From the NCBI GenBank assembly GCA_001938485.1, contig MQRK01179601.1, positions 1 to 60,645 of the forward strand: a stretch of DNA of 60,645 bases, written 5' to 3'. Of the stretch, positions 1 through 60,645 are shown piece after piece. Position numbers and translations under genes: made by a program. The DNA is from Girardia tigrina. Lineage: Eukaryota. How positions within the stretch are numbered: the stretch's first letter is position 1; each line of letters starts with the position of its first letter. The notes under the pieces were generated by a model. The model ran no database searches and had not been told where the DNA came from. It worked only from the letters and a program-made list of their open reading frames with translations.

Positions 1-1230
1 TCTTTTGTGTATACCAAGATATCATCTAAGTATACAGTGGCACCCTTGATTCCTCCGACTACCTTTGTCATCATCTCTTGGAAAGTTCCCGGTGCAGCCG
101 CTATACCAAACGGCATACGGGTAAAACAATACTGTCCTTGCTTTGTAGAAAAGGCCGTTTTCTCTTGAGATTCTTCGTCCAGCTCAACCTGATAATAAGC
201 ATTTCCAAGGTCAATCGAGCTAAAATACTTTGCACCTCCNNNNNNNNNNNNNNNNNNNNNNNNNNNNNNNNNNNNNNNNNNNNNNNNNNNNNNNNNNNNN
301 NNNNNNNNNNNNNNNNNNNNNNNNNNNNNNNNNNNNNNNNNNNNNNNNNNNNNNNNNNNNGTTCCAAGGTGAATTACACTTCCGAATGATATTATTATCA
401 TACAAATTCTTTATAGTCTCCATGATTTTTTCTTCGAGATGCATTGGTTGATGAAAAGGTTTTAAATTAATTGGCTCTCAATTCGTCTTAATATGATGTT
501 TTGCTAAACTGGTACATCCGATATCCCATTTGTCAGCCATGAATACTTCTGCCTGATTTTGAATGACCTCTAATAGTTTTGAATCTACTTTACCTATGCA
601 ATCTAACGCTCTTTTTAATCTCTCTCCTGTCCTTATCACCCTGCCGAATTTCGCCTCGATGTTACACACACTTCCACGTGCTTCCCTTGATGCATTATTG
701 TCTAGAGGTTCGTTCCTTTGTATGGAATAACCGAAAATTTTCATGAAGACTTTACCTTCTATCAGTTCTGGAACCACACTCTCCACAACAATAAATGTTA
801 CTGCTTTCCTTGTCTGACATATATCTACTTCTACCTCTATTTTACCCAATACATTCAATTTTCCATCGTTGGCACCTCTCAAATTGATATCGCATTTTTC
901 TAACACCAAATTATTTAAATCTTGATAATACTTCTTACTCATAACATTAACACCTGCTCCTGTGTCCAACAAACACTCCCACTGTTTCCCCTGAATTTCC
1001 ACTGTAACGCTCGGACGCCCCTGCATTTTACTATAACATATCTCTGATTTCTGATCCTCAATCAACGCATTAACATAGAATATTTGCTCAAAATTATTTT
1101 TCACAAATCCATAGACCTTATTCATCGTTCGCACATCCAGCTCGCATCCGAATCCGTGGGAATTATCTTCTAAGATCAGTGGCACTCGGCTCCCACCAAC
1201 TCCCCAATTGGCAGAGCCCAGTCGTTTGGG
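1..1230 (-). pseudogene. pol: Gypsy pol (aspartic protease plus N-terminal RT), with a nonsense mutation
   Basis: ORF 478..1185 contains LLDTGA. It continues through a TGA into PINLKPFHQPMHLEEKI...CNSPWN and YLDD. Confidence 0.93.
1188..1230 (-). promoter_or_regulatory. putative -1 ribosomal frameshift signal between gag and pol
   Basis: Slippery heptamer C CCA AAC (1230-1224), a 5-nt spacer, then hairpin GGCTCTGCCAATT-GGGG-AGTTGGTGGGAGCC. A -1 shift enters the pol frame (KRLGSANWGVGGSRVPLILED). Confidence 0.75.
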
Positions 1231-2140
1231 TACGTCTTATCGTTTTTTTCTTCATTATCATCAAATGTGCGTTCTTCATCTTCGTTCATCGTGTTGATTT
1301 TAAATTTTCGATCATTATCCTGCATTCTCGATCTCCCATTGTCGTAACCATAATTCTGTCTGCTAGAGTTCACTAAACATGCCGCTGCTAGATGCCCATT
1401 CCGGCCACATTTTTCACATCGTATCTCTGGACATTGAGNNNNNNNNNNNNNNNNNNNNNNNNNNNNNNNNNNNNNNNNNNNNNNNNNNNNNNNNNNNNNN
1501 NNNNNNNNNNNNNNNNNNNNNNNNNNNNNNNNNNNNNNNNNNNNNNNNNNNNNNNNNNNNNNNNNNNNNNNNNNNNNNNNNNNNNNNNNNNNNNNNNNNN
1601 NNNNNNNNNNNNNNNNNNNNNNNNNNNNNNNNNNNNNNNNNNNNNNNNNNNNNNNNNNNNNNNNNNNNNNNNNNNNNNNNNNNNNNNNNNNNNNNNNNNN
1701 NNNNNNNNNNNNNNNNNNNNNNNNNNNNNNNNNNNNNNNNNNNNNNNNNNNNNNNNNNNNNNNNNNNNNNNNNNNNNNNNNNNNNNNNNNNNNNNNNNNN
1801 NNNNNNNNNNNNNNNNNNNNNNNNNNNNNNNNNNNNNNNNNNNNNNNNNNNNNNNNNNNNNNNNNNNNNNNNNNNNNNNNNNNNNNNNNNNNNNNNNNNN
1901 NNNNNNNNNNNNNNNNNNNNNNNNNNNNTAGCCGATCCTCAAAATTATCAGCTTTACCAGCTGTGTTCTCATATGCTTCCAAGAGATCTTCATGTATCAT
2001 GGAGTAAATACATGTTTGCCATTTCTTTTGATTAATTTCCGCTGCTTAAAAATATCTTCTGCAGCGAGAAATAAATTTCTCAAGGTCTTCTCCGATCTGG
2101 AACATGTCGGGAATCAGTCGGTTCGTGATTGAATCCGCTA

Positions 2141-2152
2141 GCGCTGCCACCA
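2141..2152 (-). promoter_or_regulatory. primer-binding site (TGGTGGCAGCGC, tRNA-Leu-like)
   Basis: Abuts the LTR terminal CA; TGGTGGCAGCG is a common Gypsy PBS. Confidence 0.75.
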
Positions 2153-2562
2153 TGTTAGGATGGGAAATATCTTCCATTCTAAATCAAAACAAATTAACAA
2201 CTTGCAAAAATTTATTAATCTACAACAGTTTAAATTTGTTATTTAAACAAATTAATTTTTTTATTTTCTTTTTTTTTATTTCAATTTTCTATTATTTTTT
2301 TAATTTTGATTATAATTCGAAATTTTTAAAAACCAAAATTCTTATTTCTGAAAATTAAAAAATTAACAATAACACTCTCTTACAGAGTCAAAGTTCAACT
2401 CCACGTCCTTCACCCTGCACGCTCGGGACCTATCTTACACCTAAATGAGGATAGTCGAGTTTGAATATCCTCACAACTTTCACTGAAGGTCTCGGGCATA
2501 TGGGCGTCGGGTATGGAGAAGGGTTTCCTGCGGATTCTGCGGCCAAAGTCGCTGGCGTAACA
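2153..2562 (-). repeat. 5' LTR (~410 bp) of the Gypsy element
   Basis: Begins TGTTACG at 2562 and ends TAACA at 2153 (5-bp terminal inverted repeat). It is immediately followed by a TGG-initiated PBS. Confidence 0.75.
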
Positions 2563-5035
2563 CTATAATCGCGTGATATAATTTAAAGACAGCACCCAAA
2601 TCAATACACTTCATTCATACACAATTGAATATAAACCTCATAATAATAATAATTATTATCATATGAAATATGTTATTTAAATAATAAAATATTTTTTTCA
2701 TTACTTTATTAAATTATTTTATAAAATATAGATTTATAAAGTAACAGTTGAAAATACAAAATTCTAGTAATTAATTTTTGAATTTTAATTCTACTTATAA
2801 TATATAAATAATATATCTTGAATAAAAAAATTTTCCGATCATTATTTTACAGTCAAAGAATGAATATTTAATCAAAATATTTTATTTCTTCTGTAAAAGA
2901 TTCAATTTATATTTTTACAATTTCTGATTTTTTTCATTAAGATTATTGACATCAAAATTATTTATCGAAATTCGTATAAAGATAACCGACATTCAACTAA
3001 TTTTATTTAAACACAAAAATGGAAATGCTTTGATAAATAAAATACATAATCATTATTTATTTATATTTAAATTTCATTCAAAATACATTTTCGAAATCGA
3101 AAACAAATATTTTTAAAAGCAGATAAGGTGTTTTATTTTTAAACTAAGAGATTTTTTTTCTCTTTTAAAAGATTATAACTGATTAAAACAATAAAATTAA
3201 TTTATTAATAATATTGTCAATTTGTTCATTTAATCGTAATTTTAAAATGATTTTCTTGACTGTGGATAAGATTAAAAGGTATTTTGTAAATGCAATCATT
3301 AATAAACATATTTAATTAATTTTGTTTTTTAATGAAATAAATAGCTCTAAAAACAAGCAAAACGTTTTTTACATTTGTTTTAATTAAAGCTATTGATGTT
3401 AAATTTTAATTTTTTCTTCTTAAAAAAAGAAAAAAAATGTATAAATAAACAATAAAACTTTACTTTTATAACAAAAGTTATCCATTTCAAAAAGTCATCT
3501 TAAAGTCATTAATTAATAATTTAATTCACCTGTATGCAAATGCAAAATATTATTATGTAATCGATTGCATGAAATCACACTAATCAAAAATTCTCAATAT
3601 TAACAACATCACAATTTGAATGCAAACATTTATTTACAACACAAACATATTCTTCACAACAATTTTCAGTGGTCATCTTTCTTTGATTAATATAGTTTTT
3701 GATCAAATATTCAAATATGAAAAAATCAATGAATGGGGAAATTTTAATATATTTTAATTTCTCATAATTTTTATTGGATAAAAAGACATTATGTAATTTT
3801 TTAAATAAACATTAATTTTTAAAATATATTATATTTAATAAGTTAAAATCGTTTACTGAAAATATTATTAAAATTCATAATTATCAAACTTTAATTAATT
3901 AGTACTTTAATTTAATATCATTAAATTAATTTCATTAGATTCAAATAATTAATCAAATAACATATCAATCCCATCTGAGTAGGAGAGTCACAAATCTAAA
4001 CAGCATACAAACAACAAACTTACAACATTCAAAATTATCCCTCACACTGAATAAACTGGTTGAGACTGCCGATTGAATATTGATTTTAGGGTAACGTGAC
4101 CTAATAAACAATGTTTCTCACGACACCTTGGCCATTTTAAACATATTGATTGGATGGTATTAGCTCCCCCAGTCAAAGACAAAAGTTATAAATCAGGGGT
4201 AATTTAGAAATAATCAAAAATCCAAACCTATCTTTAAAACTGCCTTTCTATTTTTACGATCATAACCTGATTTTGTTGCAACAACAGAAAATTTAGCCTT
4301 CGCTGTAGTATCAGAAAATTCACCACAAATACACGCCTTGACTCATTTTCAACAGAAGAATCCATTATCAGTACTTATCACGATACTTCGGTATGGTAAA
4401 GGAGTAAATAATTGAATGCAAAATAGTAAGTAGAAAATAAAGTGATCACGTGGAAACATATATGTTGGTACCAGATGAAGTGAAACGTAAAAGACGATAT
4501 GTGAAATGTAGAACGTGAGCAAAGTTCGAGAGTGTAGCTTGTAAGTTTGCTCGCAATGTCGTTGTATACTTGGTTCATGGCTGCCGTGCAGATACAACTG
4601 TAAAAGTGAAGGCTGTAATTGATCATCTTGACTCAAACCCCCTTAAGGAAACTGAGCATCATGAAGATTTAGAATTGCAGTGGAAAACCCAGTACTCGCT
4701 TCACTTTTTGGTGAAATGTTTGCAAAAGTACCATGCGGAAGTTGTGGAGTTTCTTATTTCACACACCGTGGACGTTTATAACAACAGATAATTCTGTTTC
4801 CTTTTTTAATTTCCCAAAAAATATTTAAAATAACCATTCTGATAACCATTTATAATAACCATTCTTATTTAACAAAACAACTTTATTTATTAGGACTTTG
4901 AGAAAAGGATTTGAGAAAAGTTGCAGACAATGAGCAAGAAAGTGAACCAATACTTTTATTCTGTTTACAAATAAACTTGAAAAATGATGGCAAGTTTTTA
5001 TTATAAACAAATAACCGCCATTAAAAATATATTTT

Positions 5036-5078
5036 ATAATAATATATTTCGACGGTTTAACCGTCATCATCAGATCAC
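5036..5078 (-). ncRNA. minimal type I hammerhead ribozyme (Penelope-associated), possibly degenerate
   Basis: Reads gtgat-CTGATGA-T-GACGG(ttaaa)CCGTC-GAAA-TATA-TT-attat: conserved core, 5-bp stem II, palindromic mini stem III, and a stem I with G-U pairs. It lies ~80 nt after the PLE stop codon. Confidence 0.7.
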
Positions 5079-5157
5079 TGATTATGTTCTTTTTTATTAC
5101 TTTTATATAAGAAATGATTGATTATGTAATCACTTGCGGAAGTCTAATCGAAAACTC

Positions 5158-5934
5158 TTAACAAATTAGTTGAGAATATATTTGAACATTGATTTTTGGA
5201 TCACATGATCTTATCAACAATGCTTCACATGACACTCTCTCCCAATAATTTTTAAAATGCTTGCACAAAATCTTAAAATCATTTATGCTCATATTACATT
5301 TACACGTTTTTTTATGCTCAGCAATATTACTCTTCCCCCCTTTTTGACTGTGTTCTTGGACTCGTTTGCAGAGATGACGGGCAGTCTCTCCGATGTATAT
5401 GGCCTTGTACCCATTACATGTGTATTGATAAACAATGTCCGAACACAATCCTAAAGGAGTATATGATTTATTGCAAAACATATTCTCAACTTTAAATGAT
5501 TGAGAAATAATTTTTAAATTTAAAATATTATTTGTTGATTTCAAGATCGAATTCTTGGGGTGTTTAAAACCCTCGGAGTAAGGTAAGCTTAGAGTATACC
5601 CAGGTGTAAAGCAGTTTTCAATGTTTAAACTATTAATTTGTTCATTATTGATTTTTTCTTTTTCAATTATTTTATGTACAGTCTCACGAGTTAGTCTGTC
5701 TATGATGCACTTAGAGTAACCGTTATTATTCAATAACTTGCTCAATGCATCAATACTTTTAATAGATTTTGAAAACGTGGAAGAAAGAGACCAAGAGCGG
5801 TATAACAAACCTTTGATCATTTTCCTTTTATATTTAAACTCACAAAAACTGTTTATGGAGGTGTAATTTATTCTGTTTCTTTTATAATTCGGTTCACAAA
5901 AATGAAAAATGTTTAAAACACTTAGTCTGGTCAT
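5158..5934 (-). pseudogene. Penelope-like ORF C-terminus (RT thumb plus GIY-YIG endonuclease), 5'-truncated
   Basis: VY...YIGET...R..EH GIY-YIG signature and LLNNNGYS thumb motif. Confidence 0.92.
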
Positions 5935-7680
5935 CCTGCTAAAGAATAATACAATTTTTTATCAATAAATACGATTTTTGTAAATTAAATTACTAAATGT
6001 ATGTGGTTAGATGAATGCAAATAAAGTAAGTAAAAATAATTTAAATCTTCATAAATTAATAACTATCAATATTAACTAAAAATAAATATTCCACAGAGTT
6101 TTCAGTATTTTTTCAAGCTAAATAATCTCAATTTTCAATTATCTAAAATAATACTTATCGTATAAAATTTATTTAGAATGAAAAATGTAGAAAAAATATT
6201 TATTTTATCAGACGCTTGTCAGGTATAATGTCTGAACCTTAACAATATTTCCTGGGACGAACTATTTTCATCTACAATATCCGACTGAAAAGGATAAAAA
6301 TATTATATATAATTCATCAACATTAATACAATCCTAATAATTTATATTTCATAAATTTACTTTTTTATTTACTACTAAATTGAGAAATTAGTCATCGATT
6401 ACGGTTAAATTTTCACATGTTTAGGAGATGAGATAACCTAGTAAATCAAAAAATTAAATTTTTTATAACTATTCTTTGTGCAGACAGAACTTTACTTTGC
6501 CAACAAAGTTTTTAAAATTTAAAAAAATTAACATTAAAAAGATTTTAATTAAGAAAACATTATAAAAATTAATGTAAACTACTTATAATTTATAAGTAAA
6601 TATCTTGCAATTAATATTGTTCTGGAACTCCGAAATTTCCATTTTTTTCCATTTTGGGATCTTAAAAAGTTTTTTACTATCAAATTTTTACATAATCATT
6701 TCTTATATATATACCTATAAAGCAGGTAAGCTAATAAAAAGAATGGAATAAATAAATAAGATAAGTAAAAATAAATCATGAAATTTTGTGATGAGAATTT
6801 TAATTGAAATTCTTGATTAAAAAGAATTTTTTGTGAATTTTGTTGTAAAAAAATTTTTGAATACAAGATTTTTGACGAATAATTTACTAAAAGTTACAAT
6901 AATGAAATTGAACAATAAAACAGTAATTCGTTTTGTATAATTAATTTAATCGAGTATAACTTTGAACAGCCTTATATAAGCGAGAAAAAACAGATAAAAA
7001 TTTAAATCTTAAAAGAAACGTTGAAAAATTATAAAAAATTATTAGAAATTCAAGTGATTTGAATTTTCAATGGATCGTTGATTTCATTCCCGAACGTTAT
7101 AATAATGTCAATAATAATTTGAAGTACGATTATTGCCGTTCAAAAGATCGAGTTTTCTCTCGGTCTTTCTGATTCTAAATTGAAATATCTCTGTCCGATG
7201 ACACCAAAACCTTGTTTACCAGTTGTTATGTGGTTGTGTAAGTTCCGTTTGAATTTTTACGTCAACCACAGTGATTTTCTTTAATTCATTGACAACTCAG
7301 AGACCTCAAACTATTAAAAAAAGAAATTATGCAAAACGAATAAAAATAATTGCAAATGATTTATCAATCACGTAATTTAATTTATTATAAATCTTTACTT
7401 TATCAAAGATAAAGCATCGCTTCATCTGAGTAGGTACTTGAACTGAAAAAACTATTGCGGATCAACAGAAAATTTCCAGGAAACGCTTTGAGGTGCTGTG
7501 TGATTTACCCTTTCAGCAACTCACAAGTGTATTGAACGTAATCTTTTCAATCATTTATAGGGCGTCTGTTGCATACCTTGCAGTTTTCAATGTCCTATAC
7601 TTTAGAAAGTTTCGGAAAAAATGTATAATTCTAGGGTTTTATGTCTCTTTTGATTATGCCATATGCACCTGCGATGTTTA

Positions 7681-7975
7681 CCAGGTTGAGTAAAAAAGTA
7701 AATAATATTTAAACAAATTTTTATGACACTGATTATATTATTCCTCGAAATACAGTCTATCATGTTCAATATCTTGAAGCTATCTTTCTATAAATTGCTC
7801 GATCTCATGGAAAAACCATGCATTAGTCATCGAGGCAAAAAAATCAGCGATTCCATTTTTGATCTCTTCCTCTGAAGCACAGTGTCTCCCTGATAAAAAG
7901 TGTGAGAGAGACTGAAATAGATGATAATCGGAAGGATCAAAGTCCGGGCTATACTCTGGGTAGAGAAAGACTTCG
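7681..7975 (-). mobile_element. mariner 3'-end fragment with TIR
   Basis: Minus-strand YPEYSPDFDPSDYHLFQSLSHFLSG...LYFEE*, followed by TIR-like AGGTTGAGTAAAAAAGTA at ~7683. Confidence 0.85.
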
Positions 7976-8413
7976 ATGCGTTGTAGTTCCTGAAGTTATA
8001 CACATAAAAATTTGTGTGTATAAAAATTTCAGTTTTTAACATTATCTTTGTTTGAAATTTGATAAATCACAAAAAAGTTAAAACTTATTATTGAATAAAT
8101 TCTAAAATTCTTCTCTAAAATATATAAAAAAATATATACAAATTGAAAAAATTGCAGTATTGTTTTACTGCATCAATTATAATAATTTGTAATTGGAAAT
8201 AATAATAAAATTTTTAAAAGGTGATTTGGGTTTTCGTTTATGCATTGAATTCGAAATCGAAAATTTGAAAACAAAATTTAAAAATGGCTAACTACTAAAT
8301 ACTTGCATACTTTTGAACAGCCAAAGAACGACCATTCTAATTACAATGTCATCAGATCCTATTTAAGGAATTTTAGCACATAATTTTAATGTGAAGTTTG
8401 AATATTAATTTTT

Positions 8414-8881
8414 GGGGGCACAACATTTAAGTCTCGGAAATTAAAATTTTAAAAAATGAAAAATCGGGTACATTTTAGAAAAAATTAAAAATTCAAGTAA
8501 AATTTAGAAAAAAATGAAAAATTCTAGTAAAATTTTGAAAAAAATGAAAATTTTATAAAATTTTAGAAAAAAATTTATATATATTAAAATATAAATAATA
8601 AAATAAAATATAAACATAATTATAAATATAAAGAAACTATAAATATTATTTTTTGGCTATGAGAATTAGTTAATTTTCATTTCGCTTATCGAGATTTAAA
8701 TAATTAAATACTATTTAAGATTAAAATCAAATTAAAAACTTTAAGGTAAATATTTTAAATAATACTTTAAAATTAAAATTTTCATTTTTTTCTAAAATTT
8801 ACTTGAATTTTTTTTCTAAATTTTTCCTGAATTTTTCATTTTTTAAATGTTTAATTTCCGAGACCCTAAAGTCGTGCTCCC
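8414..8881. mobile_element. foldback/MITE (MULE-like) with long TIRs built of ~30-bp subterminal repeats
   Basis: GGGGGCACAAC...GTCTCGGAAATTAAA at the left is mirrored by TTTAATTTCCGAGAC...GTCGTGCTCCC at the right. Arms exceed 100 bp; flanks TAATTTTT / TAATTTTC resemble a TSD. Confidence 0.8.
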
Positions 8882-9797
8882 TAATTTTCAAATCTATTGA
8901 TCTTATCATCAATGTTTCATACATGACTCTTCCAACCATTTTTAAATCGATAATATAAAATTTGATTTTCAAAATTCCTTTTTTCTACTTTTATTGTGTA
9001 ATATTTTTTAAAATATCAACAACTTTGACAATTGGACTTAGCCATGAACAACCTTTTGAACAATTAAGACTGGCTACTTATGATCACCAACAGGTAAATG
9101 AGAAGTACAATCACGAACGTTAGTTGACTGCAATCACGGAGGCTGATGGCTCAATTTTTGTTTTACTTCATAAATATTAGTAAAATTTAATTTTTTTAAT
9201 AATGACTAATTAAATAAAAATATTTACATCAACAAAAATTAGAATTGACAAATGCGTCGTTGGCAGTCGGTGATTGACTCAGACGGAATTACAGGCTGGT
9301 AGTCTCTGGTATAAATGTCATAGACATTTTCGGAGAAACGCACACATTTTCAAAAAAAATTGATACATATTCTGACGACGTTTCAACGATAACGACAAGA
9401 CCACAAAAGGAACCACTTTAAATGAAGTTATTGAGACCAAATTTGAGAGACGAACATTTGATCCACACGAAATTTTGGGAACGATAGCGTCGGAGAAAAT
9501 CTAACCTTCCAAATAGTTCTCGAGATTCCGAGCGATCGCCGAGACACATTCTTCCGGATCCAGTTTCTCACCGCAGGGAACGAAGTTAATTTAACATGTA
9601 ATTTCACGACGAGTTCAATATATGTATTATAGAATAATTTTGTTTTTTCTACATATTCATTTAATAAATCAATAAAGTATATAACTTTTTAGCTTATAAC
9701 CTTTTTTAAGGTCAAGGAGTCGTTAATTTTCCCAATCGTCGCCTTTATTGTCGTCTCAATATGATACACCAAATTGAATTGTGAGAGAAGAAGCATG

Positions 9798-10566
9798 CAT
9801 TATTCTAAGCTTTTTTCTCAACTGCACATTCTTCAACTTTATATGGAGATCTCTATATCTATAGATTTCATAGAATGAGGTACCTGGAAACATTTGTCTT
9901 TGATAATTGGCATTTTATTTATGCCACATTAATACATTATAAATGAAATTTAAAATTTTTATATCAGGCCTTTGTTTCAATAAAATATAATATGGATATG
10001 GTTGCGTTTTAATGAATCAAACAATTTAAACTTTTAAGCGCAACTGATTGAATTACTCACTTCTCGTGTCCTTAACTTGCATATACGTATCTAAGTATTA
10101 CTGAGTGAGTGAGTGTCACTCTCCAAGTAAGTCTTACGAAAATTACATTAGATTACCTTGTATTTAAATTTTTTAATGATTGGAATTTTGATTTTGTAGA
10201 TGTCACTGCCTAAGCGCCGTAAAACAATGTAAGAAGGCAATCAAAGCATTATTAATTTAATTATTAAGCATTATTAATCATTGTGAAGATATGTAAGGCG
10301 ATGGATCCGAGAATTCGACGGCAATAAAACAATGAGTCTTTTAATGATGGACATTTTTGCAGTTGCTTCTCTATGTATGTGTGTGTGTACAGAATATATG
10401 TTGTATTATACACTGGTTACCAACAACAATTGATTCCTATTTTCATTAAAATACGTTGTTAGAAATGGGATAGTCGATCGATGAATAACACGTTGCTAAT
10501 TTTTCAACTGCACAAAACACTTTCTCAACTACACATTTTTGTCTCAACTACATGTTAGAATAATGC
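9798..10566. mobile_element. non-autonomous DNA transposon with 12-bp TIRs (superfamily uncertain, possibly Merlin or Harbinger)
   Basis: GCATTATTCTAA ... TTAGAATAATGC, with subterminal TCAACT(G/A)CACA direct repeats near both ends. Confidence 0.55.
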
Positions 10567-11045
10567 CTGAGAGGAAGTGAGATTAAATCCCATAGAGAGC
10601 GAAAATCGGTGCTTCGAGGGTAAATACGAAGAGAACTCGTATGACACAGTTATTGGTGAGGCAGCTACAGTGACAGATTTTCAGTACTAATATGAGTCAA
10701 AACAATGACGAAAGAATAACTAAATATTGACCAACTTGTATTTGTAGGCTATTTGGCGAATTACGGATTGAATTGATTTCTTTAAAATGAATTTAAAAGG
10801 AATTACGAGAAGTAGTTGAAAATCATCTTATAATTATAAACGATTAAACGAGCTGTGAGTTGAACTGCTGATGTAAGTTGGTATAAAATAAATGAAGGAT
10901 TTAATTGATCATTTGGAGTGCCTTTGTAAAAATAAATTGAAAGTCGAAATTAATTTAAAGAGACGGTGAGATTATTCAGAAAGCTGTGATATTCACTAAT
11001 TGAATCATTGATGACAATTGTAAATAACTGTGTAAACAAGTATAT

Positions 11046-11048
<3 letters not shown>

Positions 11049-11085
<37 letters not shown>

Positions 11086-11290
11086 CTATATATTATATAT
11101 AAGTATATATTACTATATGTATATTACTATAATTGATAACGATTGTAAATAGTTGAATTAAAAAATGATTAAAAATGATGTCATGTTACTACTATAAATC
11201 AATAAAACTTTAGTTTCTAAATGGCTTTATTTATTGATGAATGATTTGATTAATAAATATCTTTATAAATTAAATGAGTAAATACTGACA

Positions 11291-11329
<39 letters not shown>

Positions 11330-11379
11330 NNNNNNNNNNNNNNNNNNNNNNNNNNNNNNNNNNNNNNNNNNNNNNNNNN

Positions 11380-11422
<43 letters not shown>
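11049..11422. repeat. (TA)n microsatellites (11049-11082; 11295-11422 spanning an N gap)
   Basis: Direct observation. Confidence 0.95.
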
Positions 11423-11425
<3 letters not shown>

Positions 11426-11579
11426 AATTAAATGAATGACAATACTTTATGGTAAGTGCTGAATTGAGTTCCTAAATAATAATCGTTGTAGATAATGAAT
11501 AAACCATGGGGATGATAAATTTATAGATAGTAAATTAATAAACTATAATCTTTTAGTAATTTGGTATAAATACACTGAA

Positions 11580-12074
11580 ATAAAATGCTCGACTAAAAAC
11601 AGAATGGCAATGCCGCAAATTATACCGACATAAGTGAGGCATGCAAGAAACAGAGCGACACATTTATACATAACAAGTACGAGAATTAAAATAATGTTTT
11701 ACATTTAGAATTATGCTATAAAAGTACCAGAGCAGAGTAAAACAATTTAGACACTCACGAAGGGTGCATGCTCAGAGAAGACAAACAAGCCACACAACAT
11801 AAGAGACGCACGCGTAAAAGAAACAGATAATAAATTAACAGAATAAATCGAGAATCACCGAATAGTATTAAAATCAGCCCTGAGCGGCGCTGAGCTAGTT
11901 TGGGGGGCCATAGTTTTTCTCAACTAAGTAAAACCCGATGGCACTCCAAATCTGGCATTACTAGTTAGATGTCAGGTGAGGGAGATGCGTCCGACCACCT
12001 TATAAAATAAACACATAAAATTAAATGAGAGATGTATTGGGTTGTGATTGACCCTTTATAACATCTGGGGGCTC
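11580..12074 (+). mobile_element. LTR relic ending in a tRNA-Pro-type PBS
   Basis: TATAACA-TC-TGGGGGCTC at 12057-12074 (LTR terminal CA, then PBS-Pro), with TATAAAA and AATAAA motifs upstream. The left boundary is uncertain. Confidence 0.5.
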
Positions 12075-14879
12075 ACGAGCGTTCAAGAATGTTACTACTA
12101 AAAGGGATCGTGATATATTCAAGAAAACAGACTATTTTATTTTAATTTATTTTTATTATTTTTCTTTTTTAGTCTAATATTTTACTTTGATTTGTTTTTT
12201 ATTTTAACTTTTCCAAATATTTCTAATTATTTATCGAAGGAAATTTCTGAACATTTCGATTTGCTTTAACAGCAAACTGTAAAGAAATATTTCAAGAAAG
12301 GTAATGAAATCGCTAATTAAAACAATGAAGAGTGAATAAATTATTAAATCGTTTGTCATATTCATTAATATATAATGTATCTCTGGGAAAATTGTCACAA
12401 CCCTTGTAAAGTATTGCATCTGGATAAGCAGAAGAATGTCGCCAGATTGTTTTAATATTTAACTAACGTTTTATTTTGCTAATAAGAAATTCTGTTAAAT
12501 TGTTCATATTTTATTAATAAAAACATATAAATTTTATTAAAGTCGAATTAATATTAAATTTTGTTTTACTTTGAATCACATTACAATTATTTGTTTCATT
12601 CGGAATACATTAACTTTAATTAACGCAATTCAACATTAATTTTTCTTTTTATGTAAAAATACTACTAATAATATTTACATTATAACTTATGATAAAAGGT
12701 TTATTATTAATTTGTTTTTCTAACACTTGCATTATATTATTTAATTATACTTATTATTATTCCTATTTCTTCAATAATAGGTAAAACATTTGAAGAGAGA
12801 AATATTGCGAAAAAATAATAAAATAATATATTGTAATATTTATAATTTAAAGTAACTATAATTATAATATTTTTAAACCTCAATAATATGGAAAAAAATT
12901 TCAATTGCTTTTAAATTGTCAATACAAAAGTTTTTTTTATTTTATATGAAACTCATTTATTTGTATAATTAAATTATTATTATAAAATCTTGTACAAAAA
13001 TACTTGTCTCATTATTTTTCATATCTAACAAAATTAACTATTTGGAAAAAATATCTGCTTCAAAAATAACTATTGTTTAATTGAAAATTGAAAACAATTG
13101 AAAATTAGTGTAACTTTTAAAAATTGCTGAACTATAAAGAATTATGTCTCGATTTGGTCGTTTGTTTTTGATGTAAGGTCATCAGTAATGTTGTTTTGAC
13201 TTCATTCACGAGTCACAGTGCGACCGAATGATGTTGTGTTGACTGGCGGTTGGATTCGTTTTCTGACATGACTCATTAGTCCATTTGCACGAGGCTTCAG
13301 GATCGATTACGATGACTCACACCGGTACCTTAGATGCATCAAGTACTATACGTAATTACTAATTTTGAAAACAGACATGCAATACTGGGGAGCTCATCAA
13401 ACCTTGTTGAGGAAGACTGCTATCCGAGACTGCATCGACCGGATTCGACTGATACGGGCCGGTCACAGGTAGTAATTCGACGAATAAGAAACCGCTGAAG
13501 TAAAACGGTTCGAGAAAGCCACTCAGTCCATCGTTGGCGAACCCATGCGTGATTAAATGGTATGAGGATCGATCAAAGTCAGAATCGCCATCCTCCACAG
13601 AAATAATCAAAACCTAATTTATTTTTCTCATAACCATTTTTTCCTATTAAGTCCATCTAAAAACATTTGAGAAAATCTTTAAAAGTTAAAGCAATACCCC
13701 AAATTAGCAATGTAGTAATAAGTCTGATCATTATGTACTACAATAATAGCGAATCTATGACACGATTGTCAGTATTCATATTATGAGCTCTTGCATCTCT
13801 AAAGATATGAAATTTCATAATTCAAATATCTGTCTCTTATAACAGCTAGAGTTAGTTATTGAAACTATTATTATTTCGGTCAAATGGCACTTTCTGGGAA
13901 TAGCCAAATGACTTATTTTTAATTAATTTATTGTAAATATTTTCATTAATCTTAATTCGAATTAATATAAACATATCATTTAATTTGAAACAATACACTG
14001 TTTTATTAGTGAAAAATATTCATGTTCCAAATATTAAATTCTTTTATTTATCTTATATAATAATACAATTTAAGACTATTTTATGGTTAAGTTTAATGCA
14101 CTGATCAGTAGTTTTCATGGTTCCCCAGGTCGCTCTGAGAGAAATGTTAAAAAAATGAATTACTTGATCATTAATTAAAATTTTAATGAGTACTTTTAAA
14201 ATATGTCATTTTAAAGGTTCCCACGATGTATATTTGGGACATTAATACTTACGTTAATAATATTTAGTAATTTAATTATGAAACCAGAGGTGCATTTACA
14301 AGTATAATAATATTATGTAACAAATATACATTAAAAACATTAAAATGCATTGTTTCAATTTTATTAAATCGTTTTCCGAATAAAAATGAGTACATCTACG
14401 AAACAGGAATTGTGAGGTCTTGGAACAGATTACGTGACACTTATATGTGAGAAATATTTTAAATTGTTTGAATGTGTGAATGTATTGATGCTATATGTTG
14501 ATTTGAGTTTGTTGAAATTAGAATAGTGATTCTCACGCCTAAATGGAAATTGGTATTTTTTTAAATTTAAAACGATTGACTATTCGAACATAAATAAAAT
14601 AATAATTTGATAAGTTTATATTTTTTAGATTAAAAATTTAAATTAAGTTTAATTTTTTTAAAAAAATGTAGTGATCTTCTCAATCAACCAAAAAAATCCT
14701 ATTCGAAAAATCGGATTAGAAATAAAAGGCCGGGAAAAATCAAAAATAATAAAAACAATAACCTTATGAAAATTGTTATGTTGTTGTTTAATTGTATTAA
14801 TTGAAAAATAAAATATATTGCACAACATGGTCTCTTCTTCGATTTGATTCAATATTAAACACTCTATGCTATTTTTTAA

Positions 14880-16260
14880 ACAACATTCTCACCGCGGGCG
14901 TGAGTTTACCGCATGGTCCGTCTCACCAGATGTCGCTACACTTCACGGTTGCTGTCTACTGCAATCTCACCGTTCCATTCCGTCGGGTTCTAACCGTTAG
15001 CCTCAGAACACAGGTTGTCCCTACCGATATTCAGAATTCGCGCCGGGTCTGCGCGCTCCGTCCCTGGTGGGTCACCCGATCGCTAAATCCACCAGAGCGC
15101 TCCTCTCGACAGCCGGTATCAATTCGGTTGATAAGATGTCGGGGATTGAGACCCCCACCGAACAGTCGACAGGGTGATCGATCGACGGTCCCGTTGATCC
15201 GGACGTTGGGGCCGATCGACCGAAAGAACCGATGATGGACTGGCTGCACCAACGACTTGTGTCGGTACCTCCCATTCGCCATTGACTGGATCTTTCGTAT
15301 TGACCCGGTGCGACAACTGCCGAGCTATTTACCTCAATTTGAGGTTCTACGACCGTGTCCCATTCACAATTTCTGGCCATGCTCTTGATGATACTGCACG
15401 CCGGCCATAACCAACTAGAGACCGGGTAATGTCCCACCAACCGACCGGTCCACGCGAATAAATTGCAGCTAGGGACTTGCTCTGGCATTGGTGGACCTTC
15501 TCCGTCACGGCGCCACAGAAATTTCCCGCCTTCGTCCACCTTAACCGAGAGACCCAACATACGACCGCTGTCTATGGGAACTGGATCTTTTGCCTGTAAT
15601 CCGAAACACTAAAACAGTTTTAGAACTCGATTTACTGACAAATCCGTGACATTGACTGCGATGTCATTGTAGTAAGCGTCTGTGTTCGCCTTCACCACCC
15701 GATCTGACCCCAACACGTGTGATAGAATTTTCTGCATTATTTTTAGGGCTACACTCAATCCGAATCCGAGCCTGGTTAGATGGTAAGATCTATTCCGATG
15801 TTGTACCAATTGGTAAGCCCACAAGGATTGCTTGACCTTGATTTGTAGATAAGCTCGCCCGCAGCAGATCCACAACAACTAGGTTTCGTCCCATTCGGCG
15901 CCATTTTTTCATCTTTTCAGCGCACACCAGACTTTCAGCTGTATGACTTGAGATTGACTCGTTGAGCTCCCGGGAGTCAAGGAATGGTCAAACCTTCGCT
16001 TTTCCTTCTTGAAACACTGCCATAAGGGGCAGAGTCGGCTGCCGGTGTCTTTCACATTCCACCCTCCATCCGTTCGCTTTCCAGTCTTCGAACTCAGCAC
16101 CGACTTCTAATTCATGCGCCCGGGTGGATTTATATTCCGACACACTGTTGCGAATCGAACACCGCCCTTCAATGCATTAGTCTGGATTCCCAGTTTATCC
16201 AATGAGTCGCTATCTGGTGCTGCAGAAGCGGCAGCAAATGGTGCTCTATGACTGCCTCCC
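14880..16260 (-). mobile_element. degenerate Ty3/Gypsy pol relic (RT and connection region)
   Basis: Reads NSVSEY...LPLMAVFQEGKAKV*PFLDSRELN, AYLQIKV...YHLTRLGFGLS...AYYNDIAVN (degenerate YIDD) and GRLVGHYPVSSWL. There are multiple stops and frameshifts. Confidence 0.88.
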
Positions 16261-16915
16261 GACTCACGCTGCGCTTGTTGCAGTCATCGTGAGACGGCAT
16301 CGAGATCTTACGATTATTTGCGGACTCATATTTGAGTATATCAGTCTAATACACGGGCCGGAAGACGTTGAAAACTGGGTGGACGAGAAAATTCGACAAG
16401 GAGCGCTCGGACGGAACCAGCGGGCGGCAACACTAGAGGCTGTCCTCTGATCGGCTAATTGCGGTAGCTGAGGGACGAGCTCAACCGGACGATCAAGAAG
16501 ACAAGGGATGACCAAGGAGGAGTTGCGCGATTCGGGCTGCACGTGATGAAGAAACTGGTTAATATTATCGGGAAGGCGGTCATCACGATGAACGCGGCGA
16601 CCGTGCTGTGCGACGGGAGCACCCTGCAAAGTGACTGATGGTACTGGCAGACAAGCAGCAAGAGGCAGGCGAGACAACCAATCTGGTGGCGGTACTAGCG
16701 AGCGTGCCACTTAGCGGAGAAACAGATTCGAGTGCGACTCCCATGCCGGAGAATCATGAGGCTGTCACAATAAAATTTTTTGGCTACAGTGAGAGCCGAA
16801 TTAAAATTTGGGAACAGACCGAACTCGGTGTCCTGTCTAAGGACCGCAAATTAAGTTGACTTGCCCCCTTGCTGATGCAGGGAATGTGCCTTGATTGCAG
16901 GGGGCGTGTGATGTA
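16261..16915 (+). mobile_element. possible LTR-element fragment in the opposite orientation (gag-like piece and PPT/LTR-like junction)
   Basis: GC-rich; HGPEDVENWV resembles a gag N-terminal motif; AGGGGGCG-TGTGATG at ~16899-16913 resembles a PPT followed by an LTR start. Confidence 0.35.
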
Positions 16916-17744
16916 TTTGTTTAAATCGGTTGTTTGCTGATTCAGTTTTTGTTTAAAAAATAACTTGTGCGCTATTCAAAAATGGTATCTATGAAATTAA
17001 TAATATCAAATTGAACTCGCAGAATGTTTATTTTAAATAAAATCTGATTACATTTTATTACCAATTTAAACAAATGAATTAAAATCAGTTATAATAAATT
17101 CCATTAATTAAAATAAACAATTTTGTTTTAATAATAAGTTAAGTTAAATACTTTTCAGATATATATATATATAGACTGATAATTGTAATTTTAATAAAAT
17201 CTCAATAAAAGAATTTATATTCACCAGTAATAATAAGAAAGGCGTCTCTTAATAAATTTCCTTTTAAAATAAATTTTCTAAATACTTTTCAATCATTTTT
17301 GATTGATTATTATCATAAAATCAATGAAGGAATTTGTATTTATATTTTATATATTTATTATCTGAAAAAAATAAGTGTAAAATAAATAATTTTATTTTTT
17401 AAATTCCAATATTTGGTTTTTAATCATTTTGTCTTTAGTTTTTCAGAAGTGAGTGTTATTTTAAAAAAAGAGAATGTCTCCATAGAATTGATTAAAACAA
17501 ACAATTATTGTAATTGTTTAACTGATTGGATAAACATAATGAAATGATTGCGGTCATGAATCCTTGAGAGAACACTTGAAAAATGATTACAAATTTCTAA
17601 TTTATAATATCTCTGAAAAGAAAAATAAAATTATATAAAAAGAATAAATTTTTAATAAAATATTTTAACGTTTTAATTTATTAATAAAGTAATGAATAAA
17701 CAAGAATAAAATTCTTTTAATAATATTTTATTTATAATGTACTA

Positions 17745-18881
17745 TTAGGTTGTCAAGTATGAAATTGGCAGACATGATTACAATAAATTGAAATAGATAT
17801 ACTTTGGCAATGCTTTTTGTTGCTCAGTTGTTTTGTTTGATTGCTACATATCTTGGCTATTGAACACATCAATAAAAACTAATTAAAATATTAATAACTT
17901 GTTTTAGTAATCAGTACTTTAAAAGGGTAAAAGGCAGAAATTCGAACTATTATGAAATACAAGGTCTTATTTAGAAACCATTCGAAACATCAACCGAGTT
18001 TTCGGTTCTATTCTACTAAGCAATAGACAATTTCATATTTGTTCCGAAAATTTGTGAAAGGTAATTTAAACCTCAATAATGAGGCTCGGGTCATACAGGA
18101 ACGCAGGTAGACAATATCGAACTGAAGGTAACTGATGAGTCGGATCCATAAAAAAAGTGCTCATGTTTTATTGCTAACGTTTGTTGTTACAAAGCAAACA
18201 ATTTGAATTATTTGGCTCAAATTGCTAAACTAAAAAGTTGGATAAGTGGATTCCAAATGAGTTGAATAGAAAGCAGAAGCAAAAGCTTTAAATACTTGCT
18301 TGATGCTGCTTTCTCGTTGTAAATGTGATGATGTTTTACATTGGATTGTCACTGAAATGAAAATGTGATCCAATATTATAATCGTTAACGTTTAAGATTC
18401 TGAATGGACACAAAGAAAGCATCAAAACCCAATATAAAGCACCATATTCATCAAAGAAAGTTGATGTTAAGTGTTTGGTGATCTGTCGCAGGTGTAATAT
18501 GACTTAATGAAGCCTTATTCATCAATCACGCAGATGTCTACTGCAACCAATTGAAAGATATGATGAGGAAACTCAAAGAAAAACAGTCGTATTTGGTAAA
18601 CATGTCGATTTCCATCTTTCTCCCATACAATGTAAAACCCCATTTACTTTTGATAAGTAAAAAATTCAATTCTGAAGACAGCGTAAAAATGGCCTTCCAG
18701 GAATTTATTGATTCTCTCCCCCAAATTTTTATTCCAATGGCCTCAACAAGCTGCCGCTCAAATAATAAAAGTATGTCTATAATATGGATGAATACATTAA
18801 TGAATGACATAAAAATTTCTATTGGAAAATTATCAATTGACTTTGACTTCATTTGAACATATTTCATACTTGACGACCTAG
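17745..18881 (+). mobile_element. degenerate near-full-length mariner
   Basis: TIRs TTAGGTTGTCAAGTATGAAAT / ATTTCATACTTGACGACCTAG with TA TSDs. Relic motifs include WIPNE, IVTE, LMLSVW and VKMAFQEFIDS. Confidence 0.92.
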
Positions 18882-19339
18882 TAATTTCAATACTTATATT
18901 TTGATGTAAATGTATTATTATATATTTGAATTTGAATTTAAAGATATAAAATTATTCAATATTATCATTAAATAAAAATTATTTAAAATATAATTTAGTT
19001 GTTTTAAAACAGTTTCACAGAAAAATATTTAACAAAAATTTATAAGAAAAGATAATTTATATTTTTTCTGTCTATAATATTATTTTTAAATGTTTTTAAA
19101 TTTATGCGTGATTGGTTAGGAAATTATTTTTTTCCTAAGAAAATATAATAAACAAAATAAATAATTTAATAATTTCAATAATTTTAGAGAAATTAAAATT
19201 TTATATTTCATTATTTCATTAGACAATTTTATCAATTCAGTATAATTTGATTTTCCTCTACATTTATTATTTTTGTTATATTTTATTAATTATTTTTTCA
19301 AATATAATAAAATTGAAGTATAATATAAATGGTTTTTTT

Positions 19340-19570
19340 AATCAAATAAATATATTTTAACAAGTTTAACTTTCTAGCACCATTTAGTCTTCTTTTTGTT
19401 TTCAATAACGTTTTAAGAAGTAATAATTTTAAATTTGAAAAAATTATATTCTTACATGCCCGCTTGGTTGCATCAATGACTGAACTCACAGCATTATTCA
19501 AAATGTTAATTCATATGTTTTAATACCATTCAAGAGTTTCTTTCTAATTCTGACGGGTATAAAAATTTTG
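19340..19570 (-). mobile_element. highly degenerate hAT dimerisation-domain relic
   Basis: FSNLKLLLLKTLLKTKRRLNG resembles the hAT consensus FSKLKLIKTYLR...ERLNG. Confidence 0.35.
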
Positions 19571-19883
19571 TGGAAGCACTTTTGTAAAATAACTAAAAAC
19601 TAAGGGATTGTCTTTGATAAAGCTACTTCCATAGCAGTTTTAAATCAGTTATTTTACGTTATATGTAATAGTTATATTTACTGTTAGAAATGTTTAGAAA
19701 ATGTTTTTAAAAATTTTGAAATAATAGTTGAATTAAAAGTAGAATTTTAAATTTCGAAAAATCAAGAACTAAATAAAGTTTATGTTAAACATAATAAAAT
19801 TTCAGAAGTTTATTAAAAGAAAATGAAATTATTTAATCGTCGGAAATTAAAAAAAATAAAATGAATTATCAATATATTTATTA

Positions 19884-21175
19884 CAGGGTTTGTCAGCACA
19901 TTTCAGAATGACATCATCACATTTAAGATTTTTGTAAATCAATTTAAGAATTTTGTACATCCGTTTAAGAAATGGAAAATCAATTTAAGAATTTTGTAAA
20001 TCAGTTTAAGAATTTTGTATTTCCATTTAAGAAATTCGTCAATTCATTTATGACTTTGTGTAAATANNNNNNNNNNNNNNNNNNNNNNNNNNNNNNNNNN
20101 NNNNNNNNNNNNNNNNNNNNNNNNNNNNNNNNNNNNNNNNNNNNNNNNNNNNNNNNNNNNNNNNNNNNNNNNNNNNNNNNNNNNNNNNNNNNNNNNNNNN
20201 NNNNNNNNNNNNNNNNNNNNNNNNNNNNNNNNNNNNNNNNNNNNNNNNNNNNNNNNNNNNNNNNNNNNNNNNNNNNNNNNNNNNNNNNNNNNNNNNNNNN
20301 NNNNNNNNNNNNNNNNNNNNNNNNNNNNNNNNNNNNNNNNNNNNNNNNNNNNNNNNNNNNNNNNNNNNNNNNNNNNNNNNNNNNNNNNNNNNNNNNNNNN
20401 NNNNNNNNNNNNNNNNNNNNNNNNNNNNNNNNNNNNNNNNNNNNNNNNNNNNNNNNNNNNNNNNNNNNNNTACTTCTAATAGAAACATTAAAACCAACTT
20501 CATCAACGAAAAATAAATTATTTTCATCAAGATTGGATAAAATGTCCATGAATTTATTCGCATAATCGTATCTTTCATTCAAGGACTTCACATCATTTCT
20601 ACGTTCAGGGATTAATGTATATTGCAGACTTTAAGGTATAATTAAAGCAACCAATATATCTGTCAATTGTTTTCAGACAGACAGCAACATTAAATTTTGA
20701 ACGCAAAAGTCCTTGAATGTGCTGAAGAGTAATTCCGCAATTTTCATCAATCCATGATTTAATGGCATCAACATGGTCTTCGGTTAAAGCTTTTCTTCTT
20801 GGTCCTCCTTTCAGTCTTTGTTCGATCCTATTTTCTTTCTTGTAGACCTGAATAATCGAATACACTGTTTTATACTTCAAATTAAGAATTGAAGCAATTT
20901 CGATAACTGAATGGTTCGTCATATACGGTCAATAATCATTTTCCTTATTTCATTACAAACTGCCATATCTAAAGAAAATATATATGTAGTAAAAAATAAA
21001 AAACAGTTTACTCAACTTTAAAAATTTAAATAATTATAATTGTAAACTAAATGTATATTTAAACAAATTCCTAAATTGACTTACAAAATTCTTAAATTGA
21101 TTGTCAAAATTCTTAAACGGATTTACAAATTCTGACGTTGAATTACAATTTTCTGAAATGTGCAGACAAACCCTG
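19884..21175 (-). mobile_element. Tc1/IS630-like DNA transposon (frameshifted; catalytic region in an N gap)
   Basis: TIRs CAGGGTTTGTC(A/T)GCACATTTCAGAA with TA TSDs, and 21-bp subterminal tandem repeats at both ends. HTH ORF 20605..20922 (GGPRRK...ENCGITL) is followed by LFFVDEVGFN, the first catalytic Asp. Confidence 0.93.
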
Positions 21176-21663
21176 TATACTGATTTTTGAGTTTCTCAGA
21201 ACGAAAAGAATAAATGAATTTAATTTCGATTAAATTTGTTTAAATAGTGTTAGTACATTTTTTATTAATAAAAACTAGAAAATGGATGTCGTCTTTTAAT
21301 ATCAATAATGTGGGATTTGTTTTAAACATATCTAAAATTTTCCATTAAAAATTAAGAAAAGAAACATATATAAAATGCTATAACTGAAATAGTGTTGTCT
21401 TTGAGTTATCTCGCGAAATTTTGTCCCTTTTTGCTGAGGTTCAACCGTGGGATCATGGTAAAAAGTTGAACTATTCACATCGGCTTTAAATGTATTCAGC
21501 AAGCAGTTTGGTGCTTAATACTGAATCCTGATAGTTCGCTGTTTCCAAACCTAATACTGAAAAAATGTTGTTTTTTTGAACGGGAAAATTTTACAAAAGT
21601 ACAAAACACAACGAGCCCAGTGATGTTTTGACCACCAAATTGTTCTGCGGCGACCGGCACAGC

Positions 21664-21952
21664 TTATTTGTGTGGAGACTCGTTGGTGGGCGTGATCGGT
21701 CTGATCCACGTGGGTGTGTGATGGTACTGCAACCGGTCTCCAAAGTTTTCCCGAAGAGTTTCACCAAGTACGCAGCGATCGATGCTGTTCAGAACGGTGC
21801 AGATTGCAGTCGGCAAAGTCTCGTCACTTGAATCGATCCCATCGGCGGCGTCGTGTCGATCGGTTGTCCATTCGATGATTCTGAGTGAATCGTCTGGGTA
21901 GTGGTCTGTCGAATGAGGAATTGGTAGATCCGGCCCGACCGATTTCGTCTGT
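21664..21952 (-). CDS. candidate terminal exon of an unidentified host gene
   Basis: CpG-rich open frame after ...ccgtAG, ending in TAA. It is phase-compatible with the 45-bp candidate exon at 22845-22889; no recognisable domain. Confidence 0.35.
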
Positions 21953-22844
21953 CTACGGATCACAAATGGTCGTATGAGATCAAAAAAATTAAAATGGTTT
22001 AAAAACATTTTTAATTCAAATTATTACAGATTCGAATTGTGAAAGATGCTACAGTTTAGCAAAACAAATACAATTAAAAAATTAGTTGTTTTTTAATATT
22101 AATTTTAGAGAAGCACCACACACAGAAAATCAATATATTTTTGAAAATTTCTCTTGAAAAAGACATAACCAAATAGATTATAATTAGTTAGGAATCTTAT
22201 GACATTGTTTATGAAAAAATACTAAATATAGAAAAAAGTTTTGACAATTAGAAAATACAAATTATAATCGCAACCCTAAAACAACTGTCTATTTAATTTA
22301 TAAAAAAATATGTGGATAATCGTGAAATTGGATTTTTCATAAAAAAAGGACTAATTTGTGGGTTAGTTAGTAAATCCTTTATTTGATTCATGAATTCTCA
22401 TAAATTACATGACTATGTAAACTTTTAATTAAGTTCAACCGCTGAAATTAGATAAAAAATCTTTTGTGAGATTTGCGGCAAATAAACAATCAAACAAAAC
22501 AAACGAAGTGAGTTAAAGCAAGGGTGATTATAATATTTTATGAATAATATTATAAATTTCTCAGTTAAAAATGACAAATATTTACCTAATACTAATCAAT
22601 TATTTATTTAAATAATTAATTTTTTTGTCTCCTAACAATCTTCAAATCCAATTTTATAAATTAAAATCTAAAATCAAATCAAAGACTTTATTGTTTGATT
22701 AAAATCAATTTTTAGTAAAAAAATCACAAAAAAATTGAAAAGAAAGACAGAGATCAGAGCTTGTCAGTTTTATCAGTCTATGCATAAAATATGAAAATAT
22801 TAATTTAATAATTTAATTTAACTTTTTTTTTCAGAGAAGCATAC

Positions 22845-22889
22845 GGTTTGATGTACGTGAGATCAATAACCACAGCGTCATACACTTGC
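22845..22889 (-). CDS. candidate 45-bp internal exon (QVYDAVVIDLTYIKP)
   Basis: atatAG|...|GTATGC boundaries. An alternative plus-strand acceptor (tttttttcAG at 22834) makes the strand ambiguous. Confidence 0.25.
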
Positions 22890-23996
22890 CTATATTAATT
22901 AACTGATAATCATTTCAAATTTATTTCAAGATTCCTTTTTTCTAGAATGAATATATTCAATAAAATATTTTAAGAGAAAAAGGCAAAATTAAAAAAATAG
23001 ATTTATTAAATAATCATTTATTAGAAAAATAATTTTTAATATTCTATTAATTTTATAATACTTTTAAAATAATTATATTTCTGTATTATTATTTTATATT
23101 AATATTTTTTACTATTTTTTATGATTATTACAAATTTTTATTTAGAATAAATGTAATTTTAATATTATACGTAAATTATATCAAATTTTCAAATAATTAT
23201 AATAAACAGTGGCGGTTGCTCAATAAAAAACAATTTGCATGCAAAATATAATTTTTTGAAAAATTTTTAAATTTATATAAAGATTAAATCAATTCTTTGA
23301 AAATTTCTGCAAAGATTTTAATTTAAACTAAATTAATAAAAAACTTTTCTTTTAGATTGTTTTTCTCCGCTTTTAATAACGAGTTTGGATAAAAATCTAA
23401 TAATTATTAAAATGAATTCTCAATCTCTGATCACATTGAGAGGAAGAAGCAAAATTGTTTTATCATTCTATAAACAGGAAGACGGATAATAAAAAGAGAA
23501 ATTACTAATATAATAAAGTAGAAATCACTTTTAACAAAAGAATCGCACCAAAGTTTTTATTTTCTCTCATTTGAATTAATTGTAATTTAAAATATCTTTA
23601 ATTGAGAACCTTTTTCAATCTAAACTGACAAAATTTTCGTGTTCAGTTATTATCACTACATTGTCTAAAGCAGGTCTGCTTGAACTTTTTGTATTAAATA
23701 TTGAACTTTTGGATCAAACTACCTCGAAATCTACCCATTAAAAAAGTCCAGATGTTTAATTAATTCAACTTTAATTTATTTTACTTCATTTTAACATTAA
23801 AAAAATATCTACAAAAAGAAAAACAACATAAAAAACAATTTCAAATAAATAAAAAACAATTAATATCATAACACTAACAAAAATTAGATCTATATCTGAA
23901 TGAAGGTTCAAAAGTACTAGATCAAATATTTCATATTTGCTTCTTCCTAATACCAAGTGTATCAATGAGAATCATTTTACTTTAATCACCAATCTG

Positions 23997-24540
23997 TAGG
24001 GCTGGCAATCCCGATCAATTTTACAATCCGGGGATTACGGGATTGTATTTTTTGTAATCCCAGGATTGATATATTTATACCTGGTTTTCATTTCATAAAG
24101 CAGTTTATACTATCGGACACCCACTAATCAAACTACTCTTTTTTATTAAGACAAATAACACTTAATCAGTAATAAATTTAATTTAAAATATTATAAACAC
24201 AGCATCATAAATTAAATGAATAACATTTATTCAAGAAAACATTTAATTTACCAACATTTACAAGAAACGCAACACAATATAAACATATTTCGCAGTTCAT
24301 TAAATATCCTCTTTTCCCAACTTGTTCTGCAAAAATAAGCTCCTCATCATCATACCCATCAAATCAGATTCTAAAATCGTTGTTTTCGGCTTCGTTGACA
24401 ACAAGATAGCTTCTATCAATCTCTCTTCAATCAAAATCTGAGGAATTACCTGATTTATTTCAGTCTCGATAATGCCTTTGTTGATGATATTGATGATGAT
24501 GATGATACATTTCTGCTAGTGAAATACCTGTCGTGGCTTG
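23997..24540 (-). mobile_element. degenerate hAT 3' end
   Basis: Terminus TAGGGCTGGCAATCCCG with AATCCC/GGGATT subterminal motifs; relic peptide EELIFAEQVGKRGYL. Confidence 0.55.
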
Positions 24541-24960
24541 ATTTGTACTATTCATCATAAATTCCATTTCTGACAATACTTCTGTCTAATCTTTTATTCT
24601 AATATTAAAAGCATCTATAATTGTTCTAAATTGTCGTTCTATAATTCCATTGGTATTGTGGTGATACGGGCTTGAATAAAATACTTCTATTGTAAACTTC
24701 TTCAGCGTTTCTTTGAATTGTACTGATTCGAATGTTTTGCCTTTATCCAGATGGATTTCTTTAGGTGCTCCATATTTATATAATCATTTATCCAGTAATG
24801 TTTTCCGTAGTGTTTTTTCGTCTTGGTAGGCAACTGCACTCAGACTAATATATCGACTAAATTGATCAATTATTGCCAAAATATATTGGTATCATTAACA
24901 TTTCTCTTGAATGGACCACAAAAGTCTATATAGATATCCAAAATAGAATTTTCCAAAAAG
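24530..24960 (-). mobile_element. Gypsy integrase (rve core) fragment
   Basis: Reads IDFCGPF...DQFSRY...YGAPKEIHLDKGKTFES...SPYHHNTNGIIERQFRTI, with stops. Confidence 0.92.
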
Positions 24961-24999
24961 AATTTGTAGTTTATAGTATTTTTATAGACGAAAAATATC

Positions 25000-26214
25000 T
25001 CCAAAGTTAGGCAGATGGTTATAATTGAATGAACTCCCGAAATTGAAGTCAATTTTGAAAAGACTTGAAGGTAAAGGTGCAATTATTGATCAAGAAACAC
25101 GTTTGGGTATTACATATGCAATGGCACATCGATTACTCGAATTAAGAAGCTAATTTTTTTATATGGCAAATCCGAAACTTGTATTAACAGAAGGTTAATT
25201 ATCAGAAATTTTGAAGATAGAAATTGTGCTGCGTCATCCATACCATTTGACTAAAATGTTACAAGCTGAGGATTTAACTCGTAGAAAATTCCTTAAGGAA
25301 TGGAAAAATTTAATACATAAATTATACAAAATTGGAGGACCATCGGATGCAAATGCATAAGACCAAACAATGCAACGGATACTATTAAATGAAGATCAGT
25401 TATTAAGAGGTAAAGAATTTATATTCGATATCACATGTCAAATAAAAATTGTACCATTAAAAAATTAAGATAGTTTAAAGGATTCATTATTATCAACAGA
25501 CTCATTGTCAGATGATAATTGTGATTTAGATAAATTTTTAGATATACAAAACTGTTTGAAATGTCGTCGTTTAGATATTACTGCACCGGTTAATGAATAA
25601 AATAAAGGAAATATGAAGGAAAAATTTTCAGAAATATTTAAAGAAATAGAAAAATATGCCATATCATCTAAGGTGAAGATACAAGAAGCGATTCGTCATT
25701 ATCCTGATGAAGTACAAGATATCGCTAATTTGTTATCAGTGTTGCCTCCGAAACAGGTAAGCGTGGAACGCTTATTTTTAGCTTTAAAAATTATAAAATC
25801 AGATTTACGGGATTCTATTAAGTAGGGTTTACATAGATGCAATTCTGTTTTTAAAGACCAATTTGTAATGATTTACTTTCATAAAAATTTGTCTTTAAGA
25901 ATAAATAAATATTTAGATGATTGTATAACATTAAGTTTTGTTATTTTTAGTGCATATAAAAACATAATATGAATTACGATAAATTAATCAATTTTATTAA
26001 ATGTTATACATTTATATATTTTTGTACCTCGAAAGTTAATTATTAGATCTTTTTTTCTTTTTTACGCTTCTGTTTAATTAAAAATAACTGAAAAATTAGC
26101 CGACAGTATATATATATATATAAATTGACCTAAAAAGGAATCGGAGTCGGAGTCGGAAATTTTAAATGTATAGGAGTTGGAGTCGGAAAATTTTAGTCTG
26201 ACTCCGCAGCCCTG
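25000..26214 (+). mobile_element. hAT transposon 3' part (degenerate transposase plus TIR)
   Basis: Dimerisation motif LPPKQVSVERLFLALKIIKSDLR, GGAGTC subterminal repeats, and terminus GACTCCGCAGCCCTG at 26214. Confidence 0.9.
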
Positions 26215-26610
26215 GTTTATGGTAGTTTAAATAGTTTTGATAATTCTTTTCGAATAACAATTATTAATAATTATAACTAGTATTTTCAAAAAAGTAAGAA
26301 ATATTTTATTTAATATAATAAAATATTTGTAAATGGTTTTATATTTTATGAGTTATTTTAAATTGAGAATAAAATTTGATAAAAAGTTTGACTTAACTAT
26401 TTTTAAAATAAAATATTATCATTGAAAATTAAAAAAACAGACAAAACATAATACATTAGTCTAGATTTCTTCCTGAGGCATAATTCATCAACAAAAAAAT
26501 GAATAAATATGTTTTTGCATTTTCGAGATACATATCGCCAAAAAAATCAACTCAAGTGAAAATCATACAAAAATATAATATTTTATTAAAAGAACAAATA
26601 CTTTTCTTTA

Positions 26611-27420
26611 TTTGATCGTCTTGTATGAAATTTGTTTGCATGGTTACAATTAATTCAAATAGTTATAATTTGACAATGAATTAATATTTTGTTTCTCAGT
26701 TTAATAGCAACATATCTTGGTTATTCAACACATCAATAAAAATTAATTAAAATTATTGATAACTTGTTTAGGTTTCAATATTTTGAAAAATATGAAAAAA
26801 ACAGAAATTCGAACTATTATGAAGTACGAGTTCCTACATAGAACTTAAGTATCTAAAATCATTCGAAACATCAACAGTTTATTCGGATACAAGAAATTAA
26901 GCAGCCATATAAAAACAATAAAAATTTAACGAAATGTCATTGAAAATTATCAAGCGATTAAGAGTATTTTCAAGACTTTAAATAATAATAAACACCTTCA
27001 CTTAAAATTGAAAGACTGCCTTTGTGCAGGAGAGGAGACATTTTGAATACAAATAAAAATTACAACAAAAAAAAGCTAAACAGGATTTCAACTTGAAATA
27101 CCGAAACTGCGGTATTTAATCAATATAAATAAAATATTGAAATAAAAACGTCGAGAGTGTATCAAAAAAGATGGCTAGATTGTTTGTCAACAAGACACTT
27201 CATGCTCACAAAATCAGCCCAATGAATTTGTATCATGTATTACGAAATCTGTGTATTAACCAAATGTTTTTGTCTGAGATTATCTGAAAATATAACTTAA
27301 TTCTTTTGAAGACATCGAAAATTGGCGATATGGTTAGACTGCATTTGAATAACTAGATTTCTATAACTGAATTACTGTGGCACATTTGATAGATTCTGAA
27401 GGAAAATACTTTTAACAAAT
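26611..27420 (+). mobile_element. degenerate, internally deleted mariner related to the 17745 copy
   Basis: The 5' region resembles 17750-18000. Reads MKKTEIRTIMKYEFLH...IRNINSLFG, with C-terminal LIDSEGKYF*. Confidence 0.7.
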
Positions 27421-28858
27421 CTTTCTTTCATTTTGAAAACAATAGTATTTTTTTATCTTTGGTGCATCAAAGAATGTAAGATAAATCTATCTTAATTAAT
27501 AAAATTGGATACTATGACTCTCTGATTTGATTCTATCTGTATCTAAGTAGGCTACTTTTGAATATTTTATAATTTTTTATCTAAAAATTATATTTTAGAC
27601 CCATAGCCATTTTAGCGAATTTTCTCATATGAAAAACGTCGTTATTGTATTCGGTATGTCTATATAAATAAATTAAGAGTACTAAATACATTTTACACCA
27701 AATAAACTATATATTTTTTGATAGATCTCATTAATTATTACCGATAAACAAAAATATTTTAAATTAGAAGGCTTAAAAGAGATTTTGAGTCAAAATAATA
27801 GAAATAAAGTTACTGCCTTGAGTTATACAATAGTCTGATTGTCTTACAGTTTATTATTTGAATCTAGATACAATTTCAATTAGTCCATGATAATAAAAAT
27901 TAGTAACAAAAGATTTTGTACAATTTTTATCGTAAAAATATCTTTTACAAAAATTTATTAAAATATTTTATTCTACAAAAAACTGACCCCCGTAGGATAC
28001 TAATGTTTTCATAACTCTAATCCTCATCTTAAATCGGTCACTAGTTTGTCAAAAATATTGAATAATATTTTTCTTGTGACAATTTCTTAAAGTATGTTCT
28101 AATAAACTTCATAATTATAAATTTATTTCCAAAGTAACACCAGTTTTAATAAATGTAGAATATATAAACACATCGGTTCAAAATGACCGTTTAAAGACAT
28201 TTGCACTAATATATACATATGTAATCGATCTAGGGTACATAAACAAATCTCAGCATAATATTCCAATTGCAGTATCATATTATATTATGTTCTATGAGTA
28301 TTGATCAAACGTTTTATAAGTTTCTTAAGATACAAAAACATTTTCGTCATCAATAAAAATCAAAGTTATTGAATCAAAACCAACTCCATTCTTATATTCT
28401 AAAATACGCAATATTATATTATATTATATTATAACGTAATAAAAAAGTATCAAAATAATTATAATAACAAAGTTAAAAAATATTTAATTTTCATAAAAAT
28501 ATTTTATTTTTATTAGAACTGATAGGAAATCTTTATTTCATTCAGGAAAATTCAAAGACTTCCAGCAGTTCCTCAACCAGATCAATTAGCGTTATTATAA
28601 AAAAATTGAACCATTTCACTCAGCGAAAATCCAATAAATCTAAAATTGTTTATGATTTATTTAAAAATTGTTTTTATATCATTTTAAAATATTTAAAAAT
28701 AATATATTAAATTAGAAATATTTAAGAAATGAGTGTGTACACTTACTTTTTATAAAATCTGGATAAAAATAACCTAACGACAAATTTTTGAAATATTTTT
28801 CTAAGATCAGATGTTGCACATTTTTGTCTTGATAACAATTCTGATTTCTGATTATTAA

Positions 28859-29346
28859 CACGTTGACGGACAGTTGCGTCTATAGCCGTCAAGTTCAAGT
28901 TCACTATGTGACATGACGGCAATAGCCGTCCAATACGAAACGGTCGTTTTTAGACACTGCGGCTGTAGCAGCACAAATGTGCATTTACCAGCGTACAAGT
29001 AGAAGCCTAGTGTCATGTTTTCGAAAAAAAATTTAGTATGCAATGTCCTGCACCATGCTTTGAAACATGGCATACCGAAAATAATGTATAATAATTATAA
29101 AATTATAATAAATTTATTTGTCATTTATTTNNNNNNNNNNNNNNNNNNNNNNNNNNNNNNNNNNNNNNNNNNNNNNNNNNNNNNNNNNNNNNNNNNNNNN
29201 NNNNNNNNNNNNNNNNNNNNNNNNNNNNNNNNNNNNAAGTGTATTTAAGCAGAAAGAGTAAAACTATACTTCTAATATTCTAAAAATTACAAAAACATAT
29301 AGTGTCAATTTTCGAATTTCACTTGTTTCTACTGTCCGTCAACGTG
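28859..29346. mobile_element. non-autonomous piggyBac-like element
   Basis: TTAA TSDs flank perfect 15-bp TIRs CACGTTGACGGACAG / CTGTCCGTCAACGTG. Confidence 0.9.
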
Positions 29347-29999
29347 TTAATAACATTAATTGAATTTTCAAAACATTTATTGAGATCACAACTTAAAAAT
29401 AATCTTTATTCAAATTAAATTCAGTTTGTTCAAAATGATCAACAAAATAAAATTTTTGTTCAAAAATAACGAATAAATTTCAATTCCTTTCTCAAATTAA
29501 ATGTAAAAAATTATTGCAAAACATTATTAGATAATTCAATCTTATATTATTAATTTAAGTTATTCAAACATTAAAATCGTTCTCAAAATATACATGAAAA
29601 AATTTCATCAAAACATTCGTGAATTGAAATTGAAATTTTTTTAAATCAAAAAAGTGAATTTGTAATTTCATTTCTGATGATTGGTTAGCCAATCAGAGCA
29701 AGTCATTCGATATTTTTCAAATCCAGTTTATTGCACAATTACTCATCAATCGTACACACTGGCGCAATTGGTTGATCCTCAATATTTTTTCACATTTTTT
29801 ATATTGGCAAAACAATCCCTGTATATTTACTTTTTCAATATTACCCATAAAAATATTTACCTTCCATATTCGACTTTACAACGCTAGAGTTAGTATATCG
29901 TTGACAAAGTCCAACCTCATCCATAAAATATCCAGTTACTTAATGTTTCGGAATTTTAAATAAAAATAAAAAACGAATTATGTTTCCGAAATTACTATT

Positions 30000-32640
30000 T
30001 GAACATCATTGATTTCCTTTAGGCAAAAGAGAAGAAAAGAAAATATCTAGTAAGAATAAAAATTATATGACTTTATGAAACTTTACGTAACTGGATCTCT
30101 CATGGATGAAGTTTATTTATTTCAACGACATGCTAACTCTAGCATTATTTATAAACTCCTCCAAAATGAGGCATCTCAGGAGAAATAAAAATCCATTTCA
30201 ATTTTCATATCTCAATCTTTTTATTGACGTAATAGCAATTACTTCATCAGTACTTTTTGTCAATCCCAAAAAATTCTTACTGTCAGGCTTTGAATTTCTC
30301 AAAGGCTTTAGAACATGAATCCGTGTCAAAACTATTTACCACCTCCAAATGAACTGAACGACCTTGTCTACAGGTAAATAAGCATAAATATTTCTATTGT
30401 CATATATTCTAACTACCTTGAAAAGTTATAAAAGATCCTGAAAATTCACAGCAGAAATCTAAATGTTATTGACGGTGACATCTTTTAAATTATTTCACTC
30501 TTGGTTTCGAACTGTCATCCTACACATTCTTTCTTTACTTCTTTTACCAATCTTCTCGCTCCAATAACCTAAAATCTTATTTTTAACTCACTCAAAAAAT
30601 AATTTGTGTCCCCATAATGATTTTTTTAACACCTAGATGAACAAAATATTTACCGTCCAAATTGTTTGTATTTATTATTAGACCCACACAATTCACAATT
30701 TGTTCTCCGATTTCAAATAAAACCCCATTGATTCTATAAGCATTGCAAAGTGTCTACAGTTCCAAGAGACAATCAAAAAAAATAATAAACACCGATAAAT
30801 TTTCCGAATTCCATCAATTGCTCCTCTCTCTGGCCAGGAAATATTACGTTGAAGGTAAGAAACAACCATCAATATCAGCTTAAATACCATAGTAATTCCA
30901 GTCATTAAAGACCTGTTTGCGAAAACCGATCTCATGAGAAGAATCATGGACAATTATTGACGGTCACGCAGGTTAACCACTCTATCTTGTTATCGCTTTC
31001 GATTAAAAATACTTGCAATAGCGCTTTAAACATTAAATCATTCTCTTCGTAGAGTCAAAATTTCAATTTGAAAAAGATTATCATTCATGATTAAGAGACT
31101 TACTTATATAACTCACCGTTCTGGAATCATCATCATTTATCGTCATATTTAAAAAAAACTAGCACGGTTCTTAGTGTTAAATACACGCGTCTGCATTCTG
31201 GACGTATGATGTTCACCATCATCGTAATTTCTCGATTGTTTCTTTCCTTTTCTCGAACTTTTACTTTTGTTAGAATAAATATGCATCAGCAAATGATACT
31301 TTTTTTATATTCTTCTCTTTTACAGAAGCATTGTTTTAAACAGTTTTTCAGGTATGAAATTTCTTTAAACAGTTAAAGTCCTTTTTCCAACAATACCTCT
31401 TTTCTTTTAATCAAATTCATATTTTAAAAGTCTATATTTTTCTCAAAATGTTCTTGTTAACACAGAAAATATCTATACTTTTTAGAATTCGGTTGAGCAC
31501 CTCGTCATCAAAATCTGTGAGCAAGGTTGTCTTTGGTAGTCACTTTCTATCGATGACAAATTAAATCAATCGTAATTCATTTTTCCTTCTCAAATCTGTT
31601 TCTAATTTCAGGAATTTTAATTATCCCACTATTAAAGAAATATCTTTCTTTTCGTTTTTCAATCGCTCTCGTTCCCACATCAATAATGAATTTTCTGAAA
31701 TTCTTTTTAATAATTCATAATATAGGAGACAGCACTTCAAATCGTTTGATCTGTTCTAATTTTTTAATTTCAAAATTATTTCTTCGTTTGATCTAACATG
31801 ATTCTCCATCTCTTTGATGTCGTCGCTTTTAATCGATGTGAATCTTCAAACTTCTTCTATCAGAGTCTGAAACGTACAATCCCCCCTCCGTATCTCTCTT
31901 ACAGTCTTCTCAATTTTGTCTGAGGGTGTGAGGATCAAATCCAATGTTCTTAATCAGTCGTAAAGATTTTCCGACCAAAAAATAATTCAAATATAAAACT
32001 TTCTCTTCGTCTGAAGCATCTGTATCTTTGACAGTTATTCTGAACGTCATTTTCCAAATTTCTATTTTTTTACGGATCCTTCAAAAGTAAATACCTTCTG
32101 TGAACTGGACTTCCTTAACTTTTCTTTGGCTTAATTTCAGACAAGACATTTGAAAAAGAAGTTTGAATACTCATTGATGCATCTTCTTGAATCAACTCTC
32201 CTTACTTTTCATAATTCTTTTCGATAGTTTATTAATCTTTCTTTAACTCAATGATTTCATCTTTCAAATTATTCTTTACTTCAAGCTCAATCACATTTTC
32301 AAAATATTGAATTACTTCTTCATAAATTTCCTGATAGTTCTCGTCTTTGGATCTGTAAAAGGCTTTTCTTTGATTTCTTCCATAGCCAAGTTTCATGCCC
32401 GTGATATTCTCATCCTTTGGGTCATTTTCCTTTTCAATTCTTTCGTGAATTACTTTTTAAATCTTCTTTGTTCATTTTTCTTTTTAGACGAGGAAGTAAT
32501 TTGATCTGTGAATCATTCTAAATTACAAAATTGAGCAATGTTTTGATGTCATCCAAAGATTTTTCATCAAAGACCACTTTCAGAAATCCTTGTGAAATCC
32601 CTTCTTTTTTATGGACTATTTTTTTCAAATATCTGATTAT
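30000..32640 (-). mobile_element. heavily degenerate Gypsy-like relic (gag, protease, RT start) interrupted by a BEL/Pao fragment
   Basis: Gag-like KVFTFEGS..IEIWKMTF...DEEKVLYLNYFLVGK (~32100-31970), with protease-like and RT-like remnants and many stops. Confidence 0.55.
30400..31000 (-). mobile_element. BEL/Pao RNase H-integrase fragment
   Basis: VFANR, YLQRNISWPE and ELKIRF*VIGARRLVKGVKKECVG match the Pao motifs FVANRV, FL...WP and LRxxFWIxxxRxxVKxVxxxCxxC. Confidence 0.65.
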
Positions 32641-32889
32641 GTTGCTTAGATAATATGGTTTATATTTATTATATATTTTAAATATTTAATTTTATTATAA
32701 ATAAATATATTGTCATTTCTTATGAGATAGCAAGAAAATGGTGGTAGACAGCGAGTGACCAAATTCGATTACATTGCAGCGACCATCTTTAAATGCCAGA
32801 AATCAAGCTCATCAACTCAAATGAGGACCATCACTGTTGAAAGTGGACATCCACGTTCATCCGCCTAAACAACAGTCATCATTTTTAAG

Positions 32890-32967
32890 GTGGGACAACC
32901 ACTCTCTGCTACCAGATGTTCCGCCATATTCGCAGGTTGCCTCAAAGACCAGATGGTAGTAGCAGAG
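32890..32967 (+). CDS. candidate internal exon of an unidentified host gene (GGTTTLCYQMFRHIRRLPQRPDGSSR)
   Basis: tttttaAG|78 bp|GTGAGC; phase 1 joins in frame to 33348-33405. Confidence 0.4.
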
Positions 32968-33347
32968 GTGAGCGTAAGAATCAAGAGATCGAACTAGTTG
33001 TACTAACCCATTTTATTTTTATACTGATTTGAAAATCCAATCAGAATAATTCAAAGTCAAAAAATAATAATTTGAAAACATTTTATTCTTAAATAATTCT
33101 GTCAAAATAATTTTTTGATAATAAAATTGAAAATAACATATAACAGATCATTTTGCACTAATTCAACTTAATTAAAATATAACAGATCGTTTTAATATCA
33201 TTTCAGTTCACAAAAAGTAAATCAGATCGTTTTTTTACAAAAAAATTCAAAAATCGTAGAATTGAAAATTACATTGAAAAAGAAAACAGACACCAAAAAT
33301 CAAAATTTAAAATAAAAATTGTAATTGACATTAATTTTGATTTTTAG

Positions 33348-33405
33348 ATGACTACTCTTCTCAACTACTCGCTCTGATATTGGCCAATCAGCCATCTTTG
33401 TTCAG
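33348..33405 (+). CDS. candidate internal exon (DDYSSQLLALILANQPSLF)
   Basis: Strong acceptor ttttgatttttAG and donor CAG|GTGAGC; GC-richer island within AT-rich DNA. Confidence 0.5.
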
Positions 33406-33614
33406 GTGAGCAATTTTCATTTTACCTTTGTTCATATTTGAACAAAATTCAAATTATAAATTTGAATAATTTTTATCTTTTTTACTTAAGTTAATTTTCC
33501 TTTCTTATTGTTATCCATTTAAAATAAAATGAGTAGTTCCAATTCTAAGATTTATCAATTATAACAAAATATTCATAATCTCGACTATTTAATGGGGAAA
33601 ATAGTGATGTTATA

Positions 33615-34030
33615 CAGGGTTTAACCTCTCATTTCGTAATAGAGGAAACGTCATTTTGTAACTGAGGAAATGCCATTTGGTAATAAAAAAAAGTTAAATT
33701 ATTCATTTATAAACTGCATAAAATTTCAACATAAAATAAAAGTCAGAATACTTGATATAAAATTTTTATTTATCAGTAATTATTTCCGAACTTAGACATT
33801 TTGGCAAAAATTTCATCATATAGCTATAATAACCATTGCAATTCACCTCACTTATTAGGATTGTAACATTCCACCTACTATTCAAAACTTGCTCTTCATT
33901 ATTAGGACGAGATTTTGCAACTAGTAATTTCCACTTTGCAAACATTTTCTCAATAGGATTCACCCCATTAATAATCGCACTTTCAGCAGACTGCATTTGT
34001 GCATTGAAAATAATAGGATAAAAGTTCATC
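33615..34030 (-). mobile_element. Tc1-like 3'-end fragment
   Basis: Reads NPIEKMFAKWKLLV...CNGYYSYM. Terminus TA-CAGGGTTT resembles that of the 19884 element. Confidence 0.82.
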
Positions 34031-35726
34031 AATTTGATTACAGCACATGTTTCTCTTCACTTCTAAAGTGATTTATGAATTCGCGTGCATTCAAAACTCA
34101 GAAAGTAATAGTGAATTATGATATGAACTATATTGTCTTTGATACACTATTTAGGAAAATAAGCAAGTTTATTAGCAGGATTCCTAGAGTAATCAATCAA
34201 CTGATCTTAATTCTAAACCTAGAACATCATTTATTTCAGCACAAATTAACAAATATTAGTATAGTCACTATATCGTATAGTATAGTCACTATACTATAGT
34301 GTATATCTACTTCACGGTAGTTTGACCCACAATTAATTTAATTGATATTCACCTTGAAGAAACATGTTATTAAAAACTATTATTTATTTTTATTTAAGTT
34401 ATATAAATCCATAATTCTAAAATTTTATTATAAAAATATAAATAAATTTTGACAATTCTTTTCTTAATAAAAATAAACCTCAAAAAACTAAATTTCAATT
34501 GAAATTATAATGATAAATAATTCTCTTCATATATTTCTGGAAAAAAATTAAATTATTTCTTTATACAAATTACTGATCAAAATCTTTGCTGTTTATTTTA
34601 AAAATTATCTCAACAACAAATTTATTGCAAAATTAAAATAAATATTTTAAAAAATTTAAAGAAATATATTTTTTTCATAATTTTACACTTCATTTATATT
34701 TAATTTTTTTATCAATTTATATCTCAGTAAAAAAATTAATTTTTTCATTAAAAATACAATTAATTTATTTAAATGAAAAAAAATTTAAAAAATCAATAAA
34801 TTTTTAAAATTAAATAAAAAATAATTTGACTTAAAAAGGGAAAAATATATTTTTTTTAATTTATAGAAGATAATGCAAATTATTTGGGGAAAAAATAATG
34901 ATGAGGCCATAGTTTAGACATCTGCGATTCTTTTTTTACGACTTTATTAAAAAGAACATAATAAACAAAAGCTGAGACTTGATCTAAAAATTAATTTAAT
35001 ATTTAATTTTAAATGAAATTAAAAATACATTAATTTTCTTTCTCAGACGATGTTTGCTGTTTGCTTAAATTTATATTTAATTGAATAAACATGTTTTTTG
35101 TTTGAATTTAAAGAGTTTTGCTATTATTTTAATAAGTTTTAATTAATAAAATAGACAAAATACTGAAATAATTATTTTTTAATATATAAATTTACCATTT
35201 CTTTAGAAATAATTATGTGCTTTTAACAACCTGATTTTATTTTATACATTTATAATTAAAATTTTAAATATTTTGTGTTATTTAAGAATATTAATTCGAT
35301 TTATAATGGACATTTGTTGGCATCTGTTAAATGCGACTGGTTTTAAAATTAAGTCTATGTATTATTTTAATACATTAATTATTTTCTACCAAAATAATTG
35401 AATATTGTTGCAAAAAATGTAAGACAAATTTTTCTGTTTTCACGAAATTTTTATTGTGTTGTCTTTGATACTTTTATATAGTCTTGTTATGTAAGTTTTA
35501 TAATAAAAATACCTCCCAAACAGTTTGCATATAAAAGAATATAATTTTATATTTTATTAAATAAACACACACATATATATATATAACATTTAGACTTAAT
35601 GACAATTAAATCATAACTAGTAAATCAAAAAACATTTATTTTCATATCCATCCTTTATGCGAACAGAACTCTACTTGGCCAACACATTTTTTTTGTTATA
35701 TTTGGTAGACGGTAAAATTACTATTA

Positions 35727-37002
35727 TTAGGTTGTTCGATATGAAACGGGTCAAAATTAAAGTAAAATGTAAATCGATTTTTTTTAAATAATAACATTTT
35801 ATTTTTAATCAAAATATCCCCCCATGTTGTCAACACACTGTTGCCATTTCAATGGTAACACATTTAACCCTTTAGTATAAAACACTGATTCACGAGAGTC
35901 AATGAATTCTTGAAAGGCCGTTTTCACAGCCCCCGAAGAAATGAAATTTTTTCCACGACAAGAAGTTGTCCAAGCTTTGGAAAAAGTGGTAGTCCGTGGG
36001 TGCGAGATCCGGTGAATATGGTGGGTGGCGAAGAGTTTCGAGACCCACCTGCTGTAGCTTTGCCACAGTATTTTTTGCCGAATGAGGGCGAGCGTTATCG
36101 TGCAATAAAATTGGAGTCAATCTATTGAACATTTTCGGCTGCTTAATGGCAAGTTTTTCCATCATATNNNNNNNNNNNNNNNNNNNNNNNNNNNNNNNNN
36201 NNNNNNNNNNNNNNNNNNNNNNNNNNNNNNNNNNNNNNNNNNNNNNNNNNNNNNNNNNNNNNNNNNNNNNNNNNNNNNNNNNNNNNNNNNNNNNNNNNNN
36301 NNNNNNNNNNNNNNNNNNNNNNNNNNNNNNNNNNNNNNNNNNNNNNNNNNNNNNNNNNNNNNNNNNNNNNNNNNNNNNNNNNNNNNNNNNNNNNNNNNNN
36401 NNNNNNNNNNNNNNNNNNNNNNNNNNNNNNNNNNNNNNNNNNNNNNNNNNNNNNNNNNNNNNNNNNNNNNNNNNNNNNNNNNNNNNNNNNNNNNNNNNNN
36501 NNNNNNNNNNNNNNNNNNNNNNNNNNNNNNNNNNNNNNNNNNNNNNNNNNNNNNNNNNNNNNNNNNNNNNNNNNNNNNNNNNNNNNNNNNNNNNNNNNNN
36601 NNNNNNNNNNNNNNNNNNNNNNNNNNNNNNNNNNNNNNNNNNNNNNNNNNNNNNNNNNNNNNNNNNNNNNNNNNNNNNNNNNNNNNNNNNNNNNNNNNNN
36701 NNNNNNNNNNNNNNNNNNNNNNNNNNNNNNNNNNNNNNNNNNNNNNNNNNNNNNNNNNNNNNNNNNNNNNNNNNNNNNNNNNNNNNNNNNNNNNNNNNNN
36801 ACTGATTTCCATTGCGCTGTTTGATTGTTTGTTGACAAGAAACTATTCAATATATTTGAAATTAAATAATTGATTTTTAAAGAGGAATAATATATCTGTC
36901 AAGAAATACCTTATTTATTCTCATACGATAGTTCAAAGTTAAGTTATACGCGATTGAAATGTAAGGTGTGAAGTTTGACCCGTTTCATATCGAACAACCT
37001 AA
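35727..37002 (-). mobile_element. young full-length mariner (DD34D), middle in an N gap, frameshift near the C-terminus
   Basis: Perfect 29-bp TIRs TTAGGTTGTTCGATATGAAACGGGTCAAA with TA TSDs; ATG at 36812; motifs LLHDNARPH and HPPYSPDLAPTDYHFF. Confidence 0.97.
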
Positions 37003-37241
37003 TACATTCTTAATAAATTAGTTGCGTTATTAGTAACCATTTAAATATTTTGTAGAAGGGTCAATTTCATACGAAAAATTTTTATAACTCCATTTTGCAA
37101 TTAAATAGTTACTAACAACATAATAAATTTTTTTATAAAACTAAAACATTTATATTTAATACAGTTTAAACATTCGTGGATAATCGTAAAAAGTTATTTT
37201 GCAAAAAGATTTCTTTGATTTACTAGTTTGATCAAATTTTC

Positions 37242-37474
37242 CAGGGCTGTGGAGTCGGAATAAAATTGCCAGACTCCGACTCCAACTCATTTATTTTTAA
37301 AATGTCCGACTCCAACTCCGACTTCGACTCAGCCTACGACTCCATTTCTGACTCCGACTCCTTTTTAGGTCAATTTATAATATTTGTTATTATTTTGGTC
37401 AAAATCGAGTTACACGACTCCGACTTCCCAAAAAATCCTTAAAATCCGACTCCGACTCCGACTCCGCAGCCTTG
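37242..37474. mobile_element. hAT-derived MITE with GACTCC repeats
   Basis: CAGGGCTGTGGAGTC...GACTCCGCAGCCTTG with a perfect 8-bp TSD AAATTTTC. Confidence 0.95.
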
Positions 37475-37543
37475 AAATTTTCAAATAATCATTTATTGTT
37501 TTCGAAAATGAGTAAATGTGCAAAGTTTGGAGAAAATTGATTG

Positions 37544-38475
37544 AGGAAAAAGCCTTCAAAAATAGATTACTAAATTATATGGATACACATGCATATATAC
37601 CTGTACAGAAAGTAAGTTATTAAAAAGAATGGTAAAAGTAAAGAAAATACACCATTTATATATTTTTTATTGTTTTAATGATGTTTTGCTATTACTGCAT
37701 CATCAGTTGTGGAAGAATTTCAGACTATAAGTAGCATATTGACTATTGTGTAATTAATCTCCTTTTTTATTTAAAAAAATTTTAATGTAATAGGTCCTAT
37801 TAACTAATAGAAAAAAGTGAAAATTCTCTGACGGTTAATTTGAGAACACCAAATTTTGATGAGAACAAAGATGTAGATGAAATATTTTAGTCCACTCTCA
37901 TATTGGTGGATTTACCTGCATCACTATGGGCCCGGACGCGGTCGTGACGAAATCAAACATTAATCTTAAAGAAACATTTTGACACATCATGTGAAAATAT
38001 TCAATGAGGCATTATTAATAAAGCATTAAAACCGTGCTTAAATTTCTAAAGTGAATTTTGCAGTAATAGCAAAGCATCATTAAAACAATAAAAAATATAT
38101 AAATGGTGTATTTTCTTTACTTTTACCATTCTTTTTAATAACTTACTTTCTGTACAGGTATATATGCATGTGTATCCATATAATTTAGTAATCTATTTTT
38201 GAAGGCTTTTTCCTTAAATAGGACAATTAACTTTAGAAATTTAAGCACGGTTTTAATGCTTTATTAATAATGCCTCATTGAATATTTTCACATGATGTGT
38301 CAAAATGTTTCTTTAAGATTAATGTTTGATTTCGTCACGACCGCGTCCGGGCCCATAGGGATGCAGGTAAATCCACCAATATGAGAGTGGACTAAAAGTT
38401 TTCATCTACATCTTTGTTCTCATCAAAATTTGGTGTTCTCAAATTAACGTCAGAGAATTTTCACTTTTTTCTATT
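37544..38475. repeat. interleaved inverted repeats: A (37544-37699), B (37806-38052), A' (38059-38214), B' (38230-38475)
   Basis: Near-identical reverse complements of 156 bp and ~247 bp, with a few substitutions and a 1-bp indel. Confidence 0.95.
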
Positions 38476-38930
38476 CGATAATTAAACCATGATCTCCACC
38501 ACATAAACCAATGGACTTTGAACGAAGATTCCAGTATACAAGAATTTCAAACAATGGTATATCCATTGTATCATTAATACTAGCACTCAAAATAATTTTT
38601 TCTACTGAAACAAATTCTTTTACGTCCTTATGTCTTATCTTTCAGATGATTCAAGAACATTGATTTAACGAACTCTGAGACAGTTGTTTCATTATTATAA
38701 GAATTTTAAGTCTTGAAAGAATTAGAAAACTTTTCATACTGATTAAAATAATTTTCTAACCAAATACGGCAAACATTATCCCTACTACATATCATTAATG
38801 AATTGTTAATTGAATTCAGAGGCACTAAAGAATTGATGTCTCCGTTCAAAACTAATGATGCTTGATAGGTGTTTAATAATAATATATTCGAATAATTCAA
38901 TTGACAGAGATTTGATGGTTCTTATAAATA
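38230..38930 (-). pseudogene. DMXL: DmX-like / Rabconnectin-3alpha (Rav1 family) N-terminal WD40 region, pseudogene fragment
   Basis: Across frameshifts it reads FEYIIIKHLSSIISFERR, LVPLNSINNSLMICSRDNVCRIWLE, ILSASINDTMDIPLF, FKVHW and STLIL-W. These are colinear with the DMXL motifs, recalled from memory, YLAHP..V..FSWR, N.LLT...DNVCRLW.E, AASINPATDIP, FVVHWL and SELILW. Confidence 0.78.
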
Positions 38931-39479
38931 TTCAGACAGAATTTTATCACATTAATTTTTTTCGAAAGCACTATTTATTAAATAATATCAAACAATTCCA
39001 AAATTCACGAGCAAATTAATTTTTATTATTAAAACAACTTTTTTACAATATTAAAACAAACGATATTTTTTAACACTAAGAATTTTCCAAATACAACAAA
39101 AACATTAAATAATTTTTTTTATCGATTTTCAACAAAAATACAAGAAACAATTTGTCGAGTACAGAAATTATTTTTTTTGAAAAAATAATTAATAATATCA
39201 ATACAAAAAATAACAATGACGAATAGTTTTCATCTTCATGTTAAAAATTAACATATTCTTTTCTTAAAACAAGTAACAACAAAACTTTTTTTACAAAAAA
39301 ACTTTCTCAATAATTTAATATATATTTTCTTTTTAATCGATCTGGAACAAAGACAGTAAATTCAGTTTTATAGGTTACTTTATCACTTTTTCTTTATTTT
39401 TAATGTGATCGAGAATCGAGCTATTTTTACTCAATTAGGTGTGTTAAAAATAAAAACAATAAATTCAAAATCTCTATTT

Positions 39480-39730
39480 TCTGAAGGTGTGTGTGATTTG
39501 AAAAAAAGTTTAATTAAGATGGTTCCCTCGGGTTTTAACTTCCGCCGATTTTCAGAACTAATAAACTGTCTAGATATTTTTCAAATAAAACAAAAACTCC
39601 ATTAGGTATCCTAGATAATCTAGTATATCAATTTAAATGTCACAAGTGTGAATTCATATACAGTGGAGGAGCAAATCGTCATCTTCGCACTAGAATAGCA
39701 GAACACAGCCGATTGAATATGAACAAATAA
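39480..39730 (+). mobile_element. Penelope GIY-YIG fragment
   Basis: Reads TPLGILDNLVYQFKCHKCEFIYSGGANRHLRTRIAEHS. Confidence 0.85.
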
Positions 39731-41234
39731 TTTTATATTATTATTTCTCAAATTTTGTTTCTTGAAACTTAAACGTAAAAACAAAAATTACTCAATGTGG
39801 CAATAAACTTGAATTGACCGGTATCTTTCAGTTATGTAGATAAAAATTAAAAGCTACCAAGACAACAACTTTTATAAACTAATCAAGTCTCATTTAATAT
39901 ATTAATTCAAGCGAAATTTATAATGAATGATACTCACATATTGAGATGCCCCCATAATTAGATCAAATTTTCAAAAACGAATTATTGTAATAATTTGTTT
40001 CCCTTTAATTTACTTGGATAACTGTCCTTAAATATCTTTTAATGTTGCTAGTACACTCTTGCTCACTAATGTTTCTATTTATTTACATTATTTAATGGTT
40101 AAAAATTTATTTTGTCTTATTTTGTTAAATTATTTTTAGAATTTATCAATTCTATTAAATAATAAACACAGATTCTTATGCAAAATCTTTTGCTCTTTTT
40201 ACTTCCCTTTTAAAAAAATTTTAAATCAACAACTTCTAAATTCTCTAATCGTACGAAGGATCGACCGGATCCGATTAAGATTTGATCTAGTCTTTTTGCT
40301 TTAATATATTTAAATGATCATGGAACTTGGTTTTGTTTGATATTTTAAAAGGGCTAATTGAAACATATGTTTCTGTGAACTCTTTTAATGACTAATATGG
40401 ATTAATCAAAATATAAGAAATAAATTTTAATATAACGATCTACTTAATAAAATAATGTACCAACAAGCAGATATACATACATGAAGAATGATGGATTTGA
40501 ATATCAACAAGTTCTGCGAGACTTTTTTGGAACGACAAATGATTGTTATTGCCATGGGATTAGTTCGATCAAACTCAAGAGAGATTCTTGGGATAAGATT
40601 TAGTTGTTGAGTTTTGTGGAATTTTTGTTGTTGAGAAACGGTCGATAGCAGTGAGTGAGAATGAAATTCAGTGAATTGAGAACGAAAATTACTGTTGTTG
40701 AATTGTTTTTATCTCAAGATACACTGTTGACAGTTTTATAATTCCATGGTAAACATCCTTTGGAAACCGAGATAAATGAGAAAATTGATAAACCAACACA
40801 AAGATATCCGAATAAAATGTTTCCAAATAGCATTAATTAATTAATATTTATTAATTTATAATTTATATATAATTATATTATAGACATATTTAATTATATA
40901 TATTGTAAATATGTTACTGACCGTAGGTCACTACAATTATTAATTTCGTTATCAATCAAAAACCAAGCATATAATACAATTTTTACGAACGATTTCTTCA
41001 TCATTTAATTGATCTTTATGTCGATTTCAGCTCGATCAGTGAGACTCAATTCAAGTTCCATGAAATGATCATAACAAATGATATTTTTAAAAAAACTATC
41101 TACTATTTTTTTATTTTTAAATCAAGAAAACAATTCACCGAAACACTTATCTTTTTAAATTTCCCTTGCGGCGAAAATTTGTTTCTGGAATTTTCGTATT
41201 AATTTTTTTAAAATTTTTATAAATTAGTATCTTT

Positions 41235-41500
41235 ACCGAAACAATAGAAGAGACAATCAAAAAAAGTAAGCTGAAATTCTACGGACATCTGATAAGAAAA
41301 CAAGCATTATCAAAGGTTATGATTGAAGGAAGAGTGGAACGAGAAAGACCAAAGAGACAAGAGACAGACGACTTAAAAGAATGAAGTGGATTGAACATGG
41401 AATGTCTAAGAAGAGAGGCTATAAATAGAAAGATGTGGCGAAGGTTTGTTTATAATCGGGTGCACCCACAGACTTATGGCTAAGGTCCAACAGAAGAAAA
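41235..41500 (+). mobile_element. RTE-clade LINE 3' fragment
   Basis: Reads KLKFYGHLIRK...IEGRVE...DDLKE*SG...EAINRKMWR, and ends in a short GAA-like tail. Confidence 0.85.
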
Positions 41501-41813
41501 ATATATCTTTTAAAACGCGTCTTAGTTTGAATTTTGATAGTAATTGGATTTATATAAAATTTTCGTAATATTTTAAATTTTGTACGGATGTAACGTGTTT
41601 ATTTGAGTGTGATGAAATTGGAATTATGATGCTTGTGAAGGCCATGGTATTTACAATAACTGATCATTCAATTAGAATTTACATTTTTAAAATTAATGAC
41701 AATTTAATAATTTGATAAATTTTAAATAGTAATAATACATGGTTCTTTCTATAATAAGTTATATTTTTCAAAATATGAGATAAACATGCTAATGTTTTAA
41801 TTAAAGATTTTAG

Positions 41814-42018
41814 CAGGGCTGCGGAGTCGAACTAAAATTGCACGACTCCGACTCCGATTCCGACTCCAAATTTGACTCAGCCTTCAACGCCGACTCTGAC
41901 ACCTTTTTAGGTCAATTTATAATATTTGTTATTAATTTGGTCGGATTCGAGTTTCACGACTCCGACTTCGACACCGACTTCCCCCAAAAAACCTTTAAAC
42001 TCTGACTCCGCATCCCTG
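41814..42018. mobile_element. hAT-derived MITE, same family as 37242
   Basis: CAGGGCTGCGGAGTC...GACTCCGCATCCCTG; TSD GATTTTAG/TATTTTAG (7/8 match). Confidence 0.93.
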
Positions 42019-44369
42019 TATTTTAGAGACTTGAGTAACTTGAAAACTTAGTTTAATTATTTTTTATAATTTTATGAAATATTTTAAAGTAAAAATAATA
42101 ATAAATGTTATTGAAAAAAATAGGACATTTTTTCGAAGAATCATTATTAAAAATTCAGAAACAACACTAAATTGAATGATGACAAATGGTGAAAAAACTT
42201 TGGAGAGTTGTGATGATTCTAAACGTGATCTAATTAAATAATTATATAGTAATTGTAACGGTACTGTTAACAAAAATAAATAATGATTTTCCGTTACTTA
42301 ATTATATATTTCATGTTCATGACAACCTCAGCTTTTTTATAAATTTTCAAATAATTAATAAATTATTTGTATTGAATAATTAAAAATAAGTTTATTTAAG
42401 TATCCAGATCCTTATATTTTTAACGGGAAAAGCTTCCCAGTATTCCTGTTTTTTACACATTTAGAAAGTTTAAAAGTCCACTAGCACAAGTTTATAAACA
42501 GATGTAATATTAAAAACTATATAAAGAAAATATAGTAAATTATTAAAATAAAAAATGAAATAAAGAAAGAAAAAAGGCTATTCCTAAGGTAATAACGATT
42601 TGTCAAAAAAATAAATTTTCTTGAAAACATTTTTTTTGTATAAATATTTTTTCCTAAAAGAAAAAACTTGAAAACGAAATTTATTTAATTTTGTTATATA
42701 TAATTTTCAATATACATCAGAAATATTAAAATGTTATTTTTTTGAGTTTTAGAAATTATTTGCCCCGGGCTTTTTATATTGTCTGTGAGAACAGAGATGA
42801 AGAAAAAAGAACGATAAAAATGAATAATAAATATAAAATTTGAAATTTTACAAATTGATCCAAAATTATTTTTACTGATCGCAAAACAAGAGCAAGGTAT
42901 CCTCAATTGCCACAAAATATAGATTAAAAATTTGTATTTTCCCACTTTGAAAAATTAATTTTAATAGATTATTTTATTACCAAAAACACGTTTTAAATAT
43001 TTTCAAACAAAAATAAAAATAATTAAATTTGTATAAATATTCTTTTTATTCTTTTTACTTAATTTTACGTTAAAAAGAATAATAATTGTTTAATAAAATT
43101 TGTTTCTCATTTAAGAAAGGAAAAAACTGTTTTCTTTTTCTTTTATTGTAGATTTTTTGATAAGATTAAAGATTATGTTTTTAAGAATGTTAAAAATTAG
43201 TTTAAAATATTAATTAAAAATTTTAGAAAAAAAATTAGAATGTTAAAATTGCTGTTTGTTATGTACATATGTCTTAAAAATTTGTTTTAACTTATTTATT
43301 AAACAAATGATTTAAGCAAAATAAAATGATTTTAATAATTACTTAGTCTAATACAAATTAATAAAAGCTGATTTCAATAATTAATAAGTCACATTGTTTA
43401 CTCGCAATTCTGTGAATGAATATTTCAATTTATTATTATTATTATTAATATTATTACCGTTAGGGTTTTGGGTAAACTTACAAAAATTTTTAAATTTTAG
43501 TATTTAAAATCTTTCAAAGGAATTTTTAAAATATTTTTAAAAATTAAAATATTGAAATTTTTTAGGGTTGAAAATATTTTAATTTAAAGTTTAAAATGAT
43601 AATTTTATTATTGAAACATCCTTATAAAAAATGAAAACTAATTGAAATGAAATATTATAAGAATATATAATATAAGAAAACTTTGGTTTAAGATTTGTAT
43701 TAAAATAAAGATTTCACTCACAATGAAAAGTTTAGCTGAAATAAATAAATAAGTAAAAATAATTACTAGTAATATTGTAAAATTAATTTGGGAAATTCCC
43801 ATATTAAAAAAAATAATAAATTAAATATTCGTATTTATATTTCATTATCTTTAAGTATAATTAATAAGTCACTTTGGTTTTTACCAAAGAAAAGTTGTTC
43901 CTCAAAGGTTTGTTTAAAAAACATGTTATAATGTTACATTAATAAAAATTTAATGTTATGACATAAACTTTTAATATCGAATTTAACGATTACTATTATA
44001 TTTTTAGTGTACTATCGCCACTATCAATCCTTGGTTATATTTATATTTATATAATAAAAGTATTTATGTTTAATGTTTATTTATATTTTAAAAAACGCAT
44101 TAATTTATTATTTATTAAGCGAAGAGACACATCGAGATCGGTCGAAGGAGTAGTTCCTCGAGAGATCCATTTGCACATTAATCTTAGGATCTAAAGATCT
44201 GATATGTAGTGCTTCACAGGCAATAATTTTAAAATAATTATTAAAACGAGTACGCATAATTTTAAAATTATTTATGTTTATACTTGTAAGGATAAATAAC
44301 TATATTTATATATATACACTTTTTAAAATAAGAATAAATTTTGACATTTATTTCGACTTATTAATTATT

Positions 44370-44720
44370 GATGGAAAATTCTTACAATACTTACGATCGA
44401 ATTGCAACCATTTCTGTGATCTGCAATATTACTCCAACCACATTATAATCATGTACTTTGATTCTTTTACAGGATGAAGGGACGTCTCTCCAATTTATAT
44501 GGCATTAAAACATGTAAATTGATATACGAGATCCAAACATAATCCAAATTGGGTTGGAGATGTATTACAAAATACATTTTGAATTTTATGTTTGTGATAT
44601 TAGTTGATAATATCGCCCGGAATATGGTCTTGTTTCTTTGTCGTTTCTAGCTGAGATAGTGAATAATTTGTTTCTCTAGATTGCCAAAATACAAGGTTGA
44701 CTGGAAACAAATACAAATTG
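44370..44720 (-). mobile_element. degenerate Penelope GIY-YIG fragment similar to 5158-5934
   Basis: Reads FGLCLDLVYQFTCFNAI*IGETSLH/CKRIKVH. Confidence 0.8.
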
Positions 44721-45569
44721 ACTGGAAACGTGTGCGGTAATCCAACAATAATTAAGTATACGATCTTAGTTCATCATTATATTACATTTTAAAATTTGAA
44801 ATTATGATTCTTTATAGTTATATCGAATAATCTATACTGTCATATACAATTTTAATAATTTCATTATATTAATTTAATAAATATTATTTTATATAATAAT
44901 AAAAATTCATAATAATAATAATAATAAATAGATATTTAATAATATAAATAATAAATACGTGTATTAATTCTTAAATACTTTAATTATATAATAAATATAA
45001 CTGGGGATAGGTAGTGGTGATGGTATACTAGAATATTTAATATTATTTTTCTTATTATTATCAATAATAAGCTTTCATATATTATATTATTTCTAAAAAA
45101 AATCTTTAAAATAAATTTAACCGATTTTATTACTAATTAATATAATTATTGGTATTTTAAAATACAAAATTTGTTAAAATGAAACTGGAAAAAATATTAC
45201 CCTAATTTAAAGATTCCTTTCGACAGACAATTGGCAATTTCAATGAATCTCGAGAAATTAATGAAACTAAATTGGAGATTCTTTCAATGGTTTTCTTGAT
45301 TGATCGAAATTTTTAAAGGAACTTAATTTTTCTTATTATCACTAAAACAAAATAAAACCTTGCCTGATTAAAACAAAAAATCAATTTAAGTAAATATTTT
45401 AAACTATAATATTAGCTGGCTTTCAGGTATATGACTATTACTTTTGTTGTCAACAAATATTAAGTTATTTAAAAAATAAAATCGTTTTTTAACATTAATC
45501 TTAAAAGACAAATATCTCAGCGAAGAATCAACTTTATTAATCGAAATAAAAACCGTTAGCATCAATACA

Positions 45570-46704
45570 CTTTTGCCAACGTTGCACAAGTTTATTTATT
45601 CCGGTATATTTATTTATTTATAAAATTCTGGCTTTCTGGAGGCGATGAAATAGTTGAAGGCAGTTTTAGCGTCCCCTTGATTTTTCCCCCTCCTGAAGGA
45701 AAATGTCAAGATGTTCGAAAAAGTCATAATCAGTAGGCGAGAGGTCAGGTGAGTATGGGGGATGACTCAAAGTTTCGTAGCCAAGTTCGTTCAACAGTTG
45801 CATTGTCAAACATGCGATGTGTGACCGAGCGTTGTCGTGGAGAAGAATAGGCTTCTTCCTATTGACTAATGCTGGTTGTTGTTGTTCAAGTTTCTGGTTC
45901 ATTTTGACAATTTCCTGACAGTATTTCCCTGTCGTAATTGTTTCTTCTGGATTTAGGATGAATCTTTTTTTGGTACAATTTCGGCCTCGGAAAGGGTTGT
46001 TGAGCTTGATCGTAGTCCAACCATTAAGAAGAACGTCTCCGATTGTCGTAGAGAATCAATTTTTCATCACACGTTACAGTTCGGTCCAGAAAAGGATCAT
46101 TCTTGTTCCACAGAAGAAGTGAAGACGATGCCTCAAAACGACGCATTTTTTGATTGTCAATTGATTTGTATGGAATCCATTTATCCAGTTTTTATCGATT
46201 TCCCAATGACACGGAGATGGATTAAAATTGTTTCTATCGTGACACCTAGTTCCTCCGTAAGCTCTCGAACTGTTGTGCGTGGATTCGCTTCTACTAGAAC
46301 CTTCAAATTTTCATATTCAATAGCAGGTTTCTTTCCACGGCCATCATAATCTTTTAGGGTTTCATCTCCTTATTGAAATTTTTTGAACCAACGTTGTAAC
46401 ATAAGTTCTTTTGTGCTTCTATTGCCCAATACACCGTTAATATTACGGGTGGCCTCCGATGCTTTGTGGCCAAGTTTGACTTCATATAAAAAATTGCTCG
46501 TAGTAGCGCTTTTTGCATATTGACAACTATTTAAATAAAAGTTATTTTAAAGTTAATATTTAAACAAAGTATCAAAGAAATATTGAGTTTTTCATAAGCT
46601 TTAAAATTATGTATAAAACATAAATAAATTATAAAGATTTATTTCAAAACATGATCAAAAATCAGGACCATTAAAAAAACGACATTATTTTTTAAACAAC
46701 CTAA
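45570..46704 (-). mobile_element. degenerate mariner
   Basis: TIR AAACAACCTAA-TA at 46704; motifs WIPY, VTCDEK, LLHDNARSH and HPPYSPDLSPTDY; stops and an internal deletion. Confidence 0.93.
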
Positions 46705-48024
46705 TAATAAAAAAATGTATAATTAAATGTTTTTGATTTAATCAATTTTTTATTTAATTTATGTTTTCGTTTCAATAATCATAATCATATCATATTAATA
46801 ATCATAATCAGATAAGTTCAACTCCCTTTAAAATTCGACTTAATTTTTTATTTCTGATGTTTTTTTTTAATTTTACAAATTTTTAATAGGATAAAAATTG
46901 TTATCAAATATTTTTTGATAATTATATGTTATTATCGGTATTAAATAACGACAAGTAAGATGTTAAAAATATTAGAAAATATTAATTAAAAATATTAATT
47001 AAAAATATTAATATAATAATATTTGTAATAATTATTTTTTATAATATATTTTTTTACTGTTTACACATCTTTAAAATTGTGTAGAATGACATAATTAATA
47101 GGTTTAATAAAATTGGAAAATAAATATTTATCTTTATGAACTTACCTAATATAGCTCAACGCTTTGCACCATTTAAAAAACCATTATATATCTGGGACCA
47201 CCTTTAATCTCCTTAATAGAAAGAGAAATTTTACTGAATATAATTTAAATTATTGAGTTGCTGGCGGTTGGGAAAAGTTGGAGCAACCAGAACCTCTTGA
47301 CTGTGCCGGGACTCACCACTTGGAGAAGTTGTCCAAACGTTTTGTTGGCGCTCACGCACCGGTTCAACCCAGTGGTGACCGGTCGGAGTACGCACGGATA
47401 TCATTTTTCTGACTGGTTGCCTCACGTGTGGCAATAATCCCCGTCAACTCATTGGTTTGCGACTCAATGATCCATTCGATACGTCCGACTGAGTTGCTCG
47501 TGCGACTTTTCCCAAAGTGAGACAACAGCGGATTCGATCTAATTGAATTCATGGGTGGTGAAATAATTTGATTCAGCGAACGTCACAATAGTTTTATTTA
47601 CATCAATTGTGATGAGCAGAACATAAAGACAACGCACTAATTAACATTTATTTCCATTAAACACATTTTGGTATTTCAAATTTTTGTCAATAACATTTTT
47701 AGTTGTTCTTTGTTTTTTTAATTAATTTTTTTTCGGTCGCTTGAACGAATAACTACAATTGTAAGATAAATTAATATTAAAATATTATCCAAATTATCAC
47801 TGAAGAGTGATGGGTGAAGTTTCAATTTTGAAAAGAATAAACGGAACGTATCCAGGAAGAAAATTGATGGTATAAATTCTGTAACTATATTAAATACAAA
47901 AATATCAACAAAAATATATTTTGAAAGAGTAACATAATTTCCATTCAATCTAAAATTATATCAAAAATTTTGAATTGATTGAAACTTTTTTACTTTTAAA
48001 GTCTTGATTACAAATCTTTTTATA

Positions 48025-49018
48025 TTAGGTTGATCCAAAAGTTCTTAACTTTTTTTAAGCAAATTTATTGAAAAATTTTAGAAAAAGTACAAAAGGCTAA
48101 TCCGCTAAGTAGTCTCCGTGACTATCTATTACCTTTTACCAGTTGAACGGCAACTTTTGGATGCCATCCTTGTAAAACTTTTCTGGGTTTGATGATATGA
48201 AGTTATTAATGGGATTTCTTCTTTGTTTTTGGAGCTCTGTGCACCAAAAGTGTGCTACAGATATTTAAAAAGATGAATCTAATGAATCTAGATTTGGAGA
48301 ATAGGCTAGAGAAAGAAAAACCTCCCATTTATGACTTAAATTGTATTTTTCATAGATGCAAGCTTTGTCTAAGAGAAGAATGATCCTCCTGGCACTATGA
48401 CTAATTTGAGGCCGCAATTCTTTGATTTTATCGCTCAGTTTGAAAAAATGTTTGCTGTAGTTTCAGGCAGTAATTGTTTGTTTAGGTTTCAGCAACATAT
48501 AGAAAAGCACTTCTTTTTCATCCAACGATATTCAAAATAACATCTTCTTTCCATGAATAATCGGTCTGAGGGTGGAAGTTGTTGTTTGGCCAAGGTTCAA
48601 TCATGATCTTTTGCACTCTGGTTTCTTATAATACACCAAATTTTGTCACCAGAAACAAGTTGCCAAATAAACAATTTTCGCTTGTGACGTGCAGAAAGGG
48701 AAATGCATAAACTCATTTTTTGATCAATATTTGCAAGAGATTACTGGTGTTGCAACCATCTTTCAACCTTCAAGATTTTACCCATGATTTACAATCTCTT
48801 TAGAACAGTGGAATGGTTCACTCCGAGTACTTAATGTTGTCTTAAGAAATAATATGGCAAAGGTTGTTTGAATTTTGACAAGCTAAGATCTATTATCAAT
48901 TTAAAATACATTTAACAGTTTGTTAATTTATGATCATTACTTTTCTCTAATTTAATTTATACTAATTCATAATTTGTGAAGTTTATAAAAATATTTTCAA
49001 ACTTTTTAGTTACCCTAT
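48025..49018 (-). mobile_element. old degenerate mariner
   Basis: TA-TTAGGTTGATCCAAAAGT terminus and a decayed opposite end; relic motifs VSGDK and FYKDGIQKLPFNW*KVIDSHGDY. Confidence 0.8.
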
Positions 49019-51149
49019 CTATATAATCTCGTAGTTTGGTCATTTGTTCAATACTTTTCTATAATAAGTGGGATGGGTAAAATGTAGAATTTGAATAGTA
49101 AAAAAATTCTTTTTTAAGAGCGCCTTACACTCTCCCGTCGTTGTAGCTGTTTCCTGTTATCATAGTTCAATAATTTTTATTGTTAAAATCGTAAAAATAT
49201 TGGCATTCAAATTTTGACACCAAATTTACGTCTCATTGACGAAAACCGTAACTTATTATTGACCTGATCATTTTTTTATATTACAAAAGGTCTTTAAACC
49301 CTTGTTTCATTTTTATTAGATAAGTTTATAAACTTGGTGTTTTATAAACTGAGTAAACAATCTTCTTAGACGTAACAACTGATAGGAGAAAAATCTTTTA
49401 TATTAATTTTTTTTTCTCTGTTCATTCTCGATCACAGGTCTCAAAAGTAAACGTCTTAGGTCAAAATGGCTCAAGTAATTCGTTGCCCTCTTGTAATTCA
49501 TTGATTTACCTTTATATAGTTTTTATCGAGTGTATAAGAACCAATAATTCCTTAAATTTCTAGTCTTTTTGACATTTTTACATTAATTATAAGCAGTAAG
49601 ATTTAGGTCATTAGGACATATAAAACTCAGTTAGAAAGCCTAGGCTTTCTAATTGATCAAGCATTATATTCGAGGAAATTTTCTTATTTTACAGATAATA
49701 TTTTTTTGTGTATCACAAATACAACGCCTCTGTGTATTTTCGAGGTAAGACTGTAGTTATTTTTTATAAATATTTCAACTATAACATTTATAACATGTAG
49801 GAAATTTTATCAAAAAAGGGAATAATTAACAAAATAATAATGTAAACATATTTATTTTTGTTTGCGAATCTTTATTATTAAATTGGCCCACAAGTTTTAC
49901 ATATTTCAAGTTGTTAATTGCAAAACGTTATAAATCCCATAATATTTATTCAATTTAATCGAAATAAGCCCCATCAGAATCTGAACATCTTTATTTGTAT
50001 GTTTCAAATCGATAAAAATTGATAAAAACAAAATTTTATGACCGCCATTTAATTATTGCTCTAAATTGAAAGGTTTGTTTGAAGTTATATAAAAATAAAA
50101 AGGATTTATTCTTTATTATGTGTTCAAAGAATGGAGATAGATACATTCAGTAACGGTCACCATTGTATGAATACAAGACATGATGATTGTTTTATTACTA
50201 TTAAACTATTTACAGTCCTTTTAAATATTTAGTAAAAATAGTAATCGAAAATGTAAGGGAGTGTCGATTCCTTGCAAGTACGATATTGATCCCCAATAAA
50301 AGATAATTGATACACTTGTTCTTTGATATACTAGATCACCAAGGTAAACAATAATTTATTTATAGTTGAAAATTAAATAAAAATAATATAAAATATATCA
50401 TTTTTTATTTTGAAAATATTCATTTCACGATTTACACCCATTTTCCTATTTTAATAGCGACATTATTTATTATATTTATTCATTATGAACATAATTTCTC
50501 GGATTTTGAGTAATTTTCTGAAGTGTTTTTACAAACTGAATTTATACTTTTTGCTATTTAGAATAGTTAAGAAGGACTCTTCTTTGACTTAATTAAAAAT
50601 GCCAAACAATGCGTGTGATTTGAGATTATAATCTGCCTTTACCTTTTTAATGTTATCACTGCAAAATGTGATTTTTTTTAGATATTAATCTCAATTTATG
50701 ATAAATATTTTCTTTAAATAAATTGGATTTAGTGTTAATTTAAAAAAAAATAATATTTTATTAAAATATTATTGTAAGTTTTTAGTCCCATATGATAAAG
50801 GGACCTTAAAAACGAATCTTTTCCATCTGTTTCTTTATTTGTTTAACTTATTACAAATTAAATTTTAATAAATAATTTGTTGTGCTGATAATATTTCTAA
50901 AATTCATTATAATATGATGTTAGATAAAAGGTAATCTTCATTTATTCATTAATTTATCGTGAACACCAAAGCATTTATAATTTTAAATTTTAAAATAAAT
51001 TTTAAATATAAATTTTAAATAATTTTATTGATTTTATTTTTTTGAATTTTTAAATAATTAAAATCAAATTCATGTTTTAAATGATAATAAAAATTAATTT
51101 TATTTTAGCCAATTAGATTTAAATTAAATATTTAAATAAAATTATTTTT

Positions 51150-51960
51150 TACAAGTTAGTTCAGATTGGAATGAGGAGTATTAAACATTGAGTAATGGAT
51201 TTAAGTGAAAGCAATACTGTTGATCCTCTTAAAGATAATAAGAAATGTGAATGTAATAAATTTTCTGTCAAATGTGTGAGTACTCTTAACATGAAGACTT
51301 CACACCACATGACTCCGAACATCAAAGGTCCAGAAACATTTGATGGATCCGAGCACAAATCAGAAGAATTCCTGATAGGTTTTAACAGGTATTCAAAGAA
51401 TTTGAGATCATCAGAAGAGAGGAAAATCATACTGGTAACACCCTACTTGACTCCAAATGCGATTTTGAGATACGAGAAGGCCCCAGGGAGTACTTGCGAA
51501 GAGAAAATGACATTGGCATTTTCAAAAGAAAAATCTATTTTCGATTTGATGAAAGATAGAGTTAAAAGTAGGTTGCGGTGACCCGTCAATTGCCTTCCAC
51601 AAACCAAATGCGATAATCGAAAAATTAGTGGAGAAAAAAATTGTTAAGAAAGAAATATCAAACTTTGTCTATGCTTATATGATTGAGGATGATAACGCCG
51701 ATCAAGAGATAGCGATTCGAGGTGTAACAAAGGCACAAGAGATCGAAAACATACAAATGAGGATGTATGAATACGGGAAAAAGAAAAGAAATTCACCGAT
51801 AGCAGCATATAACACAAGGAAAGAAAACTATTGGAAAACTGTGGAGAATAAAAGAAGAACACCAAACCAAGGAATGAAGTAGTAAAGAGAGAAGGTGCCA
51901 GTCGAAAGTTCAGTCGATAAAAGTTCAAGACTGAAAAATTCTGACAAGAATGATTGAGAA
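51150..51960 (+). mobile_element. Gypsy gag fragment
   Basis: Gag N-terminal motif PETFDGS...EEFL..FNRY...PYL..NA..RYE in ORF 51195..51581, continued after a frameshift in 51628..51882. A decayed PBS-like sequence lies at ~51155-51172. Confidence 0.7.
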
Positions 51961-52116
51961 AGAAAAAATAGCAAAAATCAATTAATGAAAGAACTTTCGA
52001 TAAATAAAGTTGCTCATCAAAAAGTAAATTGATCCTGACCTCATTTTCCCAGGATTTTGATGACTATTGCTTTCAATTACATAATGACGTTCCTAATATT
52101 TCTGAAAACTTTAATG

Positions 52117-52720
52117 ATTATTTTATGCTGAATTCACGAACTCGACAATTTTTTTAAAATTTTTTTAATTCAATTATGAAATTGATATTAATATTTAATA
52201 TGAAAAAAATATGCATTTAATATGAAAGATTATCTATTTAATAGGAAAAAATTTCAATTCAATATGAAAAAATATCGATTTAAGAAGAAAACTATGTATT
52301 TAATACGAAAAAATATCAATTTAAAATGAAAAATATCATTTTACTATGATAAAATACTTTTAAAATACAAGCGTTTGCAATTCAGCTTGCCACCAAGGAA
52401 GACGTTTTATTAACTATGAATAAAAATTTTACAGTTGGAGTCTATTTCGCATAATAAATTAAGATATTTTTCCTATTTAATTTAATTTTTCATATTAAAT
52501 CGATAATTTTTCATATTAAATACATAATCTTTCATTTTAAATTGAGAAATTTTCATTTTAAATTAAAATTTTTCAGATAGTAAGTGAATTTGGCAAAAAA
52601 TGACTAGTACATGAATTGGGAATTACCCTATTTAAGCAAACTGTTGCCGAATTCACGAACTCAGCAAAAAAGTTTAAAAATTCGTGCATTCGGCAATTAC
52701 GCAAATTCAGCATAACAATG
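52117..52720. mobile_element. foldback/MITE with inverted arrays of ~21-bp AT-rich repeats
   Basis: TATGCTGAATT / AATTCAGCATA ends; ATTTAATATGAAAAA-type units at 52190-52350 are mirrored at 52470-52580. Confidence 0.6.
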
Positions 52721-52929
52721 ACACCATTCCAACTTGTATTTCAAAGATTAACAATTGAATTTCAAAGAATAACAATTTTATTTCATTTTTGTAAATTGTA
52801 GTTCAAATGCCATAACAATTTTAATCATTTTAAATAATAATTCACTGTAGAAAACGTGAGTATGGTATCCAAGGTAAAAATACAATGTAAAGAGATATTT
52901 TAAAAGCATATTTTGTTTACAAAAACATG

Positions 52930-53060
52930 AGATGTAGTCCATAAATAACGTCACACGATTTTAAAAACTTTCCAACCCCCTCCCCCTCGTCACATTTCAT
53001 CACAAAAGGCCTGAATCCCCTGGAATATGACGCCACAAAGCTCTGACCCCACCATCTACA
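52930..53060 (+). mobile_element. single end of a MITE-like DNA element
   Basis: GTCCATAAATAACGTCACA...ACCCCCTCCCCCTCGTCAC is a terminal motif typical of widespread invertebrate non-autonomous elements; no partner end was seen. Confidence 0.45.
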
Positions 53061-53179
53061 CTTCCCTTTTGTTACCGTAAAGTGCTTAAATAGATAAAAC
53101 TTGGTGGATTGAACTACGTGCATCATTCAGTTTTGTCGTCGATTCACTAAACTTTTTACAAGTCACTGATCACATTTAA

Positions 53180-53411
53180 CCCTACAATGCGCCGTGATTC
53201 ATATTTGAATCAACCATATTTTACCTCAATATCTTTTAATGACGTGATATTCTTTGAGTGTTTACATACTGTGAACCAAAAACATTGTCTATGGAATGAT
53301 AACTGCCCATAAAGTCATAGATGCAATATATTTTGTCAACAAAAATGACAGTTCAGTTTGTAATACTGGCCGCGTGTTTTATGATAATTAAAAAAATTGC
53401 GCATTGTAGGG
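53180..53411. mobile_element. piggyBac-type MITE
   Basis: TTAA-CCCTACAATGCGC...GCGCATTGTAGGG-TTAA. Confidence 0.92.
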
Positions 53412-53514
53412 TTAATAAGTCGAGTCGAGTCAAACTATTATAGCGATAAGAAAATTCAAAATAAGAAAAATTTATAATACACTTTACTTATTCCATAGAT
53501 AAATTCACAAAATT

Positions 53515-53760
53515 TATGCTTCTCCCTTCTCCCTTGGCGAATGAAAATGCTCTTTCATAGAATAAACATGGAAAGCACGAATCTGTGCATCCGGTGGAGT
53601 GAAGATACCATTCAGATCAAAGTCTTCTTCGTCTATCCAATCCACATTCGCTCCATTTTATTCGTTCGCAATTATAACCATTAGTTCACGTTGTTGATGT
53701 GCAGCGATCCTCTGTGGCCTGATGAGTTTAGGTGGAACAAAAATCGATTCCTGCTTGTGG
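53515..53760 (-). mobile_element. possible 3' end of an LTR element (integrase tail plus polypurine tract)
   Basis: RPQRIAAHQQRELM...* followed by GGGAGAAGGGAGAAG. Confidence 0.35.
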
Positions 53761-54029
53761 GAAACAGAATGGTTACGGAGCAAAACTAATGACACAAAGT
53801 ACGTGTGTCATGTCTTGCAAATCCTATCACTAAAAACAGATTGTATTGATGGACAGTACAAGTCATATGGAATCGAGCGATAAGTATTTGAAAAGCGAGG
53901 AAGAATGCTTCGTTGTACAAACATAGATGGGAATTTATGAAATTCTCCGTATGTTGACCTTTCTGGAATACGTAGACCTTTGCTAGATTGAATAACTGGT
54001 AAATGAGCAGGAAGAAATCTTTTCTGTTA

Positions 54030-54105
54030 TCTACAAATACTCTTCTTAAACGCTCTAAATCATTCAGAATATGGATTTAGAGCGTTTAAGAAGAGTATTT
54101 GTAGA
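54030..54105. repeat. perfect 32-bp inverted repeat with a 12-nt loop
   Basis: TCTACAAATACTCTTCTTAAACGCTCTAAATC / GATTTAGAGCGTTTAAGAAGAGTATTTGTAGA. Confidence 0.95.
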
Positions 54106-54246
54106 ACAATAAGTAGTGCTAAAGTAGTCTCTATCACGTCCAAAGTTCAGTTTCCTCTCAAAGAAATCGAAAACAGTTTGTGATTTGCAAGCTAATCTGG
54201 TATATAAATTTAATTGTCACGGGTGTCAAAACTCGTACATCGGAGA

Positions 54247-55275
54247 GATCTATGTACTCGGCGAACTTTTGGGGATTTCGAAAGCCGAAAGGATCAGGAT
54301 GGATGAGATATTAATTGGATGCAAAGCCCAATGGATATCATCGCTCGGAGAAGAATCATACACAATACCAAGGTCGATTTAGGAGAATGCCCGGAGAACG
54401 TCAAGCAGACCAGTGGATGCGAACTCATCGGAGGAAAGAAGATCAGCGGTCGGAGAAAGCAACATCTGGTAGAATGTCTCAGAGTGGATGCTCACTGGCG
54501 CTTTGGAGCCGAGTACAGTTTCAGTGAATTTAAAAGAGACGTTCTGCAGGAAAACTTACTGAAGATGGATGGGAAAGATCGAGAAAGTATTCCGACTGAA
54601 GAGAATCCAAAGAAGCGGGACGAGCAAACACTAAGACTGGTGCTACCGCGTCTGAAAGAACACAGCTGCCAAATGGATGCCTGTCAAAAACAATATGTGG
54701 AAGTGAAGGAGTTAAACAGGCATCTCAGAAGAGATCACGAAGGAGCAGAGCCAATCCCGCGGAAGAAGAGAGAGAAGAAAGCCCAGCCACATCAGAAGAA
54801 AGGAAAATATCAATGTCAACACTGCCCGAGGGAATACAAGGCCGCTGGTTTCCTAAGGATTCATATTCAGAAGAATCATCAAGAAACGCGAACATCCAAC
54901 GCCCAGAGAGAAGAAAACTTGGAAGAAGAGTACGAGGAAGAGCCGACATCAAACCAATCCAATCCTCAGTTGCCGGACGTAATTGTGAGTATGCCAAGGA
55001 TACAGCCGAACGACGATGCCGAAAAGAGACGAACCTACAATACCGACTGCCAGCCGATTACAAGACTGCAAGAGGACAATTTAAATGCCCGTTTCGCGGT
55101 TGTTAGCGTCCACCGTAACAGCCAACGGCATGTACGGCCATGGCAAGCCGACTGCTCAGAGGCAGAAGGCCACTGACTCCGTAGGAGGCCTATCGGGGGG
55201 CCATTAGGACTTTAGTTTGGGTGGACCCTCTAAAGAGCCTTAGGCTCAATACCATTACAGAGATTGGAGGCCCAC
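54247..55275 (+). mobile_element. 5'-truncated RTE-like LINE with two C-terminal C2H2 zinc fingers
   Basis: 10-bp TSD ACATCGGAGA (54237-54246 and 55276-55285). RTE post-RT motifs LLGIS...DEIL, IIARRR and ELIGGKK..GRRK; fingers CQMDAC...LNRHLRRDH and CQHC...LRIHIQKNH. Confidence 0.85.
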
Positions 55276-55683
55276 ACATCGGAGAAACAAATCGTCATCT
55301 CAAAACCCGGATTAGTGAGCACTCGCAAATGAGTCGATCGAGTAAAGTTCTTGATCATTGGTTATGTTGTAAGGATAGAGCCTCATCCATTTCAATAGAT
55401 GAGTTTTCTGTTCTACAAAAGGGTTTTGATTCACATTACGAACGACAGTTTTGTGAATCTCTACTAATAGGACACTACAACTCATCAATTAACATTCAGA
55501 ATGGCCAAAGTAAGGTTATTTCAATACTTAAAATTTTTAATTAAAATATTCTTTTTGCCATTATTACCCAATAATACTTTGATAAATAATTATAATTATT
55601 TTTTGGTTACATTTTAAAGTAAATATATCTATTAAAATTGTATTATTGAAACAATTCAATATTCATATACTAAATATCCGAAA

Positions 55684-55725
55684 ATTGCTGATGATGATGT
55701 ATGTAAACATCGAAACATGTCCAAT
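55684..55725 (+). ncRNA. minimal type I hammerhead ribozyme (Penelope-associated)
   Basis: Reads ATTG-CTGATGA-T-GATGT(atgtaa)ACATC-GAAA-CATG-TC-CAAT: complete core, GUC cleavage triplet, stems I and II, palindromic ACAUGU stem III. Confidence 0.88.
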
Positions 55726-55769
55726 AATTATATAAAAAAAGCTTTAATCAAATTATATTGATATAAAAA

Positions 55770-56750
55770 ATAGGCGTAACCAGGGTACTTTGCGCCATGG
55801 AGCAAACTATAATATTGGCGCCCCGCCTCCATGCTTGTGTTTATTTTCTATTGCATTAACATAGAAAATAACCTTACTGTATACGGAAAAACAATTTAAA
55901 TTTTAATGGAACATTGTATTTAAAGAAGAAACAATGGTAAACAAATACAAGCATTTATTTATTTACAAAGTCTACAATAGATTTATTTTTCTTGATTTCA
56001 CGGTCGCAAACTGGTCAATCACGTCATCGAAATCTGTTGTTTCCAATGTTTCTCTTTCAAGTTTAGGAAGAGCAAAATCCCTGAGACAATCCTGTACCAT
56101 TGATAAACGGAGATACGACAAACTAAGTCTAAATTTGGAGAACGACCGCTCAGAGCTTGCAAATGAAACTGCTATTGTTAACAAAATTTGTAGTGAAATT
56201 CGCAGATTCGGAAATACGTCATTTCCATAAAACACAATAAAACCAAGATGATTTAAAAGAGTTTCTGGTAGAGCTTCAGTTCGGTTACTGAGCAACAATC
56301 TGCAATTACAAATTTAGATGAAAAGTTCGTAGCCATTGATGTCCGAGTCGTAGAAATTTGCAAATTCTGCACAAATTAGACAAATTGCATCATCATCTAT
56401 GAAAATAGAAGAGTTTTCACATCCAGAAAAAAATCCAAATTTATTGTTCAGATCTTTTAGTCGTGAAAAACGTGTTGATATCTCATGTTGAAGCCGATCA
56501 AATACATTCTTCATAACGCGCACAATTTCTTCTGATGAAAGTCCTGTATGTCTTGCCAGTTCTCCAGACATTCTCTTACATCGTCTGATTCTTCTGTCCA
56601 CCTCATTTGGAAAATTATTTGTTTAAGTTTATTATTTATTAAAATAATTTTATTAAAGATTGCAACAGTTTTATCAAAGATTACGATCGTTTTATTAATG
56701 GTTTCAGGACTTTTACTAAAGATCGAAAAACAATAAATAACAAATGGATG
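55770..56750 (-). mobile_element. hAT (Tip100/ZMYM1-like) transposon 3' part
   Basis: Reads FPNLRISLQILLTIAVSFASSERSFSKF...DFDDVIDQFATVKSRK; terminal GGCGTAACCAGG...GGCGCCCC region. Confidence 0.92.
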
Positions 56751-56996
56751 ACTTCTCTTGACAATTATAGATAACTTTTCTCTGGTCTAAATTTATCAAC
56801 CAAAATCTCATGGAATTTACAAATATTGTTTAAACATAAAATTAATACCAAAAGTAAGTTGAAATTGATGAAAATAATATCAAAAGGCAAAATCTACCAA
56901 ACATTATGAGAACTATAACGAACACTTTCAAATGAATAGATTTAAATTAGATGAATCAATCTTGAAGAAATATTTGATGATGGTTCTTGCTTTCAG

Positions 56997-57053
56997 ATCG
57001 AGGAAGTGAACTTGAAAAGGGAAATAGATGCGGACAGTGATGGTGAAAGATGA
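56997..57053 (+). CDS. candidate terminal exon (IEEVNLKREIDADSDGER*)
   Basis: ttcttgctttcAG acceptor followed by a short purine-rich frame ending in TGA. Confidence 0.25.
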   Translation: MEEVNLKREIDADSDGER

Positions 57054-57483
57054 CTGTGACAAACTGCATTAACGAATTGAATGATATTAATTGACATTTT
57101 TCGGAAGTTAATTTTAAAATACTGACAAAACAATTTAATCATTTGATTGTGGAGTCTTTTTAATTGTTTAGTTAAAACGTTGATTAATTGTTCTATTTAT
57201 TGGGATTTTCCGGAATTTGGATTCAAACTGGATCATCTATTTAATTATTTTTATTTTTTTCAAAAAATAAAAGGAATTCATTTGAAAAAAGAAACTGGAA
57301 TAAAATGAATTATTCAAAATGTTTCATGACTGATTAATTATTCAAATAATTATTTATAATTTTAGTATAAATATTTATTAAAAAATATAATTTATTAAAG
57401 TATATATAGATAGATATTAACCCTTCAATGCATGATTTTTTTTTAATTAAAAAAAATTTCGTTTATAGGAACGAAGTCATAGA

Positions 57484-58640
57484 TTATGTAAACCGCCAAA
57501 AATAATCTCCAATGTTTTCATTCATTGATAATTTATTGCTGATGGTCATGGTAACCGATTCTTCATATTCTTCTTCAATGTTATTCACGAATCTCCGATT
57601 ATCTCCTGTTCCTCTGTCTTCTCTTTCTCTATATCTTTGTTGATTGTAGCCCACTCCTCGATAGTTATTGTCCCCTGTATTTTGTTGTCTTCTTCTGCCA
57701 TTAAGGTTTGTATAACATTCACTTTCACTGTGCCCTTTATCTTGACATCTTTTGCATTCGATGTTTGGACAGTTTCTTCTTACGTGTCCCTGTTTTCCAC
57801 AACCATAACATTTTATTGGTCTCCTTTCCGAACAATTTCTTATCATGTGTCCTTCTTTTCCACATCCGAAACACTTGATTGGTTTTCTTTGTCTACACGT
57901 TTCACTTGTGTGACCTACTTTTTCACAATTTCTACATTTAACCACTTTCATGCCTTGAGCGTATTATGTAGTATTTCAACCAACCCCTGTCTGATTTTGT
58001 CCGTATTTACTGTCTCCTGTTACTGCTTCTCTGTAGCTCCGGCGTCTGTTTCGCATCCTCTGGTCTCTTACTACATTCACGTCTTCTGTCACACTTTTGA
58101 TGTCATGTACTGCCTTTATCTTTTCTTTTATCTCATCTATTCCTTTAACTTTGTTAAGTCTCACTTCTTTTTTTATGTCCACATCATCACAACAATGTAA
58201 CAATAATGCTTCCGTGAGGGCGTCTTTTGACAAGTCATGTTTCAAGATCTTGGCTGCGAGCTTTTCTACTTTCTCAAAAAATACTTCCGGTATATCTTCC
58301 TTCATCCTGTACCGGCATGCCTCAGCCAGGTCTTCGAATAGTGAGGAAGTTCGAGAGAATGCCTTTCTCAATCGGTCTTTATAACCTTGTCTTATCTACC
58401 GCTTTGTATCGATCTTTCAGATCTCTGTCCTACAAACAAACGACTATTGTCTCTTGTTTGGCCTTCGATATTCCTGCAAAATTAAAGAATGTTTCACATT
58501 CTTCAATAAATGTCTCCACATTATCGCCTTTCCTGTACTTTTCAGGTAACAGTTGACCCGTGAAGATATCCATTGCAGCGTTAGTCGCCATGTGAGAAGT
58601 GGTTGCAACCTCTATATCAGAATTCAGGCGAAATAAAAAT
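57484..58640 (-). mobile_element. gag: Gypsy 5' fragment: LTR end, PBS (TGGCGAC) and degenerate gag with four CCHC knuckles
   Basis: CACA-TGGCGAC at 58594-58584, then MATNAAMDIFTGQLLPEKYRKGDNVETFIEEC. Knuckles are CRNCEKVGH, CFGCGKEGH, CYGCGKQGH and CKRCQDKGH; stops and frameshifts are present. Confidence 0.92.
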
Positions 58641-59163
58641 TTAAATTAACCCCTCATATAATTAATGATCATTTTAATTTTTATCCAATAAGTTTTGAGT
58701 AAATATTCTAATAAATTATTTATTCCTCCGTTTGCTAAAAATAATAAGAATTAATTCATTATTCTATTTAGTTGGAATGTACAAGTACAAAGCTTTGATA
58801 AAGATTGTCTTAAGAACAATCAAACTTGTTGTGTAAATAAAAATATGAAAAATCAAATCGGTGTTCTTAATAAGACTGAAACACAAATAAGATATATTTT
58901 TATGGAAAGTAAAGATTTTCAACATATTTAATTTTTTTGGAATGTAAATGTCGAATTTAATGAGTGGTTTAAGCTAAAAGATTTATTTTTTTTGAAATGG
59001 AATTCTTTTAATGTTAATCGGAAGATATTTTGTATGATTTAAAAAAATATTCTTATACTTCTTTTAAAATTATATATACCTTATTTTGCAAAAAAATATT
59101 TATGTCTTAAGATTTTTTATTTCTACAGTTCATAATTAATTACAAAAACTGGATAATTTAAAA

Positions 59164-59235
59164 CAGGAGTGTCCAACACATATTATCTTACGGGCCTCTT
59201 TGAAAACAATCATAACTCAGCGGACCACATTTAAA
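59164..59235 (+). mobile_element. hAT-like terminal sequence (single end)
   Basis: CAGGAGTGTCCAAC...GGGCC...GCGGACCACA resembles Buster/Charlie-type ends; no partner end in the window. Confidence 0.45.
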
Positions 59236-59344
59236 ATTATATATCTTCTTTCACTGTTCAATTTCATAACACAAATTCCCAATCACAAATTTTGGCCTAA
59301 AGAGGGCCGTATGTCTTTCTCCTTAGATTTGTATCTCTGGAGTT

Positions 59345-59710
59345 TAGTCTCGCAACAGTTTCACTCCCACCTGGATCTCTCTGCTTTTGAAAGGATAGAA
59401 CAAATAGGTCTGACATAGTTTACCGACGTCCAATAAATAGACCCAAGCCATATCATCATAGATTTCAATTATTTCCTCCCGCAAGAAACAGTGCGGTCGG
59501 ACCATTGCGACACAGATTTACCGCCACAGGTCTCGGTAAAAGAGAAGTGTTGTCACAACTGGCGTTATCGATGTTCATTTCTTTTTGCATTGTGTTGAAT
59601 GTTTTGATTTGTTCTGGATCGTAGATTCGTAATTTAATATTTTGTATTGATGACATGTCGACAATCTCGATTTTACTTTTCTTGGATTTTCTTTCTTCTT
59701 TTACATACAT
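59345..59710 (-). pseudogene. extended Tudor domain relic (frameshifted)
   Basis: Reads IEIVDMSSIQNIKLRI...MQKEMN...LLPRPVA, frameshift at ~59520, then ICVAMVRPHCFLREEIIEIYDDMAWVYLLDVGK. This fits the Tudor pattern P..G..C.A.....xRxxI......V.xxDxG. Confidence 0.65.
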
Positions 59711-59722
59711 TTTACGATCGTT

Positions 59723-59841
59723 TTTGAAGAAGAAAAACGATAACACAACTCCCATTCCGGCATCGACAAGTGTTTTAATGAAACCATCCGACAGATAACG
59801 ATCGACTTTCATTTCAATTCCTCATCGGTTTTAGAAACCAT
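59723..59841 (-). pseudogene. MICOS10: Mic10 (MICOS10/MINOS1) N-terminal fragment including TM1
   Basis: MVSKTDEEL, 1-bp frameshift, MKVDRYLSDGFIKTLVDAGMGVVLSFFFFK aligns without gaps to Mic10 ELGRKWDRCLADAVVKIGTGFGLGIVFSLTFFK (recalled from memory). Confidence 0.78.
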
Positions 59842-59985
59842 AATACAATCGCAATTCGTTTTATTAGAAAATAAAACCAAAGATTCTTTTTTATCGATTT
59901 CCAAAAAAACTTTATTAGTTATCAAATCATATTACAATAATTCGTTTAAACAAACGAATTCCAGTAAACAATTTTTAAATTTTTA

Positions 59986-59991
<6 letters not shown>

Positions 59992-60028
<37 letters not shown>
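59992..60028. repeat. (TA)n microsatellite
   Basis: Direct observation. Confidence 0.95.
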
Positions 60029-60034
<6 letters not shown>

Positions 60035-60645
60035 ACAATTATTTATTTTTTTTCTAAACCTTTTTTAATAAATAATTTTTGCTTTTTTAATTTGGTTCAA
60101 TAAATTTAATATTATTTAACATCATATTAGATTTTAACCCACTACAGATATTTTTGGAGTGAAAAATGAAACATAATGGGTTTCTATTAACTCTGCAATC
60201 TTAAAAATGTTTTTATTAATTTTAAAATAATCCTTATCCATTCTATCTTGAATCAGGCTGGTACCGTACATAGACGCACAATATTGTTTCAATGATAAAA
60301 AAGTAAATGTTATAAAAAATGGATCCTGGTCTTAGAGAAAAAATTTTTTCATTATATATTTCCAGACAATATGTGCTATTAATTTAAGTTTAATAATCTG
60401 CAAAAATTTCCTAAAAGTTCTCTTGTATCAAGAATATTGAAAATTTTTATAACGCCTTCTCTTCTAAGGCCTTTTAATCCTAGATTTCTAAATAAAATGT
60501 GATACAATTTTTTTAATCTAATTATGTATGTGAGGAGAATTATTATCGAAATTAATAATTGTATGTTGTGTAATTTATGTATGGAATGTTTGAGGTGTGA
60601 TCTTTGTATTGTTGTGTAATAGGTCACGACCGAAATAGTGTGTAT

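Follow-up and report, generated by a model that had tools for sequence, protein, structure and literature searches.

Results

A block of host-gene pieces splits a hAT-like miniature element

The window analyzed here (60,645 nucleotides of Girardia tigrina DNA, contig MQRK01179601.1 of assembly GCA_001938485.1) contains a chimeric, minus-strand block that splits a hAT-like miniature element and joins pieces from at least three donors, namely Mic10, a Tudor gene, and an H2B-like histone with its mRNA hairpin, plus a K/E-rich piece (Table 1). All identified pieces of the block lie in sense orientation. The locus is probably one degenerate copy in a repeat family that is multi-copy and non-autonomous and was assembled from host-transcript pieces by transposon-type shuffling like that of Pack-TIRs. 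This agrees with one of two readings offered by an initial annotation made from the sequence alone, shuffling of captured host fragments by transposable elements, and rests on the multi-copy state of the pieces, the number of donors, ten-base overlaps at the joints, the position inside a hAT-like element that also has an empty form, and the absence of Mic10 from the intact Tudor donor transcript.

Table 1. Features of the block and of the hAT-like element around it (window coordinates).
Feature	Position	Strand	Remarks
Eight bases left of the hAT-like end	59156..59163	+	T at position 4, A at position 5; fits nnnTAnnn
hAT-like miniature element, left arm	59164..59248	+	Terminal repeat from 59164
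Interrupting block, 875 bp	59249..60123	-	X1 contigs skip from 59248 to 60124-type sequence
Histone-mRNA-type 3' hairpin	59293..59311	-	One base short in the window copy
Histone-H2B-like fragment, 11 codons	59352..59385	-	In frame with Tudor
Extended-Tudor fragment, ~98 codons	59376..59665	-	5-base deletion near 59518
K/E-rich linker	59656..59712	-	Own ATG at 59710; 10-base overlap with Tudor start
Mic10 N-terminus and first transmembrane helix	59713..59841	-	DUF543 match; ATG at 59841
Putative Mic10 5' UTR and 5' edge of high-copy core	59842..59883	-	Contig ends and depth fall
AT-rich upstream flank	59884..60123	-	13% GC; lower copy; depth over 59896-59960
Resumed hAT-like element	60124..60645	+	Demonstrated for 60124-60153 only

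Contigs from four runs were compared with positions 59140-59960 at 80% likeness; none spans that stretch. X1 is a DNA run, the RNA label of X3 and X6 is a guess, and X9 carries no label. Counts of pieces, joints, and differences refer to those listed for each run, and summed depth does not equal copy number, serving only as a rough guide.

The initial annotation had placed a hAT-like end just downstream of the chimera. The end is real and multi-copy: its terminus at 59164 matches exactly a pattern that we take to describe hAT ends, and a variant of this terminus, with 4 differences per 30 bases, occurs in 34 X1 contigs. The end is not merely adjacent, however, because the block interrupts the element, which resumes at 60124. 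Among the joints listed, 20 X1 contigs depart from the window at 59248, and the sequence that follows in them equals 28 of the 30 bases of 60124-60153. Since these contigs lack the block, the window copy is a hAT-like element with the block inside it. The eight bases outside the terminus agree with the target consensus of Buster-type elements (PMC3517528). Neither a partner terminal repeat nor a target duplication was found within the window, nor was a second copy of the block.

The upstream flank of the block includes an (AT)21 run at 59986-60028 and has an X1 depth of 1,237-4,588 over 59896-59960, the depths covering the window up to 59960. Depth at both outer flanks, 1,237-4,694, only hints at cargo-bearing copies at several sites. 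The window is AT-rich (19-39% GC per 2 kb) with assembly gaps. A solo LTR with TGTT at 59255 and AACA at 60121 was considered and rejected: its flanks agree at only 3 of 4 positions, a primer site is lacking, and the edges in depth fall elsewhere.

The block begins with a Mic10 start and first helix

The open reading frame described earlier at 59465..59812 exists on the minus strand (stop to stop 59465..59821, ATG at 59812), and its Mic10-like segment has a borderline profile match. Its first 37 residues (residues 3-39) matched DUF543 (Mic10/MINOS1) with an E-value of 1.3e-4 and 22.2 bits, just below the cut-off of 24.1, over model positions 19-53 of 75, so that the match is to a fragment. The ATG of this frame is not the Mic10 start; the true start at 59841 is severed from the frame of the window copy by a one-base loss near 59814, and the missing base is present in X1 and X3 contigs. 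The best 19-residue hydropathy value of the Mic10 piece is 1.72.

Mic10 is an inner-membrane hairpin protein with two helices and a glycine motif in each, and cysteine- and glycine-type residues matter for targeting and assembly of the fly protein (PMC10803214). The second helix is missing from the block. Where the helix-1 motif should have its first glycine, the window copy has Asp, as does about half of the X1 depth; among the codons restored by DNA or RNA variants, the cysteine codon is carried by 16% of X1 depth and the glycine codon by 49%. To judge from these sequences, the conserved motifs of Mic10 appear eroded in the family.

Upstream of the ATG, three X3 contigs end at 59881, and the X1 depth, 37,460 at 59840-59867, is down to 1,237 at 59896-59923; the stretch between the ATG and this edge is likely the Mic10 5' UTR. 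Protein searches recovered neither a Mic10 donor protein nor a Mic10-Tudor fusion, which is weak evidence given the coverage of those searches.

The Mic10 segment does not run straight into the Tudor sequence, as the initial annotation had it: a third piece of ~55 bases (~59712-59656) lies between them, Tudor homology starting at 59665. This linker has no Pfam match. Twelve X1 contigs among the joints listed depart from the window at 59656 with a different continuation, and the linker is among the deepest X1 bins (summed depth 60,037). Read-through from Mic10, or a Mic10 splice junction, was rejected as the origin of the chimera on the grounds that a third sequence follows Mic10 and that, in the related genomic locus L001, the Tudor joint is internal to an exon.

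The Tudor piece probably derives from a spliced transcript that lacks Mic10

The Tudor assignment stands by way of relatives; the TUDOR profile does not match the window's own Tudor pieces. A search of 1.84 billion proteins gave two matches, of which one, P0001, is real, and the other, P0002, was discarded as a low-complexity chance match. P0001 is 69-72% identical to the window Tudor pieces (tblastn E-value 8e-36) and aligns with two window frames, one at 59668-59516 and the other at 59517-59368, separated by a 5-base gap, which confirms the suspected frameshift at ~59520 as a 5-base deletion. Later protein searches added only P0003 and P0004, and both agree with the Tudor reading; scores against TUDOR (PF00567) were 29.9 bits for P0001, 29.3 for P0003, and 23.4 for P0004, with a cut-off of 23. 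Identity between the window Tudor and its relatives is 65-73% over 96 columns. On a profile of three relatives, the window pieces, read through with X, scored 165.5 bits, and 500 shuffles reached no more than 10.5. In the ESM Atlas, P0001 lay at 0.95 to Tudor clusters, and its structure neighbors included KH-Tudor proteins among many other Tudor classes. The homology stops at 59376, and the sequence beyond it is histone-like rather than further Tudor.

Other searches were less telling. The window frame gave only bacterial matches below 0.9 in the ESM Atlas; a word-based protein search with it gave two candidates and no match, a worthless blank because P0001, with which it has several exact words in common, was missed too. 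PDB sequence searches returned nothing useful, and pattern scans of viral and prokaryotic collections gave 0 matches.

None of the four intact relatives (P0001, P0003, P0004, and L001) has Mic10. Contigs of X6 and X9 are ~96% identical to the window Tudor (11-12 differences, and the 5-base gap), and Tudor contigs of X6, X9, and X3 leave the window precisely at 59665 and 59376, with loose ends that translate to the residues flanking the domain in P0003 and that are likewise free of Mic10. Because these contigs extend as Tudor protein on both sides, the donor is a Tudor transcript that is intact, apparently spliced, and devoid of Mic10, and the window chimera is therefore no relic of the host gene itself. 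The domain is truncated at both ends in the block, the donor continuing on either side. Family variants carry in-frame deletions of 39, 78, 120, and 177 bases through it. Five window-private Tudor changes, among the differences listed, comprise three replacement and two silent ones, from which a dN/dS ratio would not be informative.

L001 has small introns on either side of its Tudor exon. The exon before it (839-1037) looks KH-like by eye, and the donor might be AKAP1-like. Pfam and PDB searches found no KH domain in this upstream exon (L001:840-1037); its single-sequence model has a pLDDT of 57, and the best Z in a fold search was 3.9. The model of P0003 (pLDDT 33) was unusable. Within the block, profile search found no KH domain. 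The donor family is very divergent, only four relatives having been found, and in all four an aliphatic-Gly-Lys sequence follows the Asp of the Tudor core, unlike the form of the methyl-arginine cage of Tudor domains.

The block ends with a histone-type piece and hairpin

Contigs that match only 59352-59385 extend as H2B-like sequence in both directions, and these extensions equal human H2B at 22 of 30 residues in a hand comparison (sequence from PMC11347383). The H2B-like piece of the window alone has no Pfam or PDB histone match. With 8 changes per 30 residues relative to human H2B, the donor is strongly divergent, and it is deep in X3, a run guessed to be RNA; it is either a histone variant specific to the lineage or a family of decayed copies.

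Forty bases beyond this piece lies a hairpin with the conserved 6-bp stem and 4-base loop of the histone mRNA 3' hairpin. Fifteen contiguous bases equal the C. elegans histone hairpin as given in Table 1 of PMC1924863, and the identity grows to 19 bases with the base at 59295 that is found in contigs of all four runs; 200 shuffles reached at most 9 bases. Rfam made no hairpin call in the window copy, which is one base short. At a loose end at 59330, four X3 contigs link the hairpin end to another upstream sequence, and the hairpin module may carry further types of cargo.

The pieces are multi-copy and recombine at short overlaps

In X1, 580 contigs fall on 59140-59960. One of them corresponds to the window locus with its left flank, without differences, and its depth of 77.5 provides a unique-flank reference. 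Summed depth is 8,700-11,100 over the hAT-like arm, 2,168-17,141 over Tudor, 25,288-41,519 over Mic10, and 56,005-64,991 over the hairpin (59280-59335). As a rough guide, these depths point to tens of Tudor-bearing copies and hundreds of copies of the core (Mic10 and hairpin). The core is 4-6 times deeper than the hAT-like arm, so that most core copies are not carried by the arm; only the long form of the block may be hAT cargo.

Both Tudor joints are 10-base overlaps (59656-59665 and 59376-59385), a mark of template switching. The Tudor/H2B overlap straddles the intron position seen in L001, and identity with the spliced donor continues for 5 bases beyond that position, bases that the H2B-like piece has as well. 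If the species has the L001 intron, the overlap would fit a spliced source. The 12 joints listed represent rearranged variants, one of which connects the linker directly to the hairpin end. Related sequence is also present in X3, a run labelled as a second organism. Contigs of X3 and of X9 bridge Mic10 and the linker, and two X3 and three X1 contigs join Mic10 in frame to mid-Tudor at 59708/59587; Mic10, linker, and Tudor were not seen together as a transcript in one contig. A single-copy, untranscribed junction, which the initial annotation would have taken as the sign of a dead chimera rather than a gene family, is not what the contigs contain.

The window copy is dead but the family frame tends to stay open

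Four lesions interrupt the window copy: frameshifts near 59814 (1-base loss) and 59518 (5-base loss), and stops at 59346 and 59325. This copy is dead and makes no full-length product. Most of the depth has the intact state at each of the four lesions, which look private to the window copy. With the read-majority base at each position, 194 codons stay open downstream of the start at 59841, a composite and unphased frame that passes through the histone hairpin.

The variants were also counted by frame. Three of the 12 joints listed are one event and one was dropped because it removes the ATG, leaving 9, of which 7 keep the frame. With two further deletions in the pieces listed, 9 of 11 variants of at least 9 bases are in frame (p = 0.0014 at an expected one third, and p = 0.015 at 0.45, the share that 5-base microhomologies would give), a test that was post hoc and used the best-supported rows only. 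Three of the in-frame joints contain filler, and the variants of known length alone give 6 of 8 in frame. When small indels were included the count was 10 of 15 (p = 0.009-0.08), with one more out-of-frame contig omitted. Neutral cargo would not predict this retention of frame together with 194 open codons.

Other elements in the window

A scan of 134 frames gave matches to reverse transcriptase, protease, zinc knuckle, GIY-YIG, DDE, and hAT dimerization domains, and no clear host gene among them. Broken gag-like frames with four zinc knuckles lie on the minus strand at 57484-58645, to the left of the hAT-like end; the 500 bases that separate the two look single-copy, so that the block is not the LTR of that element. 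A second LTR-retroelement relic, with reverse transcriptase and aspartic protease matches, occupies 3-2045 (minus strand). Penelope-like pieces occur at 54307-55544 (plus strand) and 5158-5958 (minus strand), the latter with a GIY-YIG match at 5161-5958, and immediately ahead of a similar-looking frame at 55185 lies one of 289 residues that has two weak C2H2 fingers. A fragment of the C-terminal dimerization region of a hAT transposase lies at 55975-56622 (minus strand), 2.8 kb from the block. Two interleaved long inverted repeats of 224 and 159 bases, 98-99% complementary, at 37541-38448 are either a fold-back structure or an assembly artefact. Inverted arms of 21-base tandem repeats were seen at 19916-21159 and 52167-52590, the first enclosing a Tc1/IS630-like frame, and a GC-richer stretch at 15075-15608 (minus strand) matches DUF7047.

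Discussion

The sequence of events that we favor would start with a short core (Mic10 5' end, linker, and hairpin end), probably the most abundant form. Template switching at microhomologies would later have added the Tudor piece, with spliced mRNA or cDNA as its probable source, and further coding pieces may have been copied in and out in the same manner. The Tudor-bearing form would then have spread as transposon cargo, with hAT the likeliest carrier for the long form. As for the frame that many variants keep open, the most likely cause is either a recent origin or selection to keep the transcript stable and translatable, and not a functioning Tudor protein.

That frame would also fit a young, lineage-specific protein family, in which the Mic10 promoter, start, and helix anchor variable cargo and the window copy is a pseudogene. 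The read-majority frame, the in-frame share of the larger variants, and the contigs that bridge Mic10 to linker and Mic10 to Tudor in frame all favor such a family, and Ssk-FB4 offers a precedent (PMC8277862). We nevertheless regard it as unlikely: the frame test was post hoc and weakens when small indels are counted, deletions in variants remove the Tudor core, at least half of the depth has lost conserved Mic10 residues, the frame crosses the histone hairpin, and no single contig holds Mic10, linker, and Tudor. Similarly doubtful is a family of chimeric genes, confined to this lineage and still evolving, that swaps captured coding pieces (Tudor, H2B-like, K/E-rich) in frame within a mobile cassette with the promoter, start, and first helix of Mic10 at its one end and the histone hairpin at its other. 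If true, it would be an animal exon-shuffling platform making membrane-anchored fusions, possibly dominant-negative on MICOS or on Tudor partners. The least likely gene-based explanation is a decayed, single-copy mitochondrial Tudor gene of the TDRKH/Papi type acting in piRNA processing, close to the second reading of the initial annotation. The order of helix, basic residues, and in-frame Tudor agrees with it, as do the KH-Tudor proteins among the Atlas neighbors of P0001. But the block is multi-copy, has no KH domain, and carries a truncated Tudor whose core is deleted in variants; the donor transcript is without Mic10; and Mic10 sits in the inner membrane (PMC10803214), whereas Papi is described as facing out from the outer membrane (PMC3854531). 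A single gene of this type is largely refuted, and what survives of that reading is that the frame from the Mic10 ATG tends to persist.

Two further explanations concern how the core was mobilized. It could be retroposed and SINE-like, a host reverse transcriptase having copied in trans a chimeric mRNA that reached from the Mic10 start to the hairpin; the hAT-like element would then be no more than the landing site of one copy. The edges of the core are mRNA-like (~40 bases above the ATG and ~15 below the hairpin), its 3' end is deeper than its 5' end, one overlap spans an intron position, and relics of LTR, Penelope-like, and other retroelements abound in the window; the uniform sense orientation is likewise described as a mark of RNA-level chimeras (PMC13174262). 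There is, however, no poly(A) tail, the candidate edges have 4-base direct repeats only, and the window copy has 240 extra upstream bases that are also multi-copy over 59896-59960, all of which make this origin quite improbable. It is very unlikely, in our view, that the core derives from a Helitron or Helentron that took up the promoter and first exon of Mic10, with the histone hairpin as termination signal. The 5' edge of the core has a TC preceded by A (59884-59882) and a GC-rich hairpin lies close to the 3' edge, and there are precedents in the bat HelibatN3, in which a promoter and first exon were amplified to about a thousand copies (PMC4224331), and in a mosquito Helentron with histone fragments (PMC4067079). 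Against this, no CTRR follows the hairpin, and no subterminal inverted repeat of at least 9 bases, as for a Helentron or DINE-1, was found between the core ends; further out there is one AT-rich 10-mer inverted repeat with one mismatch. The probable reading thus remains a repeat family built by transposon-type shuffling.

On present evidence the locus adds no new piRNA or mitochondrial factor. In AKAP1/Spoonbill, a hydrophobic N-terminal helix precedes an extended Tudor domain. TDRKH/Papi (PMC3854531, PMC7072634) shares this order with the block, which differs in lacking KH, in a Tudor cut at both ends, in a helix taken from an inner-membrane protein, and in being multi-copy. Chimeric retrocopies formed by template switching (PMC13174262) resemble the block in their sense pieces, and one joint would fit a spliced source; unlike them, the block has no poly(A), clear target duplication, or LINE piece, and has been amplified secondarily as a family. 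HelibatN3 and other bat Helitrons (PMC4224331, PMC4778049) have, as here, amplified the promoter, 5' UTR, and first coding part of a mitochondrial housekeeping gene, and are described as capturing further gene pieces sequentially, pieces of retrogenes included; in contrast, the block has no CTRR, its hairpin is by sequence that of histone mRNA, and it sits in a hAT-like element.

The closest parallel is with Pack-TIRs such as the multicopy Pack-hAT-N8_XT of the frog and Ssk-FB4 of the fly (PMC8277862), in which host-gene sequence likewise lies inside a terminal-repeat element, and for which an empty form of the element, microhomology at breakpoints, and transcription of some copies are described, as here. 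The same survey reports 370 Pack-TIRs in 100 genomes, mostly single-copy, the median cargo being 224 bases. Among the animals surveyed, it is rare for a gene captured by a DNA transposon to be multi-copy, and the known cases mostly have one donor. Here, by contrast, at least three donors are joined in one sense frame in apparently tens to hundreds of copies. The block thus seems to work like an animal Pack-TIR, its membership in the class being unproven. If this is correct, a family with three to four donors in frame, a 3' end formed by a histone hairpin, and tens to hundreds of copies would be a good natural test of selection for translatable transposon cargo before any function is gained.
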